Made by a program: the position numbers and the translations under genes. DNA of 45,650 bases, from positions 1 through 45,650 of the IMG/VR virus record IMGVR_UViG_3300005096_000116; one strand, written 5' to 3'. Within the stretch, counting starts at the first letter, position 1. Each line of letters opens with the position of its first letter. This document shows, one piece after another, positions 1-45,650 of this stretch. The stretch is from a virus. Under the pieces are notes generated by a model, which was not told where the DNA came from, ran no database searches, and saw only the letters and a list, made by a program, of their open reading frames with translations.

Positions 1-91
1 AGAACCCAGGCACCAGGGAACTTCCGTATCACAAGGACTGGTCATCGAGAGTGGTTGCCCTGGCAGCTGAGGCTGCTCTTGTTAGGGGCGA
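1..91. repeat. Terminal direct duplication (1-91 = 45560-45650), a circular-assembly overlap
   Basis: The same 91 nt (agaacccaggcaccagggaacttccgtatcacaagg...ttaggggcga) occur at both window ends. The polymerase reading frame is preserved when the copies are superimposed. Confidence 0.95.
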
Positions 92-557
92 CAATATACG
101 CGATTTTATCACTAGCCATAACGACATATTCGACTTCTTCTTGCGAACCAAAGTCCCGCGTAGTTCAACACTTGAATGGGGGGGTGACCAAGTCAGTAAC
201 ATTGTGCGCTACTACATCAGCACCAGTGGCAAGCCACTTGAAAAAGTGATGCCACCGAACGGTAAACCCGGTGAATACAAACGTGCGAACAAACTGACCG
301 ATCAATACTTCAACAGCATCATCGGTGAGATAGGGTACGGTATATGGGATGAGCGCATTCACACCAAAAATAAATCAACATATGGTGAACGTCGCAGTGG
401 TATTCAGACCGGTTACAATGTTCAGTTGTGTAATGATTTAAGTAAATCGTTATTAATGCCTCCTGATGGCGGTTATCCAATGTTTGACATCAACTACGAC
501 TGGTATATTCAGCAAACTGAAAAACTTGTGAAACCACTGTTGCAAGGTTCAATGTAA
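1..557 (+). CDS. DNA polymerase (family B-like), C-terminal part. Continues 44071..45650 across the junction; the unique part is 92..557.
   Basis: ORF 51..557 is in the same frame as the open-ended ORF at the 3' end once 1-91 is overlaid on 45560-45650. Stop TAA at 555-557. The combined ORF is 681 aa. Confidence 0.85.
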   Translation, partial: NPGTRELPYHKDWSSRVVALAAEAALVRGDNIRDFITSHNDIFDFFLRTKVPRSSTLEWGGDQVSNIVRYYISTSGKPLEKVMPPNGKPGEYKRANKLTDQYFNSIIGEIGYGIWDERIHTKNKSTYGERRSGIQTGYNVQLCNDLSKSLLMPPDGGYPMFDINYDWYIQQTEKLVKPLLQGSM

Positions 558-592
558 TCGTGGTACAATGTTGTACAGGTTAATTAATAAAG

Positions 593-856
593 GTGATAAT
601 GATGGAAATTATAAAAGTTGAGTATGTGAGTCGCGGGTCATTACGATCAGCTGCTGTTGAAATTGTAGCAATGGTTGATGGCGATGAATGGTTACAGAGC
701 GTTGATTTAGGTCTTGCTGAAACCCACAAAAATTTCCCTGACACAACAGGTATGAGTGAGTACGATAAAATAGCAACTGAGATATGCTTTGTAGTACAAC
801 TTGCTGTTTTAGAAATGCGTTTAATGGCTCAAGATGAACAAACAACAGCAAAATAA
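593..856 (+). CDS. Hypothetical protein (87 aa in track; likely true start ATG 599 or 602 behind AAGGTGA)
   Basis: ORF track; AAGGTGA Shine-Dalgarno at 588-594; same strand and tight spacing with neighbours. Confidence 0.5.
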   Translation: MIMMEIIKVEYVSRGSLRSAAVEIVAMVDGDEWLQSVDLGLAETHKNFPDTTGMSEYDKIATEICFVVQLAVLEMRLMAQDEQTTAK

Positions 857-1049
857 CGACACACCAATGACAGCAACTGAGATACTTCTTCGCAAAGAAG
901 AATGGGATCGTGAACTGCGTGCTCGAAGAAATCGGTACGGCATGATGGTAAATAAAATGATGGGCAAACAGGTACTTAAAATGATGACAAACATGGGTCC
1001 TGTTTTAGGAATCGTTAATTCATATACTATTGTTAACAGGATTAAATAA
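834..1049 (+). CDS. Hypothetical small basic protein (71 aa)
   Basis: ORF track only. It overlaps the previous ORF by 23 nt and has no clear SD. Confidence 0.3.
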   Translation: MNKQQQNNDTPMTATEILLRKEEWDRELRARRNRYGMMVNKMMGKQVLKMMTNMGPVLGIVNSYTIVNRIK

Positions 1050-1052
1050 CAG

Positions 1053-1241
1053 GTGACACTGATGAAAATTATAAACATTGAATTTGAAGACATTTCTTTT
1101 AATAATTCATATACGGATGAACCTACTATACAATCTCATAACGGTGGTGTCATTGTAATGACAAACTCTGATGTTGAATCGTCTTATCAGTTAGTTCCAG
1201 GTAAAACTTACAAAGTAAAAATTACAATTGAGGAACAGTAA
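1053..1241 (+). CDS. Hypothetical protein (likely start ATG 1062)
   Basis: ORF track; CAGGTGACACTG-ATG initiation region like other genes in this genome; abuts the next ORF. Confidence 0.45.
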   Translation: MTLMKIINIEFEDISFNNSYTDEPTIQSHNGGVIVMTNSDVESSYQLVPGKTYKVKITIEEQ

Positions 1242-2027
1242 ATGAACACTGAACAAATGCAACAAGATTACAACGACGCAATCGAGTTCACTCTTAAACT
1301 GGGTGGCATTGATGGCACTGCATTTTTAGAAGTATGGAACGAAGGTGACTGGGAATGTATCGAACGTGACTTCCCTGAGTTCAAAATATCAGATGCACTC
1401 AGGCACCCTAAACCAGAAGTTATCAAACCAATTAACACCTCAGTCACCGTCACCTACAGCAACGGTGAGACACGTCAGTTCGTGGCCAGTGACAACCTGG
1501 AACAGCTGATCAATGAAGGTCACATGTTCTCTGTCACCACGATGCACAGTGACATTAACCTGGATGAAGAGAAGTCAGTGTCGAAGATGTACGCCGGCAA
1601 CCCGATGGCGGCGATGGGTTACATGATGATGATGCACCGTAACGCTGACACAATGCCGGACGAGGATAAGAACAAAAAAATAATCCTCGAAGTGCTGAGT
1701 ACCTGCATCAGTTTCTTAAAAGATGAAGTTACCTCTCACCAGTCGGGGATGGTTAATGAAGAGCGAATTACACAAGAACAAATAGAAGGAAGAATCCATC
1801 GTAATAATCAAAACTCGAAAATTGTTGACATTAAAGTAAACGGTGATAATGAATCAAAAGATAGGAAGTATTGTCACGTTATTGAAAATCTTTGTGAGTA
1901 TTACGGTTGTCAGATTGACAGAAACAATGATGTTGCGATTGAACATTGTGGACATCCTGATAATCTTAAAGATGAAGAAGGCAACTGTACCAGTCTTCTC
2001 TGTCCATTATGTACAGAGAGTGCTTAA
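1242..2027 (+). CDS. Hypothetical protein with Cys/His-rich C-terminus (261 aa)
   Basis: ORF track. The C-terminal CHVIENLCEYYGC...HCGHP...CTSLLCPLC cluster suggests metal binding. No family recognised. Confidence 0.6.
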   Translation: MNTEQMQQDYNDAIEFTLKLGGIDGTAFLEVWNEGDWECIERDFPEFKISDALRHPKPEVIKPINTSVTVTYSNGETRQFVASDNLEQLINEGHMFSVTTMHSDINLDEEKSVSKMYAGNPMAAMGYMMMMHRNADTMPDEDKNKKIILEVLSTCISFLKDEVTSHQSGMVNEERITQEQIEGRIHRNNQNSKIVDIKVNGDNESKDRKYCHVIENLCEYYGCQIDRNNDVAIEHCGHPDNLKDEEGNCTSLLCPLCTESA

Positions 2028-2028
2028 C

Positions 2029-2319
2029 ATGGGTGTTCGTGAATCAAAAATAGAAAAGTACCTCGACAAACAGATCCATGATGCAGGTGGTATTACGAGG
2101 AAGTGGATTTCACCAGGGCGCGATGGTGTGCCTGATCGCATTGTGATTTACAAAGGTCAAGTGTTCTTTGTCGAAGTTAAATCGGTTGATGGTGTGCTGT
2201 CAAAGAATCAGAAGCGTGAGTTGAAAAGATTGTCTGATCACGGTGCTCAAGTTGAAGTTGTGTATGGTAATGCTGACGTTGATTCGTTTGTTGGATTGTT
2301 GAAAGAGTTGTCGGGTTAG
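2029..2319 (+). CDS. VRR-NUC domain nuclease (96 aa)
   Basis: ATG at 2029, inside the longer alt-start track ORF 1843..2319. Motifs GVPDRIV ... FFVEVKS ... LSKNQK fit the PD-(D/E)xK VRR-NUC pattern. It sits directly upstream of an SNF2 helicase, as is typical. Confidence 0.8.
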   Translation: MGVRESKIEKYLDKQIHDAGGITRKWISPGRDGVPDRIVIYKGQVFFVEVKSVDGVLSKNQKRELKRLSDHGAQVEVVYGNADVDSFVGLLKELSG

Positions 2320-3816
2320 ATGACCGACCTACTCACTCCACAGCAACTTCACGACTATCAGAAAGTAGCAATTAATCACATGGCAGTTCACCCGGATAGC
2401 ATGCTGTGGCTCGGGGTCGGGCTTGGGAAAACAATTGTCACACTTACTACTATAGTAGATAAAATGCGTGCGGGTCATGTGCAGAAAACGTTAATACTTG
2501 GTCCACTGCGAGTCATACAGTCAGTGTGGGCGCGTGAAGCAAGAGTGTGGACACACACCAACCATTTACGTTTCAGCATCATTCATGGCACCAAAGAGAA
2601 ACGCTCACGTGCATTGTTCGCAGACGCTGATGTGTATCTTATTAATTATGAGAATTTAAACTGGTTAGCTGAACAACTCGATCATTATTATATCTCCCAG
2701 GGAAAGCCACTGCCGTTTCAGATGGTGGTCTATGACGAGGTGTCGAAACTGAAGAACAGCACCACGCTCCGCATGGCCGGCGGCGACCGGGATCGTAAAG
2801 ATGGGCGTGGTGAGCACTACAAAATTAAAGTTACAGGGTGGCGTAAGATCCTGTCACATTTCAAATATCGAACCGGCCTCACCGGGACACCTGCATCGAA
2901 CGGTTACCTTGATCTGCATGGTCAGTTCCTGGCTGTCGATGGCGGCGAACGACTCGGTGAGTTCATCACGCATTATAAAGATAGTTACTTCACCAGCGAT
3001 TACAGCGGGTGGAACTACACGCCGACTGATTTAGGTAAGCAGTGGATCGAGCATAAGATCAGTGACATCACCGTGAAGATGGACTCACGCGACTATCTCG
3101 ATCTGCCCGACTGTCAGGTGACGAACCTTATGGTTGACCTACCAGCAGCCGCACGCAAAGCCTACAAGGAAGTTGAGAAGAACATGTTCACTCAGCTTGA
3201 CAGCGGCAGTGAGGTTGAAGTGTTCAGCCGGTCGTCGGTGTCAAATAAGACACTCCAATTTTGTAACGGTAGCCCATACCTCAACAGTGAATCACCAGAG
3301 TTTGAAGTACTACACGATGCGAAGTTAAACGCACTTGAAGACGTATTAGAAGAAGCAGGCGGGTCGCCGGTGCTGTGCAGTTACTTATACAAAGCTGATG
3401 CAATACGCATTATGAAGAAATTTAAAAAATATAAACCAGTGAACCTCACTACGACACCATCGAAGGATACAGGTAAAGTCATTGATAAATGGATACACGG
3501 TGATATTAAATTAATGGTGGCTCACCCTGCAAGTTGCGCTCATGGGATTAACGGGTTACAAAAGAGTGGTCACATCGTCGTATGGTTCGGCATCAACTGG
3601 TCACTGGAACTGTACGACCAGATGAACGGTCGCATTGATCGTCAGGGTCAGACTCACCCTGTATCAATCATCAGAATATTATGCAATGATACAATTGACC
3701 TGGCTGTGGCCGATGCGATAGGGCGTAAGACTGATAATCAGGAAGGACTTAAACGCGCATTACAGCGTTACCGTGATGGTGTGACTACGAATGATTTGAC
3801 TGTGAACTTTTTCTGA
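2320..3816 (+). CDS. SNF2-family (SF2) helicase/ATPase
   Basis: Motif I LGVGLGKT, motif II DEVSKLKN, motif III LTGTPASN, motif VI QMNGRIDRQGQ. Confidence 0.9.
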   Translation: MTDLLTPQQLHDYQKVAINHMAVHPDSMLWLGVGLGKTIVTLTTIVDKMRAGHVQKTLILGPLRVIQSVWAREARVWTHTNHLRFSIIHGTKEKRSRALFADADVYLINYENLNWLAEQLDHYYISQGKPLPFQMVVYDEVSKLKNSTTLRMAGGDRDRKDGRGEHYKIKVTGWRKILSHFKYRTGLTGTPASNGYLDLHGQFLAVDGGERLGEFITHYKDSYFTSDYSGWNYTPTDLGKQWIEHKISDITVKMDSRDYLDLPDCQVTNLMVDLPAAARKAYKEVEKNMFTQLDSGSEVEVFSRSSVSNKTLQFCNGSPYLNSESPEFEVLHDAKLNALEDVLEEAGGSPVLCSYLYKADAIRIMKKFKKYKPVNLTTTPSKDTGKVIDKWIHGDIKLMVAHPASCAHGINGLQKSGHIVVWFGINWSLELYDQMNGRIDRQGQTHPVSIIRILCNDTIDLAVADAIGRKTDNQEGLKRALQRYRDGVTTNDLTVNFF

Positions 3817-3818
3817 TT

Positions 3819-4127
3819 ATGAAACTAAGAAGAATTAAATCGCTAAAGGTTAATTGCTACCAATTTAAAATATTGTGGAATAAAACACATGACGGTGGTA
3901 GTTTTAATTACCAGAAGCAAGAAATAGAGATAGGTGTTGAATGTGGGAACGATAATGAAATATTAATGGTTATATGCCATGAATTAATGGAAATATGCGC
4001 TGTTGAGATGAATGTAAGGCTAAGAAAACCGGATTGCAGTGATGATTACATATTTGTATATGACCACAGGCAGCATGAAACTATGATGAATATGTTTTCA
4101 GGTTTATTAAGTCAATTTATTAAATAA
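3819..4127 (+). CDS. Hypothetical protein (102 aa), last gene of the plus-strand arm
   Basis: ORF track; starts 3 nt after the SNF2 stop. It contains HELME, which is not a true HExxH. Confidence 0.55.
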   Translation: MKLRRIKSLKVNCYQFKILWNKTHDGGSFNYQKQEIEIGVECGNDNEILMVICHELMEICAVEMNVRLRKPDCSDDYIFVYDHRQHETMMNMFSGLLSQFIK

Positions 4128-4136
4128 TCAATCCTT

Positions 4137-4472
4137 CTAATGCTGAAATTTACCAACCACAAACATAACAACAGTCACAACACCGGTGCCAATAGCACCC
4201 CACTTCAAGCACCATATCATGAAGTCCTGCACACCACGCCCGACACGTGCAGCACCCTGGAAATCTTTGTGAAGTTGGATCACTGAGCTGGTGTCATCAA
4301 CTAACGACGATACTGACCTGGTTAATTCAGACACAGCAGCGGTGTTGATCTTCTGAGCTTCGATGAGCTTATCAAACTTGGCACCTTCTTCTTCTTCGTG
4401 CTTTTCAAATTTAATAACATGCTGCTCAAATCGTTGACATAAATCATTCATCAGATCTGTTTCTTTGGTCAT
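4137..4472 (-). CDS. C-terminally membrane-anchored protein, lysis-cassette member (spanin-like or holin partner?)
   Basis: Coiled-coil-like N-terminus, one C-terminal hydrophobic segment (WGAIGTGVVTVVMFVVG). Last gene of the late operon, next to holin-like and endolysin genes. Confidence 0.45.
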   Translation of the reverse strand: MTKETDLMNDLCQRFEQHVIKFEKHEEEEGAKFDKLIEAQKINTAAVSELTRSVSSLVDDTSSVIQLHKDFQGAARVGRGVQDFMIWCLKWGAIGTGVVTVVMFVVGKFQH

Positions 4473-4473
4473 G

Positions 4474-4998
4474 CTACACCTTCTCTACTAACTGTTTCGT
4501 TTTCTCTTTACTGCCGGCACTTGAACCAAAGAAGAAATTGTAAACCTGTTCAGCTTTCGATGACACCTGACCCAACACGAAACCGAGTAGTGTACTTTCT
4601 AAAGTGACTTTTCCGGACAGCACCCAAAATACAACACCGAAGAAGCAAGTAACGGTGACTGTTGCCAGTATAGGTACAACGTAACTTTTCGTTTCTTTCT
4701 GAAGTTGACGCGCTGATGCACGATCATCTGCTGCTATCTTCTCAAGATCAACACCAAGTTTAGCCATTTCTGTTTCAAAGGTCTGATCAGCTTCTTTAAG
4801 TTTTAAAAGAGTCCCTGGTGATGCAGTAGCAAGTGCTTTGGCAATGTCAGTTTCTTTAGCATCTTCATTCAGACCCAGTGCCGATGTCAGTGCGTTCATC
4901 GCAACACCACCGACAGGACCACCTAACGCAGTACCAATCAACGGTGCAATAGTTCCGACTAAACTCTTCCAATTAAAATCACTCATCGTGTATCCCAC
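4474..4998 (-). CDS. Holin-like membrane protein (174 aa)
   Basis: Gly-rich hydrophobic N-terminus, two hydrophobic segments near the C-terminus (VVPILATVTVTCFFGVVFWVL, LLGFVLG). Immediately downstream of the endolysin, overlapping its stop. Confidence 0.5.
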   Translation of the reverse strand: MGYTMSDFNWKSLVGTIAPLIGTALGGPVGGVAMNALTSALGLNEDAKETDIAKALATASPGTLLKLKEADQTFETEMAKLGVDLEKIAADDRASARQLQKETKSYVVPILATVTVTCFFGVVFWVLSGKVTLESTLLGFVLGQVSSKAEQVYNFFFGSSAGSKEKTKQLVEKV

Positions 4999-5381
4999 CT
5001 GGCTGGTCCAATAGTTCTAGTATCGAAATGTGTCCGATTAATATATCGACCCATGCCACAACGTCCTGAATATTCTAACTCAAGATAATCAGCAACACGA
5101 TCAGGGTCAATCTGTTCATTTGTGCGCCCTATATACAGTTTAAAATCAGCAGCACGTGCATAAATATGTTGTGAGTTTGGTGCGCCACCAACATCTGCGT
5201 TGTGTTCTTTACACCGGTTTGGTCCTGTGATTTTAATGCGGACAGTGGTGCCGAGTTCTTTAGCAAAATGATCAACGCAACCCTGCAATGCTTCAACAAG
5301 CTCAACATCAACGGTGTCAAATCCGCAACCACACTCACATGCAAATTCTTTTCTGCTTAAATTTTTAGTTAATTTTCCGAT
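4983..5381 (-). CDS. Peptidase M15A-type (zinc D-Ala-D-Ala carboxypeptidase-like) endolysin. Track ORF is 4983..5288; the conserved domain extends upstream to about 5381.
   Basis: Zn motifs SQHIYARAAD (H-x6-D) and THFD; NRCKEHNADVGGAPNSQH. The in-frame upstream extension encodes KNLSRKEFACECGCGFD, typical of the family N-terminus, but holds no ATG/GTG/TTG before TTG 5288. Confidence 0.8.
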   Translation of the reverse strand: MGKLTKNLSRKEFACECGCGFDTVDVELVEALQGCVDHFAKELGTTVRIKITGPNRCKEHNADVGGAPNSQHIYARAADFKLYIGRTNEQIDPDRVADYLELEYSGRCGMGRYINRTHFDTRTIGPARWDTR

Positions 5382-5563
5382 AAGTCACCTGTTTTCTGAG
5401 CATCTTTAATTTTCTGAGCATCTTTAATTTTCTGAGCATCTTTAATTTTCTGAGCATCTTCAGATAATGCTTGCATCACATGATTATATGCAGGAACTTC
5501 GCTGCCTTTAAGTTCAGTACGTGAAAGAAATTCAACACACAATTCAATAGCTTCTTTATCCAT
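5369..5563 (-). CDS. Hypothetical protein with DAQKIK tandem repeat (64 aa)
   Basis: ORF track; abuts the tailspike stop; contains an 18-bp in-frame tandem repeat. Confidence 0.55.
   Translation of the reverse strand: MDKEAIELCVEFLSRTELKGSEVPAYNHVMQALSEDAQKIKDAQKIKDAQKIKDAQKTGDLSEN
5392..5460. repeat. 18-bp tandem repeat, 3 perfect copies plus a 15-nt partial copy (ttttctgagcatctttaa)
   Basis: Read directly; in frame, encoding (DAQKIK)x3 then DAQKT. Confidence 0.95.
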
Positions 5564-7305
5564 CAGTTAAGTACTCTCAATGCTCTATAACCAGTGCCAC
5601 CACTATCAGCAGCACCTACTTCAATTCGTTTTAACGCACCACCGACATAGATCTCTACTGAGTTAGTAGCATCTCCATCAAATTGCATGGCTGTTAAAGT
5701 GTTTATGCTGTCGTAAATATTTAAATCATTAGTAAGATTTTTCTGTATGAGCCAATTGTCTGTACCTTGATCTGAAAAAGTAATAGTTGTGTTTTTAGTA
5801 GCTGTTGATCCACTGTCCAGCTTCAACCCTATATCATAGTCTGCACCGTTAGTAATGATTAAAGTTTGATTCCCACCATTAGACATTTTAACAAAGTTGG
5901 ACAGCGTAGCTATGCCACTGATATCTATAATATTAGTATGATTCCCTGTTACTTTTAAAACAGAATCTGAATTGCTTTCATCAAATATAGCTGCGTTTTG
6001 GAATGCGTTCACGGTGTCTGTAACACCACCGGGGTCTTTGTAAAAGTGAACGCCGTTTGAATAACATCTGGATAAAGAGACACCTTCATTCCACCATTTC
6101 ACACCTGTTGAATCATTCACCCACACGGTCGCGGCAGAGGTAAGACGACCATTACTACCACTATGACCTATGATCTCTATTGCGTTTTTCCTATAAGCTG
6201 GGGTAGATGAACCAGAGAACGGGTCTGTAATTGCATTACCAAATGTTCCTGCGACTTCAAATTCAACAGCCCTGACCATTCCGTCTGTGCCAGTAGCGTC
6301 TTGCAAAGCGCCGATGTTCTGCGCCCATAGATGCTTTCTGCCGTTCAAGTTGTTAATGATAACTTGTTGTGCAACAAAATCATTAGCTGCTGGTGTTGCT
6401 GTGGGGTTGTCGCCAATAAGTATTTGTTGACCAGCAGCTTCGCCCGCTGATGTTGATGAAGGGTCTGATAAAATAAACAAAGGTCCCCTGGTATTTGGAA
6501 GATATTTACCAATGCTAATAGCAGGGATAGCTTTAGTGTTGATTGTCGCACCATTACTATAAAAAGTTACACTGTGAGCGAATGTCAAAGACCCTACGGT
6601 ATAGTTAACACCATTAGATAGACGAAGTTCACGAGAAGCAGTGATGGCTGCTTGAAATTTTACAGTTTCATCACCGGAACCTACTGCACCAAAATCAGCA
6701 ACACTGGGTATGTCTAAATCTTTACTTTCCTGAGTTCTATTAACTCCACCTGTAAAATTATTCCCTGCGGAATATGTGATAATGTCAGCGTTTGTAGGTA
6801 CACCGGATGTCGCTAAATCAATATTTTCTATACCTGATAAATCACTTTTCCAACGGAGATATTTAACAGCATCAGGTGCATCTAAAGTTAAATTCAATGA
6901 ACCACTGTAACTGTCCTCTAACTTCATAGAACGATCAAATGTATCACGCAACTGCTGAATCAGAAATGTAAGATGATCCATCTGTGCTTCATGAATGTCC
7001 GGGAAGAACGCACCCTGCGATGAGAAATCTGTCAACTGATTCTCAGCACGATTCGATCTGATGTACCATTGATAGTTAGTTGGTAGGTTGCCGGCCAGTC
7101 GAACGAGCGTACCGCCGCCATCGACACCGATATTATTGACAGTGTAGTCTGTGTCAACGACGAGCAGCGTCTGTACACCCAGGTCGGTTGTTTCATAAAC
7201 CGATAGTTGAGTTTTATCAACAACAGTGAAGTCATATGAATAAGTATCATTCAGGTTATTGCCGACGTATGGGCCGGACGTGATGTTCAGGGTGCTGACT
7301 GTCAT
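5563..7305 (-). CDS. Tailspike / tail fibre protein (580 aa)
   Basis: Position after the ejection proteins. The N-terminal segment resembles podovirus tailspike head-binding domains. The Gly/Asn/Thr/Ser-rich remainder is consistent with a beta-helix. Confidence 0.65.
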   Translation of the reverse strand: MTVSTLNITSGPYVGNNLNDTYSYDFTVVDKTQLSVYETTDLGVQTLLVVDTDYTVNNIGVDGGGTLVRLAGNLPTNYQWYIRSNRAENQLTDFSSQGAFFPDIHEAQMDHLTFLIQQLRDTFDRSMKLEDSYSGSLNLTLDAPDAVKYLRWKSDLSGIENIDLATSGVPTNADIITYSAGNNFTGGVNRTQESKDLDIPSVADFGAVGSGDETVKFQAAITASRELRLSNGVNYTVGSLTFAHSVTFYSNGATINTKAIPAISIGKYLPNTRGPLFILSDPSSTSAGEAAGQQILIGDNPTATPAANDFVAQQVIINNLNGRKHLWAQNIGALQDATGTDGMVRAVEFEVAGTFGNAITDPFSGSSTPAYRKNAIEIIGHSGSNGRLTSAATVWVNDSTGVKWWNEGVSLSRCYSNGVHFYKDPGGVTDTVNAFQNAAIFDESNSDSVLKVTGNHTNIIDISGIATLSNFVKMSNGGNQTLIITNGADYDIGLKLDSGSTATKNTTITFSDQGTDNWLIQKNLTNDLNIYDSINTLTAMQFDGDATNSVEIYVGGALKRIEVGAADSGGTGYRALRVLN

Positions 7306-7341
7306 AATATAACCTCAATTTTCAATGACCTGAGTGTAACA

Positions 7342-10300
7342 TTACTCACGGTCAGGACCAAATGCTAACTCTTTCAATGTAATTTCTTCACCTTCTTCAA
7401 GGTACTGGTATATTTCGTCGGATGTAGCCCAAGTCTGTGCTGCACCCGGGATATGAAATATAGTAGCTGCAAAAGTGAATATCCCTTTTTGTTGTGCTCT
7501 CGTCACTTCTTCACCTTCGTATAAATTTGAAGCTGCGCCATATATACTCTCAAGCCCGTTACCCACCAAATTAAAAGCTGGTGATGCATTGAATTTATGA
7601 TAATCAGACACAAACACATTCGCAGCGTCCCTTGCGTAAGGTACAGTACCTATGGTGGTGCTTGCCATCTTTGACATTATACGCTTCATATACTCATCTG
7701 GCTCTTCGTCTTCTTCAGGTTCAGCTTCACCTCTTATCAGCAATTCATACATAGTTGTGGCGAAAATCATGTAAAATATACCGGCTGCGAATTGAGATGA
7801 GCTGACCCAACCCTGCTTTTTACCTCTAACCAGCGTCCTTTGAACATTGAACGCTGTGTTAAACCAAGTCATGAATGAGAAAAACAATCTTGCTATCTGA
7901 TTATTAGTACCTAACATCGCACTCATGTTACTAATGTCACCTGAACCCTGTGATTGATCTACGAGCCAATCCGCATATTCAACAGCTTTAGATTCATCAC
8001 CCTCAAAATCAACCATACCTTTCTCAAACCCAGCGTGCCATACAGGAAAATCAACCACATACAGCTGGACATAACCTATTCCCATCATTGATGCACGTCT
8101 GAACGAAGCGATCTTTCCTTCTTTTACTTCTATCTGTTTCATAGCATCATTGAATTCTCGATCAAATGTTTTTAACCGGTGTCGTAATACTGATGATTTA
8201 AGTAGAGCAAAATCACGAGCAGCCCACCCTTCTTGTCCGTTGATAGGGATAGTTTTCAGCATACTCATTATACCTTGTGGTATATAACCTTTACCTTCCA
8301 TCATCAATGTTCTGGCAGTGAATAACCCTGATGGTTGTATTAATATAGTACTCAATTTATAACCTAAATATACATAAGTCATACCGGTACGAAGATGCCT
8401 GGCTAAGTTTGAACCAAACACTTGCGCTTCAGTAGCTCGACCACCTTTAGCTACACTACTCAACCACACATTCATCTTAGCGTACTCTTCTTTACCTAAC
8501 TTCCGTTTAAGTTTCATTGATATTACAGGGTCACGTATAATTTTATTCACTTGTCGAACTGTGTCGTAGTGAGTGATGTAGTGAATAACTTCCTGAAAAT
8601 GATCAGTAATCACACCAAGGTCGAAACGAATTGGCGCGTAGAACTCAGTACGCGTATGAGTTGCACCGGCTGTTACAGACTGATTCAAACTACCGAGTGT
8701 AGAAAACATTGATTCGAGTCGTGCTTCACGTTTGTCTTTAAAATCAGCAGCCCTCGCATCACGATCATGATCATATTGTAAAGTGTAATAACCACCTTTC
8801 ATTTTTCCAAACTTAGTTTGGAACTCAACCGGGTCTACCTTTTTAGGTGTCAGCCCAGTACCTTTAAGTGTTGTCTCAGATAATAAAGGGTACAAAGAGT
8901 CCATTGAATCCCATACTTGTTTTACTATTGACCAATCACTTTCTGTCATGTGATCTAAAACAGCTTGAAGTTTGGGGTTATTAATTGTTATCTCAGCTTC
9001 ATTATCAGGGTTAGCCCACCCTTCCCCAAGTAACATTTTACGAAGGTTACCAGCATTACCAGCATTCAATGCAACAGACAGTATTTGATGCCCATACAAA
9101 TAAGTATTAACAGGCACGTTATCTTCGTCCACTGCAGCTATCTCTGGAATGTATATTTTTTGGTGCATACGTTTCAAATCAGTATTAGGTCGGTTCTTTA
9201 TCGCAGTGATTAAAGGTAACGCTGTACTTTCCCATAAAGTCAATTCTTCATCTCTTGCTACAACAGTTGGTCTGTGAATTAAGGAAGTCATCAACCCAGC
9301 TGGTTCACCTTTATCTAACCAGAATGTCATAAACGGAACCTTTGACATCCATGAAACACCTTCACTTGAAACACGTTCAGTCCACTTTACTTTCCCTGTT
9401 ATCTTTTCAAGTAACGTATAACCCGTTTCATCTTTGCCTGTGGTGCGTTCCGGCCTAAATACGGTATCAAGTTTATCAAGATGATTAATTATTTTAGATT
9501 TTAACTTATCAAATTCGATACTCTCTTTTAGTAGAGTTATCTTATTTGCGTACTTGGCAACATACTCAATGTTCTTCACCGAGTCATTGATGCCCTGTAA
9601 GTCTGTGAACGGAACATTTTTCCAGTGAATCACGTAGGACTCATTCAAAACCTGCTTTGATAGCACCAATTCTTCACCATGTTTTTCAAGACGTTCTTTC
9701 GCCCACAGATTAATGCTGTCAACATCCTTCAGTGTTGCTGACTTTCTGAACTCGAAGCGTTCAAGTATCTTGACGATCTGATCCCAGTAACCACCTTCAG
9801 CTTTCATGATGGCTTCACGAACTTTCTTTTTACTGTAACGTGACATACGGTCGACGATTTTCACAGTGTCATTTTTCGCAGCTGTCGCCGCCATGCCGAG
9901 ATAATAGTTCAACACCTGACGCATCTTCGCAGCAGCAGCACCTTCACGGTTACCTTCAACCAGCATCCGAGCAGATTCCTGTGCAGCGCGGATCTCAGCT
10001 TTGCGGTATTTACCCGGGTGAATCTCACGGAACGACAGTCTGCCGATGCGTTCTTCAGCTAATGCTTTAATGGTTGCACGGTCAATCGTCGGCGCGTTGG
10101 TGCCACGTGCAACCATCTTCAGCTCATGCAGTAGCAACTTACCACGTTCTTCATCCCGCACTGCCTCATCAGCTTCACGCTCAATGGTGCCGTCGGTGAG
10201 AATATCACCATGGCGTTCAACCATTTTCGCTTCAGCGTTGACCTTTGCCTGGTCTTTGATAGCCGGTGCAGTGATCAGGTCAATCAACATCTCAGACCCG

Positions 10301-13300
10301 GAACCGTAACCGAAGAACGCAGCAGCTTCGTCCGGGTGCACACCTTTCATACCTTTTGCTGTCATACCGCTTAACGCGGGTGGAATGATTGTGCGTTTAT
10401 GACCTAATTTATTAGTGCGTTCTTCACCAGTCATTGCTTTGACAGCAGCGTGGTCGATTTTAAATGCGCCATTTTTAAGTTCTTCACGCGCCTTATAAAC
10501 CTGTTCTTTACTCAGTGACTGAAGTTCTTCATCAATGATGTCCTGCTTTTCTACTTTCCACCATTCCTTCGTTTGGCGTGTGAGTTGTTTAATGATTTTG
10601 TCACGCAGCGTTTCAGACTGTACATCTTTAACTTTCTCCTTACGTGCTTGATAATCAGCGAACTCTTCGTCAGTCATGCCGGCCATCGTCGCATCGGAGA
10701 ACATCGGCTCCACGCGAGCACGCGCCTGTGCAGCCTGTATCTGTTCCTCGGTAGCCAGCAGCCGGTCGAACACTTCACGCATTTGATTATCCAGGTTCAC
10801 GTTGAGCTGACCACGCAGCGCCTGATAGATACGTGACAGCCAGCGTGCAAACGCTCTGAACGCATTACGCAGCTCGATAGACGGTGCCTTACCTTCCATC
10901 AGATAAGCCTCGAACCCACGTGCAAACTGCTCATGCACAGCACGACGAATCGCTGCATCTTTATCACGGTCACCGGTTGTGTTGCTGTCTAGGAATATGA
11001 TTACATCATCAGCAGTGATTGAACCTTCTTTTGCGGTTGGTTGGTCTGTTGGTTGTGCGAACTGTTCATTAGCGATTGCGTCAGGTAACTTTGGTTTTTT
11101 AAATCCTGCTAATTCAGCTTCTTTTTCTGTTGCTTCAACAATCAACACAGGTACAGTTTTAACTCCTGCTTTTATTGCAGCGAGTGCTCTGTGACGACCT
11201 TCTTGTGATACTCGACCCTCTGAAACGTCATAAGTAAGCATGGGAAACTTTTCGCCGGCTTTCATTTTTTCCGTATAATCATCTACAGCTTCAGGTTCTA
11301 TATAATTCGGGTAATGTTTAGCTTCTATATCAATAACTTTTTTATTGTTTACATCAATATTCAGTGACTTAAGATAATTAAAAGGTGTGACATTAACTAT
11401 TTTCCATACTTTTCCTTTTTGTTCTTCAAAGTATTCTGGTAAACGCATCATGTCATCATAAAAAGGCATCTCAGTTGTTGTGTTATCGAACGCATTTAAA
11501 CCTTCACCACCCTGCTTCAACACATCAAACTTATCACCCAGGTAACTGTTCGCCTCTTTAGCCACATCATCAGCGTTACGTTTGTACCAGTTGTTGATTG
11601 ACTTCAGCATCTCGGTGTCACCCTTGAATTCCATCTCATACATGAAGTGAGCGAACTCGTGCAGGAACGTACTCAGATCAGCAGATTCAGTGAGTCTGAT
11701 GATACTGTTTGCCGGGTCATAGTAACCGCGTGCTGTTTTTGAATCGGTGCGTTGCCCCAAAGTAAAAGCATCAGGATCAGTTTTAATCGGTTGCGATACA
11801 AAATCAGGATCAAGTTCAAAACCCTGCTGACGTTGCAGTGAAGCCGGTGTGGTATCTGTTTCGATAAAATCTTCTTCAGCTAAACCGGCTTGTGGTTTCA
11901 GTGATTCGGGGAGGTCAGTGATGTCTTGTTGTGCTAGAAGATTAGCTGACGCTTTGAAGTCGGGGTCAAATGATGCGTTGACTGAGCGGATTTTGGATGG
12001 GTCGAATATTATAATGTCGTTACCGATACCGATAGAAGGTAACGACATCCCTTCATAACCTTTATTGATAAGTTCTGCTGTTAATTCAGGCGAAGGTTCT
12101 CTCCCGTCATAATTAAAAAGATTCAGCTTTTTAAGATACACAGGAATCTGCTGTTCCCCTTTCCCTTCAACATCTGCTGCAACTCTTGATTCTATCGGTG
12201 AATCTGCAAACCATATCCCAACAGGATCTTGTCTAAAACCTTCAAACTCACGATCAGTTGTGTGATACAAAACATTTTCAGTATCAAACCCCATCTCTTC
12301 AGCACGTTGCAATCGCGCTTCCTGAGACATATCCAACCCTTTATCAACAGCTTGTTTAAACTCAGATGCTTCGACTACTGACTCACCCTTGAACCCTGAT
12401 GATTTAGCTTGCGACAGCACCTGCTCACCCTCAAGTCGAGCACGCTCACCGGTCTGTGGACCTTCAACAATGAACCCTGCATTCTGATACGCTTCAACAA
12501 CAGTGATGCCTTCACGTTTAGCTTTTGCTGCAAAGTACAACGGCACCATCTCAGCCATTGTACTTGCCACTTTAGGGCTATACACACCGGTATCAATCAA
12601 CTGTTGACGGACAGCTTGTGAAATTTCTTGAGCATCAACATACTCGCTGGTGTTCTCCTGCGCTTCTTCCATCAACACCTTGATATAGTTGTCAGTCTCC
12701 TGTTTGGCTTGCTCCTGACGGAACGGTGACACTGTCTCGTCACTCATGGTCATACTATCACGCAGCTGTTCAAAATGGTCAGTAGCTGCTATTTCAGCAG
12801 CGAAGTCAGCAACTGGTATCTGCACATCAGAATCAAGTGCAGATGCTTCAGCAGCCTGTTCTGATAACAGCTTCAATGCCGGGTCAGCTTCGATCTCAGC
12901 CGGTGTTTTAGTTTGCAGATACAGTGACACCTGAGAACCGTCGATGAACACATTCGTATTGTTCTCACCGTCAGCTTCATTGACAAACTGTTTAAATGAT
13001 TCTTTGTCACGTTCTTTCAGTTTTGATTCTTGAGATTTTTCATTGAGCTGGTCAATTTTAGATTGTTCAACTGCACCTTTTGACTCGCTGACTGTTTCAT
13101 CACGGATGACAGCATCAATTGTTTTACGAATAGTAGTCGCAGCGGTGATCTGTGCGCCGCCGGCGACAACAGTGGCAATGGCTGTCACAGCTTGACGTTG
13201 TAATTGAATGTCAACCATCTCACTGACAGTTTCAGCATTGTTAATTTGTTCATCAAGATCAAAAGCGTAGGCGTTAATACTCTGACCCAGGGTGGCCAGC

Positions 13301-14286
13301 TGCTCAGTGCCCATCTCACGAACCATGAACTTCAAAGCATCTTTTTTAAGCCCGGTACTTTTACCTGTGATGATTGTTTCAAGTACACCAGTTGGTAACA
13401 TCTCAGTACCCACTTCAATAGTGGCATCGATGCCGGCATACCAACCAGCCTCACCAGGTGTTAAACCTTCAGCGCGACCTTGACCATAGGAACTACTGAA
13501 GGTCTGAACACCCATTGTGGCGAGCAGTGGTGCTGACCGACCACCTGATAACAACATTAAAGCGAAACCTGGTGCCATATTAACCAATGACTCAATACCG
13601 CCTCTGACGCCTTGTTCGAGCAAGTTCAAATCTTCAGGCGCAATGTCAGCACGTTTCTCGTTGAGACTTCTCAACTCTGTTAACAATTTATCAGTTGCAT
13701 CTGACTTTGCTTGCTGCAACTCTTCATCGGTGTCAATACCCATGCGCACGGCCAACGCTTTAGACTCAGATTGGGCGACCTGCTCCATACCAAAGGGTAA
13801 TCGACTCGCAGGAATTAGATCTTGAATCTTCGACGGTGTAATATCAGCACCAACTAACAGTGAACTCTTCTCTAGAGCACTGTAACCTAAACTTGTTGAT
13901 TCACCGAAACTTTTGAATGTTTTTTCAAAGTTGAATATATTTTCAATCGACTTCATGACGTCAACATCATCTTGAGCAATGATAGCGTTGTCGATATCAT
14001 TAAATCGATTCGCAGTGACAGGGTTGGTTTTACGCAGTTCACTGAAATCAAACTGAGATTTTTTAATGTCCTGCTCAACAGCGACAGGATCAGACTGCAC
14101 ACCGATGACCGGAATACCTGATTGTTTGCTCAAATTCAACTCTTTAGCATGCTGATCAGGATTAACCTTGACCGCTTCACTCATGTTGAAATTCAAACTG
14201 TCATTGACAGCATCATCCTCAACATTTTCACCAGGTGCTACCTGTGACAATGAACCTATGTCAACCTTACTCGGATCAAATGCCAT
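7342..14286 (-). CDS. Giant internal virion / ejection protein (T7 gp16 position), polyvalent: ART-like, HExxH zincin and ParB-like domains (2314 aa)
   Basis: Single 6.9-kb ORF after gp14/gp15-like genes. HEFAH at 11647-11661, EGRHRALAAIKAGVKTVPV (ParB/Srx-like) at about 11176-11202, LYHTTDREFEGF...IIIFDPSKIRSV at about 11962-12294. Hydrophobic segments near the C-terminus. Confidence 0.85.
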   Translation of the reverse strand: MAFDPSKVDIGSLSQVAPGENVEDDAVNDSLNFNMSEAVKVNPDQHAKELNLSKQSGIPVIGVQSDPVAVEQDIKKSQFDFSELRKTNPVTANRFNDIDNAIIAQDDVDVMKSIENIFNFEKTFKSFGESTSLGYSALEKSSLLVGADITPSKIQDLIPASRLPFGMEQVAQSESKALAVRMGIDTDEELQQAKSDATDKLLTELRSLNEKRADIAPEDLNLLEQGVRGGIESLVNMAPGFALMLLSGGRSAPLLATMGVQTFSSSYGQGRAEGLTPGEAGWYAGIDATIEVGTEMLPTGVLETIITGKSTGLKKDALKFMVREMGTEQLATLGQSINAYAFDLDEQINNAETVSEMVDIQLQRQAVTAIATVVAGGAQITAATTIRKTIDAVIRDETVSESKGAVEQSKIDQLNEKSQESKLKERDKESFKQFVNEADGENNTNVFIDGSQVSLYLQTKTPAEIEADPALKLLSEQAAEASALDSDVQIPVADFAAEIAATDHFEQLRDSMTMSDETVSPFRQEQAKQETDNYIKVLMEEAQENTSEYVDAQEISQAVRQQLIDTGVYSPKVASTMAEMVPLYFAAKAKREGITVVEAYQNAGFIVEGPQTGERARLEGEQVLSQAKSSGFKGESVVEASEFKQAVDKGLDMSQEARLQRAEEMGFDTENVLYHTTDREFEGFRQDPVGIWFADSPIESRVAADVEGKGEQQIPVYLKKLNLFNYDGREPSPELTAELINKGYEGMSLPSIGIGNDIIIFDPSKIRSVNASFDPDFKASANLLAQQDITDLPESLKPQAGLAEEDFIETDTTPASLQRQQGFELDPDFVSQPIKTDPDAFTLGQRTDSKTARGYYDPANSIIRLTESADLSTFLHEFAHFMYEMEFKGDTEMLKSINNWYKRNADDVAKEANSYLGDKFDVLKQGGEGLNAFDNTTTEMPFYDDMMRLPEYFEEQKGKVWKIVNVTPFNYLKSLNIDVNNKKVIDIEAKHYPNYIEPEAVDDYTEKMKAGEKFPMLTYDVSEGRVSQEGRHRALAAIKAGVKTVPVLIVEATEKEAELAGFKKPKLPDAIANEQFAQPTDQPTAKEGSITADDVIIFLDSNTTGDRDKDAAIRRAVHEQFARGFEAYLMEGKAPSIELRNAFRAFARWLSRIYQALRGQLNVNLDNQMREVFDRLLATEEQIQAAQARARVEPMFSDATMAGMTDEEFADYQARKEKVKDVQSETLRDKIIKQLTRQTKEWWKVEKQDIIDEELQSLSKEQVYKAREELKNGAFKIDHAAVKAMTGEERTNKLGHKRTIIPPALSGMTAKGMKGVHPDEAAAFFGYGSGSEMLIDLITAPAIKDQAKVNAEAKMVERHGDILTDGTIEREADEAVRDEERGKLLLHELKMVARGTNAPTIDRATIKALAEERIGRLSFREIHPGKYRKAEIRAAQESARMLVEGNREGAAAAKMRQVLNYYLGMAATAAKNDTVKIVDRMSRYSKKKVREAIMKAEGGYWDQIVKILERFEFRKSATLKDVDSINLWAKERLEKHGEELVLSKQVLNESYVIHWKNVPFTDLQGINDSVKNIEYVAKYANKITLLKESIEFDKLKSKIINHLDKLDTVFRPERTTGKDETGYTLLEKITGKVKWTERVSSEGVSWMSKVPFMTFWLDKGEPAGLMTSLIHRPTVVARDEELTLWESTALPLITAIKNRPNTDLKRMHQKIYIPEIAAVDEDNVPVNTYLYGHQILSVALNAGNAGNLRKMLLGEGWANPDNEAEITINNPKLQAVLDHMTESDWSIVKQVWDSMDSLYPLLSETTLKGTGLTPKKVDPVEFQTKFGKMKGGYYTLQYDHDRDARAADFKDKREARLESMFSTLGSLNQSVTAGATHTRTEFYAPIRFDLGVITDHFQEVIHYITHYDTVRQVNKIIRDPVISMKLKRKLGKEEYAKMNVWLSSVAKGGRATEAQVFGSNLARHLRTGMTYVYLGYKLSTILIQPSGLFTARTLMMEGKGYIPQGIMSMLKTIPINGQEGWAARDFALLKSSVLRHRLKTFDREFNDAMKQIEVKEGKIASFRRASMMGIGYVQLYVVDFPVWHAGFEKGMVDFEGDESKAVEYADWLVDQSQGSGDISNMSAMLGTNNQIARLFFSFMTWFNTAFNVQRTLVRGKKQGWVSSSQFAAGIFYMIFATTMYELLIRGEAEPEEDEEPDEYMKRIMSKMASTTIGTVPYARDAANVFVSDYHKFNASPAFNLVGNGLESIYGAASNLYEGEEVTRAQQKGIFTFAATIFHIPGAAQTWATSDEIYQYLEEGEEITLKELAFGPDRE

Positions 14287-15972
14287 CTATTTTGTTCCCT
14301 GTGAATATGCGTTTTTGAGAGTTTGTGCGTTGATTGGTTGACCATTATCGATTAGGAACTGATAAGCATCAGTCAGGTCAATAAGGTCAATATTCGGTGT
14401 ACTGTCGATAATCTGATTCAGCATTCTGACATCTTTAGCCGGTGCGTTACTCAAATCAATCTCAGTATCAGAAGCCAAGATGTCAAATCCGAATGCAGAA
14501 CGCTCAACAGCAATCTGACGTGTGAACTCGCCGATGATTTTATTTTCTTCAGCTGGTGTAGCGAGCCGGCTATTTTCAATTTTAAACTCATCAAGTGCAT
14601 CTTGAAGGTCGGTAAGGAATTGGTTCGCAAGCCTACCTTTTTCAGTAGGGCCACCTGATTTTTTACGCCACTTACGTTTATCTCCGAATGCACCTTCTGC
14701 TGCTATCATAGATTTAGAAGATAGCGCCTTTACTCGACTGCCTGGATCACCTTTCTTCGCTGCATCAATCTCAGTTCTGAGTTTTTGCAAATCGGATGGT
14801 CGCAATTGGGCTGAGTAATCAGCAGCATTGAGTTCAGCTTTTTTGGCGGGAGGTAATGATCGCAATTTATCAAACAGTATCTGGTCAGTAACCATGTGCT
14901 TGCCAGATAAAATGTTGTTACGTTGTAAATCAGTCATTCCCACCCATGCTTCAGGGTTCTGTGACTCAACCTGTATCGGTGTAGCACCTTTATTCACTGC
15001 GGCAATAGCAGCCTGATAGTCAGAATTCTGCTTTTCTTTTTCAGCAGTGCGTTTCTGATTGAACTGAGCTGTTGCTTCGATTCGTGTTTTCTTCTGTAAC
15101 TCAGGATCTTTGATATTGCTGATTTCTTCCATGATATCACTGCGATTATCGTAAGTATCAACAAGTTTACTAGCTCTTAATACAGATTCTTTAGCATTAA
15201 ATTCTGAATCCTCAACCTTCTTTTTCTTCTCAATAAGACCTTTGAGTTTAACCTTGTCCGGGCCTTCGAGATTTTTACCATATTTTTCCATTGCCTCTTT
15301 AGCATCGACTGAACTTGACTGTAACGCAGCCTCAATGGACGCTCTGGCAAATGATGAATCAAATGTTTCTAACTTTTCTGTGGCAACATCACTGATCTTA
15401 CCGTCTTCGTCATAATATAGACCTTGTAATTTCATAGAATCAATAATAGCTCGACGACCAACTTCCACTTGAACTTTTAACCTTGCAGGGTCTTTATAGT
15501 ATATTGACGCATTTTCAACAGCGTTCTCAACTTTAGAATCAAGTGTTGCTATATCCCATGTTTTAAGACCTTTCAAAGAATGCTGATTAATATTATTCCG
15601 GTCACGTGTAATCATTACATCAAATGATTTATCAAACATCTGTTTAGATTGCTGATTTAATGTCTCACCGTACTTCATCTTCAAGTCATCGAGCGCCTGA
15701 GTAGCAGCGACAGAGTTATCATAAGCATCACGACCAGAAGTATTGAAATACTTAGACAAAAGTTCGTTCTTATCACGCTCAACATTCACCAGTGCTTCTT
15801 CTGCCGTAGTAGTGTCAACACGCTGCTTGAGTTCAAACCCGACTTTAGCAACGTCGAGCACACCTTTAGCAATAGGAGCACCGAACGCATCAGCCGGCGC
15901 GTCTTTCGCCAATGGTTGTGATACCACCTGTGACTGTACTTGATTAGCTTCGTACTGTGCGACTTTAGGCAT
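14287..15972 (-). CDS. Internal virion protein (T7 gp15 position; 561 aa)
   Basis: Position between the gp14-like gene and the giant protein; long helical, charged sequence; start overlaps the upstream ORF. Confidence 0.55.
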   Translation of the reverse strand: MPKVAQYEANQVQSQVVSQPLAKDAPADAFGAPIAKGVLDVAKVGFELKQRVDTTTAEEALVNVERDKNELLSKYFNTSGRDAYDNSVAATQALDDLKMKYGETLNQQSKQMFDKSFDVMITRDRNNINQHSLKGLKTWDIATLDSKVENAVENASIYYKDPARLKVQVEVGRRAIIDSMKLQGLYYDEDGKISDVATEKLETFDSSFARASIEAALQSSSVDAKEAMEKYGKNLEGPDKVKLKGLIEKKKKVEDSEFNAKESVLRASKLVDTYDNRSDIMEEISNIKDPELQKKTRIEATAQFNQKRTAEKEKQNSDYQAAIAAVNKGATPIQVESQNPEAWVGMTDLQRNNILSGKHMVTDQILFDKLRSLPPAKKAELNAADYSAQLRPSDLQKLRTEIDAAKKGDPGSRVKALSSKSMIAAEGAFGDKRKWRKKSGGPTEKGRLANQFLTDLQDALDEFKIENSRLATPAEENKIIGEFTRQIAVERSAFGFDILASDTEIDLSNAPAKDVRMLNQIIDSTPNIDLIDLTDAYQFLIDNGQPINAQTLKNAYSQGTK

Positions 15973-16213
15973 ACTCTATATCCTCACCAATCATGTGATG
16001 AAAAGCAGCATGAACCCTTTCTTCTTTCTCTTTTTCACTGATCTCAGCTTTACCATGCGCGATGATTATTTGTGATCGAGTTCTGTCACATGTAGAACAA
16101 ACATTATTTTCATCAAAATCAGGATCAACACCCATCCATTGACACCCACCACAGGGAACACCTGTCTCAGAGTTCTTTACTTTATCGTCTAGCTTTATAA
16201 TTAAATTAGGCAT
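15965..16213 (-). CDS. Small zinc-ribbon-like protein (82 aa)
   Basis: CGGC...CSTC motif; tightly packed in the operon. Confidence 0.5.
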   Translation of the reverse strand: MPNLIIKLDDKVKNSETGVPCGGCQWMGVDPDFDENNVCSTCDRTRSQIIIAHGKAEISEKEKEERVHAAFHHMIGEDIEYA

Positions 16214-16214
16214 A

Positions 16215-16754
16215 TCAGGCCCCCAGCGTCAGACGAGTGTCAGGGGTTATGAAATCTACATTTACGCCTGCACTGTTTGGTGTGAACCATTTATCAGAGA
16301 CACCTGTTCCTGCAACTGATGCGGCACCGCTGAGTAGAGTACCGGCAGCACGGTTAACACCTGTTAATGAAGCATAGTCACCCTGGCGACGTGTTAAATC
16401 TGCGCCGGTATTCAGTGAATTAACTTTCGCATCAGCATTACTACGGATACGCAGCGCATCAGCTTCACCGAGCGTGACAGTATCTTCCTGTAATTGTAGA
16501 GCCGAACCAGATGTTAGATCGATGTTGGCAGCGCCAAGTTGTGCTTTTTGTTTTGATAACAGTTCGGCTGTTTTACGACGTTGGATGTTTTCTGCTTCAT
16601 TCGCCACATTGCGTGTACTTTGTGCTTCGTTCTCAGCAACACGTGCATTATATCTGGAAACACCTTTTTGAAATCTACCTCGTTGAATCTGAGAAGTCGC
16701 CGTCATTAAAGTTGACGCAGCTATCATTATAGGTACTGCTGCTGGTCCACACAT
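16215..16754 (-). CDS. Internal virion protein (T7 gp14-like; 179 aa)
   Basis: N-terminal hydrophobic segment (AAVPIMIAASTLMTA) followed by a helical AENEAQ... region; position. Confidence 0.55.
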   Translation of the reverse strand: MCGPAAVPIMIAASTLMTATSQIQRGRFQKGVSRYNARVAENEAQSTRNVANEAENIQRRKTAELLSKQKAQLGAANIDLTSGSALQLQEDTVTLGEADALRIRSNADAKVNSLNTGADLTRRQGDYASLTGVNRAAGTLLSGAASVAGTGVSDKWFTPNSAGVNVDFITPDTRLTLGA

Positions 16755-17221
16755 TAGTTCGCCCTCTCAAGATAAAATTTATGAAATGACTCTCGGTCAT
16801 ACCCATAAGGTGCCGGCTCGTCAAAAGTGAAGCCGATTCGTTTCAACCACCGAATGCTGACTTCATTGTCAACATGTACATAATTAAACAGTTTTGGACA
16901 AATGTCCAGCATTTCATCAATGACATCAGGTACTTGCGTAATAAAATGACGTTTATATTTTAAAGCATTGTTCGTACCGAGCAACCACACCACCCCTGTT
17001 CCGGCTAATATATCATGAATCACCAACCCTAACATCACGCAAAGCTCGTCATTGACCGTTATCACCACGGAGTAATCTGATATCTTGAAACCTTTTAACA
17101 GCGCCTCGCCGGGTGTCTGGTGGTTTGAAGCCCATATCTCATCGATGTCAGCCTGGCGCATGTCAACAGCAATCGATTTAATCAATTCAGTTGTCGGCTG
17201 TAGGAATTTAACCTGTTGCAT
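16754..17221 (-). CDS. T7 gp13-like / GNAT-fold internal virion protein A-like (155 aa)
   Basis: C-terminal NEVSIRWLKRIGFTF motif typical of acetyltransferase-fold phage proteins (DUF2833-like, from memory); position before the gp14-like gene. Confidence 0.45.
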   Translation of the reverse strand: MQQVKFLQPTTELIKSIAVDMRQADIDEIWASNHQTPGEALLKGFKISDYSVVITVNDELCVMLGLVIHDILAGTGVVWLLGTNNALKYKRHFITQVPDVIDEMLDICPKLFNYVHVDNEVSIRWLKRIGFTFDEPAPYGYDRESFHKFYLERAN

Positions 17222-17224
17222 AGA

Positions 17225-17509
17225 TCATAAAGAAAAATCTACATTAACTAATATCTTTCGCATCACTTGATTCTCTTTTATCAATTTGTTAATTCGACTA
17301 CGTTGTTCAATAATTTTCGCATTCGGTTCTTCTTTAGCTAAACACCCGATGCTAGTGATTAAAAAAGCAAATTCATCATCACTTAAATTTCTGAACTCAG
17401 AAAGATCAACGCCGATCGCAATTCTTTTAATTAACGGTAACTCACTTATCTGTTTTTCAAGTTGTTCTCTTTTCTCAAAATATTCTTTTTTATCATTCAT
17501 CAGTGTCAC
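17225..17509 (-). CDS. Hypothetical protein (94 aa)
   Basis: ORF track; AAGGTGACACTG-ATG initiation region. Confidence 0.55.
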   Translation of the reverse strand: MTLMNDKKEYFEKREQLEKQISELPLIKRIAIGVDLSEFRNLSDDEFAFLITSIGCLAKEEPNAKIIEQRSRINKLIKENQVMRKILVNVDFSL

Positions 17510-17514
17510 CTTTG

Positions 17515-17551
17515 TTATTTAATGTGTATCACAATGTATCACATTAAATAA
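17515..17551 (-). promoter_or_regulatory. Perfect 12-bp-stem AT-rich hairpin with an internal direct repeat (tgtatcaca x2)
   Basis: ttatttaatgtg (17515-17526) pairs perfectly with cacattaaataa (17540-17551), leaving a 13-nt loop. It lies in the 49-bp gap between the 850-aa gene stop and the next start. Confidence 0.6.
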
Positions 17552-17558
17552 ACCCGTG

Positions 17559-20111
17559 TCAACTACCACCAACATCCACTCTTGGAATAACAGACAATAT
17601 CGCCATAGGCAGCGGTGAGCGTTGTTCAATGCGTACCCCGCCACCCTTGCTCCACTGCGGATCGATGACCACTTCTTGCTTATAAGTCCTCAATGCAATC
17701 TGATCATACCCGTCTGCGTCAAAGCGAGGTTTAATCTCCTGGAATGTGACCTGCTCACCACTGGTTGCATCTTTCCGGCCGCCGACGAACCCACCACGCG
17801 ACCCTTCAACTTCAATGAACACTTTAGACACTGACACTGACTTCGATTTCACCTGTTCCTGTGCAGTGTCGATATCAAGTAACTCAATAGTAGGGGTATA
17901 AGACAACCCTGCGTGTACTTTATTAGCAGCACGATCAAGTGTGACAGATCCGGACGATACAGTCTTACCTTCAACCACGTAACCATCGGCCAGAATGTCA
18001 ACAGTTTCACCTTCGAGATGATCTAAACCTGAAACAGTTGTTATAACTATGAGCGAATTCCCACCTGTTGTGTATGCAGTGAACAATGTACCATCGACAC
18101 CTGATAGTTCAAAAGTGGTAGCAGTGACATTAGCGATAATGTAGACGTTATCATTCAATTCAGTCATACCGACAACATCTTCTATACGAACACTTTCACC
18201 GTTGCTGTAATTATGTGAAGTTATAGTGGTAATAACAACAGGGTTTGATTGAATAGCACCTGTTATTACTGCGGATATACCGTTATAACTCAGACCTGAA
18301 TCAACATAGAAAGCATCTTCAGCGATTTTACTTTCACGTTTCTCAATTCGTTCAACATACCGCACAGTCGAACCGTTAATTGTTCGTTTAACAATGACAT
18401 ACGTCGCATCACGGTTATCTTCACTAATGGTGGCCACTGACTCAAATTCGCCAGCAGCGCCGGTGGTATGATGATGCCAACCCCACACCTGTTGTTCGCG
18501 TTGGTAAGTCAGCCCGAGCATCACACCGTCGTTACGCACGCACCACAGTATTCCATAAGGTTCAGCAGCAAACGCCATCTCAAGAATCGTCTGATCTTCA
18601 AACAGATGCTCAGACATCAGTGATAAATCGTTACCGGTATATTTATCACTACTAAATTCATATCCAAGGTCACGTATCCGGGCACTCTTTTCTTGCAGGT
18701 ACAGCGCCGTACTGTTGACAATTACAGGTTTAACCCATGACGCACCATTGTATGACTGAATGCGTGCACCAATCGTCGATGGTGTAAGCACTTCATCTCG
18801 ACCTTCAGTGACTTTCCACTCACCTCCGGAGGTCAACAGGATCATGGCATCAAGTGAAATGATGTGCCGGATCTCATTCACCTGTTGAGCGGCAATGGTG
18901 AACGTCACAGCGTCGTCGTCGCGCGCCGGGTTTGATGTACGCAATGAGTTAAAATTATTCGTCTGCGTCGTAAAGGTCGCCTGCGGTTCATTATTCGTGT
19001 TAGCGAACACCTGACGTTGCTGATAATAACTGACTACCGCTGGCTTATCATCAACAGCGGTGAACGGTTGTCTATCTTCAGGCGGCGCATCACTGGTGAT
19101 CGGTGCAATATTGTAATCGTCAAACGTGTTGTTGTTTGAGTCACCTATCCAGCCGAAAACCTGTGTATTATTAGAAGGGTCTTTATATATCCGGTAATAG
19201 CTGGCACCTGACACAGCACCCCAGGACAACCTGACACCACCCGTCACTGATAATGAACCTGTAGTGATAGATGACGACGATGATGCTAACGATTCAACTC
19301 CGTCGCTGTCAACAGCAGTGACAACATAAGTGTAAGTTTTGTCATAAGTACCAAAACCTGAACCGACAGTTGTCGCAGCGGTAGTACGTGTTGCAGTACC
19401 ACCAGAAGTATAGGCACTGTGCAACGTTGAATCTTCACCATCGAGTTGAAAACTGTTAGCATCAATCACTGTTATTCTAAATGAACGACCATTGACTTCC
19501 GTCATTCCAACAACAGCAGCGATGTCAACAATGTTACCGGTTGAAAAAGTGTGACCCGTAGCAGTAACAACAGCAGGGTTTGCTTGTGTGATGCCTGTGA
19601 TCGTTTTAACAGTGTCTCCTGCAAAAGTAGGTGCAGTGACTGTCGATGCATAACTGATCACTGTCAGTGTCCAGTTGTCATCGGCCAGCCGATTAAGATT
19701 GCGCGGATCATGACTGGGGTGAGTAATGGTCATCACATCAGCATTTTGCGTATAACTAAGTCGAGATAGTTGAGCTTCAGTATATGGTGTGGTCAATTCA
19801 AAGATGGCAGGACCACTGCCGGCCAGCACATAACCACCTGCTTTAATGACGCGCATTTTCAAGTGTTCAAAGACGAGCATGTAAGTTTGTTCAGTATTGA
19901 AACTGAACGGTATTAATCGACCAACATTAGATGAATTACCCAACTCACCGATGAACTTCAATCCAGGACGTGAATAAACACCACCTTGAGCACGCACAAA
20001 GAAATTCTCACAGAGGTTTAACCCTGTCGAATATTTGATAATGTCAGCGCGTGACTGTAACGACGGTGAAATCTCACCTGATGTAAAACTCCGTTGAATG
20101 ATTTCTGGCAC
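17559..20111 (-). CDS. Tail tubular protein B-like / nozzle protein with two inserted FCCH/SH3-like repeat domains and an Fn3-like domain (850 aa)
   Basis: Size and position after the 217-aa adaptor-like gene. Two paralogous approx 68-aa segments (ITQANPAVVTATGHTF...GMTEVNG...YTSGG and IQSNPVVITTITSHNY...GMTELND...YTTGG). Confidence 0.5.
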   Translation of the reverse strand: MPEIIQRSFTSGEISPSLQSRADIIKYSTGLNLCENFFVRAQGGVYSRPGLKFIGELGNSSNVGRLIPFSFNTEQTYMLVFEHLKMRVIKAGGYVLAGSGPAIFELTTPYTEAQLSRLSYTQNADVMTITHPSHDPRNLNRLADDNWTLTVISYASTVTAPTFAGDTVKTITGITQANPAVVTATGHTFSTGNIVDIAAVVGMTEVNGRSFRITVIDANSFQLDGEDSTLHSAYTSGGTATRTTAATTVGSGFGTYDKTYTYVVTAVDSDGVESLASSSSSITTGSLSVTGGVRLSWGAVSGASYYRIYKDPSNNTQVFGWIGDSNNNTFDDYNIAPITSDAPPEDRQPFTAVDDKPAVVSYYQQRQVFANTNNEPQATFTTQTNNFNSLRTSNPARDDDAVTFTIAAQQVNEIRHIISLDAMILLTSGGEWKVTEGRDEVLTPSTIGARIQSYNGASWVKPVIVNSTALYLQEKSARIRDLGYEFSSDKYTGNDLSLMSEHLFEDQTILEMAFAAEPYGILWCVRNDGVMLGLTYQREQQVWGWHHHTTGAAGEFESVATISEDNRDATYVIVKRTINGSTVRYVERIEKRESKIAEDAFYVDSGLSYNGISAVITGAIQSNPVVITTITSHNYSNGESVRIEDVVGMTELNDNVYIIANVTATTFELSGVDGTLFTAYTTGGNSLIVITTVSGLDHLEGETVDILADGYVVEGKTVSSGSVTLDRAANKVHAGLSYTPTIELLDIDTAQEQVKSKSVSVSKVFIEVEGSRGGFVGGRKDATSGEQVTFQEIKPRFDADGYDQIALRTYKQEVVIDPQWSKGGGVRIEQRSPLPMAILSVIPRVDVGGS

Positions 20112-20113
20112 GT

Positions 20114-20767
20114 TTATCTCCTGACGGTTTCAAATTCAGACAACGGCGGTTCACTGGCTCCTTCATTCAAATCATCAGCGATGGCTGCGCTCAAATATTC
20201 TTTATACATTTGCAATGAGTCACTGCGTAACTGTCGCCCGACTTCGGCACCAATTAACGGTATAGCCAGCTCAGATGATATCAGGTGCGATAACGCCATG
20301 ATCATATCTTCACTGAATAAATTCGGATCTGTCACCTTTGCAGTGTAACTGATGCGTAAATCTGATTCGTTTGCACCGATCAATTTAACATCATCAAAAT
20401 TAAATACTTCATAAGGGATAATCGGTTGTGTGTCTCTAATCGGTAATAACTGACTGTCGAGTAACCGTGACACAATAGCGGCATCCGCATTTGATAACTC
20501 TTCATGAGCACCGACGAGTCGTTTAATTTTCAAACAATCATTCGGGTATTGATAAGCAGTCGACCAGTTAAATATATCCGTGGTAGACACAGCGAGTGTT
20601 CTGATTTTGTTATTGAATCCCCACGATTCTTTGAGCACTCTATTACGCAGAATCGGGTATTTCAATTTACACTGTTGTGCCTGAAGGTTGCTTTCATCGA
20701 GGGAATTTATACTACCTGCACGAATGTTTGACAATCCCAGGTTACATATTTCTACTTCGCTAGTCAT
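20114..20767 (-). CDS. Tail tubular protein A-like / head-tail adaptor (217 aa)
   Basis: N-terminal EICNLGLSNIRAGSINSLDESNLQAQQCKLKYP motif, which I recall from podovirus adaptor / tubular A-type proteins; position. Confidence 0.45.
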   Translation of the reverse strand: MTSEVEICNLGLSNIRAGSINSLDESNLQAQQCKLKYPILRNRVLKESWGFNNKIRTLAVSTTDIFNWSTAYQYPNDCLKIKRLVGAHEELSNADAAIVSRLLDSQLLPIRDTQPIIPYEVFNFDDVKLIGANESDLRISYTAKVTDPNLFSEDMIMALSHLISSELAIPLIGAEVGRQLRSDSLQMYKEYLSAAIADDLNEGASEPPLSEFETVRR

Positions 20768-20783
20768 AATCTGTTACCTGTTT

Positions 20784-21056
20784 TCATTTATTCATTGCCG
20801 CTTCGCCACCCTTCACGACAGTTTCGCTTGCTGCGTAAATACCGACATTCCACTTCGTAAAATCAGCCCATGCAGCAAATACAGCAATCATAGCCACTGA
20901 ATCAGCAGAGTTAAATGTGGCATATAAAGCCCACGCAATAACAATAGCCTCAAGCCATACCATCATCCATAACCGCGTACCCTTACTCGGAATCTTCTTG
21001 TAAATTTCTTCGACCATCGTTTCATCCTCAACCATTGATTTGCTATTAGCGCCCAC
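20784..21056 (-). CDS. Small membrane protein, 2 predicted TM segments (90 aa)
   Basis: Hydrophobic stretches LWMMVWLEAIVIAWALYATF and VAMIAVFAAWADF. Confidence 0.5.
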   Translation of the reverse strand: MGANSKSMVEDETMVEEIYKKIPSKGTRLWMMVWLEAIVIAWALYATFNSADSVAMIAVFAAWADFTKWNVGIYAASETVVKGGEAAMNK

Positions 21057-21063
21057 AGTGCTG

Positions 21064-21486
21064 TTACGGCAACGGTGTAGCCGTCTGTCCAGTTATTGCC
21101 GGAGTCGTCGGCATTACCGTTGGTGGCTTTGGGGGCATCACTATTGGCAGAACCTCATGCACCCATTCATCAGTTGTATAAGTAGACACTCTTCCTTGTT
21201 TGTCAGTTGCTGTAGCAGTTGCATAAAGCGTTTTACCAGCGAATAGATTGTTATCAACTACCCACTGACAGGCTGTGGTATTTACCGGGCCGAGCTCATA
21301 AGCACCTGTTGCGAATCCGTAATACCAGTTAATGGTATCGCCTTCGACTGTCCAATCAATCGGATCGCCGTTCTCACGTTCGGTTGGATATGCGCAGTTA
21401 AGATTGCTCAGAGGTTCTTTCAATGGATCAACTGGTGCAGCGATCACGTTAAAAGAGAGAAGTAAAAGCAAGAGTAGTTTTTTCAT
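21064..21486 (-). CDS. Secreted protein with N-terminal signal peptide, Fn3-like core and Pro-rich tail (140 aa)
   Basis: MKKLLLLLLLSFNVIAAP signal-peptide-like N-terminus; YATATATDKQGRVS pattern; C-terminal PPKPPTVMPTTP. Confidence 0.65.
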   Translation of the reverse strand: MKKLLLLLLLSFNVIAAPVDPLKEPLSNLNCAYPTERENGDPIDWTVEGDTINWYYGFATGAYELGPVNTTACQWVVDNNLFAGKTLYATATATDKQGRVSTYTTDEWVHEVLPIVMPPKPPTVMPTTPAITGQTATPLP

Positions 21487-21494
21487 ATTAATAC

Positions 21495-23000
21495 CTATTT
21501 AAAAAGTTTCGACCATTTAATGCCAGGCACTTCCCCGCCATTACTTGAAGTGGCGGCATGTAAACAATCAAGCGAAACCTGCAAGCCCCCGCGTTTGCTC
21601 TCAATAAGACAGGCAAAAGCCCCCTCACCAACAACACATTTGTATTCAAGTCCTCTGCCGGTTGCACCCTGCTGTAAACCATTTATCTGTCCGTGCAATC
21701 CAGGGTTCCAGCCAACATTGCCCGATAACACGCAATAAATTGGTGCAGAGTTCTTATTCTTACCTGTGTCAACAAACACGCCACCCCCATGCGTATCACC
21801 CATTACAAAGATGGTGCGGTAAGGATTTCCATTTGAGCGAATATAATCAAATATCTCGTCTCGCTCATAGGTATACCCTTTCCAGCCATACCAGTTTGCA
21901 GTGTCTTGATCCCATCCATGATTACCATCAAGCATGTTTCCGCTTATAACAACTAGATACTTCTGTGTATTAGAATCAACAGTTGCTTTCAACCATGCCT
22001 TTTGCGCTGCGCCAAGTTTAGATTTGCTTGGCGAATCAGCGTTAAAGCGATAATCACCATCAGTTGTTGTATCCTTCACGATAACTCTACATGGCGGCAC
22101 ATCGACATAATAATAATGGTGATCGCTAACGTAAGGAGTCCACGGTGTATCTTGCTCTACAAGTGCTTTGTTTAGCGACATATAAAGCTCTTGCCCGGTA
22201 TCTCTGCCCGTTACCCACCGAGTTGCTTCATCGCCTACTGCAATCGCGCGACCACTACAGTCATTAAATGCTCTGCCGTGATCTCCCCACATATAATATG
22301 ACGGTACGCCGACCTTAAACTCAGCCATTGTATTGCCTTGCGCGTATGTACGACTACCGCCCCCAGTTGACGCTAAATATCCAAGATTATTCAATCCAGA
22401 ATATGTATTAATAAAGTTTGTCCGGTATTTATCGGCGGTTGCATCAACGTGTGCTGGCGGGTTAAAAAACTCACCTGCTGCATAAGCTGTTGGCACGGCT
22501 GGAAAGTTGCTTTGAATGTCGGAGTAATAAATATCATCATTATGGATAGCGAAATCCAAGTTATGATTAAGAAGTCTTGAGAAAACAGCGGAGTACTGAG
22601 CAGCGCCGTCATTTGTCTTTAACGGATGCCAAGGAGCACAGCCTATAACTGCAGCTTTCCAGTTAGATACCTCATTCGATAATGTTTTAATACTTCCTGC
22701 TGTAAATGTGGACTCTGTGCCGTATGTTGGCGCATCAACACCGTTGTCATGCTTTGTTCGCCAGTAAAATTTACGCCCCGATTTTAATCCAGTAACATAA
22801 GAAGTATCTCTATAATGGTGCAATGCGGCTACTGCAATAACGGTCGCAATAAACCCTTGTGTTACGCGCTTATATTCAGGATCATCAAATACCTCTAGCG
22901 TGAAATCACATGCCTGATCTGCGCGACATTGCACAGCAAAACCATCAGACGTTAACCCTCCTGCCCATGCGCCTTCCCGTGGCAATGTTACAGCAGCCAC
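21495..23000 (-). CDS. PhoD-like metallophosphoesterase (alkaline phosphatase D / phosphodiesterase family; 501 aa)
   Basis: N-terminal beta-sandwich pattern (YVTGLKSGRKFYWR). Metallophosphatase-like motifs IHNDDIYYSD, MWGDHGRAFND, LVVISGNMLDGNHGW, FVMGDTHGG, and LGAAQKAWL as in PhoD. Confidence 0.65.
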   Translation of the reverse strand: MAAVTLPREGAWAGGLTSDGFAVQCRADQACDFTLEVFDDPEYKRVTQGFIATVIAVAALHHYRDTSYVTGLKSGRKFYWRTKHDNGVDAPTYGTESTFTAGSIKTLSNEVSNWKAAVIGCAPWHPLKTNDGAAQYSAVFSRLLNHNLDFAIHNDDIYYSDIQSNFPAVPTAYAAGEFFNPPAHVDATADKYRTNFINTYSGLNNLGYLASTGGGSRTYAQGNTMAEFKVGVPSYYMWGDHGRAFNDCSGRAIAVGDEATRWVTGRDTGQELYMSLNKALVEQDTPWTPYVSDHHYYYVDVPPCRVIVKDTTTDGDYRFNADSPSKSKLGAAQKAWLKATVDSNTQKYLVVISGNMLDGNHGWDQDTANWYGWKGYTYERDEIFDYIRSNGNPYRTIFVMGDTHGGGVFVDTGKNKNSAPIYCVLSGNVGWNPGLHGQINGLQQGATGRGLEYKCVVGEGAFACLIESKRGGLQVSLDCLHAATSSNGGEVPGIKWSKLFK

Positions 23001-23001
23001 T

Positions 23002-24117
23002 TTATACCTCCGTTAACCAAAGAGTTCCAATAACTCCGGGTTTCGTGTAGGCATTAATATATGCATCAGTAGAAGTAGTTTTAATAGTTTCTGGATTACC
23101 AGAAATATTTGGTGAAGACGTGTTAGTTGTTGCGGGTTCGCCTCCAGACTGCACAACAATAGCGGGGCTACCTGTCAGGACATCTAGCGTTAGATCAGGC
23201 GTTGTTCCGTAGCCAACAACGGGTTCAGGTTTTGTTGGGTCTGTCCACGTTGCTGAATCTTGGAATGAATACCAGATAACAGGGTCAGTTGACGTAGGAG
23301 TATCTCTGTATAAATCAGCAGGAGAGGTGACAATTCCGCGTGCATTTCTATTTACAACTTGTGCCAGTGTAAGAGCAGATTTGTAAATCTTAAAATCATA
23401 CATTGTGCCGTCAAAGTTAGGCGCGCTTCCGATAGACTCGCCGATGTGCATGTACATACCTGTCGTATTAAATGTAACGGCAGCAGCAGTCATGCCAATA
23501 GATGTGCGCTTATCGGCCTGAGAGCCATCAATAAACACAGTAACCGAATCATCTGCACGGTCGATTGTAAATACAGGATGGTGTAAATTTGTGTCAGATG
23601 ATACGGTTGTTACGCCATTTGTTATTGAAAATACAATAGTCCCGGTTGCATCATTGAGATATACCTGATATTTCCATACCCCGCCACTTGGATAGAATAC
23701 AAGATCAAGCCTAGATACAGCACCGCCGCCCATAGACATATATCTGTCATTATTTGTTGTCGCAACTAATCCGTCTTTTTCAGCCCAAAACTCAAACGTA
23801 GCGGCATCTGTTGCAGATGCCAGTAACCCAGCAACCTCCGTATTCGCTGACCAATCCTGTGTGCCGTTATTATACCCGTCAGTATTGAGCGTCATCTGTG
23901 CGCCGAAGATACTGCTAACTGCCGACGCCCTCAAAAACACATCAACATTAGATATGGCGCGGTAGCTCTTGCCTGGCGTAATCGCTGTAAAAGTATGCGC
24001 GCCACCTGTTAACGTTAAAGGTATTGCTGCGCCTCGTTTTTGACCGATAACTTCTGCAACTGTATTTAATGCTTTATCGCCTTTTGAATCTTTTCTTGTG
24101 ACAGGTGCACCACTCAT
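23002..24117 (-). CDS. LamG / concanavalin-A-like lectin domain protein (371 aa)
   Basis: FDGTMYDFKIYKSALTLAQV and the preceding beta-rich region match the Laminin_G_3-type signature. Start overlaps the upstream ORF (ATGA). Confidence 0.55.
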   Translation of the reverse strand: MSGAPVTRKDSKGDKALNTVAEVIGQKRGAAIPLTLTGGAHTFTAITPGKSYRAISNVDVFLRASAVSSIFGAQMTLNTDGYNNGTQDWSANTEVAGLLASATDAATFEFWAEKDGLVATTNNDRYMSMGGGAVSRLDLVFYPSGGVWKYQVYLNDATGTIVFSITNGVTTVSSDTNLHHPVFTIDRADDSVTVFIDGSQADKRTSIGMTAAAVTFNTTGMYMHIGESIGSAPNFDGTMYDFKIYKSALTLAQVVNRNARGIVTSPADLYRDTPTSTDPVIWYSFQDSATWTDPTKPEPVVGYGTTPDLTLDVLTGSPAIVVQSGGEPATTNTSSPNISGNPETIKTTSTDAYINAYTKPGVIGTLWLTEV

Positions 24118-24431
24118 GATTCTTCCCCATACATTTGTTTAATACGATCATCGTCTTCACGTTCAATTTTCAATGAAGTTAACTGGAATCGAATCGATTT
24201 GTTAGAATCATTTTTACTACTGGATTCAGACTTATTATCGACAAACGCATACCCGCGTATTTCGACTACATCGCCGACACTCATACCTGAAGCCCCCAGT
24301 TCATCAATCATGTCATCTTCAACACTGATACTGGTGCCATACGGATAATAACTATCATCAGAACAGTATGTCATCCCCATCGATGATGAAGACTCCTTTT
24401 TAATTTTGACTTGACTATCTTCTTCCATCAT
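24114..24431 (-). CDS. Hypothetical acidic protein (105 aa)
   Basis: ORF track; tight coupling to neighbours. Confidence 0.55.
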   Translation of the reverse strand: MMEEDSQVKIKKESSSSMGMTYCSDDSYYPYGTSISVEDDMIDELGASGMSVGDVVEIRGYAFVDNKSESSSKNDSNKSIRFQLTSLKIEREDDDRIKQMYGEES

Positions 24432-24441
24432 GACTGTTCCC

Positions 24442-24732
24442 CTAAATTGTTTCTACAGACGAACCTGCTTCACCATCACCCAGGAACGACGCATCTGTAA
24501 TATCCTTATCATCCTGCTCAGACTTATCACCGTCAGCAGCAGTCTGTGACGCTTCCTGAGCTTCACGCTTCTTACGCACAGCTTCGGATTCTTTCGGCAT
24601 TTCAGTTAACCATGACGGCATAGGATTCTTTTTAGTGAACGGTTTCGCAGTGTCATACACATCACGTTTACCATCTGGCGAATACATTCTGCCGTCGATA
24701 AACCCCGGCGAAATTACTTTATATCTTGGCAT
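24442..24732 (-). CDS. Hypothetical protein (96 aa)
   Basis: ORF track; first gene after the post-capsid terminator. Confidence 0.55.
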   Translation of the reverse strand: MPRYKVISPGFIDGRMYSPDGKRDVYDTAKPFTKKNPMPSWLTEMPKESEAVRKKREAQEASQTAADGDKSEQDDKDITDASFLGDGEAGSSVETI

Positions 24733-24752
24733 TTCTCTATCCTCGATTCAGA

Positions 24753-24778
24753 GTTAAGAAAAGACCCCCGAAGGGGTC
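24753..24778 (-). terminator. Rho-independent terminator/attenuator after the capsid-decoration genes
   Basis: Minus strand reads gacccc-ttcg-ggggtc followed by ttttctt, 8 nt downstream of the 24786 stop. Confidence 0.75.
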
Positions 24779-24785
24779 AGTTCAA

Positions 24786-25217
24786 TTAAGCACCAGTGAC
24801 GTTCGTCTGGTTACCCATAGTGATGCCAGCTGTGATCTTACCAGTGGTCGGTGTAGTACCGACAACCACGTACTCGATACCAAGATACCGTTCAGTGATA
24901 TCGTTCGGCAACAGATGAGCGGGGAACTGATAACCGACCACCAAATCAGCAAGTAAAACGACTTTGCTGATAACGGTTGTACCCAAACCGGTAGTCGAAC
25001 CCGTAGAAATTTTAATCTCCAATGATGTCAGGTTATTAAAAGCTTCGGTAACCTGAACCAAAAGCGGAACACCTGCACCTTTACCAACGTCATCGTTGAG
25101 TGCAGCTGCGCCACCGTATGGTGTACCCGGTGTACCTAAATCGATGACGTTGGTAGAGTCAGCACTTGCTGTAATCGCCTGGTCATCAGAGAATATTTGT
25201 TGAGCTGAAAAAATCAT
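24786..25217 (-). CDS. Capsid decoration/cement protein (BPP-1 Bbp16-like, from memory; 143 aa)
   Basis: Position immediately after the major capsid gene; Gly/Thr-rich beta-type sequence; followed by a strong terminator. Confidence 0.5.
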   Translation of the reverse strand: MIFSAQQIFSDDQAITASADSTNVIDLGTPGTPYGGAAALNDDVGKGAGVPLLVQVTEAFNNLTSLEIKISTGSTTGLGTTVISKVVLLADLVVGYQFPAHLLPNDITERYLGIEYVVVGTTPTTGKITAGITMGNQTNVTGA

Positions 25218-25245
25218 AATGATCTCCTAAATTAAATTTAATAGT

Positions 25246-25267
25246 TACCCGGCTGTTACACCGGGTA
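25246..25267 (-). terminator. Weak hairpin/attenuator between the major capsid and decoration genes
   Basis: tacccgg / ccgggta 7-bp stem with an 8-nt loop, followed on the minus strand by an A/T-rich tract. Confidence 0.4.
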
Positions 25268-25276
25268 CTGATAACC

Positions 25277-26278
25277 TTAGACTACGCGAGCCTCAGTGTT
25301 GATGATGGCATCTGATTCACGAATTGGAATACCACGGTAAGTGGTAACTTCGTTACCTTGAACATCCGTACCAGTCTTCAGACGTATAAAGCTGTCAGAT
25401 GCACCTGCGTTCGTGGCCAGAGCATCAAGTGCTTCCAGTACATCACGATTACAGTAGATGGCAATATTGCCACCAGCTACACGGCGATTCTGCAATTTGT
25501 AATATGCTTTACGCATGAAGTCATACAGAGCCACTGAACCAGCAGCCATGTTGGATACATCGATGTTCGCAATACGCGATACATAACGCCAATCTTTAAC
25601 AGCCAGGCCGATGTGCCATGTGAACTTTTCTTCCATCGCGTAATACGCATTACCAGAACTGTCAGTAACACGCTGCTTACCCATGTCTTCACGCTGTACA
25701 CCAGCATTAGTACCTTTCGGATAAAGCAGGTTACATTGATTATCACCCCATGTAACGAACCAGACAGAGGTGTTATCGGAACCAGTGCCGCCGGCATCAA
25801 TGATCTGATTACCGTTCGCAGCTGATAAACTGTTGAACCGGGGTGCAAGACCCATGAACTCTTCAGGATCAGACGCACTGTTACCGTATATGACCTTAGT
25901 TGCGACTTCCTGTGACATCGCTTCAAGATACGATTGTGCTTCAGATAGTCGAACTGCACCTTCGTTTGTTGACAGATCCAGCAGACGTTTATCAACGGTG
26001 CTCAGACCTTCGACGAAACCTGTGGTGTCTTCAACCTGGGATGTTTTACCTTTACTGTTTGGGATGCCCTGATACAGCTTGCCCCAAGTTACAGTGGGCA
26101 GACCCGCTCGAACTGTGTGTAAATGAGTTGTACCCTTGTTACACTCGACTGCAATTGCATCGTCAAGCATAGGGTTCATTTCCATCAGCATTTCAATCAC
26201 TGCCACGAACTGACCGCGACCGTCTTGCTGCTTATAAACGTCGATTAAATCGACAAATGTTGCGCCTAAAGTAGCCAT
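25277..26278 (-). CDS. Major capsid protein (333 aa)
   Basis: Position after the scaffold; size; strong initiation context; flanked by attenuator and terminator hairpins. Confidence 0.8.
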   Translation of the reverse strand: MATLGATFVDLIDVYKQQDGRGQFVAVIEMLMEMNPMLDDAIAVECNKGTTHLHTVRAGLPTVTWGKLYQGIPNSKGKTSQVEDTTGFVEGLSTVDKRLLDLSTNEGAVRLSEAQSYLEAMSQEVATKVIYGNSASDPEEFMGLAPRFNSLSAANGNQIIDAGGTGSDNTSVWFVTWGDNQCNLLYPKGTNAGVQREDMGKQRVTDSSGNAYYAMEEKFTWHIGLAVKDWRYVSRIANIDVSNMAAGSVALYDFMRKAYYKLQNRRVAGGNIAIYCNRDVLEALDALATNAGASDSFIRLKTGTDVQGNEVTTYRGIPIRESDAIINTEARVV

Positions 26279-26297
26279 TGTTTAATTCCTCGTAATG

Positions 26298-27038
26298 TTA
26301 AGATTCGTTTGCTTTCGGATAAAGTGTTGTCACTCGATCTTTCGCTTGAGAAGTTACTGTACCTGTTGTGCCTGGTACATCTTCACCGAGCGTTCGACCA
26401 ACGTGAACCATGAACCGTACCATCTCAGGATGATTACCTAACCCATGATCTTCCAACACTTGTTTCAGTTCTGGCGTGCCATATTTAGTAATAGCAAGTT
26501 GTCCAACTTTGACGTTTTCATCGAACTTGTCTCCACCGAACTCTTTGTCATTCTTCGACTGTTCACGCCAGTCGTTCTTCAACTGATTGAATGCTTCTAT
26601 CTGCGCTTGCGAACCCGCCTGAACCTGCTTTGCGTAAAGATCGATAACCTTCTGAGCTTTCTCTTGCGTCAAACCTAACTCTTTAAAAAGAGGATCGGCA
26701 TTAGCAAGTGCAGTCTCATCAAGTTCTACCCCTTCAGGCATAACAAAGTCGGCATAGGTGTCGGGTGGCAGATCCGAATCTTCACTACCAGTGTCATCAG
26801 CCGCTGCATCAACAATAGATTGTGCAGCAGCCTTATCATCAGCAGACAACCCAGGGTCATCTGCATCAAGAATAGCTTGTGCAGCTGCAACTTCAGCAGC
26901 GGCATCGTCATTTGTTTCGGTGCCAGCTTGACCTTCATCAGCAGCACCCGTCAATAAAGTATCTGTAGCAGTGTCACCTGCTTCCGTTTGTACGCCTTCT
27001 GTTGCAGCAGCTTCGTCACTCATTGTAATCTTCCTCAA
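26298..27038 (-). CDS. Scaffolding protein (246 aa)
   Basis: Highly acidic, Ala/Asp/Glu-rich low-complexity N-terminus, helical C-terminus; located between portal and capsid. Confidence 0.7.
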   Translation of the reverse strand: MRKITMSDEAAATEGVQTEAGDTATDTLLTGAADEGQAGTETNDDAAAEVAAAQAILDADDPGLSADDKAAAQSIVDAAADDTGSEDSDLPPDTYADFVMPEGVELDETALANADPLFKELGLTQEKAQKVIDLYAKQVQAGSQAQIEAFNQLKNDWREQSKNDKEFGGDKFDENVKVGQLAITKYGTPELKQVLEDHGLGNHPEMVRFMVHVGRTLGEDVPGTTGTVTSQAKDRVTTLYPKANES

Positions 27039-27288
27039 TCATTTTTAAATAATAATGCAGTGATGCTTCTTTAAGTTCACGCTCAAGATGCAACCCTACT
27101 GACCTTTTCCCACCGTTGAACGCATGTTGGATGGGGTCTTTATCAAACATAGTCTCAGAAACACCACAGTAATGCAACAAGTTTAACATGAACTTGCGAC
27201 CATTCTCTATTTTCATGATGTTTTCTATGGTTAACAGCTCTAAACCACGGGAACTATTACCTTTTTTCTGTTCTACATTGTCACTCAT
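27016..27288 (-). CDS. Small conserved head-module protein (Bbp19-like, from memory; 90 aa)
   Basis: Position between portal and scaffold; GGKRSVGLHLERELK pattern. Confidence 0.45.
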   Translation of the reverse strand: MSDNVEQKKGNSSRGLELLTIENIMKIENGRKFMLNLLHYCGVSETMFDKDPIQHAFNGGKRSVGLHLERELKEASLHYYLKMIEEDYNE

Positions 27289-28964
27289 TGTGCCCCACCT
27301 GCGTTCTCTACAGCCTTACTAAGTACATTATCCCCGTCCATATTTGTCTCCGACGCAGTTTTCGCTATATCAGCCACTTGAGCACCCTGCTCGATCATTT
27401 GCTGACGTTGTCTTGCCTGCACTTCAGCAGCAGCAGACGCTTGTGCATCAGCATCACTGTTGATAAGTGCAGGGTTGACACCCAGCGCGTTTGCATAGTC
27501 ATCGACGGACTGATTGATATTAATCTTGAAGCGTGCTTCTGGCCATATCTGAGATACACCCATCGCGTACTGAGAAATACGATCAATGGCGCCAGTGTTC
27601 ACCAGGCGCTGCGCCTGTGCCAATACTGAAACGTATTCAACATCAAGCTCACGATCCTGTAATTCTGGTGGTGGTAACGGCAGTACACCGTTGCGTTGTA
27701 AAATACTGAACGTTCTATCGATCAACGGGTTCAGTAACTCAGTATGCAGTCGCTCAAGTACCGGACCGAGCATCAGTAACTTTTCTTCATGCTTCTCAGC
27801 CACTTCGCGCGCGGTGATCTCACGACGGTCAGTGTTGGCCAGCATCAGGAATAAATCTTCATAGAATGAACGCTTAACACGGTCTTCAACATCCAGTATC
27901 TCTGCTTTGATTGCAGTGATATCAGGTCGATAATTACCGTAAATCGGTTTAAGCTCGCCAGCGTTACCTTCTGAGTGCCATATAATTTCACCTGATTTCG
28001 GCGTATTACCTTGCATCTTGTTCTTCAAAGTCGAATCACCTTGCAATGGTGGATTGACCAGTTTATCAATCGCCTGGTACTTGCGACGTTCAGCCAGTTG
28101 CAAAGCTTTAGTATCACCAAGCGAAGTGATGCCCGGACAATCTGTTGCATAGATATCTTCACCGGTGACATCCCACCGTGGTGTCATGATAGGGAATTCA
28201 TCGAAACCTGACTCACGTAGGAATTTATCAGTGCCGTTACCCACACCTTTAGTCGCTTCATAATAAACAGAGCGAACCGGTTTATCAGTTGCTTTCACAC
28301 TGGTCATGTCACGGTCATCATTCGGCTCAATAGCATGAACAATCTTCACCCATGATTCAGTGTTACCACGTTCCCACTGCTTCTTTACTGCGTCACTGAC
28401 ATTCTCAATACCAAACTGTTTAATGACCTGACCGACGCTGATCTCATATTCACGATACAGTGTGTCACTGATATCAAACCCGTTCATGCCGAGCATGTAA
28501 CTGCCAACTGTATAAGGTTTGCATCGGATTACGTTTTCAAAGTCCTGGAACACACCCATTGCAGCAGTGCCGAACACACCCAGCTCAGAGTACAGTTGGT
28601 GCAGTGAATTGTAAGTATTCGATGATGAGAACACTTTGTACATGATCGTTTGGACTTGATGCAACCACAATCTGATAGATGTTGTGTCGTCAAGCTGTGC
28701 GTCGCCGGTGGATAACCTGAACCACGGTCTTGCCGGTGACGTGATACCTGACATCATTCCGGAAGCCAGTACACGGTTCGACAACCTGCTAGTATTGTTA
28801 ATCTGCTTCGTGTTGCGTTTGTAACCTTTGTTTCGATCAGATGTCAGGAACCGACCACGATGTGCCAGGTGATAATCAGACAGCTCTCGGTACAAAGGAA
28901 TGAACGATGAACGCTCAGAGCGCAACGCTTCAAGTCGTTTGTTGAATGATTTAATTGTTGGCAT
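27285..28964 (-). CDS. Portal protein (559 aa)
   Basis: Size and position downstream of the large terminase; typical acidic C-terminus. Confidence 0.8.
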   Translation of the reverse strand: MPTIKSFNKRLEALRSERSSFIPLYRELSDYHLAHRGRFLTSDRNKGYKRNTKQINNTSRLSNRVLASGMMSGITSPARPWFRLSTGDAQLDDTTSIRLWLHQVQTIMYKVFSSSNTYNSLHQLYSELGVFGTAAMGVFQDFENVIRCKPYTVGSYMLGMNGFDISDTLYREYEISVGQVIKQFGIENVSDAVKKQWERGNTESWVKIVHAIEPNDDRDMTSVKATDKPVRSVYYEATKGVGNGTDKFLRESGFDEFPIMTPRWDVTGEDIYATDCPGITSLGDTKALQLAERRKYQAIDKLVNPPLQGDSTLKNKMQGNTPKSGEIIWHSEGNAGELKPIYGNYRPDITAIKAEILDVEDRVKRSFYEDLFLMLANTDRREITAREVAEKHEEKLLMLGPVLERLHTELLNPLIDRTFSILQRNGVLPLPPPELQDRELDVEYVSVLAQAQRLVNTGAIDRISQYAMGVSQIWPEARFKININQSVDDYANALGVNPALINSDADAQASAAAEVQARQRQQMIEQGAQVADIAKTASETNMDGDNVLSKAVENAGGAQ

Positions 28965-28965
28965 A

Positions 28966-29181
28966 CTACTGACCTAACAAAGTTTTCTGAGCAGTAGCTG
29001 CATCATCTTGAACACCACGTGCACCGGTTAGTATGGTGCTTCGACTTGATCCGCCGCCAGCGGCAGCACGACGACGTTTATCACGTGCAGCAGTATCTTC
29101 GCCTGATGTTGGTTCTGGTGCAACAGGTGCTTCAGGTACAGCGGCAGGGGGAGCAGGTGTGGAAGGTGAACTGACGCACAT
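28966..29181 (-). CDS. Small Pro/Ala-rich then basic protein (71 aa) between terminase and portal
   Basis: ORF track; C-terminal STILTGARG...KTLLGQ motif that I recall from equivalent podovirus genes. Confidence 0.5.
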   Translation of the reverse strand: MCVSSPSTPAPPAAVPEAPVAPEPTSGEDTAARDKRRRAAAGGGSSRSTILTGARGVQDDAATAQKTLLGQ

Positions 29182-29223
29182 AATAAAATCCTCAATTTAT
29201 CAGAGTCACCATAACTAATTGAA

Positions 29224-30855
29224 TCAGTTATAGTCTCCAGAGTCAAGTGATGATAACGGATTATAATCTGCATCGTCATCACTGTTACGGTGTGGCAGTG
29301 CTGCATCGAGTATTCCGCGCGGATGCTCACGTTTAGGTACATGCTGTGCGAATGTAAGATACAGTTGATCAGCCCAGTCAGGTGAAATACCCAGCCGTTT
29401 CTTCATACCATCGCCATTTTTAGTTGAACCTTTTGATTCTAATACCAGTTTATCTTTTTTGTCGTGCCAAAATTCACGTGATGTCAGTTCCATCTCAAGC
29501 TGTGGGTCGTCGTGTATTGCGCCACCGTCCATTAACCACTGACGACATCTGAAACCCATCTCAGCAGTCTTGTTTGAAAAATGTTTCTCATCAGTCGCAG
29601 TACTGCCAAAATTGATACCAATTACGTGGTAACCCAGTTGCACCAGGCGATCAACCATCGGTCCACCAATACCTGTTTCATCCAAGAATGTAACATCAGG
29701 TTTATGTCGATCCAATATCATTGTGATCTTTGATATGACAACCATGCTGTTGCGTGACTTCTCACCGGTGATCTTATACACTTTTTCAGACTTGGCATCT
29801 TTACCACGCCTGAATCCGATCATGCAGTTATCATCGCCACCGCGTGCAATATCGATACCACATATCAACGGATCATCACCAAGATAACGACCTGGACCAC
29901 GCTTCTGTGCATCAAATACAACATCAGATGGAATGAATTGAGTGTCACCTGCACGCGGGAAACGACCTAGCACACGTACTCTGAAGAAGTCAGAATTCTC
30001 ACCCCAGTCTTTGCGCCATTCTTCGATGAGCTTTTTATTCGTCATCTTTGCTGTACGACTGTCAACCTGCCTGGTAGACCACCGGTGCTTCTGTCGATTG
30101 AAACATTCCCGGAACTTACCGGTGTTTCTTGTCGGGTTACCAAAGACGAAGAACATGGGCTCACCGTCAGTCAAACCACCTTCAGCTACCTCCCATATTT
30201 TATCTGGTACAGCTGATGCTTCATCAAAGATATAGAACGGTGTTGAGTTGGCTGCGTGCAGCCCGGCGAATGCTTCTGAGTTCTCTTCACGACATGTCTG
30301 AGCATCAACACGCCACGATTCAGGCCACGACTTGTGATACAGCGACATTGAGCCACGACCATTGTTATATTCAAACCAGTGACCAATGATACAGCGTGAG
30401 CGCCATTTACCCAGCTCACCCCATGTCTTCGTGCGTAATTGATCAGATGTGTTCGCAGTAACAATACCTTTTGCATAAGGTCTGGTGGACATGATCCATA
30501 GAATAAGCCACGCAGTTTCAGCTGATTTACCGATGCCATGACCTGAAGCTGTTGCTTCACGAATAGGATCTACAGGGGTGACACCATCAAATCCACGTTC
30601 AACAACCTGTTTACCGACATCAACGAGCATTTTACGCTGCCAAACATCAGGTCCGTCGAACCCTTCAAGCTCACCATGACCCCAGTCAAAGGCCCACATA
30701 ACCCAACCTAACGGATCAGCATAAAACTCAGAACATTCATCAGCGAGAAGTAAATCAATTTGACCAGGTGAGTATTCACCACTGGATGTCATTGCTGATT
30801 TTATTGTTGCCACACGATCACCTCGGAAATTTACATTGGTCTGGATTCTGGTCAC
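29224..30855 (-). CDS. Terminase large subunit (543 aa; GTG start at 30855 is the first start after an in-frame TGA)
   Basis: Walker A-like ASGHGIGKSA, Walker B-like FYIFDEASAV, C-terminal nuclease region with ICGIDIARGGDD. Confidence 0.9.
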   Translation of the reverse strand: MTRIQTNVNFRGDRVATIKSAMTSSGEYSPGQIDLLLADECSEFYADPLGWVMWAFDWGHGELEGFDGPDVWQRKMLVDVGKQVVERGFDGVTPVDPIREATASGHGIGKSAETAWLILWIMSTRPYAKGIVTANTSDQLRTKTWGELGKWRSRCIIGHWFEYNNGRGSMSLYHKSWPESWRVDAQTCREENSEAFAGLHAANSTPFYIFDEASAVPDKIWEVAEGGLTDGEPMFFVFGNPTRNTGKFRECFNRQKHRWSTRQVDSRTAKMTNKKLIEEWRKDWGENSDFFRVRVLGRFPRAGDTQFIPSDVVFDAQKRGPGRYLGDDPLICGIDIARGGDDNCMIGFRRGKDAKSEKVYKITGEKSRNSMVVISKITMILDRHKPDVTFLDETGIGGPMVDRLVQLGYHVIGINFGSTATDEKHFSNKTAEMGFRCRQWLMDGGAIHDDPQLEMELTSREFWHDKKDKLVLESKGSTKNGDGMKKRLGISPDWADQLYLTFAQHVPKREHPRGILDAALPHRNSDDDADYNPLSSLDSGDYN

Positions 30856-31081
30856 AAATCCAGAGTCTCACTTTTAATACCATCGCGCTGGCGTGCGTAA
30901 GAAGTGCCGTCTGATCCCTAATGGTGATCAACCAAAAGTCACATTTAACTATTCTCTACCTATTCAGACCAATGTATTTTGCGAATTAGTAAAGTCCGGG
31001 GGAGGCACACGAATCAATGGTGACGGATCAATTCAAAAATGCACACCTCCCTGGACCGAGATCACACATTACCACAGTCAC
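30856..31081 (-). other. 226-bp non-coding spacer between the terS and terL genes
   Basis: All three minus-strand frames are closed (longest about 37 codons, out of frame with terL). It contains GGGAGG/CCTCCC arms (31000-31005 / 31046-31051) and two ATTGAT copies. Confidence 0.7.
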
Positions 31082-31561
31082 CTACAAAAATGAAACAACT
31101 TCTTTATTATCATCAGCTTGTTTCTCTTTACGACGTTTTCGACCACGCAGCAGTCGATCCATCACCTCTTTATCAGAGTTAACTTCAACCTTCTCAGCGG
31201 CGAACGCATCAACGAACACGTGTTTGGCCACCAGGTTGAGTGCAGTATTGCTGGCCGGCAGGTTGCCGCGCTGCCTGGCAATTAGATGATTATCCACTGC
31301 TTCCATCAACAGCCACTCTGCATCAATGTCACTGGTCTCTAACCTGGCCGCCAGCACGCGCTCAATCGCCGCAGAGATGTGTTTTTTGTTCCTGATACCG
31401 TGACCACTGTCAGGTGACCACCCTGAAGCTTCAGCAGCACGACGTGCACTGAAGTCTTTGCAATACTCGACAACGAAGTTTGCATCTCTGGGATTTAACC
31501 CGGTCAGATCTTTTAATGTGATGCGTGGTGGCATTGTTTTAACCTGGTTGTTTAATATCAT
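31082..31561 (-). CDS. Terminase small subunit (159 aa)
   Basis: FVVEYCKDFSARRAAEASGWSPDSGHGIRNKKHISAAIE matches the Terminase_2-type HTH N-terminus; basic C-terminus; upstream of terL. Confidence 0.8.
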   Translation of the reverse strand: MILNNQVKTMPPRITLKDLTGLNPRDANFVVEYCKDFSARRAAEASGWSPDSGHGIRNKKHISAAIERVLAARLETSDIDAEWLLMEAVDNHLIARQRGNLPASNTALNLVAKHVFVDAFAAEKVEVNSDKEVMDRLLRGRKRRKEKQADDNKEVVSFL

Positions 31562-31787
31562 CGATCAGTAGTTCAACGATGTTCAGTGCTTTTTCTTCAG
31601 TTATATCTTTGAATATTGATTCTGCTTTATCCCATCCAGTGTCATTATCTTTAAACGCATAAGCTATTGAACATACACTAAGTGTTTCAGGCTCAAAGTA
31701 AAACCTTACTTCTGGTCTTGATTCATCATCATTGTCAAATTTTACTAACACCTGACCAACATCAGTTTCATATAATTTTGCGAACAT
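31539..31787 (-). CDS. Hypothetical protein, first gene of the late operon (82 aa)
   Basis: ORF track; GGTGA SD 6 nt upstream of the ATG. Confidence 0.6.
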   Translation of the reverse strand: MFAKLYETDVGQVLVKFDNDDESRPEVRFYFEPETLSVCSIAYAFKDNDTGWDKAESIFKDITEEKALNIVELLIDDIKQPG

Positions 31788-32607
31788 AACATATCACCGT
31801 TGAAATCAATTAGTTATGCCGAGTGTATCACCGGTTGATAATAAACTGCAAATAAGGTGATATTCAGCACTGTTTCGCTGGAACGCTCAGAATGTTTTAG
31901 GGTCGGTCGTTTTACTGTATTAACCGACACAGTTAAATCAGTTTAAAAACATGGAACGACACAATGAAAAAAATCATAATGTGTTATAAATCACATGCTT
32001 ACTCTAAGAATCAATAACCTACCACATACGAGTTGACCACAGGTTGAGCACTCAATCCTGAGAATTGAAGAGTCTCTCATTTCACAGGTTGGGGTATTCG
32101 TTTTCACTAGTATGTCCTAAGTCATTGATTCTTATTTCACCGTCTATATGAATCAGTTACTTAGGGCATACCACTACCCATAAAGAGATACTTACGATCC
32201 TATATAAATCAATGACTTACCACATATATCTCTTTAGTATAGGTTACTTGTTCAAAGTAGGTATGTCTCATATAACTTATTGATATATAAAGAGAAAATA
32301 GAAAAAGTTAAACGACTTTCGGTCGTTTGTCCTAAGCTGTTGATTGTTAGCATAAGTCATTGATATACAAGAAGAATAAATCCGACACATAGTTTATTGG
32401 GTCGTTTGTCCTAAGTCATTGATTTTTTAGTAATATCCGACACAATGAAAATCAGTAAATTATCGTCTTGAAATGATGCAAATCGAGTCATTTTAATATT
32501 GTTAATTAAATCACATACTTACTTTAAAAATCAATAGTTTACGACACCATATGTGTCGTTTGTCATTCGGTCATATAATATTCGACACAATGAAACGTTG
32601 ATTTTAC
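31788..32607. promoter_or_regulatory. 820-bp non-coding divergent hub with at least four repeat families (candidate origin / operator array / early-late switch)
   Basis: No ORF above 20 codons. CGACAC repeats (31925, 31957, 32383, 32438, 32542, 32583; inverted at 32553). TGTCCTAAGTCATTGATT family (32113, 32328, 32351, 32407; inverted at 32150-32170 and 32205-32220). 25-nt direct repeat 32321-32345 / 32400-32424. 29-nt repeat 31988-32016 / 32508-32536. Confidence 0.8.
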
Positions 32608-32973
32608 ATGTATATTCCTTATAATTCGTCACGTAACTTTAATAAACGAGGACACACAGTGAATAAAGACAACCGACTAAATCGTGGTAAAAAAGAACGT
32701 ATCACTCAAAAAGAACTTCAAAGTCGTATGTTTTACAATCCAGTAAAAGGTACTTTCATGCGAATAAAGAATGTCAGCAACAGCCACAAAGCTGGTGAAA
32801 TCATCGGAACTAATCATCACCAGGGGCACTTAAACGTCATGATTAACAGTGAAATTTATAAACTACATCATCTCGCATGGCTATACATGACCGGCGAGTG
32901 GCCAACGAAAGCCATTAGGCACATCAACGGCGACAAAACCGACAACCGTTTCTTTAATCTGAAATATACTTGA
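32608..32973 (+). CDS. HNH endonuclease (HNH_3-type). An alternative start at GTG 32659 has a GAGGA SD.
   Basis: YKLHHLAWLYMTGEWP...IRHINGDKTDNRFFNL matches the His-Me finger pattern H..aW...G....vdHiNGd..DNR..NL. Confidence 0.75.
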   Translation: MYIPYNSSRNFNKRGHTVNKDNRLNRGKKERITQKELQSRMFYNPVKGTFMRIKNVSNSHKAGEIIGTNHHQGHLNVMINSEIYKLHHLAWLYMTGEWPTKAIRHINGDKTDNRFFNLKYT

Positions 32974-32996
32974 CAACTGTTCCACTTTGTTATACT
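32970..32996 (+). promoter_or_regulatory. Sigma70-like promoter (TTGACA, 15-nt spacer, extended -10 TGtTATACT)
   Basis: ttgacaactgttccactttgttatact read directly. It shares TTGAC..TGTTCCACT with the minus-strand promoter at 39695-39722. Confidence 0.55.
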
Positions 32997-33034
32997 TTTA
33001 ATATGTAAATTAAATAATAGCAAAGGTGAATAAA

Positions 33035-33172
33035 ATGAGCGATAGAATAGAAGAACTTAAAGAAACGGTTTTCAAACTTGAATCAGAAGGATCAGAAATG
33101 GTGTATGAAAGTTTGAAAGAACTAATATATATCATCATTAATGATATGGAAGAAAGAGACAACAATGCTTAA
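33035..33172 (+). CDS. Small acidic protein (45 aa, below the track cutoff)
   Basis: AAAGGTGAATAAA-ATG initiation region. Translated by hand: MSDRIEELKETVFKLESEGSEMVYESLKELIYIIINDMEERDNNA. Downstream of the promoter. Confidence 0.55.
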   Translation: MSDRIEELKETVFKLESEGSEMVYESLKELIYIIINDMEERDNNA

Positions 33173-33329
33173 TTTCAAAGTCTACGCCGGCAACATGTAC
33201 TGTGGCATCTTATGCGTGCTGCCTGGCTGCTCCCACAACTTCCTATCACGCAGTGACATGGTGCTTAGTAACTCTGGTATCGTTAATTATCTGAAAGGTT
33301 ACAAACATTTGAAATTGGTGAGGATCTAA
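33141..33329 (+). CDS. Hypothetical Cys-rich small protein (possible start ATG 33165 overlapping the previous stop)
   Basis: ORF track only. Confidence 0.3.
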   Translation: MIWKKETTMLNFKVYAGNMYCGILCVLPGCSHNFLSRSDMVLSNSGIVNYLKGYKHLKLVRI

Positions 33330-33516
33330 TCCATGTAGGGAAAACAACTGTCAGAGGATATAAAAATGTGAATTAAGTCGTTAGAAGCGATCAACTCAAT
33401 GAAACTGAATATAGAGAATTTATAGGGTGAAGTAAAAGAACTGCTGGTGTTGAAGCTAAGGCCCGTGTGGAGCCAGCAATTCATTTATTAACACAACAAC
33501 AAAAGGTGACACTAAA

Positions 33517-33711
33517 ATGAACAACAACATTGTAACAAATAAATTTATCGATGACCTTTGCGGAAGAGACATCCAGGTTCAAGTGTTCCTGATGAACGGT
33601 ATCAAACTGGAAGGTTCAATCGTCAGTTTCGATGACGAGAGTATCCTACTATACTCAGGCAAGACACAGCTGGTGGCGCGCCAGGTCATCTCAACATTGC
33701 AGGAGAAGTGA
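33517..33711 (+). CDS. hfq: Hfq-like Sm-fold RNA chaperone (64 aa, core only)
   Basis: FIDDLCGRDIQVQVFLMNGIKLEGSIVSFDDESILLYSGKTQLVARQVISTL aligns without gaps to E. coli Hfq [59 protein letters not shown] SD present. Confidence 0.9.
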   Translation: MNNNIVTNKFIDDLCGRDIQVQVFLMNGIKLEGSIVSFDDESILLYSGKTQLVARQVISTLQEK

Positions 33712-34028
33712 TGATGAACATAGAAATAGCTAACAAGATGATGGCTGACGCTTGTGGTGTTGAAGAAACGCACAGATACATGAATGGCAGTGGTTCAGCT
33801 ACTTTTGGGTGGCTTGATAATGGTAAATTTATACACGGTAAATGGACTATCGAAGACCCGCGATGTTGCCAGATAGTAAGAGAGAAGTTCAAAATAATAA
33901 CAACACCAACAACAGATAGTCATATGTGGTTAAGCGGTGTAAATTCTTCAAGATACAGTACCGGTAAAACCATAGCAGATACAGAAATCGCAGCAATTCT
34001 ATCTATCTGTGAGGAGCTAACAAAATGA
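33708..34028 (+). CDS. Hypothetical protein (106 aa)
   Basis: ORF track; start overlaps the hfq stop; AGGAGAA SD. Confidence 0.6.
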   Translation: MMMNIEIANKMMADACGVEETHRYMNGSGSATFGWLDNGKFIHGKWTIEDPRCCQIVREKFKIITTPTTDSHMWLSGVNSSRYSTGKTIADTEIAAILSICEELTK

Positions 34029-34213
34029 CCACCTCAAACAACACAAATATATTCGGAAACTGTGCTCATTGCGGTCAGTCACTCGATGACGGTCATAAGT
34101 GCCCAGCGGATTACGATGAGTCTGAGATCGTCCAAATACTCGATGACTGCACCGATGATAAGCGCATACACCAGCTGAACCCCTTATGGGAGAGGGTGAC
34201 TGCTAATGGTTAA
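34025..34213 (+). CDS. Hypothetical small protein with a CxxC...HKC motif (62 aa)
   Basis: ORF track; ATGA start/stop overlap. Confidence 0.5.
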   Translation: MTTSNNTNIFGNCAHCGQSLDDGHKCPADYDESEIVQILDDCTDDKRIHQLNPLWERVTANG

Positions 34214-34595
34214 GTTCATAAACATCGCAGATTTAAAAGACCCAAACGATTCTCAAAGTAGAACTTACAGGGAAGTGAACAATGGTACACCACATAAATA
34301 TGACATTGGTGATTTAATCGAGATAACTACCGGTGTAAGACTTTTCGTAGCACAACATAAACGTGACTGTGATGGTACACCACTTTACACACTCACACCT
34401 GAAATGAGAGATGAAAATGATTCACTTAAAGAAATGTGTTTTGTGTATGGTTACTCAGAAGACGATATGAATGAATCATTTAAAGTAAGAATGTTTAACA
34501 CACCAAACAATAACCCATCATGCTTCGGGAAAAAGTTAGATGTCGAAGCATGTAACAACGGTTGTCCTGTGTCAGATGAATGTTATAAACAATAA
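34206..34595 (+). CDS. Hypothetical protein (129 aa)
   Basis: ORF track; RLFVAQHKRDCDGTPLY motif and a Cys-rich C-terminus. Confidence 0.6.
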   Translation: MVKFINIADLKDPNDSQSRTYREVNNGTPHKYDIGDLIEITTGVRLFVAQHKRDCDGTPLYTLTPEMRDENDSLKEMCFVYGYSEDDMNESFKVRMFNTPNNNPSCFGKKLDVEACNNGCPVSDECYKQ

Positions 34596-34610
34596 TCAAA
34601 AGGTGAAACA

Positions 34611-34892
34611 ATGAGTGAAGCAATGAGTGAAGATGAGCTGATAAATGAAATTGACGAGCTGTGGTTTGTTGATTTCACAGGATACAGTGGGGAATCTCCG
34701 CCAAGTAAGGAATGCCGTGAAGATATAAAACAAATCATAGCCCTGATACGCAGATCAGACCGCCAGAGATTGAAGGTAGCTATTGAGTTACTACCTGTGT
34801 TAGAGGCGAGAGATCAACAAAGAGAAATTGATTGCTATCCTGCGATTGCTACCGATAAAGCCATTGATAACATACTAGGAGATATCAAATGA
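34611..34892 (+). CDS. Hypothetical protein (93 aa)
   Basis: ORF track; AAAGGTGAAACA-ATG. Confidence 0.6.
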   Translation: MSEAMSEDELINEIDELWFVDFTGYSGESPPSKECREDIKQIIALIRRSDRQRLKVAIELLPVLEARDQQREIDCYPAIATDKAIDNILGDIK

Positions 34893-35050
34893 CAAAACGT
34901 GAACTGTTACTTTTATCAATCCTGGGGACTGTTCTCAGTATCAGAATGCTGATAAACGGCGGTGAGATATTACGATTGATCGGTTGCTTTTTACTGTTTC
35001 CATCGGTGTATTTCATGGTGATTAATAGTAATGAAGATGTTAATAAATAG
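34889..35050 (+). CDS. Small membrane protein (53 aa, below the track cutoff)
   Basis: Hand translation MTKRELLLLSILGTVLSIRMLINGGEILRLIGCFLLFPSVYFMVINSNEDVNK; ATGA overlap with the upstream stop; two hydrophobic segments. Confidence 0.5.
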   Translation: MTKRELLLLSILGTVLSIRMLINGGEILRLIGCFLLFPSVYFMVINSNEDVNK

Positions 35051-35052
35051 GT

Positions 35053-35304
35053 GTGATTATGGAAAAACCAACAATACCAGAAGTGATGCCGTTAATTAAA
35101 GCATACTACGCAATTTCGGGTAACGGTGTTGGCGGGAACCTGCACATCATACTAGACGATGGGAACATCGATAATGAAGATGTTAAGTTTTGTCTTGATG
35201 AATGCAAAAAATCATGTGACTCTGAAGGTGTTATTTTATGTGGGTTACTTTTACGTATGTCAAAAACTCAGCGGCGAAAGATGTATAAGATGTCGCACAC
35301 ATGA
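35053..35304 (+). CDS. Hypothetical protein (83 aa; [12 protein letters not shown] motif)
   Basis: ORF track; likely ATG start at 35059. Confidence 0.55.
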
Positions 35305-35492
35305 ACACCAGGCGCTGCACCAAATGCAACTCGATGACACAGGTGATCGATTCACGTGTTAACGGTGACGGGCATATCAGGCGTAGGCGTGAGTGTCCAA
35401 GATGTAAAGCACGCTGTACCACGTATGAGTCATCGTATGATGAACTACGGCGTATAAAAGGTAAGCTTGAAAACTACGAAGCAATTAATTAA
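35301..35492 (+). CDS. NrdR-like zinc-ribbon protein lacking the ATP-cone (63 aa)
   Basis: [38 protein letters not shown] aligns to the E. coli NrdR N-terminus [40 protein letters not shown]. The protein ends about 20 aa later. Confidence 0.8.
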
Positions 35493-35639
35493 TCTGATCA
35501 CCAAAGCGAACAAAGAGGTTGCGAAGAATGCCATTAAGTTAAGAATGTTCAACACGCCAAATAGTCCTATAGCAAAAGTGTCAAACGAAATTTATATAGA
35601 TACTATATATGTCATAGACAGGGTGCTAGGGGAACCAGA

Positions 35640-35954
35640 ATGACAACATGTAACACTGACAAAGATACCACGATACTGCTGCATCACATGAGCAACACAC
35701 AGCTGGTCAGTTACGCTGATGATGTTCACATATCCTTTGACTCATCTGAGTTGATTAAAGAGCTGTGTGACCGTCTGACTAAGCTTGGTGATAGCAAACA
35801 CATATTGAACAAAGATACAGGGGTGATCAGTTCACCATTTGATATAGAATCAATTTTACAATCATGCCCTGTATTATTGGCAAAATGGAAATACCATCCT
35901 TTTACCTTTGAAGAAACAGAAGAAGGTCATGTGGTTGTGGTTTATATTAAATGA
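35640..35954 (+). CDS. Hypothetical protein (104 aa)
   Basis: ORF track. Confidence 0.55.
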   Translation: MTTCNTDKDTTILLHHMSNTQLVSYADDVHISFDSSELIKELCDRLTKLGDSKHILNKDTGVISSPFDIESILQSCPVLLAKWKYHPFTFEETEEGHVVVVYIK

Positions 35955-36127
35955 CCACCACCTGCAAAGCTTACCGCACAAGCACCGGTGACTACGTCTG
36001 TGACCGCTGTAGCATACAATGGGATAAGAACGACACCAAGCCACCCTGTAGAATTTTAACACCCAGGAAAGCCAGTGAGCACGTTCACCGGCTATCAATG
36101 GATCAGATCAACGCGATGCTAAGTTAA
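35951..36127 (+). CDS. Small Cys-rich protein (58 aa, below the track cutoff)
   Basis: Hand translation MTTTCKAYRTSTGDYVCDRCSIQWDKNDTKPPCRIL...; ATGA overlap with the upstream stop. Its 3' end overlaps the convergent minus-strand gene by 9 nt. Confidence 0.45.
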   Translation: MTTTCKAYRTSTGDYVCDRCSIQWDKNDTKPPCRILTPRKASEHVHRLSMDQINAMLS

Positions 36128-36337
36128 TGCTTCGCTCAACCACTTTGAATAGTTTGCAGCTTTTTCAGCATCGCGTTGAGGATTCTCAGGTGTTTTGTGC
36201 ATCATTCGACATTGATATTTAATAGCATTACCTAGTAAATAACCTTGATACTGTTCAGGTGTCAATTTAGCTTTAATAATGTCAAGTGTTTCAATTCCAC
36301 CAACATCATAGTAATTACTTTTCTCGTCTTTACTCAT
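36119..36337 (-). CDS. DUF3310-family protein (72 aa)
   Basis: YYDVGGIETLDIIKAKL...LLGNAIKYQCRMMHK...DAEKAANYSKWL fits the DUF3310 pattern. Confidence 0.7.
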   Translation of the reverse strand: MSKDEKSNYYDVGGIETLDIIKAKLTPEQYQGYLLGNAIKYQCRMMHKTPENPQRDAEKAANYSKWLSEALT

Positions 36338-36339
36338 AA

Positions 36340-36531
36340 TTATTTCTCAGTTGACGAATTAATTATTCTTCTTATTTCACCGTAATAAAGAACACCGTCA
36401 TTTGCATATTGCTTCACAGCATTCAACGCACCAGGTAACGCTTTAGCCTTAGCAACTGCAACGTCATACTTGTTTGTTTCATTAGCCTGTTTAATTATTA
36501 CAGGTCGATTTAACCAGCTACCTTTTCTCAT
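36340..36531 (-). CDS. Hypothetical protein (63 aa)
   Basis: ORF track; AAGAGGTGAACAATC-ATG. Confidence 0.55.
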   Translation of the reverse strand: MRKGSWLNRPVIIKQANETNKYDVAVAKAKALPGALNAVKQYANDGVLYYGEIRRIINSSTEK

Positions 36532-36612
36532 GATTGTTCACCTCTTTATATATTTCCCATACCATTCTGAACCCCGCCTCAAACATAGATTCATTTTTTC
36601 ATAGCTATGTTG

Positions 36613-36783
36613 TTAACTTCGAGCATAACCAGCCTTAAAACAAAACCACGCTTCATCAACAGTCTCATTTGTGTAGTGTTTACCATCTTCGGTTTTGCCT
36701 TCTATCAAACTTTCATCAACATCACCATGTATGTTAATAAACCAATTCTCAAACTCTTTTTGTACGTTATCTATACTGCTCAT
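36613..36783 (-). CDS. Small protein (56 aa, below the track cutoff)
   Basis: Hand translation MSSIDNVQKEFENWFINIHGDVDESLIEGKTEDGKHYTNETVDEAWFCFKAGYARS; GGGGTGA SD. The plus-strand track ORF 36607..36813 is its shadow. Confidence 0.5.
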   Translation of the reverse strand: MSSIDNVQKEFENWFINIHGDVDESLIEGKTEDGKHYTNETVDEAWFCFKAGYARS

Positions 36784-36788
36784 AATCA

Positions 36789-39407
36789 TCACCCCTGTAC
36801 TAATTTCATTTGAACTTCACCACGCACCGTTGTCATCTGTCGATCATATTCATTGAATAATTCTTTAGAGTCCATGTGATCGTACTTCTCATGGTTACGC
36901 AGCATTGTTAATTTTATGGGTTTACCCAACCGGTACACTGTACGCTGTGAATATCCACCCATTTCTTTGAGTATCATGCCTATTTTGATCGGTGTGAAGT
37001 ATCGACCATCACTATACATTTCATTCGGTGCAAATATACCACCACTTCTCAATGTGTCAGACATATCGCTACAACTCACCAGGTCACACTTAAACACACC
37101 GAGTCCTTTGTCGATGAATGCTTCGATGGTCTGTTGCATCGGTGACTTAGACGCTTCTTTGATTTCACGTAGGAACTCAGTCATCGGTGGTGCTTCAGCC
37201 GGGTTAAAGTCACTCAGATCAACCCGGTACATCAGGTGCCAGGCGACGTGTTTCCATCCATCCGCTTTTATCCAGTTCCAGCGATCCTCCCAGTAAGCCA
37301 GCCATTCAGGTGTCATGCTGTCGTCAGCGTTACGGGGGTTAAGATCTGACCAGACGGCAAAGAACCGTCGTGATGGTCCGTTCAGTCGCAACGGCATCAT
37401 GCTGTTCGTTGTCATTGATGCGTTGACGATATTACGGATCTTTATCGGTTTGATGTTCTTCTGATTAACTCTGAACGTATCCGGCGGCGCTGCGGCCAGT
37501 GGTTTTAATTTGTTACTGACAGCCATTGCTTCACGTCTATCGCCCAGTTCAGCTTCATTGATATGAAGGTATTTTGTAGATAGCACATAGTCATGGAACC
37601 CTTCCAGCAGTTCCTCACCGCTGATTACTTCATAGTTCTCACCCATCGCTTTTGTCAGTGGGTAGAGTAGAAAATCTTTACCGCAGCCTTCACCACTGCC
37701 GAGTAATAACATATGGTTAATCTTACGTTCAGGGTGCCGCAGAGTGTACGCCATCCACTGTTCAATATGTTTCCTATGCTCACCCCACCCGAGTGCGTCG
37801 AAGTGGTCATGCCAGCGTGCAACATCACCCTCGACACCGTAGTCCTGAGTGTCATCTGACCAAGTGTTCGCATACACGGTGCCGTTTTCAATGAACACCT
37901 GGGGTTGTTTCGGTGCGTAATCAAGCCGATCAACCTTTCGCACCCGGCCATCTTGCAACGCAATTTTACGGGCTTCGTTATCTTCGTGGCTGAAGCTGTT
38001 CTGGAACGCGTCGGTGCTGAAGAATATGCGTGACTTCCAGTCGTAGAACTGATTCAACTCTTTAACGAATACCACATTGTCGTAGAAATCTGCCTTGCTG
38101 ATCTTCTCACCGTACCATTGCTGGCGGAGACTTTTGAGAATGTCTTTAAAATCACCCTTCCCCCAACCCATCAGGTCACACACTTCTGTATGCCGCGGCA
38201 GTTGATCGAGCTTTGGCAGGTCATCAGTGTATTTCAGGATGTCTGAAGCCAGTTTGCGTGCTTCAGGGGAACGATGGTTGATACGGTGCAGCTCGTCACA
38301 CATCATCTGTATCGCATCAGCTGCTGCTGGCGCTGCCTCTTCTGCCGGTTGCGTCGCCGCCGGCTGTAGAAAGCTGACCATTGGCTGTTGTGTGACTTGG
38401 GTTTGCGCTGGTACTGTGCTTGTTGTTGCAGGCGTGAGAAAGCTAGGTTCGGCGACACTGGAAAATTCTCGCATGATCTGCCAATTTTTAAGTATGCTAG
38501 AAAATCCGGGGGAGTTTCCATCGATAAATCGTAGCAAATCTCTTCCTGTACGTTCCTGACAACTTCCGTGGTGGCACTTGAATCCGATACTACCATCAGC
38601 GTTTGTGAAGACTGCCGAACCACTGTCGTCACTTCCTGTGTGCTCATCGACCCATGGACATGTAATATCAAAGCGGCCATCTGAACGTACCTCTTTTATG
38701 TGAATAGTTTCTGGAATGTTTATTAACGGGTGATCACTGACAGCAGCGGCACCGTCGATGCGTGATTCGCGCCGCACTCTATCAAGATCAACAGCGAATG
38801 GTTGTGCAAGCTGTTCAAGAGTAACTCGGTTGAACGGCTCCCATAGCGTCAGGTTGCACTTGAACGGAAGTCCGTTAACCAGCTTCGATGCTTTGCTGTT
38901 CGATCCTTCAGGTAGGCGCACGTAGCGTGTCACGCCTTTCATACCTGGATCTTTACCTTCAGGCGCTAACCCGTTGGCCACCAGTCCATCAAGTAGGTTC
39001 TCAACACGTGCTCGGTCAGTGCAGGGTGTGTCGAGAATGTAGCCCCACTGCTCACTACCCTGCGATGTCTCAAGTATCCACGCCGGCCGAGGGAGCTTCG
39101 ACACCTCAGTCATCGATAACTTCTCTTTCACATCATCCAGTACGATTACCGGTGTGTGCCTGAACAATGCTTTGCGCCGGCGTGCCTGCTGCTGATCATC
39201 ACAGTAGAAGTTGCTGATGGTGAAGTATTGATTGTAACCGGGTTGCAGTCCGTACCGGCTGAAGTAGTCACCCTTCCAGGCGATGAGATGTTGATCTTTT
39301 GGGATGTTCCCCGGATCATAAGGGAAGTCTGTAACGTGTACCCACGGTGCATCAACTCCAAATAACGCCGTCAGAAACTCACTGTTTGTCACCATTGAAT
39401 CTGTCAC
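36789..39407 (-). CDS. Primase-polymerase (AEP-type) fused to an SF3/D5-like helicase (872 aa)
   Basis: VIVLDDV (DxD), TSQGSEQWGY, zinc motif CPWVDEHTG...FKCHHGSC, P-loop LLLGSGEGCGKD (non-canonical D after GK), LHINEAE Walker B-like. Confidence 0.85.
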   Translation of the reverse strand: MTDSMVTNSEFLTALFGVDAPWVHVTDFPYDPGNIPKDQHLIAWKGDYFSRYGLQPGYNQYFTISNFYCDDQQQARRRKALFRHTPVIVLDDVKEKLSMTEVSKLPRPAWILETSQGSEQWGYILDTPCTDRARVENLLDGLVANGLAPEGKDPGMKGVTRYVRLPEGSNSKASKLVNGLPFKCNLTLWEPFNRVTLEQLAQPFAVDLDRVRRESRIDGAAAVSDHPLINIPETIHIKEVRSDGRFDITCPWVDEHTGSDDSGSAVFTNADGSIGFKCHHGSCQERTGRDLLRFIDGNSPGFSSILKNWQIMREFSSVAEPSFLTPATTSTVPAQTQVTQQPMVSFLQPAATQPAEEAAPAAADAIQMMCDELHRINHRSPEARKLASDILKYTDDLPKLDQLPRHTEVCDLMGWGKGDFKDILKSLRQQWYGEKISKADFYDNVVFVKELNQFYDWKSRIFFSTDAFQNSFSHEDNEARKIALQDGRVRKVDRLDYAPKQPQVFIENGTVYANTWSDDTQDYGVEGDVARWHDHFDALGWGEHRKHIEQWMAYTLRHPERKINHMLLLGSGEGCGKDFLLYPLTKAMGENYEVISGEELLEGFHDYVLSTKYLHINEAELGDRREAMAVSNKLKPLAAAPPDTFRVNQKNIKPIKIRNIVNASMTTNSMMPLRLNGPSRRFFAVWSDLNPRNADDSMTPEWLAYWEDRWNWIKADGWKHVAWHLMYRVDLSDFNPAEAPPMTEFLREIKEASKSPMQQTIEAFIDKGLGVFKCDLVSCSDMSDTLRSGGIFAPNEMYSDGRYFTPIKIGMILKEMGGYSQRTVYRLGKPIKLTMLRNHEKYDHMDSKELFNEYDRQMTTVRGEVQMKLVQG

Positions 39408-39411
39408 TGTA

Positions 39412-39660
39412 TTATTTACGGTTTATACGACGTGCTTTTCTTTGTGCTTTGCGTGCTGATTTTTTACTGCTGTGAAACGATCTGCTAATTAATTTAGGCG
39501 GTTTTACATTTTGATAATTTTCAGATTTACAACGTTCTTCTTCTAATTGTATTAATCTATCGTTCATTTGTTCAGTAAGATTATCACCTTCAAATATCTC
39601 ACATGATTTTTCGTCGTTATATTCAACTTGTTGCATAATTATCACCTCGTAGACCATCAA
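39412..39660 (-). CDS. Hypothetical protein with a basic C-terminus (82 aa), first gene of the inverted island
   Basis: ORF track. Confidence 0.55.
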   Translation of the reverse strand: MMVYEVIIMQQVEYNDEKSCEIFEGDNLTEQMNDRLIQLEEERCKSENYQNVKPPKLISRSFHSSKKSARKAQRKARRINRK

Positions 39661-39694
39661 CTATAAACCAACAGAACAGTTCTGTCATGGTGAG

Positions 39695-39722
39695 ATTATG
39701 CGAATAGTGGAACAAAGTCAAA
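39695..39722 (-). promoter_or_regulatory. Sigma70-like promoter for the inverted island (TTGACT-16-CATAAT)
   Basis: Minus strand reads ttgactttgttccactattcgcataat. It shares TTGAC..TGTTCCACT with the promoter at 32970. Confidence 0.55.
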
Positions 39723-39729
39723 TAAAATG

Positions 39730-39759
39730 TTGACATTTGTCACATTGTGCTACTAGAAT
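39730..39759 (+). promoter_or_regulatory. Sigma70-like promoter (TTGACA-18-TAGAAT), back-to-back with the minus-strand promoter
   Basis: ttgacatttgtcacattgtgctactagaat read directly, 45 nt upstream of the 39804 start. Confidence 0.6.
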
Positions 39760-39803
39760 AGGATCGTGTTAAACAATTTTTAACTTTTAATGAGGAATTT
39801 GAT

Positions 39804-40106
39804 ATGAGTGAACAAGCAATAGAACAAGAAATACAGGAAAAAGGTTTAACAGCCCCACGTATTACACCAGAACACTTGGATAAAGTGATTGCGTTTGAAA
39901 ATTACCACGTATTTGAAGGTAGCCAATTAACAGTATGTTGTTTAACTCTTCAAAACGGTTTTACTGTCACTGGTGAAAGTGCGTGCGCTAGTCCTGAAAA
40001 CTTCAATGCTGAAATCGGTCAAAAGACTGCACGCAATAATGCACGTGACAAAATTTGGGCGTTGGAAGGTTACCTGTTGAAACAGTTTTTATTTGAAGCA
40101 GCGTAA
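39804..40106 (+). CDS. N4 gp49 / Sf6 gp66-family protein (100 aa)
   Basis: TVCCLTLQNGFTVTGESACASPENFNAEIGQKTARNNARDKIWALEGYLLKQ matches the family signature as I recall it. Confidence 0.65.
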   Translation: MSEQAIEQEIQEKGLTAPRITPEHLDKVIAFENYHVFEGSQLTVCCLTLQNGFTVTGESACASPENFNAEIGQKTARNNARDKIWALEGYLLKQFLFEAA

Positions 40107-40137
40107 AACAACCAACTAACTTAACGAGGTAAAACTT

Positions 40138-40353
40138 ATGGCTGATAAAGAGAACAGTCAGACACTTGACGGTAATTTGCGTGTGCGAATTGAACAGAGT
40201 GAACTTGACATTTTCATGGCTAAATCTGAACGAGCAACAGGGAAGCCATATCAGCTGTTGACTCGTGAAATGATAATCGCTTTTAATGATGGTCGCATCA
40301 TACCAACAGAAGACCAAAAAGAATCTCTCGGAGAATTATATAATGTCAATTGA
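40138..40353 (+). CDS. Putative ribbon-helix-helix DNA-binding protein (71 aa)
   Basis: [36 protein letters not shown] resembles the MobC/CopG-type strand-helix-helix pattern. Confidence 0.35.
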
Positions 40354-40714
40354 ATCAAACCTTAAACGTATCGCTGATGCACTGGAAACCATAGCAGCTT
40401 CAATAAATGCGTCAAAGGTGTCTGCCCCTGATAAACCAACAACTGTAGCAGAAGTGATCACCGCTGTTCCTGCCGCTGTTCCTGCCGCTGTTCCTGCCGC
40501 TGTTCCTGCCGCTGTTCCTGCCGCTGTTGCCGCCGCTGAAGCAATCACCGACGAAGCGATGAATGCTGAACTGGTTGCTGAGTTCACGCGTTTGGGTAGT
40601 CGTGAACAGATCGACGTTGAGATGAAAAAACTTAACATCGCGGGTGCCGCTGGTCTGAATGCTGAAATGCAGAACACATTACTGACAGCTATCAGAGCTA
40701 TTCCAAATGGGTAA
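40343..40714 (+). CDS. Hypothetical protein with an (AVPA)n linker (123 aa from ATG 40343; the track gives an alt-start at 40286)
   Basis: GGAGAATTATATA-ATG; 12-bp tandem repeat in frame. Confidence 0.55.
40461..40532. repeat. 12-bp tandem repeat ccgctgttcctg, 5 perfect copies plus 1 degenerate copy
   Basis: Read directly; encodes AVPA x5 then AVAA. Confidence 0.95.
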
Positions 40715-42140
40715 CCACGCACGACTCGGTCCCTCAAATGCACGCTGGCCAAATTGTCCGGGGTCAGTGCGTGAGGAAGAACGCTACTCGGACATATCCG
40801 GTGAAGCGGCCATCGATGGTACAGGGTCACACCTGTTGCTTGAGATGTGTCTGGAAAACAACGTGCCAGCCATGCAGTACGATCAGCAGATTATCGGCGT
40901 TAATCACCCTGACAATATGAACGGATGGTTGGTTGACCCTGCACGTGCAGGACGTGTGCAGATGGCGTTGGACTACATTACTCGTCGTGTTGAAGAGTTG
41001 AAAGCTGCGTACACCGATTGCCAGGTGACGGTCGAATCTGAAGGTAAGTCTGACCCAGGTGGTGCATTCGGTCGTAAGGATTGGTGGGGCACCGTTGATA
41101 TCAGTATCATCGCACGTCACAAAATGACAGGTGAGGTGTTGTTTCTTGAAATCGCTGACTACAAAGACGGTCGTGGTTATGTTTCTGAGAAAAATAACAC
41201 ACAGTTAATCAGCTACCTGTTCGGTAAGATGCGACACTACATCGCCAGTGGTTCTGATTTAGTGCGACCATTCAACCACGGTAAGATCAATGAATGCCGG
41301 GTGACTATCATCCAACCGAAGACGAACCCAGTGGTGCGATATCAATGTACGACGCGAGTTGAAGATGAATTCACCGTTACCGGTGTAATTGAAGCTGCTG
41401 AAATACTGGCGCAATCTGCACAGTTAACTGATAACAATAACGCACCGTTAATACCCGGTAAACATTGCCAATGGTGTAAAGCAAATCCTAAACGCGGCGG
41501 TCACTGTACCGCTGAAACAGAAAAATCATTACAAGTGGTGGAGAACATGAGTAATAAGAGTCCATTGAATTTAAGTACGTCAGACATGAGTCTGTTTGAT
41601 TATTTCAGTGAAGTAATCGCAGATCCTAAGTCGTTAACTGAAGAACAGTTAACACAAATGGCAGATGCCGAAGATGGAATCATGGCAGTGTTCACCAAAG
41701 TCAAAGCTGAAATTCAGGAACGTATTGAGCAAGGTGTATCGGTGCCAGGTTATGCAATGGAGCCGGGGCGTGGTGCAAATGTGTACGCTTCAGACGAAGT
41801 ATCAATTGTTAAAAAATTGAAAGCGTGTCGTTTGAAGAACGCTGACATCTACCCACCTAAACTCATTAGCCCTGCACAATTGATGAAACTGGAACAACTG
41901 ACTGATAAACAGAAAGAACGTTTACAGAAAGAAATAATCAGTTTCAAAGCAGGTAAGTTGACACTGAAGAAAGTTGCTTATGATCATAAAGCGATTAAAG
42001 AAGTTGCTTATGATCATAAAGCGATTAAAGAAGTTGCACAAAGTGGTACAGATGATGTACAATCCAAGTCAGCAGAACTGATGTTCGCTGAAGTTCCTAA
42101 ACAACCGGCAGAAGAACCTGCTGTAGTTTCATTCATTTAA
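40707..42140 (+). CDS. DUF2800-like PD-(D/E)xK (Cas4/RecB-like) nuclease (477 aa)
   Basis: N-terminal LGPSNARWPNCPGS...IDGTGSHLLLE, D...LEIADYKDG nuclease core, CQWCKA...GGHC cysteine cluster. Confidence 0.75.
   Translation: MGNHARLGPSNARWPNCPGSVREEERYSDISGEAAIDGTGSHLLLEMCLENNVPAMQYDQQIIGVNHPDNMNGWLVDPARAGRVQMALDYITRRVEELKAAYTDCQVTVESEGKSDPGGAFGRKDWWGTVDISIIARHKMTGEVLFLEIADYKDGRGYVSEKNNTQLISYLFGKMRHYIASGSDLVRPFNHGKINECRVTIIQPKTNPVVRYQCTTRVEDEFTVTGVIEAAEILAQSAQLTDNNNAPLIPGKHCQWCKANPKRGGHCTAETEKSLQVVENMSNKSPLNLSTSDMSLFDYFSEVIADPKSLTEEQLTQMADAEDGIMAVFTKVKAEIQERIEQGVSVPGYAMEPGRGANVYASDEVSIVKKLKACRLKNADIYPPKLISPAQLMKLEQLTDKQKERLQKEIISFKAGKLTLKKVAYDHKAIKEVAYDHKAIKEVAQSGTDDVQSKSAELMFAEVPKQPAEEPAVVSFI
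41971..42030. repeat. Perfect 30-bp tandem duplication (aagttgcttatgatcataaagcgattaaag x2, plus a 7-nt partial copy)
   Basis: Read directly; encodes KVAYDHKAIKE twice near the nuclease C-terminus. Confidence 0.95.
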
Positions 42141-42154
42141 GAGGTGACAACGTC

Positions 42155-42922
42155 ATGTTAGTAAAAGGTATTATTTCATTTCCCGCACTGTTCACGCCGA
42201 AGCTGGCGAAAGGTGCAACAGAACCAAAGTTCGGTGTGACTGTGTTATTGCCGCCAGGTGACCCACAGATCGCAGCGATTCAAGCTGAGGTTGAAGCTGC
42301 GAAAGCCAACTCGTTCCCATCAGGTTACACCGGTGCTGATGAATGCTTCGGTCCATACGACACAAAGTACGCTGGTAAAGATTATTATGACCAGCGTTTC
42401 AGTGGTTACTTTGTGTTCAGTTGCTCTGCAAAACAGGATGACAGACCATCAGTTGTCGATCCGACTTATCAACAAATAGTTGATCCAAGTCAAGTTTTCT
42501 CAGGTATGGTTGCTTATGTTAACGCTGGCATCAGTGGCTACACCAAAGGTAAAGGTGGTATCGGTGGCTGGCTGAACGGTGTCATGACGACCACAGAAGA
42601 AGCACCGATGGGTCGCCTGGATAATAAGCCGACTGTTGAACAGATGTTCGCCAGTGTAACCGGCGCGCCTGCCGCTCACACAGCGGCGAACGGTGCTGTG
42701 GTGACTCACCCTGGTGTTGCTAATGTGGCACCTGCCCCAGCAGCGCCTCCACCTCCTGCGCCAAATCAGACACCTGCTACGCCAGCACCACTGCAAATGA
42801 CAGCAAAGGCGAACGGGGTGACATTGGAAGCGTATCTGGCTACACCCGGTTGGACTGAACAGATATTGATTGATCAGGGTCTTGCAATTCGACCTTCGTT
42901 TGATGATAACATCGCATTTTAA
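42155..42922 (+). CDS. DUF2815-like single-stranded DNA-binding protein (255 aa)
   Basis: N-terminal ISFPALFTPK...KFGVTVLLP OB-like pattern, Pro/Ala-rich linker, SSB-type acidic C-terminal tip FDDNIAF; follows the DUF2800-like gene as in known modules. Confidence 0.7.
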   Translation: MLVKGIISFPALFTPKLAKGATEPKFGVTVLLPPGDPQIAAIQAEVEAAKANSFPSGYTGADECFGPYDTKYAGKDYYDQRFSGYFVFSCSAKQDDRPSVVDPTYQQIVDPSQVFSGMVAYVNAGISGYTKGKGGIGGWLNGVMTTTEEAPMGRLDNKPTVEQMFASVTGAPAAHTAANGAVVTHPGVANVAPAPAAPPPPAPNQTPATPAPLQMTAKANGVTLEAYLATPGWTEQILIDQGLAIRPSFDDNIAF

Positions 42923-42941
42923 AGAATGACTCCGCTGTTAA

Positions 42942-42967
42942 ACCTTCCCTTCGGGGAGGGTCTTTTT
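42942..42967 (+). terminator. Rho-independent terminator (UUCG tetraloop)
   Basis: accttccc-ttcg-gggagggt 8-bp stem (one G.U) followed by cttttt, 20 nt after the SSB stop. Confidence 0.8.
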
Positions 42968-43053
42968 AAAGTGGCGCTGGTTCCTGAGACCGAAGGTGTA
43001 ACGTGGAGGGCCACCCGTGAGGGGTACTATCACACCAGCGCCATTTTAAAAAG
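42962..43053 (+). ncRNA. 92-nt hairpin element: 19-bp inverted repeat flanking a 54-nt GC-rich structured core
   Basis: ctttttaaagtggcgctgg (42962-42980) pairs with ccagcgccattttaaaaag (43035-43053) with a single G.U. The core holds gtgg-aggg-ccac and cc-gtga-gg (GNRA) mini-hairpins. Confidence 0.5.
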
Positions 43054-43062
43054 ATGATTTAA

Positions 43063-43136
43063 TGCCCGTTAGTGTAGTGGTAACACACCGAACTTTGACT
43101 TCGGTATCATAGGTTCAAATCCTGTACGGGCTACCA
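43063..43136 (+). tRNA. tRNA-Gln (anticodon UUG), CCA encoded
   Basis: Hand-folded cloverleaf: U8 A9, D stem gtgt/acac with a GG loop, anticodon stem ccgaa/ttcgg, loop c-t-TTG-a-c, T arm atagg-TTCAAAT-cctgt, acceptor gcccgt/acgggc, discriminator A, then CCA. Position 1:72 is U.U. Confidence 0.8.
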
Positions 43137-43150
43137 AACAAAACAACAAG

Positions 43151-43417
43151 GTGACAATGATGAAAACTGAAATACAAATAGAAATACTACCATTCACAGT
43201 TCCTGGTTACGTGGAGGAAAGGATAGCGGTCAAAGCTGCACCTACACTTGCACATTCAACTGTATACCAGGGGTCAGATCCTAGTGAGTATCAACCATCT
43301 CATCGAACTTTTGCGTTGCGTGAGTTAAGTGCTAATGATTTAAATAAATTATGTAATGACTTCACGAATTCAGTGTTCAAAGCCGCAGGTAAAAATCAAC
43401 CACCGCGCCAAGGATAA
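43151..43417 (+). CDS. Hypothetical protein (88 aa in track; likely ATG 43157/43160)
   Basis: ORF track; 25-nt leader identical to that of the next gene. Confidence 0.55.
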   Translation: MTMMKTEIQIEILPFTVPGYVEERIAVKAAPTLAHSTVYQGSDPSEYQPSHRTFALRELSANDLNKLCNDFTNSVFKAAGKNQPPRQG

Positions 43418-43432
43418 ACACAAAACAACAAG

Positions 43433-43621
43433 GTGACAATGATGAGTAAGAAAGTATTTGATATCGAGTTCATAAAATCGACAAAGAACATGCACGTCTA
43501 CGGTGATCTCAGTGGTGCTGAAGTTCTCATTCCCAGTGTGTATATGAGAAAGTCCGGTCTACCTACTAAACCGCCACAGCGCATCACTGTGACACTTGAC
43601 TATGAGGTGGAGAAGCCATGA
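43433..43621 (+). CDS. Hypothetical protein (62 aa in track; likely ATG 43439/43442)
   Basis: ORF track; identical 25-nt leader. Confidence 0.55.
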   Translation: MTMMSKKVFDIEFIKSTKNMHVYGDLSGAEVLIPSVYMRKSGLPTKPPQRITVTLDYEVEKP

Positions 43622-43719
43622 ACATATGGGAGTTCTTAGATAAGAACGGTAACTGGGTTGTGATCGCTATAATCATTCTTATAGCTGTACTGGGTAAAGA
43701 ATTTGGTGAATGTTTATGA
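43618..43719 (+). CDS. Very small membrane protein (33 aa)
   Basis: Hand translation MNIWEFLDKNGNWVVIAIIILIAVLGKEFGECL; ATGA overlaps at both ends. Confidence 0.4.
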   Translation: MNIWEFLDKNGNWVVIAIIILIAVLGKEFGECL

Positions 43720-43910
43720 GCGTATCACTGTACGACATCGAACAGGCAGTCTTAGAAGCAAATCGGCAATTGAACCGAGTCAGAGATAACGCAAGTTCAA
43801 TGGTCGATTTAATTACCGGTAACCTGCGACATGTACCTGCTTATAAACTGAAGCGGTTGAAAAAGGAGCTGCGTGATTTTAATATGCACACTGGGGAGTG
43901 GAAGTCGTGA
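43710..43910 (+). CDS. Hypothetical protein (66 aa)
   Basis: ORF track. Confidence 0.5.
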   Translation: MFMSVSLYDIEQAVLEANRQLNRVRDNASSMVDLITGNLRHVPAYKLKRLKKELRDFNMHTGEWKS

Positions 43911-44074
43911 CCGAACAATATAATTCCAAACTTACACAGTGCGGATGTGATATCTGTGAAGAAAAAGCATTGAAACTTTTGACATGGGTTAATGAAGTTT
44001 GCAATAAATACCCTACGCCTGACAAATCATACTGTGAGAACAGTTACAAAATAGCTGATGTTCCGACAACATGA
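43907..44074 (+). CDS. Small Cys-rich protein (55 aa, GTG start, below the track cutoff)
   Basis: Hand translation (M)TEQYNSKLTQCGCDICEEKALKLLTWVNEVCNKYPTPDKSYCENSYKIADVPTT; GTGA and ATGA overlaps with neighbours. Confidence 0.4.
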   Translation: MTEQYNSKLTQCGCDICEEKALKLLTWVNEVCNKYPTPDKSYCENSYKIADVPTT

Positions 44075-45650
44075 ACCCCGACTTCATCTTCAATGTAACA
44101 ACCGGCGACATCAGCTACGATATTGAAACATTCCCCAACGTCTTCACCATCAAGCTGCTGCACAAGACAACACGTCGTCGTTGGTACTTTGAGATAAGTT
44201 ATCGAAGGAACGATATCGTATCGTTCTGTCGCTTCATCGATGTGCTGGCACAGCAAAGTGTACGCATGGTTGGGTACAACAACATCGGGTTCGACTACCC
44301 GGTGATTCACTTCATCTATCGTAACCAGCACGCAGGCATCGGTGCTGCTGAGATTTATGAGAAAGCAATGTCGATCATCAACGCACATGGTCCAGCCAGG
44401 TTCGCTCACATGGTGTGGGAATCTGAGTGGTTAGTTGAGCAGATTGACCTATATAAGATCCACCACTTCGACAACATAGCAAAAGCCACCAGTCTGAAAG
44501 TGCTTGAATTCAACATGCGTATGGACAGCATTGAAGATCTACCGTTCCCCGTTGGTACTGTGCTCAATGATGAGCAGGCTGACACACTCGCTGAGTACAA
44601 TGAGCACGATGTCGATGCGACTGATATGTTTCTGGAACGTACACAGCCACAGATCAAACTACGTGAACGACTGAGTGAACAGTTCGGCAAGAACATGATG
44701 AACATGAGTGATGTCAAGATGGGTGAAACCATTCTGGTCACCGAGATGGAGCGACGTGGCATTTCATGCTATGAGTACGTCGGTAATAAGAAAGTCAAAC
44801 GTCAAACTAAACGTGAATCAATTGATCTAGGTCAAGTCATCTTCCCTTATGTGAACTTTGAATCACAGGCGTTTCAGCAGATTAAAATATACCTGGAATC
44901 CAAAGTTATCACCGAGACGAAAGGTGTGTTCAAAGGACTCATCGCTACCATTGATGGTCTAGATTACCACTTCGGCACCGGCGGTATGCACGCATCGGTT
45001 GAGTCTCAGGTGGTGCATACTACTGATACACACCAGCTGGTTGACGTAGATGTGGCTGGTTTCTATGTACAAATGGCTATTAAAAATAAACTTTATCCGG
45101 AGCATCTTGGTATTGAATTTTGCGAGGCTTATAAAGGTGTATCAGATACCCGTAACACGTTTAAAAAAGGCACACCGGAAAACGAAGCGTTTAAATTAGC
45201 AGGCAATGGTGCGTATGGTGGTAGTAACAATGACTACTCACCATTCCTTGACGCAAAGTACACTATGACAATCACCATCAACGGTCAGCTACTACTGTGC
45301 ATGTTGATTGAACAACTGGTGAAGGTTCCTGGGTTGCGTATGATACAGGCGAACACAGACGGCGTGACGTACTTATGCCCGCATGATTATCTTGAGCACA
45401 CCAGTTCATTGTGTCGGTGGTGGGAAGGTGTCACTAAACTTGAGCTTGAAGAAGCACTGTATAATCGTATGTTCATCAGAGATGTGAACAGTTACATCGC
45501 TGAGAAGACTGACGGCAAACTTAAACGCATAGGAGCATACGCACATGTCACAGCAGAAGAGAACCCAGGCACCAGGGAACTTCCGTATCACAAGGACTGG
45601 TCATCGAGAGTGGTTGCCCTGGCAGCTGAGGCTGCTCTTGTTAGGGGCGA
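44071..45650 (+). CDS. DNA polymerase, family B-like with a DEDD 3'-5' exonuclease domain, N-terminal part (open at the window end; continues at 92..557)
   Basis: Hand translation from ATG 44071. ExoI YDIETFPN, ExoII YNNIGFDYPVIHF, ExoIII YNEHDVDAT. Pol motif A DVDVAGFYVQ (D..S/G-L/F-Y), motif B KLAGNGAYGG (K...N..YG), motif C QANTDGV (DTD-like). No stop before 45650. Confidence 0.85.
   Translation, partial: MNPDFIFNVTTGDISYDIETFPNVFTIKLLHKTTRRRWYFEISYRRNDIVSFCRFIDVLAQQSVRMVGYNNIGFDYPVIHFIYRNQHAGIGAAEIYEKAMSIINAHGPARFAHMVWESEWLVEQIDLYKIHHFDNIAKATSLKVLEFNMRMDSIEDLPFPVGTVLNDEQADTLAEYNEHDVDATDMFLERTQPQIKLRERLSEQFGKNMMNMSDVKMGETILVTEMERRGISCYEYVGNKKVKRQTKRESIDLGQVIFPYVNFESQAFQQIKIYLESKVITETKGVFKGLIATIDGLDYHFGTGGMHASVESQVVHTTDTHQLVDVDVAGFYVQMAIKNKLYPEHLGIEFCEAYKGVSDTRNTFKKGTPENEAFKLAGNGAYGGSNNDYSPFLDAKYTMTITINGQLLLCMLIEQLVKVPGLRMIQANTDGVTYLCPHDYLEHTSSLCRWWEGVTKLELEEALYNRMFIRDVNSYIAEKTDGKLKRIGAYAHVTAEENPGTRELPYHKDWSSRVVALAAEAALVRG
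45560..45650. repeat. Second copy of the 91-bp terminal duplication
   Basis: Identical to 1-91. Confidence 0.95.

Follow-up and report, generated by a model that had tools for sequence, protein, structure and literature searches.

Why should the protein through which a podovirus ejects its genome carry, in its middle, domains that resemble effectors directed against the host, and what would it do with them? The question is raised by a virus sequence, IMG/VR record IMGVR_UViG_3300005096_000116, of 45,650 nucleotides, the whole of which is termed here the window. A single open reading frame, at 7342..14286 on the minus strand, encodes there a protein of 2314 amino acids, which occupies the T7 gp16 slot as the IVP-D ejection protein of a virus of the BPP-1/epsilon15-like podovirus group. 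An earlier note, made from the sequence alone, had described three motifs at 11122-12294 of this gene (ADP-ribosyltransferase-like, or ART-like, HExxH and ParB-like). All three are found where they had been claimed, within this one reading frame, and their coordinates fit the minus strand, although the strand went unstated at the time; the functional region is wider than proposed, and covers aa 627-1160 (nt 10807-12408). Translation of the plus strand across 7342-14286 gave stops only, and the minus strand alone is open. The parts of this gene and the neighbouring genes between 5563 and 17221 that are described below all lie on that strand.

The gene context substantiates the proposed gp16 slot. 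Upstream are found a T7 gp13-like internal virion protein gene (16754..17221; Pfam PF11090, 33 bits for a cutoff of 25; phrog_308, E 2e-40) and a T7 gp14-like one (16215..16754; PF24072, 28.4 bits for a cutoff of 27; phrog_418, E 8e-30), followed by a gene for a product of 561 aa at 14287..15972, which stops directly ahead of the start codon of the giant gene and stands at the gp15 (IVP-C) position, that of BPP-1 bbp11 and AF gp15 (phrog_10475, E 3e-14). Downstream comes a tail fibre or tailspike gene (5563..7305), the product of which matches tail fibre and tail spike PHROGs in its N-terminal 120-250 aa (E 3e-22 and weaker). The neighbourhood further comprises a T7-type portal, recognised by Pfam, and tubular tail A and B genes, recognised by PHROG profiles, so that the giant gene comes after the tubular tail A/B and the gp13-, gp14- and gp15-like genes and before the tail fibre, in an order common to the window, BPP-1 and phage AF.

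Homology points in the same direction. A tblastn search with the giant protein retrieved 50 phage records, among which that of Bordetella phage BPP-1 Bbp10 (E 2e-90), and BLASTP aligned Bbp10 over aa 1108-2220 (E 6e-108) and over aa 38-601 (E 5e-33). Table 2 of Hardies et al. (2016; PMC4819975) counts Bbp10 among the IVP-D homologues. Pfam scans of the giant protein, whole or cut into segments, returned no T7 gp16 family, and no profile linked it directly to T7 gp16 itself. The only significant Pfam match on the full protein is LPD22, a marker of polyvalent proteins (PF18834; aa 37-120, 13927..14178; 55.3 bits for a cutoff of 28.6, E 8e-15). It belongs to a conserved N-terminal block (aa 1-626, 12409..14286), which is 54-56% identical, over aa 8-626, to its homologues in four Vibrio phages and ends with VLSQ (aa 623-626). 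At the other end, the remainder of the C-terminal block (aa 1161-2314, 7345..10806) shares 27-29% of its residues with Bbp10, AF gp16 and Jess A gp39 in alignments of about 1200 aa, and phrog_9880 covers aa 1108-2292 (E 2e-248). This block, which is helical in its modelled part (to aa 1200) and where a hydropathy scan finds a single hydrophobic segment (aa 2166-2184, nt 7735-7791), is presumed to be the channel or scaffold part of the molecule. With LPD22, an ART-type and a ParB/sulfiredoxin (Srx)-type module brought together in a late, structural gene context, the product of the giant gene has the architecture of a polyvalent protein.

How this architecture varies was followed in 29 full-length relatives, where flanks that are about 50% identical surround three positions that vary in length. 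The first slot holds between 0 and 852 aa; the second has about 20 aa in most relatives and 150-239 aa in six; the third is longer by about 150 aa in four. Pfam domains at or above their cutoff in these slots comprise PBECR5, ART-PolyVal (up to 101 bits), GNAT, GGDEF and Zeta_toxin, while other slots are empty. The same kinds of module travel from place to place: ART modules occupy slot 1 or slot 2, ParB-like modules are found in slot 1 of other relatives, and ART-PolyVal, PBECR3, LPD3, MuF_C and GNAT all occur in proteins homologous to the central domain. The cultured Vibrio phages 1.021.A, 1.185.O, PS25B.1 and MZH0603 have a scaffold about 54% identical to that of the window, and at the same slot they have no cassette, a GNAT cassette (1.185.O) or modules of unknown kind; in metagenomic relatives PBECR5, ART, GGDEF and Zeta toxin cassettes are found as well. 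Because the four closest cultured relatives lack both modules of the window, and because MZH0603 has a passenger neither in slot 1 nor in slot 2, the ART and ParB modules are dispensable for the scaffold. We consider it probable, with moderate confidence, that the giant protein is a gp16-slot IVP-D ejection protein built as a conserved scaffold with defined slots for interchangeable passengers. The scaffold consists of the N-terminal block of 626 aa, with its LPD22 domain, of the HExxH domain in two halves, and of a C-terminal block of about 1150 aa.

The passenger of slot 1 (aa 627-786, 11929..12408, with LLAQ at its end) is a divergent ART-PolyVal-type ADP-ribosyltransferase-like module, as had been surmised from the motifs LYHTTDREFEGF (aa 673-684, nt 12235-12270) and NDIIIFDPSKIRSV (aa 756-769, nt 11980-12021). 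The ART-PolyVal profile (PF18760) gives 11.9 bits on the full protein and 22.9 bits on the isolated segment (E 1.5e-4, profile positions 8-67 of 140 alone), below the gathering cutoff of 31.2 in both cases. Yet the segment is homologous to modules that stand above it: BLASTP relates it to the slot 1 modules of three relatives, L011, L015 and L031, at E 6e-19 to 2e-21, the L011 module scoring 79 bits for PF18760, and database homologues are retrieved at E 1e-18 to 1e-11, with PF18760 in three of five. A search of the segment against PDB sequences gave nothing beyond a chance-level NUDIX match. The ART family of polyvalent proteins uses an H-Y-D triad, with the His in strand 1, the Tyr in strand 2 and the Asp in strand 5 (Iyer et al., 2017; PMC5512222), and the view that ND stands here in place of the usual catalytic E was based on the wrong template; the Asp is present. 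H675 (in LYHTT) aligns with the conserved His of the family and D762 (in IFDPS) with the Asp of the closest subfamily. In the Tyr column of strand 2 the window has W692, where modules passing the cutoff have Y or F and the other aligned modules W or H. After the His the window alone has Thr (YHTT), 13 of 13 aligned relatives having Gly there (YHG[TS]), and the module is the shortest of the aligned set. Divergent in these respects and below the Pfam cutoff, it may be inactive.

Might the passengers of the window, then, be decayed relics or inert spacers, tolerated by the slots or adding bulk to the capsid core, with the scaffold alone being of importance? The sub-cutoff score of the ART module and its Gly-to-Thr and Tyr-to-Trp changes near the NAD pocket would fit this explanation, as would MZH0603, which does without passengers at slots 1 and 2. 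The linker of 59 aa that follows the ART module (aa 787-845, 11752..11928), with its FVSQ and TLGQ, can also be interpreted as resembling leftover junction fragments. On the other hand H675 and D762 were kept, and the cassettes of the relatives score well above the Pfam cutoffs, which argues that the contents of the slots are under selection. The second passenger, described next, also bears on the matter, and on the whole we regard a relic status as unlikely.

This second passenger (aa 926-1078, 11053..11511, with QFAQ at its end) is a real and compact module that can be assigned, on weak statistics, to the ParB/sulfiredoxin fold, in keeping with the ParB-like reading made from the sequence. 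The motif itself, EGRHRALAAIKAGVKTVPVLIV, spans aa 1029-1050 (nt 11137-11202), of which the range first given, 11176-11202, covered only the first part. The segment matches phrog_1033 (ParB-like) at E 1.1e-5, and six further ParB PHROGs more weakly. Its 11 database homologues (E 1e-18 to 4e-9) are mostly free-standing proteins of 130-138 aa. The G1030, H1032 and R1033 residues of the QEGRHR stretch (aa 1028-1033), among which R1033 corresponds to the active-site Arg of a GxxR-type box, are invariant in all 12 members of the family, and the module of the window retains every residue that is invariant among the free-standing homologues (Y, D, KFP, SQEG-HR, VPVL), contrary to what is expected of a relic. 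Its GC3, 0.222 as compared with 0.588 and 0.427 for its flanks, indicates a recent insertion, which likewise speaks against prolonged decay. In AlphaFold2 (AF2) model 2 the module has a pLDDT above 90. Foldseek comparison with the PDB ranks ParB-N, Srx, Noc, Osa and PadC structures in the top 20 or so, with weak scores (E 0.013 to 1, TM 0.35-0.55), and proteins annotated as ParB/Sulfiredoxin in BFVD are matched at E 1.3e-3 with a probability of 1.0. At the level of sequence, ParB entries of the PDB match at E 0.3-0.5 in alignments that pair the GxxR boxes, and the family profile finds SbnI at E 0.42 and nothing else there. Pfam ParB_N does not match the segment of the window (one of the 12 family members reaches E 0.006), and no DdrB-ParB match appears at E values up to 10. 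A canonical ParB role in partition or DNA binding was considered and set aside, because this module of about 150 aa has no helix-turn-helix, no dimerisation domain and no further domain.

The place of this module in the protein changes the way the whole region must be understood. The earlier note had described three consecutive modules that are not needed to build an ejection channel. They are not consecutive, because the HExxH domain harbours the ParB module, which is inserted between the HExxH helix and a conserved HEQFARGFE helix; and the statement that the channel can do without them is valid for the ART and ParB modules, absent from the four closest cultured relatives, but not for the HExxH domain, which is part of the conserved core. 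The first half of this domain (aa 846-925, 11512..11751) has an ARGYYDP..IIRL hairpin followed by the LSTFLHEFAHFMYE helix, with HEFAH at aa 876-880, exactly at the nt 11647-11661 given beforehand, and VLKQ at its end. The second half (aa 1079-1160, 10807..11052) contains HEQFARGFEAYL (nt 10909-10935). The first half is conserved in all four Vibrio phage relatives; the second lies about 35-60 aa past the HExxH block in homologues, and both co-occur in about 44 diverse homologues.

By chance alone, a single HExxH would be no rarity in 2314 aa (about 0.06 expected, as a rough estimate). Here the motif is more than a chance occurrence, since 43-44 of 46 diverse homologues retain H876, E877 and H880. 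E1119 and E1126, each kept in 43 of the 46, are candidate third metal ligands, and AF2 places both the HExxH and the downstream conserved Glu on helices. All the relatives examined have the domain, among them BPP-1 Bbp10, Pseudomonas phage AF gp16 and Caulobacter phage Jess A gp39, and the family of this domain numbers 12,430 clusters at E<=1e-3, where the position of HExxH ranges from residue 663 to residue 1961. Its assignment as an optional effector of the MPTase-PolyVal type does not hold, as MPTase-PolyVal matches neither the window nor any of 57 aligned homologues. Curated Pfam peptidase families gave nothing significant, the best being DUF6782 (E 0.01), then Peptidase_M3 and M78 (E about 0.03), and a profile of the domain searched against PDB sequences returned coiled-coil noise only. 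Ahead of the HExxH helix AF2 builds only a two-strand hairpin (pLDDT about 68-74). Foldseek on a model of 369 aa, comprising the HExxH domain and the ParB module, found no zincin, because the nested module dominated the matches. The domain scans and structure predictions proposed as checks upheld the ART type, below the Pfam cutoff, and, on weak statistics, the ParB/Srx fold; ParB profiles gave a mixed answer, with PHROG matches and no Pfam ParB_N match, and MPTase-PolyVal and the zincin fold were not upheld, the structures having been predicted for ParB and for HExxH plus ParB. A domain found in more than 12,000 protein clusters with no significant Pfam match is a gap in annotation.

If the HExxH domain belongs to the scaffold, what could be its function? 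A clue may come from the ends of the modules, which have in common a hydrophobic-x-Gln motif (VLSQ, LLAQ, VLKQ, QFAQ). Among the non-redundant slot 1 ends, 15 of 19 have hydrophobic-hydrophobic-x-Q, for 4.6% expected, and hydrophobic-x-Q stands just upstream of the HExxH domain in 94% of 116 representatives, as against 34% in random windows. It is by its position at the ends of modules that the motif stands out: the overall density of the strict motif in the slots is little enriched, with 54 occurrences observed for 43.6 expected. In AF2 model 2 the VLKQ and FAQ that surround the ParB module fall in low-confidence loops (aa 919-927 and 1076-1085), and the linker region at aa 832-850 has a pLDDT below 50. 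Read by eye, the FVSQ and TLGQ of the linker look like repeated junction-like 'DPD...Q' elements. From its sequence and position the hydrophobic-x-Gln motif may be a processing site. It speaks against such processing that cleavage at VLKQ would cut the HExxH domain itself in two.

It is possible, while on the whole doubtful, that the HExxH domain is a self-processing protease that would cut at these hydrophobic-x-Gln junctions, making the giant protein a plug-and-play polyprotein, the cassettes of which would be released in the host after the manner of MARTX toxins. Were this the case, any cassette placed in one of the three slots with the junction motif at its end would be packaged and injected, then set free in the cytoplasm of the host, and the same cuts would excise a passenger nested in a loop of the protease, as the ParB/Srx module would be. 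Evidence against processing comes from virion proteomics of phiRIO-1 (Hardies et al., 2016; PMC4819975), which gave no clear sign that its structural proteins are proteolytically processed. PhiRIO-1 is of a different phage group, and has no identifiable protease.

The HExxH domain could instead be, as the earlier note implied, an effector peptidase acting on host proteins after injection, with the hydrophobic-x-Gln motifs marking nothing but domain boundaries. According to Iyer et al. (2017; PMC5512222) the metallopeptidase domains of polyvalent proteins may have either role, and the upstream motif, at a fairly fixed distance of 26-36 aa from the HExxH domain, could for that reason be part of its fold. 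But the same motif is found at the end of unrelated modules that have no contact with the HExxH domain, and the domain is invariant in position and in sequence over more than 12,000 clusters while its surroundings are swapped, which is what is expected of a housekeeping part, not of an effector engaged in an arms race; we find such a role improbable.

Processing, if any, could also be the work of a capsid maturation protease in the prohead, leaving the HExxH domain with a role in metal binding or structure. Precedents are well known: the prohead proteases of T4 and phiKZ cut packaged proteins at short hydrophobic-x-Glu motifs, and T4 Alt as well as the T4 internal proteins are processed by the capsid maturation protease in the prohead. 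The window has a gene between portal and capsid (26298-27038) that matches phrog_458, labelled 'protease', at E 9e-53. Its product, however, has no Pfam peptidase match, is acidic and of low complexity, and looks more like a scaffolding protein, and the N terminus of the capsid protein has no hydrophobic-hydrophobic-x-Q nearby. We consider processing in the prohead equally improbable.

Returning to the ejection scaffold with interchangeable passengers, the explanation that we find the most probable, we may picture the following course of events. The architecture, the homologies, the slots, the exchange of cassettes, the nesting and the junction motif are established by the analysis, and the events themselves are inferred from them. 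The giant protein would be built into the core of the capsid and leave the particle before the DNA or together with it, carrying into the cell passengers that would act early on host macromolecules. The ART of slot 1 would ADP-ribosylate some host target, both the activity and the target being conjectural, and the ParB/Srx module might act on a nucleotide, through binding or hydrolysis, or else nick DNA. The HExxH domain would most likely process the polyprotein, with hydrophobic-x-Gln at the ends of the modules as the possible cleavage site. The prediction that polyvalent virion proteins serve phages as first-strike weapons goes back to 2016-2017, and almost nothing of it has been tested. The present locus and its relatives make up a natural experiment, where a shared scaffold holds different cassettes in the same slot, so that the role of a single passenger becomes testable via precise swaps, while the junction motif supplies the exact positions at which neo-termini should be sought in virion proteomics. 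Should processing be confirmed, the slots might serve to bring proteins of choice into bacteria together with a phage genome.

Several known systems help to situate this arrangement. An analogy is offered by the MARTX toxins of Vibrio, generally known as large delivery scaffolds with variable effector modules, an embedded protease and short junction motifs. In MARTX the protease is a cysteine protease, activated by inositol hexakisphosphate, that cuts after Leu. The likeness is one of design and not of homology, the cleavage supposed in the window being postulated from the hydrophobic-x-Gln motif only. P1 DdrB/Dar and T4 Alt (PMC5512222 and general knowledge) are likewise enzymes packaged in the capsid and injected, DdrB and Alt being proteolytically processed; DdrB pairs a ParB-type with a metallopeptidase domain, and Alt is an ART injected with the DNA. 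These are separate head proteins, whereas the passengers of the window are fused to the ejection channel protein. Alt is moreover an R-S-E ART, where that of the window is of the H-Y-D type, and the ParB/Srx module differs from DdrB in belonging to another, small family, with free-standing phage proteins of 130 aa as its closest relatives.

The IVP-D/T7 gp16 family, as presented in the parts of Hardies et al. (2016; PMC4819975) on which we draw, shares with the giant protein a slot after tubular tail B and the gp13/gp14-like genes, the homology with Bbp10, and the notion of a tube-forming protein with domains bound for the cytoplasm. The cargo is different: ART-like and ParB/Srx-like modules in the window, as against the virion RNA polymerase of N4 gp50 and the methylase-like domain of gp60 of Pseudomonas phage H66; and those same parts of the article hold no account of cassette exchange among close relatives or of a junction motif. 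Our search of the newer experimental literature on cassettes of ejection proteins found nothing specific. The polyvalent proteins of Iyer et al. (2017; PMC5512222) resemble the present one in being large late-gene products, encoded beside virion structural genes, that associate LPD22, an H-Y-D ART, ParB/Srx and HExxH; GNAT and PBECR modules recur in the relatives of the window, and delivery with the DNA is predicted in both. They differ in that the HExxH domain of the window does not match MPTase-PolyVal nor its ParB module DdrB-ParB or ParB_N, and in that the family of the window has three fixed slots in an ejection scaffold, with one passenger nested in the HExxH domain. The combination had been thought uncharacterised; the idea that ejection proteins bear passenger domains destined for the cytoplasm had in fact been published (Hardies et al., 2016; Iyer et al., 2017), and the window is a well-resolved new example of this arrangement of polyvalent virion proteins, not a new kind of system.

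The giant gene at 7342-14286, whose reading frame is open on the minus strand only, encodes 2314 aa, and all the strings that an earlier note had quoted are present in its product. We regard it as fairly probable that this protein is a scaffold of the IVP-D type (the T7 gp16-type internal virion protein) on which exchangeable passengers would be delivered into the cell, while its conserved HExxH domain would, probably, cut the polyprotein. The proposal that the gene fills the gp16 slot is borne out by gene order and by homology to BPP-1 Bbp10 (tblastn E 2e-90; BLASTP E 6e-108); it stands because Table 2 of Hardies et al., 2016 (PMC4819975) counts Bbp10, for the epsilon15 subgroup, among the homologues of IVP-D (T7 gp16). 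LPD22, a marker of polyvalent proteins (Iyer et al., 2017, PMC5512222), is found at the N terminus with 55.3 bits, above the Pfam cutoff.

The window covers an entire phage genome (about 45.6 kb, 43% GC). Two identical 91-bp stretches in direct orientation, at 1-91 and 45560-45650, are either a true terminal repeat or the assembly overlap of a circular contig, and the genome has a single tRNA-Gln (anticodon UUG; 43063-43136, plus strand; ARAGORN and Rfam). Its structural genes, on the minus strand, follow an order common to BPP-1 (bbp14 to bbp9) and Pseudomonas phage AF (gp13 to gp16): portal (27285-28964; Pfam Head-tail_con), epsilon15-type capsid (25277-26278; Pfam GP7), cement (24786-25217; Pfam Bbp16), tubular tail A (20114-20767; PHROG), the 850-aa tubular tail B (17559-20111; PHROG), gp13-like (16754-17221; PF11090, 33 bits, cutoff 25) and gp14-like genes (16215-16754; PF24072, 28.4 bits, cutoff 27), a 561-aa gene at the gp15 position (14287-15972; PHROG), the giant gene and a tail fibre (5563-7305; PHROG). 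Tubular tail B contains two E1_FCCH copies (82.6 bits), and its relatives are annotated likewise. Two minus-strand genes within this module encode unusual domains, PhoD-like phosphatase in the 501-aa protein of 21495-23000 (53.9 bits) and concanavalin A-like / Laminin_G_3 in the 371-aa protein of 23002-24117 (45 bits).

The nearest cultured relatives of the giant protein, with about 54% identity, are those of Vibrio phages PS25B.1, 1.021.A, MZH0603 and 1.185.O, and BLASTP against them separates conserved segments (aa 8-626, 832-926 and 1084-2314) from two found in the window protein alone (aa 627-831 and 927-1083). When the sample was enlarged by 35 IMG/VR loci, 29 full-length proteins defined three variable positions: slot 1, upstream of the HExxH block, holds 0-852 aa; slot 2, downstream of it, is about 20 aa long in most and 150-239 aa in six, the window included; slot 3, near window aa 1200-1281, has about 150 aa extra in four. 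Pfam recognizes in the slots of the relatives PBECR5 nuclease (up to 77 bits), ART-PolyVal (up to 101 bits) and GNAT, and the slot that holds the ART-like module of the window is occupied by a GGDEF diguanylate cyclase-like module in locus L008 (aa 651-939, 27.4 bits) and by a Zeta_toxin kinase-like module in L033 (aa 627-904, 44.5 bits). The modules are shuffled among relatives in a mosaic pattern: either of the first two slots can hold an ART module, and in L012, L023 and L016 slot 1 holds a ParB-like one. The slot 3 insert, present in 1.185.O (L004), L012, L017 and L019, is conserved (NDTIGxFLAKKGGLNRESM..EGVDP..FK...GKPLFP..GG(M/L)T) and gave no significant match in a Pfam scan.

The HExxH block behaves differently from its surroundings. 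HEFAH lies at aa 876-880 (nt 11647-11661), exactly where the earlier note had placed it, in a stretch, ARGYYDP..IIRL..LSTFLHEFAH, that does not vary among the four Vibrio phages named above. With aa 832-1200 as query, 75 proteins were matched, in most of which only some 35-60 aa separate it from a second block, HExFARGFExYLxEGKAPS..L..F..F..WL (window aa 1118-1150). Both blocks are present, 48-66 aa apart, in Bbp10, AF gp16 and Jess A gp39; H876, E877 and H880 are kept in 43-44 of 46 homologues, and E1119 and E1126 in 43. As the blocks lie close together and are conserved in homologues, they form one domain, and the ParB-like module of the window, where H880 and H1118 stand 238 aa apart, is nested within it. 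An exhaustive profile search collected 12,430 clusters at E<=1e-3 (7,039 at E<=1e-30), mostly of 1.9-3.3 thousand residues, with the HExxH position ranging over residues 663 to 1961; a large slot 2 insertion was seen in four of 116 family representatives. The domain had been likened to MPTase-PolyVal, a family that was never among its Pfam matches; no Pfam peptidase family matched significantly, its profile found nothing among PDB sequences, and Foldseek of the AF2 model returned zero zincins. In that model, a hairpin precedes the helix of the HExxH motif, and a conserved Glu sits on another helix further on, a pattern that would fit a minimal zincin. The motif invited the view of a swappable effector, and we find it improbable that it is aimed at the host: constant while everything around it varies, the domain is a core part of the protein. 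AF gp16 (L041) contains, some 200 aa before the conserved HExxH, another such motif (VVMHEVQHAIQ, aa 807), perhaps belonging to an additional peptidase-like passenger.

The ART-like module (aa 627-786), which includes LYHTTDREFEGF (aa 673-684) and NDIIIFDPSKIRSV (aa 756-769), scores 22.9 bits against Pfam ART-PolyVal, under the 31.2 cutoff. Comparison of sequences nevertheless makes its homology to ART-PolyVal modules secure: it has five database homologues (E 1.8e-18 to 6.5e-5), three of which carry PF18760, and it matches the slot 1 modules of L011, L015 and L031 (BLASTP E 6e-19 to 2e-21), the first of which scores 79 bits against PF18760. The concern that ND replaces an expected Glu does not apply, the family active site being His (strand 1), Tyr (strand 2) and Asp (strand 5) (Iyer et al., PMC5512222): H675 and D762 (IFDPS) align at the His and Asp positions. 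The Tyr column holds W692 (Y/F in bona fide members, W/H in other modules). The residue after the catalytic-position His is Thr, versus Gly in 13 of 13 aligned relatives, and the module is the shortest of the aligned set; its catalytic competence is uncertain. That the passengers are inert or decayed we consider unlikely. A free-standing 203-aa homologue of the module (L044, 7814-8425) follows, at a distance of a few genes, a P22 gp7-like ejection gene and two large unannotated genes (439 and 816 aa).

The ParB-like module (aa 926-1078, with EGRHRALAAIKAGVKTVPVLIV at aa 1029-1050, nt 11137-11202) has 11 homologues (E 2.5e-18 to 4.3e-9), most of them free-standing and 130-138 aa long, with which it shares Y, D, KFP, SQEG-HR and VPVL. 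It matches phrog_1033 (E 1.1e-5), a PDB ParB (E 0.3, in an alignment that includes the GxxR box) and, through one homologue, Pfam ParB_N (E 0.006); DdrB-ParB of Pfam gave no match. The evidence for ParB at the sequence level is modest. In two AF2 models the module reached a pLDDT of 69 alone and >90 within a larger construct, and both Foldseek top lists consist nearly entirely of ParB-N, sulfiredoxin, Noc, Osa and PadC, with weak E values; viral proteins annotated ParB/Sulfiredoxin match at E 1.3e-3 and probability 1.0. Partition ParB was rejected as an identity, the module having neither HTH nor dimerisation domain. Its GC3 of 0.222, below the 0.588 and 0.427 of the two HExxH-domain halves on either side, points to recent insertion. 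A free-standing 134-aa ParB/Srx homologue (L043, 8001-8405) occurs in a phage-like contig with NAD-salvage genes (NAD kinase, NAMPT/NAPRTase and a NMNAT-NUDIX protein).

Unrelated modules terminate in the same manner, with hydrophobic-hydrophobic-x-Gln: VLSQ for the N block, LLAQ for the ART, VLKQ for the HExxH block and FAQ for ParB in the window; LLFQ for PBECR5, IFKQ for a second type of ART, ALRQ for Zeta toxin and FAQ for GNAT in relatives. The motif is found at 15 of 19 non-redundant slot 1 ends (4.6% expected). Among 116 representatives at <=50% identity, hydrophobic-x-Gln precedes the HExxH domain by no more than 28 residues in 94%, against 34% of random windows, with Leu, Phe or Tyr at P3 and a depletion of hydrophobic residues at P1'; this element could be part of that domain. 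The motifs bracketing the nested ParB module lie in the only low-confidence loops there in the AF2 model (aa 919-927 and 1076-1085), which fits exposed, putative processing sites. Processing by metallopeptidase domains in polyvalent proteins was predicted by Iyer et al. (PMC5512222). A head protease might do the cutting instead, which we think scarcely probable: the candidate between portal and capsid (26298-27038, minus strand) hits phrog_458 (E 9e-53), a family that bears the label 'protease', but its acidic, low-complexity product, without match in a Pfam scan that included peptidase families, is more like a scaffolding protein.

What is new here comprises the three fixed slots, the exchange of cassettes among cultured relatives, the nesting of a passenger within the HExxH domain, the junction motif and the size of a family whose central domain has no significant Pfam match. 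The window protein itself belongs to the already described class of polyvalent virion proteins. Internal virion proteins, in a passage of Hardies et al., 2016 (PMC4819975), 'variably host ... domains destined for the cytoplasm', and phage PTXU04 has an essential putative polyvalent protein of 2,198 aa (PMC11879866). Combinations of ART, ParB, GNAT, PBECR and metallopeptidase domains were reported in virion-associated polyvalent proteins by Iyer et al., 2017 (PMC5512222), and the slot repertoire of the window's relatives matches theirs.

Follow-up and report, generated by a model that had tools for sequence, protein, structure and literature searches.

A linked, mobile gene pair for a LamG lectin-like protein and a PhoD-like metallophosphoesterase in the late genes of a Vibrio-type podovirus: a candidate glycan-directed phosphodiesterase

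Why should a lectin-like protein and a phosphoesterase be encoded in the midst of a phage's virion genes? The question is raised by the window analysed here, the whole 45,650 nt of the viral record IMGVR_UViG_3300005096_000116, which by its sequence is a T7-layout podovirus of a marine lineage, kin to the Vibrio phages 1.021.A/B/C. The original prediction described a three-gene accessory cassette at this position, and offered two functions for it: cleavage of phosphodiesters in host surface polymers, or late-expressed scavenging of phosphate. All three reading frames were confirmed on the minus strand (Table 1), as was their placement, with head genes (GP7-type capsid, Bbp16 and Gp10-like) on one side and the tail tubular genes A/B on the other. 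A fourth inserted gene had been overlooked, and the block runs in the order LamG, PhoD-like, secreted and membrane protein.

Table 1. Features of the inserted block in the window
Feature	Coordinates	Strand	Basis or boundaries
LamG / concanavalin-like protein, 371 aa	23002..24117	(-)	Pfam Laminin_G_3
PhoD-like metallophosphoesterase, 501 aa, GTG start	21495..23000	(-)	Pfam PhoD, Foldseek, family profile
Small secreted protein, 140 aa	21064..21486	(-)	Hydrophobic leader, residues 1-22
Small membrane protein, 90 aa as listed	20784..21056	(-)	One clear transmembrane segment (29-47)
Inserted block, 4 genes, 3,346 nt	20768..24113	(-)	Gp10-like head gene stop to tail tubular protein A start

Comparison with the closest phages demonstrates that this is an accessory block, rather than part of the core virion gene set. 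Firstly, the same slot in Vibrio phage 1.021.A, where the genes on either side both have homologues (60% and 66% identity), spans only about 31 nt, compared with the window's 3,346 nt; in 1.185.O the equivalent slot is occupied by an HNH nuclease. Across these sequences, the slot between the head-decoration genes and tail tubular protein A is variable. Secondly, the codon usage of the LamG and PhoD-like genes is foreign to the phage, correlating with that of the late genes at r = 0.36, compared with 0.88 +/- 0.02 (minimum 0.81) for length-matched chunks of the late genes, and 0.81 between the early and late genes. A compositional signal was found in this measure alone, as GC content set apart neither the cassette in the window nor a related pair in a bacterial locus (L099, described below). 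On these grounds of sequence and composition, the four-gene block is a foreign acquisition by the window phage. The genes are as tightly packed as had been anticipated: the LamG start codon overlaps the Gp10-like stop (ATGA), the PhoD-like GTG start, served by a GGAGG ribosome-binding site, lies 1 nt past the LamG stop, and an 8 nt spacer separates the PhoD-like gene from the 140-aa gene. Promoter and terminator signals within the block did not rise above chance.

The assignment of the 501-aa protein to PhoD holds in both sequence and predicted structure. The Pfam PhoD profile (PF09423) matched with an E value of 2.1e-14 and 54 bits, against a cut-off of 27; the PhoD_N profile fell below its threshold (14 bits vs 30). 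The AF2 model, of moderate quality (pTM 0.73; pLDDT 61, and below 50 in loops holding several ligands), predicts an N-terminal beta-sandwich and a metallophosphatase domain. Foldseek ranked Bacillus subtilis PhoD (2YEQ) as the top PDB match to this model (E 8e-19, TM 0.63/0.60), with purple acid phosphatases next. A search of PDB sequences with the protein by itself found no match, whereas the family profile aligned to 2YEQ with an E value of 3e-22, and residues were mapped on this alignment. Each of the motifs quoted in the prediction is present in the translation (IHNDDIYYSD, WGDHG, DGNHGW, GDTHGG and LGAAQKAWL).

A word-based homologue search with the PhoD-like protein and a six-member alignment recovered five relatives before reaching ordinary PhoDs at around 45 bits, and an exhaustive profile search extended the family to about 35 representatives; the family alignment comprised 31 members, sharing 22-59% identity with the window protein. 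As this alignment was too diverse for pattern design, locus scans used subgroup alignments; a scan of IMG/VR with the six-member alignment produced no match. A fold search of BFVD returned nothing beyond phage proteins of around 650 aa and giant-virus PhoD-like proteins. Cellular relatives were at most 29% identical, and 185,579 species genomes contained a single close member, on a 2.8-kb MAG contig. Hence the PhoD-like gene is not a recent capture from a host.

The LamG assignment is similarly secure, with Laminin_G_3 (PF13385) matching residues 101-254 at an E value of 1.4e-11 and 45 bits, against a cut-off of 27.6. The protein consists of a variable N-terminus of about 35 aa, a LamG core at approximately 100-255, and a conserved C-terminal region ending YTKPGxxG; the first 35-50 residues are unconserved among homologues. 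The homologues in L007, L008, L019 and L101 also exceed the Laminin_G_3 cut-off, with that in L099 slightly under it at 24.1 bits. The family profile had weak matches in the PDB to an arabinanase carbohydrate-binding module and to pentraxin. A homologue search and tblastn against phages found the protein itself alone or no match, and the single-sequence AF2 model (pLDDT 29.5) was discarded.

These two proteins belong together. The LamG homologues, aligning over their full length at 22-54% identity, are encoded directly upstream of, and abutting, the PhoD-like gene in all 12 distinct family loci, compared with none of 78 cellular PhoD relatives having such a partner upstream; furthermore, Laminin_G_3 and PhoD are fused in one protein in a distant relative (L029). 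By contrast with this fixed association, the position of the pair within late gene blocks differs between the phage types represented by the window, L003, L012, L013 and L014/15: it is located from terminase to portal in L012, from portal to a tailspike-like gene in L014/15, after the ejection proteins in L013, and ahead of the endolysin in L003. Such varying positions in late operons are expected of a moron, not of a fixed part of the virion. In L099, the pair lies within a bacterial PEP-CTERM/exosortase exopolysaccharide (EPS) locus, alongside EpsH, an AT3-SGNH acyltransferase and a GT4 neighbour that is an initiating transferase, and both proteins are without signals; this context is a single case, and could be coincidental. 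Hence LamG and the PhoD-like protein constitute a conserved, horizontally mobile and strictly linked gene pair.

The two smaller genes are less consistent members of the block. The predicted signal peptide and proline-rich tail of the 140-aa protein were borne out, as a Sec-type leader (MKKLLLLLLLSFNVIAAP) precedes a domain whose sequence pattern is FN3-like, and the tail is rich in Pro and Thr; the protein matched no Pfam, PHROG or PADLOC family, nor any phage in tblastn. It is significantly similar to the ORF that begins immediately downstream of the PhoD-like gene in L007 (score 69; shuffled sequences gave 26 +/- 5, with 0 of 1,000 reaching it; 2 of 1,000 did when only the mature parts were compared), and the same kind of leader is found in L008. 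A homologue follows the pair in only part of the window's subclade, and the protein is not a universal third component; from these sequence similarities, it is an optional accessory of the pair. The 90-aa protein has a second, weaker hydrophobic stretch beside its transmembrane segment, and the listed GTG start lacks a ribosome-binding site, such that translation may in fact begin at an internal ATG. It had no Pfam, PHROG, PADLOC or phage tblastn match, was not seen with the pair at other family loci, and is a passenger of the block. A lysis cassette formed by these two genes was considered and set aside, as an M15 endolysin and neighbouring membrane proteins are encoded elsewhere (4137-5288), and 1.021.A manages without either gene.

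Whether the PhoD-like protein could be an active enzyme depends on its metal site. The predicted site residues are C121, D156, Y159, D240, H241, D402 and H404, all invariant across the 31 members except C121, which is conserved in at least 90% of them, as are D358 and H361. The iron ligands and bridging Asp of B. subtilis PhoD (C180, D207, Y210, H438 and D436) align with C121, D156, Y159, H404 and D402 in the window protein. The residues D265, D266, N271 and N272 that bind two calcium ions in PhoD are close to invariant in that family (PMC4223295), and the substitutions D265A and N271A abolished hydrolysis of pNPP by the B. subtilis enzyme. Of these, D266 and N272 are retained as D240 and N246, whereas D265 is replaced by G239, a change also found in six other members of the alignment, and N271 by F245, this position being aromatic in the family consensus and most members. 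As the equivalents of D265 and N271 are not conserved, the protein cannot have a complete PhoD-type tri-metal site, and its activity could be weak or modified. The originally predicted deviation of catalytic positions therefore applies to these two calcium ligands, but not to the fully intact iron site. The family additionally has a near-invariant, family-specific DGxHG motif (DGNHG at 358-362 in the window), which aligns to a position where PhoD has no histidine; the sequences suggest an altered metal centre is likely, and that the motif may make it more like that of purple acid phosphatases.

The same residues bear on whether activity has been lost. That the pair is a catalytically dead ornament of the capsid or tail, using its lectin and phosphatase folds only for binding, would be compatible with the missing calcium ligands, with the location of the block right after the capsid decoration genes and its translational coupling to the Gp10-like gene, and with the presence of LamG domains in large virion structural proteins (phrog_8510, the match to which covers the LamG part alone). 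However, the retention of the seven metal-site residues across 31 diverged members makes the suggested loss of activity unlikely, as does the emergence of a new conserved motif for the ornament specifically; moreover, the virions of the closest phages are built without the pair, which also occurs in a bacterial EPS locus. A purely adhesive role is consequently very unlikely.

Rather, we tentatively favour, with a confidence a little short of even, the pair being a two-subunit phosphodiesterase directed at glycans of the host surface, carried on virions or set free at lysis. In this scheme, glycan binding would fall to the LamG subunit, while its PhoD-like partner would cleave a phosphodiester or phosphomonoester within that glycan or attached to it; the host's capsule, exopolysaccharide or LPS are candidate substrates. 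Produced late, alongside the virion proteins, this single functional unit would operate outside the cytoplasm, whether bound to particles or freed by lysis, clearing or modifying the polymer around the host, and thereby aiding the access or escape of progeny. We infer that the two proteins form a complex, that it is catalytically active, that its substrate is a glycan, and that its site of action is extracellular, on the assumption that the surface polymers of this Vibrio-type host contain phosphodiester links.

Localisation is central to distinguishing this proposal from its rivals. As was predicted, no Tat or Sec signal precedes the PhoD-like protein: all 31 family members begin MxxPxLxREGARxGG, without a leader, and the window protein has no hydrophobic segment, whereas Tat or Sec/lipoprotein leaders (of the RRxFLK type) were seen in many cellular relatives. 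The LamG protein of the window likewise has no hydrophobic leader. This absence of export signals fits exit from the cell with virions or by lysis. Of these routes, attachment to the virion is doubtful. The LamG protein has no recognisable virion-attachment domain, such as a T7 gp17-type N-terminus or tailspike head-binding domain, its PHROG and Pfam matches being confined to the LamG core; the window's fibre with a gp17-type N-terminus is encoded by a separate gene (5563-7305). A literature search found no paper linking PhoD with virions.

The lack of a signal also weighs against the phosphate-scavenging alternative, in which the PhoD-like enzyme would act as an auxiliary metabolic gene supplying the infected cell with phosphate freed from organic phosphorus, comparable with phage phoA, pstS and phoH. 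Membership of the PhoD family, the marine lineage of the phage, and the annotation of cyanophage genes as 'alkaline phosphatase D' would all accord with such a role. Yet without export the protein has no access, ahead of lysis, to organic phosphorus in the periplasm or outside the cell, and late expression leaves little time for using phosphate. The strict coupling to a lectin-like partner, the two altered calcium ligands, and the divergence from cellular relatives that excludes recent host capture are further difficulties, making this part of the prediction highly improbable. The surface-polymer phosphodiesterase is the better fit of the two originally proposed functions, given the copy in an EPS locus and the phage PhoD-like genes found by tail fibres.

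The leaderless proteins could instead work where they are made, cleaving sugar-phosphate or pyrophosphate intermediates, such as nucleotide sugars or undecaprenyl-phosphate-linked glycans, to switch off capsule or O-antigen synthesis late in infection, or degrading nucleotide signals used in defence. LamG could recognise the sugar moiety of such intermediates, the L099 pair is encoded beside the initiating transferase of an EPS biosynthesis locus, and losing calcium ligands would be in keeping with the low calcium of the cytoplasm. However, anti-defence and takeover genes are usually early, and this block belongs to a late operon and shows no internal promoter signal above chance; a defence-system reading was rejected when PADLOC returned no match for any of the four cassette proteins. 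In L019, a signal peptide seems to be present on the LamG-like ORF but not on its PhoD-like partner, which is awkward for an obligate cytoplasmic complex. Other phage PhoD-like genes adjoin tail fibres, and the enzymes that the PhoD structure paper (PMC4223295) discusses as PhoD and purple acid phosphatase relatives are secreted or work outside the cytoplasm. Overall, a cytoplasmic function is unlikely.

Release at lysis would also allow the pair to act as a matrix nuclease or general phosphodiesterase, with LamG as a tether, cutting extracellular DNA or non-glycan phosphodiesters in biofilms. PhoD enzymes are phosphodiesterases with broad activity in vitro (PMC4223295), and late expression without signals is compatible with this route. 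Nevertheless, the data contain no hint of nucleic acid, while glycans are indicated by the obligate lectin-type partner, by the fusion of LamG to PhoD and by the EPS-locus context, such that this alternative is decidedly unlikely.

The preferred reading, of a glycan-directed phosphodiesterase, has partial parallels in known systems. B. subtilis PhoD, which is thought to act on teichoic acid, a cell-surface phosphodiester polymer (PMC4223295), shares the modelled two-domain fold and the Cys/Asp/Tyr/His iron ligands with bridging Asp at only about 15% identity, but the window protein lacks its C-terminal cap helix as well as its Tat signal, and always has LamG encoded adjacent. Purple acid phosphatases follow the same tyrosinate-iron logic in their site, and H361 is spaced in a way that resembles their divalent-metal motif; however, the first iron ligand of the window protein is Cys and its last motif GDxH, as in PhoD, rather than the Asp and GHxH of purple acid phosphatases, and its sequence profiles match PhoD instead. 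Among phages, PhoD-fold proteins are represented by the 'hydrolase/phosphodiesterase' families phrog_13624, phrog_24476 and phrog_25497 (for example gp39 of Microbacterium phage Alleb and gp95 of Anabaena phage Elbi), often in structural regions: the Alleb gene is between capsid and connector genes, and that of L017/L018 follows the tail fibres. These are single polypeptides of around 650-760 aa with their own N-terminal domain, and the fusion in L029, with LamG at its N-terminus, is a relative of this group. The window protein matches phrog_13624 weakly (5.5e-9, residues 290-405), belonging instead to a separate clade, the approximately 35 representatives, in which the LamG partner is split off. 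A documented precedent for the same proposed logic, of a structural-module phosphodiesterase directed against a surface polymer, is the GDPD domain in tail modules of phages infecting Gram-positive bacteria, thought to cut wall teichoic acid (PMC10194240). Unlike the window pair, GDPD domains are part of the tail proteins themselves and have an unrelated TIM-barrel fold (PF03009); Pfam found no GDPD match in the window.

At its most far-reaching, the pair could be the first phosphodiesterase-type phage 'depolymerase' for Gram-negative hosts: a two-subunit lectin-enzyme complex whose metal centre lies partway between those of PhoD and the purple acid phosphatases, which would cleave phosphodiester-linked capsule, EPS or LPS from virions or once freed by lysis, and would pass between unrelated phages as an autonomous module for host range or escape, perhaps also reaching bacterial EPS loci. 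We consider this possible, if rather doubtful. The phage depolymerases known to us are glycosidases, lyases and esterases, and to our knowledge phosphodiesterases have so far been proposed only in the form of GDPD domains, in phages that infect Gram-positive hosts. The strict linkage of the genes makes the two-subunit hypothesis directly testable. Were the pair to be cytoplasmic instead, it would point to host glycan synthesis being switched off late in infection, likewise a novelty. If the depolymerase proposal is true, it would add a new class of enzyme to the phage toolkit against the surface polysaccharides of marine Gram-negative hosts, and a new reagent for phosphate-bridged glycans, with the altered metal site of this PhoD subfamily potentially revealing how PhoD-type centres and those of purple acid phosphatases are converted into one another.

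The three open reading frames that the original prediction took for an accessory cassette within the virion operon are present on the minus strand as described, and both domain assignments hold, with Laminin_G_3 and PhoD matches over their Pfam cut-offs (the PhoD_N score of the PhoD-like protein is under its own). The set was nevertheless incomplete, as a fourth gene, encoding a 90-aa membrane protein, had been overlooked. This gene lies downstream, followed by those for tail tubular proteins A and B, while the upstream neighbours encode a GP7-type major capsid protein, a Bbp16-like protein, a 96-aa protein and a Gp10-like protein. The Gp10-like stop and LamG start share an ATGA overlap, the GTG of the PhoD-like gene falls 1 nt past the LamG stop and is preceded by a GGAGG site, and the spacers after the PhoD-like gene are 7-8 nt. 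No promoter- or terminator-like site within the block rose above chance level. Directly after the Bbp16-like gene, ahead of the 96-aa gene, comes a strong hairpin of terminator type (GACCCCTTCGGGGGTC, then a run of T); it is similar to the attenuator that follows the capsid genes of T7-like phages, and hence the cassette and tail genes would depend on read-through.

Features of the window and of loci holding relatives
Feature	Sequence	Positions	Strand	Remarks
LamG protein, 371 aa	window	23002-24117	minus	Pfam Laminin_G_3, E 1.4e-11, over cut-off
PhoD-like protein, 501 aa, GTG start	window	21495-23000	minus	Pfam PhoD, E 2.1e-14, over cut-off
DGxHG(W) motif, residues 358-362	window	22414-22428	minus	in PhoD-like protein
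140-aa protein	window	21064-21486	minus	no Pfam family
Tail tubular protein B	window	17559-20111	minus	two E1_FCCH-type domains, Pfam E 2e-23
Slot compared with 1.185.O	window	24114-24431
Terminator-like hairpin	window	24763-24778	minus
Low-GC stretch	window	31500-33000		GC ~0.34
DUF5906 gene, 872 aa	window	36789-39407	minus	GC ~0.50
tRNA-Gln, anticodon TTG	window	43063-43136	plus	single; amid early genes
HNH nuclease	L002 (Vibrio phage 1.185.O)	6563-7159
M15-type peptidase	L003	2282-3330
M15-type peptidase	L012	4802-5137
LamG-family ORF	L019 (= L100)	1-1209
LamG-PhoD fusion	L029 (Gordonia sp. MAG contig)	2219-4159
LamG and PhoD-like pair	L099 (metagenome contig Ga0316205_10003608)	5443-8195

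The window appears to be a complete podovirus genome whose genes follow a T7-like order, encoding terminase subunits, a T7-type portal, capsid, tubular proteins A and B, gp13-, gp14- and gp16-like internal proteins, a fibre with a gp17-type N-terminus, an M15 endolysin, an SNF2 helicase, DUF2800 and an Enc34-type SSB. Among sequenced phages, the closest are Vibrio phages 1.021.A/B/C and 1.185.O, all from the Nahant collection, with ~73-76% nucleotide identity across the capsid and tubular B genes. In tubular B, the E1_FCCH-type domains and an FN3-like segment interrupt the conserved scaffold, likewise in the Nahant relatives. GC content falls at the switch from minus-strand late genes to plus-strand genes, probably marking a divergent regulatory region.

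The four-gene block is an insertion relative to 1.021.A, in which ~31 nt separate the homologues of the Gp10-like protein (60% identity) and tubular A (66%), against 3,346 nt in the window. When the corresponding slot of 1.185.O was set against the window, an HNH nuclease was found to replace the Gp10-like gene directly upstream of tubular A. Hence this is a variable spot, at which the mobile gene differs from one sister phage to another, and the phage can seemingly do without the Gp10-like protein. GC content does not distinguish the cassette from the rest of the window; the codon usage of the LamG and PhoD-like genes correlates with that of the late genes at r = 0.36, against 0.88 +/- 0.02 (minimum 0.81) for length-matched late chunks and 0.81 for early genes, with CGT, GGT, CTG and TTC being avoided. 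This mismatch indicates that the cassette was acquired recently, from another genomic background. The primase/helicase-like DUF5906 gene, with its higher GC content, also stands out in codon usage (r = 0.46 against late genes), and may be another acquired segment.

The LamG and PhoD-like proteins almost certainly work together, as two observations imply. Firstly, a full-length LamG homologue (22-54% identity) lies directly upstream, abutting or overlapping, at all 12 distinct loci of the family (the window, L003, L004-6, L007, L008, L009, L012, L013, L014/15, L019, L099 and L101). Secondly, the Gordonia contig encodes a distant relative, at least 647 aa long, in which Laminin_G_3 (70-208) precedes PhoD (333-581) within one chain, a natural fusion of the domains that the window encodes in two genes. 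Of the 78 cellular PhoD relatives fetched, none had a LamG partner beside it. At L019, the LamG-family ORF opens at the contig's first base with MKRLLFFPLLLIAVSAWAGPP, an apparent Sec-type leader, after which the LamG-family region spans residues 55-400; the PhoD-like partner has no leader. This leader and the ensuing 'PLSN' resemble the start of the window's 140-aa protein, a score reached by 9 of 1,000 shuffles.

The 140-aa protein itself combines a Sec-type leader with a Pro-rich tail. A homologous ORF starts directly after the PhoD-like gene of L007 (score 69, against 26 +/- 5 for shuffles; that of the mature part alone was reached by 2/1,000), and the ORF in this position in L008 opens similarly, with no such ORF after the pair in L003, L004, L012, L014 or L099. 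The protein is therefore an optional accessory of the pair. A search for relatives of the 90-aa membrane protein found none. Both small genes were rejected as lysis genes, those of this phage lying elsewhere in the genome.

An exhaustive profile search placed the PhoD-like protein in a family of ~35 full-length representatives (E < 1e-30), beyond which matches dropped abruptly to partial ones on ordinary PhoDs. All members lack the Tat or Sec leader that many cellular relatives carry; a cytoplasmic role, acting on sugar-phosphate intermediates or nucleotide signals, is possible, if improbable. An AF2 model built from six family sequences was of moderate quality (pLDDT 61, pTM 0.73, with low-confidence loops), and best matched B. 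subtilis PhoD (PDB 2YEQ; E 8e-19, TM 0.63), with purple acid phosphatases next; the 31-member family profile also matched 2YEQ (E 3e-22). In this alignment, C121, D156, Y159, D240, H241, N246, D402 and H404 correspond to 2YEQ C180, D207, Y210, D266, H267, N272, D436 and H438, with D156, Y159, D240, H241, D402 and H404 invariant across the 31 members, and C121 conserved in at least 90%. Two positions are replaced: G239 stands at D265, where 24/31 members have Asp and the window's subclade Gly, and F245 at N271, where the family consensus and most members have an aromatic residue. As D265A or N271A alone abolishes pNPP hydrolysis by B. subtilis PhoD (PMC4223295), the window's protein cannot have an intact Fe-Ca-Ca site. 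That the pair is an inactive ornament is less likely than a cytoplasmic role. A near-invariant, family-specific DGxHG(W) motif, whose histidine has no match in 2YEQ, recalls the divalent-metal histidine spacing of purple acid phosphatases, and may supply a similar ligand, making up for the lost calcium ligands. The metal centre is hence predicted from these sequences to be remodelled yet functional.

In phages, the pair is co-oriented within late or structural blocks throughout, although its location varies: between head genes and tubular A in the window, between terminase and portal in L012, between a P22-type portal and a tailspike-like gene in L014/15, after ejection proteins in L013, and two genes ahead of an M15 endolysin in L003. 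Such varied placement is how a mobile module behaves. Other phage PhoD-like families (phrog_13624, 24476 and 25497) are likewise located in structural regions, as in L017/18, after central fibre J and two fibre genes, and Microbacterium phage Alleb, between capsid and connector genes. An M15-type peptidase adjoins the pair in L003, where it matches endolysin family phrog_894, and in L012, where it was recognised from a sequence motif, without a family match. A 211-aa protein directly 3' of the L003 PhoD-like gene has a weak polysaccharide-lyase-like match. Among 185,579 species genomes, there was one close family member, whose MAG contig is 2.8 kb long. The L099 copy of the pair lies within a bacterial exopolysaccharide locus of the PEP-CTERM/exosortase type (EpsH-DUF3485, a GT4 initiating transferase, an AT3-SGNH acyltransferase, PEP-CTERM proteins and a PrsT-like TPR protein), flanked on both sides by AT-rich intergenic regions of ~0.4-0.5 kb, with no GC break found around it. 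Action as a matrix nuclease is one of the less likely readings.

Rather, the best-supported interpretation, though held tentatively, is that the pair constitutes a predicted two-subunit, glycan-directed phosphoesterase. Produced late in infection, without export signals, and made of domain types usually active outside the cell, it would exit on particles or in the lysate, and then target a host surface polymer. GDPD phosphodiesterases in the tail modules of Gram-positive phages (PMC10194240), whose fold is unrelated, provide a precedent for this logic. The original prediction's observation is therefore confirmed and its interpretation supported in part: of its two proposals, an enzyme directed at surface polymers is favoured, with display on the virion being doubtful overall, and phosphate scavenging is unlikely. 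A literature search found no paper connecting PhoD with virions. This variant of the PhoD family, coupled to LamG, devoid of a signal and borne by phage late operons within a mobile cassette, is new, and the function proposed for the pair is directly testable.

What the first reader, a model, noticed from the sequence alone, without database searches (positions are those of the whole stretch)
31788..32607. 820-bp ORF-free divergent hub packed with four interleaved repeat families
This is the only large non-coding region. It sits exactly where the late (minus) and early (plus) arms diverge. It contains four repeat families.

(a) CGACAC(A) elements on the plus strand at 31925, 31957, 32383, 32438, 32542 and 32583, plus an inverted copy at 32553. 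Three of them extend to CGACACAATGAAA.

(b) A TGTCCTAAGTCATTGATT family: plus orientation at 32113, 32328, 32351 and 32407, inverted at 32150-32170 and 32205-32220. The first pair forms a 21-nt imperfect palindrome with an 18-nt spacer. The core AATCAATGACTTA fits the IHF consensus WATCAANNNNTTR.

(c) A 25-nt direct repeat GGTCGTTTGTCCTAAG...TTGATT at 32321 and 32400, identical at 22 of 25 positions.

(d) A 29-nt repeat AAATCACAT.CTTACT.TAA.AATCAATA at 31988 and 32508, exactly 520 bp apart, with 3 mismatches.

It also holds small hairpins, aaacgac-N5-gtcgttt at 32310-32328 and acgacac-N5-gtgtcgt at 32541-32559. On the minus strand the first hairpin is followed by AACTTTTTCTATTTTCTCTTT, so it looks like a terminator for a short leftward transcript.

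This density is what an iteron-type origin, a multi-operator genetic switch or an sRNA locus would show. It is not explained by any annotated gene.
Basis: seen in the sequence. Interest (0 to 1): 0.65.

Follow-up and report, generated by a model that had tools for sequence, protein, structure and literature searches.

The report
IHF-site-packed phage control hub
The only long non-coding stretch of this marine phage genome is a conserved landing pad for DNA-binding proteins, crowded with consensus sites for the host DNA-bending protein IHF and with phage-specific repeats; it most likely holds the early and late promoters and the replication origin, which makes it a well-defined target for experiments rather than a new kind of element.

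Summary

The dominant family is a perfect IHF consensus, WATCAANNNNTTR. There are 8 copies in 871 nt, against 3 in the other 44.7 kb. In 873 kb of unrelated viral DNA, no locus had 3 or more within 900 nt.

About 12 distant relatives (TerS 54-70% identical) keep a 500-900-bp hub at the same place. Each holds the same IHF-type box plus its own lineage-specific repeats. Between two close relatives, one such repeat changed in concert in all its copies.

IHF-box clusters also occur in phages that share no proteins with this one, which points to a host factor.

No conserved peptide, Rfam hit or stable RNA fold supports an sRNA locus.

A sigma-70 early promoter and an extended -10 late promoter sit at the two edges.

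My best reading (confidence ~0.4) is an IHF-organised iteron-type origin fused to the divergent promoter region. The candidate initiator is the primase-helicase, whose C-terminal domain is hypervariable. A transcription-only switch (~0.3) and a packaging site (~0.12) remain open.

The parts
31788..32658 (.). Whole non-coding hub, between the first late ORF (82 aa, 31539-31787, -) / TerS (31082-31561, -) and the first early ORF (HNH_3, +)
   Evidence: Longest ORF-free stretch of the genome. No peptide is conserved in relatives. Repeat density is far above simulations.
31822..31830 (-). Candidate late promoter: extended -10, TGATACACT on the minus strand, about 35 nt upstream of the late ORF's ATG
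   Evidence: It aligns with a conserved (C)TGTGCTAnAnT / ATGCTAnAnT element upstream of the first late ORF in 8 of 9 relatives. No canonical -35 is present, and the consensus scan found no minus-strand promoter inside the hub. Inferred.
31804..31816 (+). IHF-type box AATCAATTAGTTA (perfect consensus), in the late 5' leader
31885..31902 (+). Single copy of GCTCAGAATGTTTTAGGG, the repeat that is multi-copy in relatives L006, L020, L008 and L010
   Evidence: 17-nt exact match to L006 in inverted orientation.
31925..31931 (+). CGACACA element (short form)
31957..31969 (+). CGACACAATGAAA element, copy 1 (no -10-like hexamer upstream)
31976..32026 (+).
   Evidence: D3 (76% identical to copy 2, 520 nt away)
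32033..32041 (+). TTGACCACA, two mismatches from the DnaA box. It lies at the position where three relatives carry a perfect TTATCCACA followed by GGTT
   Evidence: sequences. Weak lead only.
32110..32171 (.). 62-nt palindrome made of two inverted IHF-type boxes (32118-32130 on -, 32151-32163 on +)
   Evidence: I2. It is the only strongly structured element (z -7.3 and -4.9). Equivalent inverted box pairs occur in L029, L007 and L008.
32202..32244 (+). IHF-type box AATCAATGACTTA (32207-32219) plus its 3' flank. This is the block best conserved in relatives
   Evidence: 39 of 43 positions identical to L006, whose TerS is only 67% identical
32273..32285 (-). IHF-type box TATCAATAAGTTA (perfect), bordering an A-rich tract at 32280-32309
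32310..32328 (.). Small hairpin AAACGAC-N5-GTCGTTT. The right arm is part of the GGTCGTTTGTCC repeat
   Evidence: Weak as RNA (-6.9 kcal/mol, z -0.9). Not found in the closest relative, L029.
32321..32345 (+). 25-nt repeat, copy 1: GGTCGTTTGTCCTAAGCTGTTGATT. A window-specific box fused to an inverted IHF-type box (32333-32345, -)
32353..32365 (-). IHF-type box TATCAATGACTTA (perfect)
32383..32389 (+). CGACACA element (short form)
32400..32424 (+). 25-nt repeat, copy 2: GGTCGTTTGTCCTAAGTCATTGATT (inverted IHF-type box at 32412-32424, -)
32431..32450 (+). E-box copy 1: TAATATCCGACACAATGAAA, a -10-like hexamer plus CGACACAATGAAA. An IHF-like box, AATCAGTAAATTA, follows at 32450-32462
   Evidence: It resembles the conserved CATAATAACC(C/A)(T/C)AC..AAAAGTG element of L006, L007, L010, L011, L012 and L029 (read). 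Homology is inferred.
32496..32546 (+). 51-nt module, copy 2: boxes AATCACATACTTA (32509) and AATCAATAGTTTA (32529). It overlaps the AT-richest 40-mer of the genome (32490-32531, 87.5% A+T)
32541..32559 (.). Palindrome ACGACAC-N5-GTGTCGT (two inverted CGACAC elements), centred about 36 nt upstream of the start expected from E-box copy 2
   Evidence: Weak as RNA (-8.6 kcal/mol, z -1.7).
32576..32595 (+). E-box copy 2: TAATATTCGACACAATGAAA, with a perfect TATAAT at 32574-32579. It abuts the -35 of the early promoter
32598..32625 (+). Early sigma-70 promoter: TTGATT-16-TATAAT (10 of 12)
   Evidence: Relatives carry TTGACA-17-TACAAT at the same edge.
32648..32661 (+). GAGGA Shine-Dalgarno and in-frame GTG (32659): the probable true start of the HNH_3 gene
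   Evidence: Inferred.
36789..37151 (-). 3' end of the primase-helicase gene (whole gene 36789-39407), encoding a hypervariable C-terminal ~120 aa. Candidate sequence-specific binder of the lineage-specific repeats
   Evidence: 50-57% identity among relatives, against 79-87% in the preceding 190 aa. The AF2 model has a helix-helix-helix-hairpin order but low confidence. The fold search gave only weak winged-helix hits. Inferred link.

Best explanation
The region is the conserved non-coding control hub of a lineage of marine podophages. It works as a protein-DNA assembly, not as a gene or an RNA.

Shown by sequence and comparison:
1. The two edges carry the outward-facing promoters of the late arm (extended -10, minus strand) and the early arm (sigma-70, plus strand).
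2. The ~750 bp between them is an array of 13 boxes matching the consensus of the host DNA-bending protein IHF (8 perfect). They lie in both orientations, several as inverted pairs or 20-nt tandems.
3. Interleaved with them are repeats specific to this phage (CGACACAATGAAA, GGTCGTTTGTCC). In each relative these are replaced by a different repeat at equivalent places.

Inferred:
- The conserved boxes are bound by host IHF, which folds the hub.
- The lineage-specific repeats are bound by a phage-encoded protein whose specificity co-evolves with them.
- The array is the phage's replication origin, of the iteron + IHF + AT-rich type (as in pSC101, R6K gamma, P1 oriR, P4 ori and SaPI ori).
- The initiator is the primase-helicase, acting through its hypervariable C-terminal domain.
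- The -10-only E-box promoters and the flanking promoters provide transcriptional activation, and couple origin firing to the early/late programme.
For: Position and non-coding status:
- It is the only long non-coding region and contains the AT-richest 40-mer of the genome.
- Its repeat families occur nowhere else in the genome.

IHF-type boxes:
- IHF consensus at 9.2 per kb, against 0.07 per kb in the rest of the genome and 0.105 per kb in unrelated viral DNA.
- The consensus and its AT-rich 5' side agree with PMC7581858.
- A 47-site logo reads TAWAWATCAATRACTTACnACA.
- Clusters of the same box occur in phage contigs that share no protein with this phage: L028, and L033/L026. They also occur in Dickeya phage Amaethon, and one box lies 4 nt from the annotated attR of Stx phage PA2. 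This points to a host factor.

Conservation and co-evolution:
- About 12 relatives keep an ORF-poor hub of roughly 350-900 bp with the same grammar but different lineage-specific repeats.
- L006 and L020 are 92% identical across the hub. Their substitutions concentrate in one repeat, GGTACAATGTGAGA -> GGTATGAGGTGAAA. A single copy and the one palindrome arm present in both sequences changed alike, and a second single copy in L020 carries the same new sequence.
- The primase-helicase C-terminal 120 aa is 50-57% identical between all pairs, against 79-87% just upstream.
- Perfect DnaA boxes occur in 3 of 14 hubs, where about 0.08 is expected. All three are on the late-proximal side.

Promoters:
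- Canonical promoters are not enriched inside the hub: 3 found, 6.6 expected.
Against: - Nothing here maps an initiation site. GC skew follows gene orientation, including the inverted block 36119-39660, so it says nothing about replication.
- This phage has no DnaA box within one mismatch.
- An AT-rich tract is not obvious in every relative.
- The hub is 4.1 kb from the primase gene.
- C-terminal tails are often variable for trivial reasons. The model of this one is poor (pLDDT 52) and the fold hits are not significant (best E 0.1).
- The variable early genes next to the hub could equally encode the cognate binder. That would favour a transcription switch.
- IHF binding itself is inferred from the consensus. 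The boxes carry extra conserved positions (TRAC, CnACA) that are not part of the 13-bp IHF consensus.
Confidence: 0.4

Rival explanations
1. Transcription-only switch. The hub is a divergent early/late promoter region. The lineage-specific repeats are operators or activator sites for an early phage regulator encoded in the variable early region. The IHF boxes bend the DNA so that distant sites contact the two promoters, as in the Mu Pe/Pc-O1-O3-IHF region or IHF-assisted lambda pL. Replication starts elsewhere.
For: - Both edge promoters are conserved.
- Lineage-specific repeats sit at promoter-relevant positions. In L007 one covers the -35 position of the late promoter. This phage and L006 each carry one about 55-80 nt upstream of the late -10. 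CGACACAATGAAA abuts the early -35, and a CGACAC palindrome sits at about -36 of E-box 2.
- The late promoter lacks a -35, as activator-dependent promoters do.
- The genes next to the hub are hypervariable between relatives. That fits a cognate regulator swapped together with its sites.
- In L033/L026 an IHF-box cluster lies directly upstream of a consensus early promoter.
Against: - No regulator has been identified. PHROGs and Pfam find nothing DNA-binding next to the hub except a stand-alone NrdR-type zinc ribbon, which is absent from relatives.
- Thirteen IHF-type boxes and more than 10 other repeats over 750 bp is far more than known two-promoter switches use.
- The repeats are absent from the genome's other divergent intergenic region, 39661-39803.
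- It does not explain the DnaA boxes in three relatives or the hypervariable primase C-terminus.
Confidence: 0.3
2. Packaging initiation region (pac or cos). The repeats nearest the small terminase gene are TerS binding sites, and the IHF boxes bend the DNA for terminase assembly, as in lambda cosB (R3-I1-R2-R1) or P1 pac. The virion DNA ends or the first headful cut lie in the hub.
For: - The hub abuts TerS in all relatives.
- TerS belongs to the SF6/SPP1-type family (Pfam Terminase_2; PDB matches), whose pac lies at and upstream of the TerS gene (established knowledge).
- In the unrelated contig L028, the IHF-box cluster lies between TerS and TerL.
- TCACCG is about 4-fold enriched in the TerS-proximal 300 nt of the hubs.
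- Many relatives' contigs end within or just beyond the hub.
Against: - The contig ends fall at different, non-homologous positions. Assembly breaks in a hypervariable region explain this better.
- TerS is 54-70% identical across relatives while the repeats differ completely, so TerS is a poor candidate for the lineage-specific sites.
- Known pac and cos sites span 100-300 bp, not ~870 bp.
- In L033/L026 and Dickeya phage Amaethon the box clusters are not next to a recognisable TerS.
- TerL has no sequence relative of known packaging type in the PDB.
Confidence: 0.12
3. Small-RNA locus. The -10-like E-boxes start short non-coding RNAs that end at the two hairpins and act with the phage-encoded Hfq.
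For: - A phage Hfq gene lies 0.9 kb downstream.
- There are two -10-like hexamers with no ORF behind them.
- Terminator-like hairpins are slightly enriched: 3 found, 0.7 expected.
Against: - Rfam gives no hit.
- The hairpins are weak and have poor U-tails. Candidate transcripts have z between -1.5 and +0.5.
- The hairpins are not conserved in the closest relative.
- In L006/L020 the palindrome changed together with non-palindromic single copies of the same sequence. The sequence is therefore selected, not the pairing.
- Hfq is absent from relatives that keep the hub.
Confidence: 0.05

Closest known systems
Iteron-type theta origins that use IHF (pSC101 ori, R6K gamma ori, P1 oriR)
   Same: A non-coding cluster of direct and inverted short repeats, IHF site(s), an AT-rich tract, and inverted repeats close to a promoter. 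Three relatives also have DnaA boxes.
   Different: - There are 13 IHF-type boxes here, where those origins have one or two.
- No Rep/pi/RepA-type initiator gene is present.
- No DnaA box within one mismatch in this phage.
- The element is a lytic phage, not a plasmid.
- Origin activity is untested.
Satellite phage P4 ori/crr with the alpha primase-helicase, and SaPI ori with Rep
   Same: The initiator would be a primase-helicase whose C-terminal domain reads short repeats. That domain is the fast-diverging part of the protein, and the repeats are lineage-specific.
   Different: - No sequence or confident structural match to the P4 alpha origin-binding domain.
- The helicase part matches the NrS-1 primase.
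- The hub is 4 kb from the gene.
- IHF is not a known component of P4 or SaPI origins.
Phage Mu early regulatory region (divergent Pe/Pc, operators O1-O3, IHF site)
   Same: Divergent promoters, with repeated operators and an IHF bend between them.
   Different: Mu uses one IHF site and about 200 bp. No repressor or lysogeny functions are seen in this phage. The array here is four times longer.
Lambda cosB (R3-I1-R2-R1) and P1 pac
   Same: Directly next to the small terminase gene. Repeats are interspersed with IHF sites.
   Different: - The hub is much larger.
- The repeats are not conserved with TerS.
- TerS is transcribed away from the hub.
- The termini are unknown.
T5 injection-stop region and T7 left-end leader (from my own knowledge, not checked here)
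   Same: A long ORF-free stretch ahead of the early genes, rich in repeats, palindromes and host-factor sites (T5) or promoters (T7).
   Different: The position of the virion DNA ends relative to the hub is unknown. Canonical promoters are not enriched in the hub.

Membership tests
IHF binding site | 13-bp consensus WATCAANNNNTTR | tested here: met
   8 perfect and 5 one-mismatch boxes in 871 nt. Consensus as quoted in PMC7581858.
IHF binding site | A/T-rich 5' side | tested here: met
   The logo shows T-A-W-A immediately 5' of WATCAA. However, the A/T stretch is adjacent, not about 8 bp away as in lambda H' (my own knowledge).
IHF binding site | Occurs independently of phage lineage, as expected for a host factor | tested here: met
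   Clusters in L028, L033/L026 and Dickeya phage Amaethon, and one box beside attR of Stx phage PA2, with no shared proteins.
IHF binding site | Bound and bent by IHF | not testable with these tools
   Needs EMSA or footprinting with the host's IHF. The host is unknown; the nearest cultured relatives infect Vibrio.
Iteron-type replication origin | Several copies of a short element-specific repeat | tested here: met
   CGACACA x6, CGACACAATGAAA x3 and GTCGTTT(GTC) x5, confined to the hub. Different repeats occupy the same places in relatives.
Iteron-type replication origin | Adjacent AT-rich unwinding region | tested here: met
   32490-32531 is the AT-richest 40-mer of the genome. An A-rich tract lies at 32280-32309.
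Iteron-type replication origin | DnaA box(es) | tested here: not met
   None within one mismatch in this phage. Perfect boxes occur in L003, L010 and L029 only.
Iteron-type replication origin | Cognate initiator with a sequence-specific DNA-binding domain | tested here: inconclusive
   The primase-helicase C-terminus is hypervariable. The model has pLDDT 52 and the fold hits have E >= 0.1, although most are winged-helix proteins.
Iteron-type replication origin | Initiation of DNA synthesis maps there | not testable with these tools
   GC skew is confounded by gene orientation.
pac/cos packaging site | Next to the terminase genes | tested here: met
   The TerS start is 226 nt from the hub, with one 82-aa ORF between.
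pac/cos packaging site | Defined DNA end or cut at the site | tested here: inconclusive
   Relatives' contigs often end in or near the hub, but at non-homologous positions. The window is a circular assembly with a 91-nt overlap inside the polymerase gene.
Hfq-dependent sRNA gene | Promoter, stable structure and a Rho-independent terminator with a U-tail | tested here: not met
   z between -1.7 and +0.5, and weak tails.
Hfq-dependent sRNA gene | Conservation or covariation of the RNA structure, or a known family | tested here: not met
   No Rfam match. The hairpins are absent in L029. The palindrome in L006/L020 co-varies with unpaired copies.
Divergent promoter/operator switch | Two outward promoters | tested here: met
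   TTGATT-16-TATAAT on +. A conserved extended -10 on -. Sequence-level evidence only.
Divergent promoter/operator switch | Identified cognate repressor or activator | tested here: not met
   No DNA-binding family was found among neighbouring ORFs, except an NrdR-type zinc ribbon that relatives lack.

The most novel reading that the evidence does not exclude
Arrays of IHF-consensus boxes are a portable scaffold that many unrelated phages of gamma-proteobacteria place in their main non-coding region. In this lineage the scaffold is interleaved with repeats read by the hypervariable C-terminal domain of the primase-helicase. Origin specificity would then diversify like plasmid incompatibility groups, in a lytic phage, and one IHF-folded particle would couple origin firing to the early/late transcription switch.
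Probability: 0.2. Interest if true: 0.7.

Novelty: new variant of a known kind. Interest (0 to 1): 0.5.

Why it matters
- Origins and regulatory circuits of marine podophages without their own RNA polymerase are essentially unmapped. This hub gives a precise 870-bp target with named sites and a candidate binder.
- The density of consensus IHF boxes (8 perfect in 871 nt, with up to 6 in relatives) is far above any background measured here. The same box cluster recurs in unrelated phages, which suggests a general way in which phages recruit a host architectural protein.
- The concerted change of lineage-specific repeats, together with a hypervariable primase-helicase C-terminus, is a testable case of protein-site co-evolution. 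It could explain replicon specificity between co-infecting phages.
- In practical terms, the hub marks where to look for origin, promoters and possibly packaging signals when engineering these phages.

Tried and rejected
- **DNA similarity to GenBank phages.** Near and distant BLAST of the region found no match.
- **Exact-protein look-up of the 82-aa ORF.** Not on record.
- **Metagenome scan with TerS.** It returned mostly the same distant relatives and none closer.
- **Coding hypothesis.** Six-frame peptides of the hub against all relatives gave nothing beyond the one conserved DNA block.
- **Rfam, at gathering and permissive thresholds.** Nothing credible; best E 0.15 and well below gathering scores.
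- **RNA folding of hairpins and candidate transcripts.** Unremarkable except the DNA palindrome.
- **GC skew as an origin marker.** It flips with gene orientation, so it is uninformative.
- **Global alignment of hubs.** Only the boxes align; 43-64% column identity.
- **Searches for the window-specific 15- and 16-mers in IMG/VR.** Only single hits at about chance numbers, none with box clusters nearby. I reused these 92 loci as a null set.
- **TCACCG (P4-iteron-like) motif.** Only about 4-fold enriched, and one copy is simply the late gene's Shine-Dalgarno. Kept as a weak lead.
- **sigma-54 and T4-late-type promoter readings of the boxes.** Considered by eye and dropped, because the spacing does not fit and no matching sigma factor was found.
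- **NrdR-box reading of CGACAC-N5-GTGTCG.** The half-sites fit, but by my recollection of the 16-bp NrdR box (not checked here) the palindrome is 3 nt too short. The zinc-ribbon gene is also absent from relatives.
- **Structure route for the primase C-terminus.** Only two homologues were found. The model has pLDDT 52 and the fold search has no significant hit.
- **TerL against the PDB, to infer packaging type.** No hit.
- **Literature searches for the relatives and for phage Hfq.** Nothing bears on the hub.
Full report
**Context**

The window is a circularly closed assembly. The first and last 91 nt are identical, giving a unit of about 45,559 bp. It is a tailed phage.
- A late arm lies on the minus strand (TerS 31082-31561, TerL, portal, capsid and a 2314-aa virion protein).
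- An early/replication arm lies mostly on the plus strand: HNH_3, an Hfq-like ORF, an NrdR-type zinc ribbon, DUF2800, an Enc34-type SSB, polymerase, an SNF2 helicase and a tRNA-Gln.
- An inverted block within that arm holds a DUF5906 primase-helicase.

No RNA polymerase gene was found.

The nearest cultured phages are Vibrio podophages (PS25B.1, 1.021.A-C, 1.185.O, MZH0603) at about 66% TerL identity. The region itself has no DNA match in GenBank phages.

**Observation**

The long forms of the repeats occur only here in the genome: CGACACAATGAAA x3, GTCGTTTGTC x3, TGTCCTAAG x3 and TAAGTCATTGAT 3+/1-.

The region is the longest stretch without an ORF of at least 50 aa: 820 nt, against 228 nt for the next. 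It contains the AT-richest 40-mer of the genome, at 32490-32531.

Identical 10-mer pairs number 56, against 2.7 +/- 2.2 in simulations. The two windows that score higher are tandem repeats inside genes.

The hub probably extends to 32658. The early promoter TTGATT-16-TATAAT (32598-32625) overlaps the ATG at 32608. An in-frame GTG at 32659 has a GAGGA ribosome-binding site.

**The main component is an IHF-type box**

Families (b) and (d), and part of (c), are one family.
- Eight boxes match WATCAANNNNTTR perfectly, and five more miss by one base.
- The density is 9.2 per kb, against 0.07 per kb in the rest of the genome.
- In 92 unrelated IMG/VR loci (873 kb) it is 0.105 per kb, and no locus has three within 900 nt.
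- The consensus and its A/T-rich 5' side are as described for IHF (PMC7581858).
- A logo from 47 boxes of this phage and its relatives reads TAWAWATCAATRACTTACnACA. It therefore carries information beyond the 13-bp IHF consensus.

**Relatives**

TerS-based scans found about a dozen distant relatives, 54-70% identical. A scan with the box itself found two closer ones, L029 and L034, with TerL 83% and capsid 89% identical.

All of them keep an ORF-poor region of roughly 350-900 bp between the first late ORF and divergently oriented early genes.

The hubs do not align globally but share a grammar:
- IHF-type boxes in both orientations, often as inverted pairs.
- A consensus sigma-70 promoter at the early edge. 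It is TTGACA-17-TACAAT in L007, L011 and L017.
- A conserved (C)TGTGCTAnAnT extended -10 ahead of the first late ORF. This phage has TGATACACT at 31822-31830 on the minus strand.
- A rightward element with a -10-like hexamer, CATAATAACC(C/A)(T/C)AC..AAAAGTG. The TAATATYCGACACAATGAAA element of this phage resembles it.
- Repeats that differ from phage to phage: AACATTCTCAGCGACAT in L006, CATTTTCTGCGACA and GGTTAAGTGTGAGAAT in L007, GTCGCTCAGAAT in L008, CGTTAAAGTACCC in L009, and AACATTTTCCTTGTAAAT in L012.

One block, 32202-32244, is 39 of 43 positions identical to L006. This phage also keeps a single copy of L006's repeat, at 31885-31902.

**Why binding sites and not RNA or protein**
- No peptide encoded in the hub is conserved.
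- Rfam finds nothing.
- The two small hairpins and the candidate transcripts fold no better than shuffled sequence. Only the 62-nt inverted box pair does, with z -7.3.
- L006 and L020 are 92% identical across the hub, yet their differences pile up in one repeat: GGTACAATGTGAGA becomes GGTATGAGGTGAAA. A single copy and the one palindrome arm present in both sequences changed alike, and a second single copy in L020 carries the same new sequence; the L020 contig ends inside the other arm. Selection is thus on the sequence shared by all copies, as for sites read by one protein whose specificity changed.
- The Hfq and NrdR-type genes of this phage are missing from the early regions of relatives that keep the hub.

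**Why a host factor for the conserved box**

The box pattern also picked up contigs with no detectable protein similarity to this phage.
- L028 has five perfect boxes in 370 nt between TerS and TerL.
- L033 and L026 each have three boxes just upstream of a consensus early promoter. In L033 they follow a tRNA-Met and a terminator.
- In GenBank, the box occurs twice in a repeated module within a 1.15-kb non-coding gap of Dickeya phage Amaethon.
- It also occurs 4 nt from the annotated attR of Stx phage PA2, where an IHF site would be expected.

**Which process**

The edges are promoters, but canonical promoters are not enriched inside the hub: 3 found, 6.6 expected. Three functions remain.

*Origin.* I favour this reading, at about 0.4. 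Arguments for it:
- The cluster is unique in the genome.
- It combines lineage-specific direct and inverted repeats, IHF sites and the genome's most AT-rich segment.
- Three relatives have a perfect DnaA box on the late-proximal side, where about 0.08 is expected over all hubs. This phage has only TTGACCACA there.
- The primase-helicase, otherwise 79-94% conserved, drops to 50-57% identity in its last 120 residues in every pairwise comparison. This is as expected if that domain reads the changing repeats, as in P4 alpha or SaPI Rep.
- The structural test of that domain was inconclusive. The model has pLDDT 52 with a helix-helix-helix-hairpin order, and the fold hits are mostly winged-helix proteins but with E of 0.1 or worse.

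*Transcription-only switch,* at about 0.3. It fits the position of some repeats at promoter elements, and the hypervariable neighbouring early genes. It lacks an identified regulator and does not need so many sites.

*Packaging site,* at about 0.12.
- In its favour are the adjacency to an SF6/SPP1-type TerS, the L028 arrangement and a 4-fold TCACCG enrichment.
- Against it, TerS is conserved while the repeats are not.
- The contig ends near the hub are non-homologous.

These functions are not mutually exclusive. GC skew cannot help, because it follows gene orientation.

**Novelty and score**

Each ingredient is known: IHF sites, iterons, divergent promoters. What is unusual is the number and quality of IHF boxes, their recurrence as clusters in unrelated phages, and the apparent co-variation between lineage-specific repeats and a primase-helicase tail in a lytic phage.

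I class it as a new variant of a known kind, with interest 0.5.

Noticed in passing
window 33517-33711 (+): A 64-aa ORF matches the Hfq family (Pfam E 1.3e-11). It is not found in the early regions of the relatives examined.
   Followed up: partly
window 35301-35492 (+): A stand-alone 63-aa NrdR-type zinc ribbon without an ATP-cone. The palindrome CGACAC-N5-GTGTCG at 32541-32559 has NrdR-box-like ACAC/GTGT ends, but by my recollection of the 16-bp NrdR box it is 3 nt too short. The gene is absent from relatives.
   Followed up: partly
window 36789-37151 (-), 3' end of the primase-helicase gene: The last ~120 residues are 50-57% identical between all relatives, while the preceding 190 residues are 79-87% identical. 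Variation is concentrated in a predicted helix plus beta-hairpin.
   Followed up: yes
window 1-91 and 45560-45650: An exact 91-nt terminal overlap inside the DNA polymerase gene. This is an artefact of circular assembly, not a true terminal repeat.
   Followed up: yes
window 40461-40538, 5392-5460 and 41971-42037: In-frame tandem repeats inside genes: 12 nt x6.5 in ORF 40286-40714, 18 nt x3.8 in ORF 5369-5563, and 30 nt x2.2 in the DUF2800 gene.
   Followed up: partly
window 43063-43136 (+): A tRNA-Gln (anticodon TTG) in the second-largest non-coding gap.
   Followed up: no
window 32608-32973 (+); L017 2165-2437, L001 7717-7854, L010 5087-5341: An HNH_3 endonuclease gene borders the hub. Homologues sit at different places around the terminase genes in three relatives, as a mobile homing endonuclease would. 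The true start here is probably GTG 32659.
   Followed up: partly
L028 2324-2674; L033 2577-2680; L026 46-150; L037 (Dickeya phage Amaethon MH059635) 2187 and 2508; L036 (Stx phage PA2) 1507: Clusters or copies of the same IHF-type box occur in phages that share no proteins with this one. One lies between TerS and TerL, one upstream of an early promoter, one in a 1.15-kb non-coding gap, and one 4 nt from an annotated attR.
   Followed up: partly
L003, L010 and L029 hubs (L010 has two adjacent boxes): Perfect DnaA boxes, TTATCCACA followed by GGTT, on the late-proximal side of three relatives' hubs. This phage has TTGACCACAGGTT at 32033-32045.
   Followed up: partly
L006 5380-6010 versus L020 1-594: Two hubs are 92% identical. 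Their differences concentrate in one repeat, which changed in concert in a single copy and in the palindrome arm present in both contigs.
   Followed up: yes
L003, L004, L005, L008, L011, L013, L017, L020, L022 and L023: Many metagenomic contigs of relatives end inside or just beyond the hub, at non-homologous positions. The likely cause is assembly breaks at a hypervariable hub and early region.
   Followed up: partly
L029 about 7960-8040: A tRNA-like T-arm sequence (GGTGGGAGTCGAACCCAC) lies in the hub of the closest relative, but ARAGORN calls no tRNA there.
   Followed up: partly

Follow-up and report, generated by a model that had tools for sequence, protein, structure and literature searches.

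Hfq is a central hub of small-RNA (sRNA) regulation in many bacteria, where the chromosomal gene canonically occupies a miaA-hfq-hflX neighbourhood, and phages are known either to depend on the protein (Q-beta) or to turn the sRNA networks of the host to their own use. The proximal pocket and rim of Hfq hold the 3' U-tails of sRNAs and drive annealing: Q8, Q41, F42 and H57 make base-specific, stacking and 2'-OH contacts at the proximal site, and annealing becomes faster as rim arginines increase in number (PMC10628458). Through its distal face, E. coli Hfq acts as a repressor of the mRNA that encodes it (PMC6348989). Several variants of this arrangement have been described. The Hfq proteins of S. 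aureus and B. subtilis are devoid of the rim arginine patch, an absence that goes with poor sRNA-mRNA annealing (PMC10628458), and the toxicity of Hfq3, an additional copy carried by plasmid pXO1 of B. anthracis, depends on the distal face (PMC5348863). Among phages, the T4 early proteins GoF, MotB.1 and also Frd.2 may affect mRNA stability, although their roles are unclear (PMC12152347), and 'Hfq-like domain' proteins have been recorded in actinobacteriophages (PMC11373665). A characterised phage-encoded protein recognisable as Hfq at the level of sequence was not found in the searched literature, which offered nothing closer than phage proteins that are 'Hfq-like' or LSm-like in fold, and the PHROGs collection contains no annotated Hfq family.

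The present analysis concerns a 64-aa Hfq variant encoded within IMG/VR record IMGVR_UViG_3300005096_000116, the whole 45,650 nt contig of which constitutes the window. In common with the Hfq proteins of E. coli and Vibrio cholerae (PF17209), it exhibits the characteristic fold, Sm1 as NGIKL.G..D, Sm2 as ..IST., and distal residues that are identical or conservatively replaced. However, it is only ~39% identical to enterobacterial-type Hfq, and the proximal Q/Q/F/K/H, rim RRER and C-terminal domain of the bacterial protein correspond to T/D/E/R/Q, CGRD and no C-terminal domain respectively. The missing rim arginine patch and a distal aromatic residue (Phe or Tyr) are shared with the S. aureus and B. 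subtilis proteins, but those retain proximal Q8, F/Y42, K and H (PMC10628458), none of which the phage protein possesses. Hfq3 of pXO1 is likewise an extra copy on a mobile element, with overexpression toxicity mediated by the very surface that is kept here (PMC5348863), but its carrier is a plasmid of a Gram-positive bacterium and not a virulent-type phage, and it shows no close sequence relationship. Plasmid-borne Hfq is in fact fairly common, with 67 matching plasmid records, 30 of them from Bacillus, all at <45% identity. The three T4 proteins resemble the phage Hfq in being early products of a phage built on an Sm/LSm-like beta-sheet, but differ in having no Hfq sequence similarity, in being seen by structure prediction only and in carrying extra C-terminal domains (PMC12152347); no T4 protein occurred among the best 50 BFVD fold matches. 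Similarly, the actinobacteriophage proteins (Mycobacterium phages Phabba and Tonenili; Adephagia gp39) place an Hfq-like fold in phages (PMC11373665), but the match is confined to the level of fold (Foldseek E ~1e-3, 17% identity), and the proteins, larger at 139-152 aa, are not closely related to the phage Hfq.

Identity and fold of the encoded protein

The open reading frame at 33517-33711 (plus strand; ATG start, TGA stop at 33709-33711) was characterised by translation, Pfam search, alignment to PDB sequences, AF2 modelling, Foldseek comparison and dN/dS, and encodes an Sm core alone. The Pfam Hfq profile (PF17209) matched residues 9-62 of the protein over profile positions 4-58 of 64, scoring 44.3 bits (E 1.3e-11) against a gathering cut-off of 27, while a phmmer search of PDB sequences returned 35 Hfq entries, the best of which (3sb2, E 1e-7) aligned without gaps over residues 5-61. 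The match to Hfq is far beyond chance, and the original prediction of an Hfq homologue is thereby confirmed. The two NCBIfam Hfq equivalog models, for which passing the cut-off denotes the same function as chromosomal Hfq, also match (E 7e-13 and 6e-12), but with scores well short of those cut-offs (NF001602, 48.2 against 95 bits; TIGR02383, 45.2 against 61.7 bits). The eukaryotic/archaeal LSm profile PF01423 stayed below its gathering score (16.3 against 23.4 bits; E 0.008, residues 18-40 only), as did the Hfq_1/cyanobacterial-type profiles below theirs (PF21979, 14.1 against 27 bits; NF047718, 16.7 against 52 bits).

The AF2 model of the single chain (pLDDT 93.8) consists of a helix at residues 5-14 and strands at 20-25, 30-38, 42-46, 50-54 and 58-63, which is the Sm fold of an N-terminal helix followed by a bent five-stranded beta-sheet. 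Foldseek superposed this model on Hfq crystal structures with TM values of 0.85-0.94 and an rmsd of 0.6-0.8 Å, the top match being 5uk7, a complex of E. coli Hfq with dsDNA. The product is a genuine Hfq-family Sm-fold protein. Both of the motifs by which it had first been recognised (LMNGIKLEG and SFDDESILL) are present, and its end aligns with E. coli residue 65, leaving it without a C-terminal tail, as had been proposed.

RNA-binding surfaces

The RNA-binding surfaces were scored position by position against E. coli numbering, a reference that may differ from the Hfq of the actual host, with the roles of residues in the proximal, rim and distal sites taken from published work (PMC10628458). 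The distal A-R-N site is fully kept: residues F24, L25, N27, I29, K30, Q51 and T60 occupy all seven reference positions (Y25, L26, N28, I30, K31, Q52 and T61), with Phe at the Y25 position as originally noted for the distal-face aromatic. The Sm1 motif (N28-G29-I30-K31-L32-x-G34...D40) is also present, as NGIKLEG at residues 27-33 together with D39, and its N, G and D hardly vary across 194 aligned domains.

In contrast, each of the five positions of the proximal uridine pocket is changed (Q8T, Q41D, F42E, K56R and H57Q, corresponding to T7, D40, E41, R55 and Q56 of the phage protein), and the Y55 position is occupied by Ala. The rim patch RRER (E. coli R16-R17-E18-R19) has become CGRD (C15, G16, R17, D18), in which a single arginine is left, at the E18 position and beside Asp. 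The Sm2 motif (Y55-K56-H57-A58-I59-S60-T61) is represented by A-R-Q-V-I-S-T, with I-S-T identical and the change from K to R conservative; among the aligned domains the first four of these positions are mostly Y/F, K, H and A. The KH dipeptide of YKHAIST had been reported as replaced (ARQVIST), which is correct as far as it goes, but the replacement is not an isolated change, since the whole proximal pocket is substituted and the rim reduced.

The phage genome and the neighbourhood of the gene

The ends of the contig are identical over 91 bp and are spanned by the DNA polymerase ORF, and its genes include those for terminase, portal, capsid, tail, primase, helicase, exonuclease, polymerase and a Gp2.5-like SSB; a scan of ~30 ORFs revealed neither integrase nor repressor. 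The contig is the complete genome of a virulent-type marine podophage, and the Hfq gene is thus phage-encoded, as had been claimed. By sequence comparison the structural module is similar to its counterpart in Vibrio podophages, the portal being 72% identical to Vibrio phage portals.

The structural module (minus strand) and a divergent small-ORF module (plus strand) are separated by an AT-rich, gene-free and repeat-dense region at 31788-32607 (33% GC; no strand assigned), delimited by composition and repeat families, which is presumed to serve as the control region for transcription of the Hfq-containing block. A promoter-like TTGATT-16-TATAAT occurs at 32598-32625. The block itself, delineated from the ORF list at 32608-36127 (plus strand), consists of small, tightly packed ORFs, whose products are unrecognisable apart from an HNH endonuclease and an NrdR-type zinc ribbon; the block, hypervariable across 29 related phage loci, is presumed to be an early or host-takeover module. 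The Hfq gene is a rare accessory gene of this module, and gene order makes its proposed placement in an early operon plausible. The miaA-hfq-hflX context of the chromosomal gene is absent, the neighbours being small phage ORFs without family matches, and PADLOC defence models matched neither the Hfq protein nor its neighbours. The replication module lies nearby.

The stretch immediately upstream, at 33329-33516 (plus strand), contains no convincing ORF and is probably a leader or intercistronic spacer within the same transcription unit as the Hfq gene. A signal scan of this stretch detected no terminator-like or plus-strand promoter-like site, and two minus-strand matches to 9/12 of the promoter consensus. 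On L001, the locus that bears the closest homologue (see below), the equivalent space is coding and the spacer before the homologue is a mere 19 nt. A Shine-Dalgarno-like AAGGTGA, read from the sequence at 33503-33509 (plus strand) and 7 nt before the ATG, sits inside an A-rich tract, AACAACAAAAGG, that amounts to four A-R-N triplets; AAAGGTGA in an AAC-rich context also occurs upstream of the homologue on L001. The tract is statistically ordinary for the genome, in which A-R-N tracts were not significantly enriched (51 observed against 38 +/- 8 in shuffles).

None of the partner RNAs proposed for the phage protein could be linked to its gene. The 188-nt upstream stretch is no more strongly structured than shuffled sequence (z -0.42), and the 92-nt hairpin, although real (z -5.65), is located 9 kb away beside a tRNA gene. 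Across the whole contig, tRNA was the sole Rfam family found.

Downstream, an ORF of ~105 aa and unassigned function at 33708-34028 (plus strand), which gave no Pfam, PHROG or PADLOC match, has candidate starts (GTG 33708, ATG 33711 and ATG 33714) that overlap the stop codon of the Hfq gene or lie directly against it. This overlap of stop and start, together with an AGGAG at 33701-33705 inside the 3' end of the Hfq gene, suggests that the two genes may be translationally coupled. The overlapping stop/start arrangement is kept on L001, but the downstream ORF there is unrelated and encodes 122 aa.

Rarity and selection

The Hfq gene is absent from all 29 related viral loci, at least 13 of which cover the syntenic interval from end to end, and among 50,697 phage records no genuine one carries a phage Hfq, confirming that a virus-borne copy is as uncommon as had been supposed. 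The four matches in the phage database were rejected as host hfq on mislabelled or contaminated records. Word-indexed searches with the phage protein and its homologue returned the queries alone, and relatives were found by an exhaustive search of 1.84 billion representatives, in which the sole close homologue was P0003 on locus L001 (71% identical). The top-scoring match in that search, P0002, proved to be a 1115-aa perfect tandem repeat and was discarded as spurious. A degenerate DNA pattern for SGKTQLVxRxxIST, which does match both the phage contig and L001, had no match in JGI metagenomes.

Comparison of the phage gene with that for P0003 gave a dN/dS of 0.14 at a dS of 1.43, a value at which synonymous sites are near saturation. 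The gene is under purifying selection.

Proposed role and alternative explanations

The reading tentatively preferred, as a realistic possibility rather than a probability, is that the phage protein may be a distal-face binder of A-rich RNA that competes with host Hfq, serving as a competitor or decoy and not as a matchmaker. The bare Sm core would most likely form an Hfq-like ring, the intact distal face of which would engage A-rich leaders of mRNAs or poly(A) tails, while loss of the proximal pocket, rim patch and tail would deprive it of any hold on sRNA 3' U-tails and of the capacity to anneal sRNA to mRNA. Binding of A-rich RNA without U-tail binding or annealing is predicted because the distal residues are kept and those of the proximal pocket and rim, along with the tail, are replaced or absent. 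Early in infection, A-R-N sites on host mRNAs would be occupied and thereby uncoupled from control by host Hfq and its sRNAs; the sites concerned may include the host hfq leader, and phage mRNAs are also possible targets.

Unlikely, though the best placed of the alternatives, is a canonical chaperone role in which the phage protein would stabilise or anneal phage or host sRNAs, or titrate host sRNAs by way of their U-rich 3' ends. The protein does pass the Hfq family threshold and exhibits the Hfq fold, and E. coli Hfq 1-65, compared with the full-length protein in a study of the C-terminal domain, was reportedly partly active, which would favour such a role. Loss of the proximal site is also called into question by the conservative nature of K56R, which keeps the positive charge, and by the His that P0003 retains at the H57 position. 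Nor is an acidic residue at the F42 position in itself proof of such loss, because one exists in P0155, the closest bacterial relative and a chromosomal hfq with hfq-hflX synteny. Set against these points are the replacement of Q8, Q41, F42 and H57, with Ala at the Y55 position, a lone rim Arg next to Asp where annealing scales with rim arginines (PMC10628458), scores far below the NCBIfam equivalog cut-offs, and the lack of a candidate sRNA in the contig, where Rfam found only tRNA and the leader is unstructured. Canonical titration of host sRNAs is accordingly the least favoured of the three ideas raised in the original prediction, because the surfaces that engage sRNA U-tails and promote annealing are substituted (PMC10628458).

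Somewhat more doubtful still is the suggestion that the phage protein acts as a subunit poison, entering mixed rings with host Hfq that would be defective at the proximal and rim surfaces and hence dominant-negative for sRNA regulation. The defective surfaces fit this scheme, as do a backbone near-identical to that of Hfq (rmsd 0.6-0.8 Å) and the ring-interface strands beta4 and beta5, which keep a ..QLV.. and ..IST.. core. However, identity to enterobacterial-type Hfq is just ~39%, and both Y55 and H57, which are said from structures of Pseudomonas Hfq mutants to contribute to hexamer stability, are changed. Strict conservation of the distal face would, moreover, be needless in a pure poison.

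A role other than matchmaking, with the Sm ring serving to bind DNA, to act as a nucleoid protein or, in takeover or replication, to scaffold protein partners of which RNase E, Rho and polymerase are examples, is distinctly improbable. The C-terminal tail and basic rim are thought to aid the DNA and protein contacts of Hfq, but in the phage protein the former is absent and the latter depleted, and the residues conserved are those that bind adenine. Some encouragement for this role comes from the fact that Hfq binds DNA, with the E. coli Hfq-dsDNA complex 5uk7 as the top Foldseek match, from the proximity of the replication module, and from the precedent of LSm-like phage proteins such as T4 GoF with its unclear role in RNA stability (PMC12152347).

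That the gene is a functionless passenger, captured from a host and drifting to loss, is already disfavoured and very improbable indeed, for although it is missing from all 29 related loci, lies in a hypervariable region and has lost canonical motif residues, it exhibits a dN/dS of 0.14 at a dS of 1.43, an ORF intact in both lineages with a good ribosome-binding site and conserved stop/start coupling, a confident AF2 model, and a non-random set of retained residues, three phage lineages having kept the distal face whole.

Recurrence of the surface pattern

Two metagenomic phage contigs of unrelated background also encode tail-less Hfq proteins, namely P0084 on L031 and P0108 on L051 (64 and 69 aa), each placed among small ORFs and 45-51% identical to the phage Hfq. 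Both proteins retain the distal face and carry Arg in place of K56, Q or P in place of H57, and D or A in place of F42, a pattern of 0/3 proximal and 6/6 distal residues. The phage backbones are themselves unrelated, one being lambdoid-like (RusA, Rad52, replication initiator) and the other T4-like (topoisomerase II, ThyX). P0003 also keeps the distal residues, with K31R. That one residue pattern turns up in three unrelated phage backgrounds suggests, as judged from these residues, that a wider class has been overlooked. The distal-only pattern is not specific to phages, because P0064 and P0142, both in apparently bacterial contexts, likewise combine degenerate proximal residues with intact distal ones. 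A single clade of phage Hfq proteins was considered and the claim dropped, neighbour-joining bootstrap values being 58% for the phage Hfq with P0003 and 7% on adding P0108.

A more general proposition, that phages of several unrelated lineages use a distal-face-only Hfq ring as an anti-Hfq decoy, would have the ring bind host A-R-N sites, including the hfq leader, and so shut down both Hfq synthesis and Hfq/sRNA regulation with no chaperone activity of its own. This proposition is speculative and, as it stands, unlikely to hold; to our knowledge, such a strategy is so far undescribed for any virus. Were the phage protein to bind A-rich RNA and not U-tails, it would represent a natural separation-of-function Hfq, and also a candidate viral tool with which to rewire or silence host post-transcriptional control. 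At 64 residues the protein would be easy to synthesise, making both ideas directly testable.

Scans of IMG/VR with the phage Hfq, and with the two-sequence alignment, gave no match. An equivalent scan with a 60-sequence Hfq alignment returned eight loci, all of which were set aside as canonical host-type, with YKHAI(S/C) and C-terminal extensions. These extensions are long and Gly-rich at two of the eight loci, and several of the eight sit at the ends of the fetched stretches.

Identity and surface residues of the encoded protein

An open reading frame of 64 codons on the forward strand (33517-33711; ATG at 33517, TGA at 33709-33711), preceded by a Shine-Dalgarno-like AAGGTGA ending 7 nt upstream of the ATG, encodes the protein MNNNIVTNKFIDDLCGRDIQVQVFLMNGIKLEGSIVSFDDESILLYSGKTQLVARQVISTLQEK. 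The product scored 44.3 bits (E 1.3e-11) against the Pfam Hfq model PF17209, exceeding the curated cut-off of 27, and a phmmer search of PDB sequences matched 35 Hfq entries, the best of which (3sb2, E 1e-7) aligned gap-free over residues 5-61. An AlphaFold2 model generated from a 60-sequence alignment (mean pLDDT 93.8) consisted of a helix at residues 5-14 followed by five strands, and in Foldseek it superposed on crystal structures of Hfq at TM scores of 0.85-0.94 and rmsd values of 0.6-0.8 Å. Profile search and predicted fold both bore out the original prediction of an Hfq homologue at these coordinates, and its motif details were all correct: there is no C-terminal tail, ARQVIST stands in place of YKHAIST, and Phe occupies the position of Tyr25. 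That the gene specifies a true phage-encoded member of the Hfq family can be taken as close to certain.

With residue roles taken from PMC10628458, and residue i of the window protein corresponding to residue i+1 of E. coli Hfq, all seven residues of the distal A-R-N site were found to be retained (Y25, L26, N28, I30, K31, Q52 and T61 of E. coli, represented by F24, L25, N27, I29, K30, Q51 and T60). The proximal pocket, which in Hfq stacks and reads the 3'-end uridines of sRNAs (PMC10628458), differed at all five positions (Q8, Q41, F42, K56 and H57, replaced by T7, D40, E41, R55 and Q56, the K to R exchange being conservative), and the neighbouring Sm2 residues Y55 and A58 were changed to A54 and V57. 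On the rim, whose arginine count determines how fast RNAs anneal (PMC10628458), R16-R17-E18-R19 was represented by C15-G16-R17-D18, leaving a single Arg, and K47 by Y46; the C-terminal domain was lost. The NCBIfam Hfq equivalog models matched the protein (E 7e-13 and 6e-12), but its scores of 48.2 and 45.2 fell far short of their strict thresholds of 95 and 61.7, respectively, and the gene lacks the chromosomal hfq context. Membership of the family is thus indicated by Pfam score and fold, while the departures in Sm2 motif, proximal pocket, rim patch, equivalog scores and context together make 'RNA chaperone Hfq' unsuitable as a functional annotation.

The closest bacterial relative (P0155, 52% identical, encoded beside hflX) shares the FDDESILL motif and likewise carries an acidic residue at position 42, and it keeps Q8, Y55, K56 and H57; judged from the sequences, what is unusual in the window protein is therefore the combination of changes and not F42E alone.

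Homologues and selection

Among 1.84 billion representative proteins the window protein had one close relative, P0003 (64 aa, 71% identical), in which the proximal pocket reads T, D, D, R, H, the rim TKKD, and the distal face is intact with K31R. It is encoded on a 774-bp NCBI metagenome contig (L001) with the ribosome-binding site and stop/start overlap seen in the window; the next ORF is unrelated, and beyond it lies the first part of a protein that opens with MNNYTNRFGNCAQC, whose match to the third gene of the window (FGNCAHCG) identifies the contig as a fragment of a related phage. Comparison of the two Hfq genes (dS 1.43, dN/dS 0.14) indicated clear purifying selection. The top match of the same search, P0002, was rejected as spurious: this 1115-aa protein comprises ~20 perfect copies of a 55-aa unit, owes its score to a repeated ILLYSG...QLVSTL-like stretch alone, and is possibly an assembly artefact. 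A large share of the other top-scoring relatives, P0004-P0006 included, carried a tandem pair of Hfq domains in 140-180 aa, and one domain of the pair often had a degenerate proximal site.

In ~175 aligned Hfq domains drawn from the best representative matches, 12 combined none of three canonical proximal residues (F/Y42, K56, H57) with all six distal residues. Two of these, both tail-less with an intact distal face and degenerate proximal site, were located on phage contigs unrelated to the window: P0084 (64 aa, ...LVFRQALATV; L031, 10001-10195), on a 37-kb lambdoid-like contig with replication initiator, RusA, Rad52, HNH and lysozyme genes and no similarity to the window detectable by tblastx at E 1e-5, and P0108 (69 aa, ...LVMRPAISTI; L051, 6773-6982), on a T4-like contig with T4-type topoisomerase II subunits and ThyX. 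These hint at a wider class of such phage variants. The pattern is not exclusive to phages, since two further carriers occur in apparently bacterial settings, P0064 near GroEL and S16 and P0142 near RelA/SpoT. Neighbour-joining gave no usable bootstrap support for a single phage clade (58% for the window protein with P0003, 7% with P0108 added), and the variants may either share a common origin or have arisen by independent capture and remodelling.

Rarity among phages

The expectation that a virus-borne Hfq is uncommon was upheld, the gene proving very rare. Hfq was absent from all 29 related IMG/VR loci gathered via their primases (49-79% identity), at least 13 of which extend all the way from primase to terminase. 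Hardly any of the small ORFs at 32608-36700 of the window were common to these loci, counterparts being limited to the HNH gene, an ORF of 58 aa and, in a single locus, orf129, so the module between primase and small terminase subunit is hypervariable. Four matches in 50,697 GenBank phage records were rejected as host hfq genes on mislabelled records, leaving no genuine case, and P0084 as query gave the same outcome; a pattern scan of IMG/VR returned eight Hfq genes, all canonical host-type.

PHROGs contained no annotated Hfq family and no match to E. coli Hfq. B. subtilis Hfq matched phrog_13793 ('unknown function', E 1e-5), while the window protein matched phrog_17251 alone, annotated 'membrane protein', weakly, as did P0003; either could be an Hfq-like phage family that has gone unrecognised or been mis-annotated. 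The best matches to viral folds in BFVD were weak (E >= 3e-4, identity <= 20%) and included mycobacteriophage 'Hfq-like domain' proteins. Phage proteins with LSm-like or Hfq-like folds, such as Adephagia gp39 (PMC11373665), have been noted at the structural level only, whereas the window protein is an Hfq at the sequence level, for which no phage precedent was described in the literature searched, an absence there and not proof of absence. On plasmids, Hfq genes occur fairly often (67 plasmid records).

Genomic setting

The window is a whole JGI contig, whose identical 91-bp ends (1-91 and 45560-45650) and 681-aa DNA polymerase ORF running from 44071 across the contig junction to 554 establish it as a complete phage genome of ~45.56 kb, circularly closed or terminally redundant. 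The reverse strand encodes small and large terminase subunits, portal, major capsid, tail tube, tail proteins, tail fibre and internal virion proteins, one of 2314 aa; primase, SNF2-type helicase, exonuclease and a Gp2.5-like SSB are also present, and neither integrase nor repressor was detected among ~30 ORFs scanned. Portal proteins of Vibrio phages 1.021.A, 1.185.O, PS25B.1 and MZH0603 share 72% identity with that of the window, and those of epsilon15-like phages ~43%; as 1.021.A is a seawater isolate on Vibrio splendidus, the host is probably a marine gammaproteobacterium. For the 2314-aa ORF (7342-14286) the sole match, confined to the C-terminal half, was phrog_9880, a family of unknown function, and the homologue of this ORF in 1.021.A is annotated just as a coil-containing protein.

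Small, closely spaced forward-strand ORFs form the block (32608-36127) that includes the Hfq gene. This layout is typical of an early or host-takeover module, which the block is presumed to be. An AT-rich, repeat-dense, gene-free region (31788-32607; 820 bp, 33% GC) separates this block from the divergent structural module; its repeat families are both direct and inverted (among them TAATATYCGACACAATGAAA at 31918, 32431 and 32576, and others of 27-51 nt), and it presumably serves as promoter, operator or origin. The block opens with an HNH endonuclease gene (32608-32973), homologues of which occupy differing positions among the related loci; a sigma-70-like promoter match (10/12) overlaps its annotated start, so the true start may be further downstream. 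The block also encodes a 63-aa NrdR-type protein (35301-35492; PF22811, E 2.3e-11) consisting of the zinc ribbon only, without the ATP-cone.

An AGGAG inside the 3' end of the Hfq gene, together with overlap of its stop codon and candidate starts of the next ORF (GTGATGATG), suggests that the two genes are translationally coupled. In the initiation region, in both the window and L001, the Shine-Dalgarno sequence is spanned by four A-R-N triplets and the ATG is followed by three AAC codons; these would allow autoregulation, to which little weight is attached because tracts of this kind are statistically unremarkable in this genome.

Proposed role and candidate partner RNAs

The phage accordingly carries an Hfq-fold protein under purifying selection, in which the distal residues are conserved and the features of the proximal site, rim and tail have been either replaced or lost. 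Such a protein would be expected to form a ring and bind A-rich (A-R-N) RNA via its distal face, and would probably be unable to hold sRNA U-tails or promote annealing; these properties would suit a decoy or competitor that counters host Hfq in its binding of mRNA or, as an alternative within the same proposal, a protein that binds A-rich RNA on behalf of phage transcripts. Action as a decoy or competitor, put forward tentatively, is made reasonable by two distal-face precedents: in B. anthracis, overexpression of the plasmid-borne Hfq3 causes toxicity that requires distal-face residues (PMC5348863), and in E. coli, translation of Hfq is repressed by Hfq itself, bound to the 5' leader through its distal face (PMC6348989). 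Hfq3, encoded on the mobile element pXO1, is the closest functional analogue, and in principle a mimic with a competent distal face could repress synthesis of the host protein as Hfq does its own.

Action as a canonical chaperone, or the sRNA titration originally envisaged, appears unlikely in view of the proximal and rim changes and the equivalog scores below threshold. Still less probable is the suggestion of a poison subunit entering mixed rings with host Hfq, the protein being just ~39% identical to enterobacterial-type Hfq and changed at Y55 and H57. A DNA-binding or protein-scaffolding role appears improbable, and a decaying passenger gene, contradicted by the dN/dS of 0.14, extremely so. 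As read from its residues, the window protein would be a small, easily testable candidate for a natural separation-of-function Hfq in a virus.

The partner RNAs proposed for it, namely the gene-free region at 31788-32607, the 188-nt untranslated stretch upstream of the gene and a 92-nt hairpin, found no support, tRNA being the only Rfam family in the window. The 188 nt were unstructured (folding z -0.42). The hairpin (42962-43053), which has a near-perfect outer stem of ~20 bp and no Rfam match, is very stable (-41.2 kcal/mol, z -5.65 against shuffles) but lies 9 kb from the Hfq gene; it ends 10 nt before the tRNA-Gln(UUG) gene (43063-43136), the only tRNA gene reported.

Follow-up and report, generated by a model that had tools for sequence, protein, structure and literature searches.

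The phage protein described here, termed mini-NrdR, is a small early protein that combines the DNA-binding ribbon of NrdR with a short amphipathic helix and lacks the nucleotide-sensing ATP-cone. It is most likely a DNA-binding factor which acts as a pair of ribbons and is unable to sense nucleotides.

The window, i.e. the whole stretch of 45,650 nucleotides that was analysed (IMG/VR record IMGVR_UViG_3300005096_000116), carries a 91-bp direct terminal repeat and hence represents a complete circular phage genome of ~45.56 kb. The carrier is a Vibrio-type phage, a podovirus. Four features define the gene, its product and its immediate upstream neighbour:

35301..35492, plus strand: mini-NrdR gene, stop codon included, encoding a stand-alone NrdR-type zinc-ribbon protein of 63 amino acids (open reading frame list, Pfam PF22811, AlphaFold)
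35313..35429, plus strand: zinc ribbon, residues 5-43 (alignment to E. coli NrdR, AlphaFold strands)
35436..35486, plus strand: C-terminal amphipathic helix, residues 46-62 (DSSP on the AlphaFold model)
35053..35304, plus strand: upstream open reading frame of 83 amino acids; its TGA stop and the start codon of mini-NrdR overlap as ATGA

The mini-NrdR reading frame starts with ATG, ends with TAA and is situated within a same-strand block of small early open reading frames (32608-36127). It is probably translationally coupled to the 83-residue frame upstream, for which no Pfam match was obtained.

All NrdR motifs that a preliminary description of this DNA had listed for the N-terminal part are present (C6..C9, V15-I-D-S-R19, G22.G24..I26-RRRR30.C32..C35 and T40-T-Y-E43). 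In the alignment to E. coli NrdR, the cysteine ligands C6, C9, C32 and C35 display the spacing CX2CX22CX2C. The profile comparison proposed in the same description gave a clear assignment to the Pfam family Zn_ribbon_NrdR (PF22811; E-value 2.3e-11; bit score 43.9, gathering score 27.2), with profile positions 2-42 of 42 aligned and the next-best Pfam family scoring 20 bits. A phmmer search of the PDB retrieved NrdR chains only (E-value ~2e-5). The AlphaFold model (pLDDT 89.4) contains β-strands at residues 14-20, 26-31 and 38-43, and the top nine Foldseek matches of this model are all E. coli NrdR, with an r.m.s.d. of 1.2-1.5 Å and 46-50% sequence identity. In the sequence alignment, the ribbon is paired with residues 3-46 of E. 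coli NrdR. Since the significant matches are to NrdR alone, an assignment as a generic zinc ribbon was rejected. The absence of the ATP-cone, which had been deduced from the length of the protein, is likewise borne out: the full-length NrdR profile TIGR00244 aligns only at positions 2-44 of 147 and reaches 37.4 bits where 124.65 are required, and the protein stops 20 residues past the ribbon. The helix in this segment carries a hydrophobic pattern of L49, I52, L56, Y59 and I62 with 3-4-3-3 spacing, which is common to the closest relatives (P0002, P0271, P0001 and P0003). On the basis of the model, this helix is a candidate self-association element in place of the ATP-cone.

Loss of the cone could also mean that mini-NrdR derives from an nrdR gene which was captured from a host and is now decaying as a functionless truncated pseudogene, in particular as the ATP-cone has been described in reviews as important for DNA binding by NrdR (PMC4009431). 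However, the two open reading frames that follow the gene have no Pfam match, so that a frameshifted ATP-cone remnant is not present downstream; together with the distinct loop lengths of the ribbon, this led us to reject a frameshifted nrdR. Moreover, mini-NrdR scores 70.1 bits with a hidden Markov model of stand-alone ribbons and 58.1 bits with a model of canonical ribbons, a preference of 12 bits, whereas E. coli NrdR prefers the canonical model by about 17 bits (60.5 versus 77.2 bits). The tail helix is conserved in relatives at 50-60% identity, hundreds of independent stand-alone clusters exist, and the start codon overlaps the stop codon of the upstream gene. Decay is therefore a highly improbable origin of mini-NrdR.

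Instead, sequence comparison places mini-NrdR in a large and distinct family of stand-alone ribbons, and it is neither a one-off truncation nor a broken nrdR. As defined here, the mini-NrdR group comprises proteins of about 130 residues or less that match PF22811 only and possess a non-cone tail, a description that fits the query. The definition further comprises loops of 7 residues between CxxC and DxR and of 6-8 residues between DxR and RRRR, and a higher score with the stand-alone than with the canonical-ribbon model. The 7,7 loops of mini-NrdR agree with this definition; the same combination is found in 41 of 102 stand-alone ribbons, and 42 of 45 canonical ribbons have 8,8 loops. The stand-alone architecture was observed in 115 of the top ~150 clusters (151 sequences examined), with a median length of 77 residues, and more than 100 further examples match PF22811 only. 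Family members are mostly found in phage-like gene neighbourhoods. Databases list them as 'hypothetical protein' or under the automatic name 'NrdR', the PHROGs matching mini-NrdR (36879, 10675 and 9414) are annotated as of unknown function, and no description of the family was found in the searchable literature.

Named phage members include ORF6 of Bacillus phage 1 (60 residues), 'nrdR' of Halomonas phage YPHTV-1 (51 residues) and WAK79239 of Blautia phage Montmirail (52 residues). Like mini-NrdR, the phage stand-alone ribbons consist of a ribbon and a short tail (50-120 residues), each exceeds the PF22811 cut-off without a match to PF03477, and in the genomes of these phages (35-47 kb) the genes form part of early or replication modules. 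Identity to mini-NrdR is merely 35-60%, however, the tails can be aligned to that of mini-NrdR only among the closest relatives, and the adjoining genes are not conserved. The carriers are unrelated phages; besides the podovirus of this study, these are temperate siphophages of Bacillus, Halomonas and Blautia. How many members are retrieved depends on the query. A tblastn search of GenBank phages with the 63-residue protein gave no match at an E-value of 10, which reflects low sensitivity and not absence, since its relative P0003 retrieved 30 records. A locus search with a seven-sequence family alignment identified five viral loci; when the alignment contained two full-length NrdRs the profile search returned canonical NrdRs only, and in a scan of a single metagenome 77 of 80 loci were canonical NrdR.

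Conservation within the family is concentrated on residues with known roles in NrdR. As mapped via E. coli NrdR, D17 and R19 of mini-NrdR are equivalent to D15 and R17 of S. coelicolor NrdR, which read the conserved G∶C pairs of the NrdR box, and R27-30 and R38 are equivalent to R26-29 and R37, which contact the DNA backbone (PMC9110341). R28, R30 and E43 correspond to R27, R29 and E42 of E. coli NrdR, which form the salt bridges between two ribbons; the E42A variant of E. coli NrdR is monomeric and inactive (bioRxiv 10.1101/2025.03.28.645925). In the stand-alone family, the base-reading Asp is found in 87 of 102 sequences, the base-reading Arg in 98 of 102 and the exact RRRR motif in 78 of 102, while the glutamate equivalent to E43 is invariant among 126 sequences. 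Because the family has conserved exactly the DNA-contacting and ribbon-pairing residues of NrdR, sequence-guided binding of double-stranded DNA is the simplest reading. The retained residues also make it structurally possible that mini-NrdR binds boxes constitutively or that it pairs with host NrdR in a dominant-negative manner.

The preliminary description had suggested, as a speculative second possibility, a target of the protein in the phage genome itself, in an intergenic region termed the hub:

31788..32607, no strand assigned: hub, 820 bp, AT-rich (33% GC), flanked by the virion genes (leftward) and the early block (rightward); candidate regulatory region
32541..32559, no strand assigned: perfect dyad ACGACAC-CATAT-GTGTCGT; candidate operator, provided that mini-NrdR targets phage DNA

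The hub contains CGACAC repeats in addition to other repeat families. The six reported copies were located on the plus strand at 31925, 31957, 32383, 32438, 32542 and 32583, and a seventh is present on the minus strand at 32553; 0.3-0.4 copies are expected in 820 bp (Poisson P ~2e-7). Six of the seven are co-directional, and four reside within a 20-nt direct repeat, TAATATYCGACACAATGAAA, which occurs in two exact copies and two copies of 80-95% identity. The reported palindrome ACGACAC-N5-GTGTCGT was found at 32541-32559 and is the sole dyad built from CGACAC. It ends 14 bp upstream of a perfect TATAAT hexamer (32574-32579) and also scores as a terminator-like hairpin. At 31925, 32438 and 32583, CGACAC is preceded by a -10-like hexamer 3-4 nt upstream; a properly spaced -35 element, as expected for sigma-70 promoters, is present at none of the three. 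An Rfam search of the hub gave no match. Neither repeat sequence pointed to relatives of the phage: the 20-mer TAATATYCGACACAATGAAA matched four contigs, all of one metagenome, which display no other similarity and have a single copy of the motif, within a coding region rich in GC, and the 19 single matches of the 16-mer GTCCTAAGTCATTGAT equal chance expectation.

The idea that these repeats are NrdR boxes did not hold. An NrdR box is 16 bp long (acaCwAtATaTwGtg), and boxes occur as pairs that precede ribonucleotide reductase (RNR) genes, with their centres separated by about 31-32 bp. At up to three mismatches no canonical box is present in the phage genome (1.14 expected), and ACAC-N8-GTGT is absent from it; the boxes of E. 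coli nrdA and nrdD, which served as positive controls, were detected by the same scan. The two repeats at 31925 and 31957 are indeed 32 bp apart, as reported, but each deviates from the box at six positions, and the core of the palindrome measures 13 bp from ACAC to GTGT instead of 16 bp. With the repeats mostly one-directional, four of them embedded in direct repeats, and distinct from NrdR boxes, a link between mini-NrdR and the hub via such boxes is unsupported. Thus, of the earlier interpretation, the sensor-less NrdR-type ribbon in a phage lacking RNR stands, whereas the connection to the hub via NrdR boxes does not.

Alternatively, mini-NrdR may regulate the phage's own promoters. As a product of the early operon it could act like Ogr and bind dyads in the hub, for instance ACGACAC-N5-GTGTCGT, which covers the -35 position relative to the TATAAT at 32574-32579; it would then shut off early or switch on leftward late transcription, as Ogr and Delta do in P2 and P4. 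Profile comparison indicates homology between the stand-alone family and Ogr/Delta, the activators of late genes in P2-like phages: hhalign matched the profile of the 126 family members to P2 Ogr over the whole ribbon (probability 92.6%, E-value 4.7e-7), Zn_ribbon_NrdR is the second-best Pfam family for Ogr, and the members P0346 and P0363 match Ogr_Delta at 25-27 bits. Nevertheless, PF04606 (Ogr_Delta) gave no match to mini-NrdR itself even at E-values up to 10. P2 Ogr (72 residues) is a small phage protein that resembles mini-NrdR in its architecture of a single ribbon and a tail within about 60-75 residues, in the Ser-Arg after the first strand and in the motif [FC]-x-T-Y-E-S after the second knuckle; T-S-R, K-E-R-Y and CX4C of Ogr are replaced by D-S-R, R-R-R-R and CX2C in mini-NrdR. 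P4 Delta is a covalent double Ogr, and the tandem-ribbon relatives P0007 and P0017 resemble it. Ogr contacts the alpha subunit of RNA polymerase. The CX2CX22 cysteine spacing is common to Ogr and mini-NrdR (PMC3931495).

Genomic context is consistent with such a role in that, in six phage contexts, the mini-NrdR gene belongs to an early or replication module that precedes late genes, CGACAC is strongly enriched in the control region, and a perfect -10 hexamer lacking a -35 element follows directly on the perfect dyad. On the other hand, Ogr sites are TGT-N12-ACA dyads in front of late promoters without a -35 element; none of these patterns is located in the hub and the 14 in the genome equal chance level. 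The co-directional arrangement of six of seven CGACAC copies, four of them in a longer direct repeat, is unsuited to a symmetric dimer, and the dyad doubles by its score as a hairpin or terminator. The contigs of the closest homologues (0.5-3.7 kb), though short, share no neighbouring genes with the phage and show no CGACAC enrichment. Finally, with phage-specific operators, conservation of the reading head across unrelated phages would be unexpected. Owing to the homology to Ogr, control of the phage's own promoters is nevertheless a reading about as good as a host-directed one, although on balance we regard it as slightly less likely.

A different role, in which the NrdR-like surface is reused for another partner, is unlikely. 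It could comprise an accessory function at an origin or in recombination, binding of RNA or protein, or anti-defence. The gene often adjoins replication genes (helicase or helicase loader, SSB, AAA_24), and the hub, which contains hairpins and iteron-like repeats of 25 nt in either orientation and is 900 bp away from a phage Hfq gene, resembles an origin or a small-RNA region as much as an operator array. The unknown function of all matching PHROGs would be compatible with such a role, and NrdR has at least one proposed protein partner, Soj, to which it is bound in an integrative model (PDB 9a6n). However, the residues conserved in the family are exactly those by which NrdR contacts DNA and pairs its ribbons, and none of the observations points to one of these alternatives in particular.

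That unrelated phages have kept the same reading head points to a target common to them, and the only universal one, to our knowledge, is the NrdR box. No canonical box was found in the phage genome or in nine other loci and genomes carrying mini-NrdR, and a box-type target would therefore have to be located in the host. The target of mini-NrdR may thus be the NrdR boxes of the host or host NrdR itself, a tentative proposal that we favour among the readings considered but regard as possible and not yet as probable. The phage lacks RNR genes, as stated earlier: all open reading frames of ~250 residues or more, save two (261 and 246 residues), belong to replication or virion families, and tblastn with E. 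coli NrdA, NrdB, NrdD and NrdG gave a best E-value of 1.4 in the phage genome. RNR is also absent from the annotation of the two complete genomes checked, Bacillus phage 1 and Halomonas phage YPHTV-1.

In the proposed mechanism, two copies of mini-NrdR would pair via salt bridges between R28/R30 and E43, possibly assisted by the C-terminal helix, and the pair, like a ribbon pair of NrdR, would bind a dyad that is rich in AT and bordered by C and G, whatever the ATP/dATP ratio. Mini-NrdR might then either be bound at the NrdR boxes of Vibrio nrd promoters or pair with host NrdR, and such mixed pairs would break up the ribbon-mediated NrdR tetramer required for tight binding to two boxes. A single box is bound 530-1000 times more weakly, and the tetramer is held together by ribbon pairs, so that capping one ribbon could plausibly disable the repressor. 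Host RNR would in either case be transcribed independently of dNTP sensing during replication of the RNR-less phage, with de-repression as the tentatively favoured effect. Contacts between phages and the NrdR system have been described: orf6 of Cp-1 binds pneumococcal NrdR in a two-hybrid screen (PMC4840434), and infection by SpSL1 induces the NrdR regulon (PMC6755750).

The host NrdR system is the most likely target, and its choice is the weakest step of this explanation. Both loops differ from those of canonical ribbons, which may change the preferred dyad spacing, and the homologous Ogr acts on phage promoters. In some relatives the ribbon is fused to HTH, sigma-like or GIY-YIG-like modules, suggesting a general-purpose DNA-binding module. 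One carrier, L127, possesses its own class II RNR, upstream of which no NrdR box is found. Host NrdR de-represses unaided when dATP falls, and the benefit to the phage is accordingly not obvious. Pure poisoning of NrdR would not require conservation of the base-reading Asp and Arg, and pure occupation of boxes should lead to repression, a seemingly harmful outcome for a phage that lacks RNR.

NrdR (TIGR00244, K07738; PDB 7P37/7P3F, 9FXK and 9GEX) is among the closest known relatives of mini-NrdR. The N-terminal four-cysteine ribbons are alike (46-50% identity to the E. coli protein) and share D-S-R, the RRRR arm, the Arg preceding T-T-x-E and the ribbon-pairing glutamate. In contrast to NrdR, with its spacing of CX2CX24CX2C, mini-NrdR has two loops that are each one residue shorter (CX2CX22CX2C), and the backbone contact R/K12 is replaced by Q14. 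Where NrdR has its cone, mini-NrdR has the amphipathic tail helix, and it possesses neither ATP/dATP sensing nor the cone-mediated dimer. Due to the missing cone, mini-NrdR is not expected to change between tetramer, octamer and dodecamer in response to nucleotides, as NrdR does. Unlike NrdR, mini-NrdR is encoded by a phage, in a genome without NrdR boxes and RNR genes. By analogy only, it resembles decoy and micro-proteins that poison oligomeric regulators, in which the oligomerisation surface is kept and the control domain is gone; in contrast to a pure decoy, for which they would be superfluous, the DNA-reading residues are conserved as well. That cone-less NrdR ribbons in general constitute a widespread phage device against NrdR, which by box occupation or ribbon capping removes RNR transcription from ATP/dATP feedback, is a broader and rather unlikely extension of the proposal.

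Nearly all bacteria switch dNTP synthesis by means of NrdR, which is under study as an antibacterial target. A widespread natural version of 60-80 residues that retains the surfaces for DNA binding and pairing and has no sensor would provide a probe of ribbon pairing and box recognition in the absence of the ATP-cone. If mini-NrdR acts on the host, it would represent a new route to DNA precursors for phages lacking RNR. If it acts on phage promoters, late-gene control of the Ogr/Delta type would extend far beyond P2-like phages, and the origin of the NrdR DNA-binding domain would be tied to phage transcription factors. Should the family prove to be a widespread anti-NrdR device, a host repressor would be mimicked by a micro-protein, and the ability of many small phages to manage without their own RNR would be accounted for.

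The gene of mini-NrdR, the NrdR zinc ribbon without ATP-cone, lies within about 17 small same-strand ORFs that form an early block (32608-36127), preceded by an 820-bp intergenic region, here called the hub (31788-32607), and followed by a primase gene. The ATG of mini-NrdR and the TGA of an 83-aa ORF upstream share bases (ATGA). The following features frame the gene:

1-91 and 45560-45650: direct terminal repeat, 91 bp
32598-32625: good sigma-70-like promoter, TTGATT-16-TATAAT, spanning the start called for the HNH ORF
32608-32973, + strand: HNH endonuclease, first ORF of the early block
33517-33711, + strand: Hfq, 64 aa (Pfam Hfq, 44.3 bits, cut-off 27)
34025-34213, + strand: small cysteine-rich ORF of the early block, 62 aa, no Pfam match
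35301-35492, + strand: mini-NrdR gene, ORF call from ATG to TAA, 63 aa
35951-36127, + strand: small cysteine-rich ORF of the early block, 58 aa, no Pfam match
36119-36337, - strand: DUF3310 protein (64.9 bits), adjoining the primase gene
43063-43136, + strand: single tRNA-Gln, anticodon TTG (ARAGORN and Rfam)

The terminal repeat, together with a DNA polymerase gene that crosses the contig junction (+ strand, unmapped start upstream of 44150, end at 557), shows that the window is an entire phage contig, circularly permuted and about 45.56 kb long. Judged from gene content, the phage belongs to the podoviruses of T7-like structural type and lacks an RNA polymerase; it encodes portal, major head protein, tail tube protein, a 2314-aa internal protein and terminase, as well as primase, SNF2 helicase, a Gp2.5-like SSB and a DUF2800 exonuclease. 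Its relationship to Vibrio phages 1.185.O and 1.021.A-C is distant, with 75% nucleotide identity in the primase gene only. Since the promoter overlaps the called start of the HNH ORF, the true start may be located further downstream.

Residues 5-43 of mini-NrdR match Pfam Zn_ribbon_NrdR (PF22811) over profile positions 2-42 of 42 with 43.9 bits (gathering cut-off 27.2), the next-best family reaching 20 bits, and a PDB search returned significant matches to NrdR chains only. An AlphaFold model built from 126 relatives (pLDDT 89.4) displays strands 14-20, 26-31 and 38-43 followed by a helix (46-62); its nine best Foldseek matches are E. coli NrdR, with an rmsd of 1.2-1.5 Å over 41-44 columns. 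The full-length NrdR profile TIGR00244 is matched in its first 44 positions only (37.4 versus a cut-off of 124.65), and the ORFs downstream show no Pfam match, so that no ATP-cone has been split off through a frameshift. Both the NrdR-type ribbon and the truncation proposed in the preliminary description are thereby confirmed.

Out of 1.84 billion cluster representatives, searched exhaustively with HMMER, 654 clusters matched at E ≤ 0.001. Among the best 150 of these plus mini-NrdR, 115 of 151 are stand-alone ribbons, i.e. PF22811 without the cone PF03477 (median 77 aa, median post-ribbon tail 34 aa), 20 are canonical NrdRs or their fragments and 16 are multi-domain proteins. Searching again with a profile built from the nearest relatives added more than 100 proteins of 52-120 aa with PF22811 and without PF03477, several on phage-sized contigs of 30-57 kb. 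Of 45 canonical ribbons, 42 have 8 residues in each of two loops, from the first CxxC to D-x-R and from D-x-R to RRRR; in the stand-alone form the two loops mostly measure 7 and 6-8 (7 and 7 in mini-NrdR). On an HMM of stand-alone ribbons from which it was excluded, mini-NrdR scores 70.1 bits versus 58.1 on a canonical-ribbon HMM, the reverse of E. coli NrdR (60.5 versus 77.2). The cluster relatives P0002, P0271 and P0272 share 52-60% identity with mini-NrdR over nearly the full length, P0001 and P0003 about 50%, and in all of these the C-terminal tail is conserved with the same amphipathic pattern. By these sequence criteria the stand-alone ribbons are a distinct lineage, and mini-NrdR belongs to this large family rather than being a broken nrdR; that it represents a dead remnant is highly improbable.

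Isolated phages also encode family members, annotated as hypothetical or auto-named 'nrdR': Bacillus phage 1 ORF6 (60 aa), Geobacillus phage GBSV1, Halomonas phage YPHTV-1 (51 aa) and Blautia phage Montmirail (52 aa). Scans covered the proteins of Bacillus phage 1 (ORF6), YPHTV-1 and Montmirail, and each scores above the PF22811 cut-off. Mini-NrdR is matched by PHROGs 36879, 10675 and 9414, all annotated as unknown function. The domain is already known, and its stand-alone form is present in Pfam, PHROGs and some GenBank records; a literature search found no paper describing this form. NrdR-type ribbons further occur as a tandem pair in P0007 and P0017, recalling P4 Delta, after an HTH domain in P0004, after a sigma-like region in P0040 and ahead of a GIY-YIG-like nuclease segment in P0015.

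In the cryo-EM structure of S. coelicolor NrdR with DNA, one ribbon pair binds each box: D15 and R17 recognise the palindrome's conserved G:C pairs, R12, R26-29 and R37 contact the backbone, the DNA is kinked by about 90° at its AT centre, and ribbon pairs build the tetramer (PMC9110341). Within the ribbon pair of E. coli NrdR, E42 contacts R27 and R29, and the exchange E42A renders the protein monomeric and abolishes repression (bioRxiv 10.1101/2025.03.28.645925). Moreover, NrdR needs two boxes, a single box lowering affinity 530-1000-fold (PMC12051234). Aligned to E. coli NrdR, mini-NrdR keeps D17, R19, R27-R30, R38 and E43; the sole contact lost is R/K12, replaced by Q14. In the stand-alone family the D is conserved in 87/102, the R in 98/102 and the exact RRRR in 78/102 members, and all of 126 sequences have R28, C32 and E43. 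From the retained DNA-contact and pairing residues we infer that mini-NrdR would form NrdR-like ribbon pairs, and that such a pair would bind double-stranded DNA in the manner of NrdR, without nucleotide control. The tail helix, with hydrophobic residues at 49, 52, 56, 59 and 62, may add a second self-association surface replacing the cone dimer. Mini-NrdR is thus most likely a functional, nucleotide-blind DNA-binding protein of the NrdR type, acting as a ribbon pair. One Foldseek match, PDB 9a6n, is an integrative model in which NrdR binds Soj (ParA), and NrdR ribbons may therefore have protein partners besides DNA.

The phage carries no RNR genes, as had been stated from the sequence: every window ORF long enough for an RNR subunit was assigned to another family, and E. 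coli NrdA, NrdB, NrdD and NrdG, used as tblastn queries on the genome wrapped across its junction, gave a best E of 1.4. Nor does any large unassigned ORF remain to encode a class II RNR. RNR is not annotated in Bacillus phage 1 or YPHTV-1. One carrier of mini-NrdR, L127, does encode RNR, of class II:

L127, 3495-5822: class II RNR gene, with an upstream gap of 255 bp
L127, 10001-10204: mini-NrdR gene

This marine (TARA) phage contig also encodes dCTP deaminase and a glutaredoxin-like gene. Mini-NrdR genes usually belong to early or replication modules. In Bacillus phage 1 and YPHTV-1 the gene follows a helicase loader or helicase, and at locus L126 it precedes SSB; other nearby genes encode AAA_24, dCMP deaminase, dCTP deaminase or NTP pyrophosphohydrolase. 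Since no neighbour gene is conserved, even among the closest relatives, the gene moves by itself.

The published NrdR box consensus (PMC4009431), ACACWATATATWGTGT, has no match with up to 3 mismatches in the phage genome (1.14 expected) in a scan too stringent for weak boxes such as nrdA box 1, and ACAC-N8-GTGT occurs nowhere in this genome. As controls, the E. coli nrdA box (2 mismatches) and the nrdD pair (3 mismatches each, 31 bp apart) were recovered. Nine other mini-NrdR-carrying loci or genomes, L127 included, show no excess of boxes, nor does a canonical box precede the L127 RNR gene. The absence of the box from every phage examined, the lack of RNR in the window phage and a reading head conserved in unrelated phages are consistent with the host NrdR system being the target, a possibility we put forward tentatively; capping of its ribbons would plausibly cripple the NrdR tetramer, and precedents exist for phages touching NrdR.

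Alternatively, mini-NrdR may act on phage promoters, and the hub, situated between the leftward virion genes and the early block, bears on this reading:

31792-31798, 31826-31840 and 31857-31863: TATCACC/GGTGATA motifs
31976-32026 and 32496-32546: 51-nt direct repeat
32310-32328: twin-like perfect dyad AAACGAC-TTTCG-GTCGTTT, 7-bp arms, 5-nt spacer
32541-32559: perfect dyad ACGACAC-CATAT-GTGTCGT, 7-bp arms, 5-nt spacer, the only CGACAC dyad

Of the proposed link to the hub, the enrichment of CGACAC (7 copies, 0.3-0.4 expected) and the palindrome at 32541-32559 hold, but the identity with NrdR boxes does not: the two copies 32 bp apart have 6 mismatches each to the box, and 6/7 copies are co-directional. 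Four copies belong to the direct repeat TAATATYCGACACAATGAAA, which is exact in two cases and 80-95% identical in the other two, and two copies sit within the spacers of other dyads (31920-31936 and 32375-32398). The dyad at 32541-32559 occupies the -35 position before a perfect TATAAT (32574-32579) and is a sensible candidate operator site for mini-NrdR's own operon. Both listed dyads are followed by TTGTC and score terminator-like, and may end short hub transcripts. An element of roughly 25 nt, GTCGTTTGTCCTAAGTCATTGATT, is present in 7-9 copies in both orientations, and one pair of 26-nt arms is separated by 10 nt (32110-32171); in their arrangement the repeats resemble an operator array or the iterons of an origin. 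Rfam found nothing in the hub, and no relatives of the window phage were found for comparing it. The TATCACC/GGTGATA motifs, which include the near-palindrome TATCACCGGTTGATA, precede the first leftward (virion-side) ORF by 5-76 bp and resemble lambda-type operator half-sites, yet the phage genome showed no recognisable repressor or integrase. The two cysteine-rich ORFs may be further zinc-binding proteins and hence alternative candidates for hub binding. The Hfq gene lies about 900 bp downstream of this repeat- and hairpin-rich region, which, given this proximity, might encode small RNAs working with the phage Hfq.

Ogr of phage P2 is a 72-aa zinc-binding protein that activates the late promoters of P2, where TGT-N12-ACA is present (PMC3931495). 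Comparison of the 126-sequence family profile with Ogr, taken from the P2 genome, gave a probability of 92.6% (hhalign, E 4.7e-7) across the whole ribbon, and the second-best Pfam family of Ogr is Zn_ribbon_NrdR (16.8 bits). Pfam Ogr_Delta is also matched by two family members, P0346 and P0363 (25-27 bits, cut-off 26.3); the Pfam scan gave no such match for mini-NrdR itself. The cysteine pattern of mini-NrdR, CX2CX22CX2C, matches CX2CX22CX4C of Ogr (PMC3931495) and differs from CX2CX24CX2C of canonical NrdR. Mini-NrdR carries the NrdR-type D-S-R and RRRR, whereas Ogr has T-S-R and K-E-R-Y. Ogr homology with identical architecture, the position of the gene ahead of the late genes and the enriched motif and dyad within the control region argue for an Ogr-like regulator of phage promoters, which we nevertheless consider somewhat unlikely; other roles are unlikely.

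Two results appear to be new: loop length and HMM score set the stand-alone form apart from canonical NrdR, and at profile level this form is tied to Ogr/Delta. In combining Ogr homology with NrdR-type motifs, the stand-alone family sits between two characterised paradigms, a repressor of RNR genes from the host and an activator of late genes from phages.
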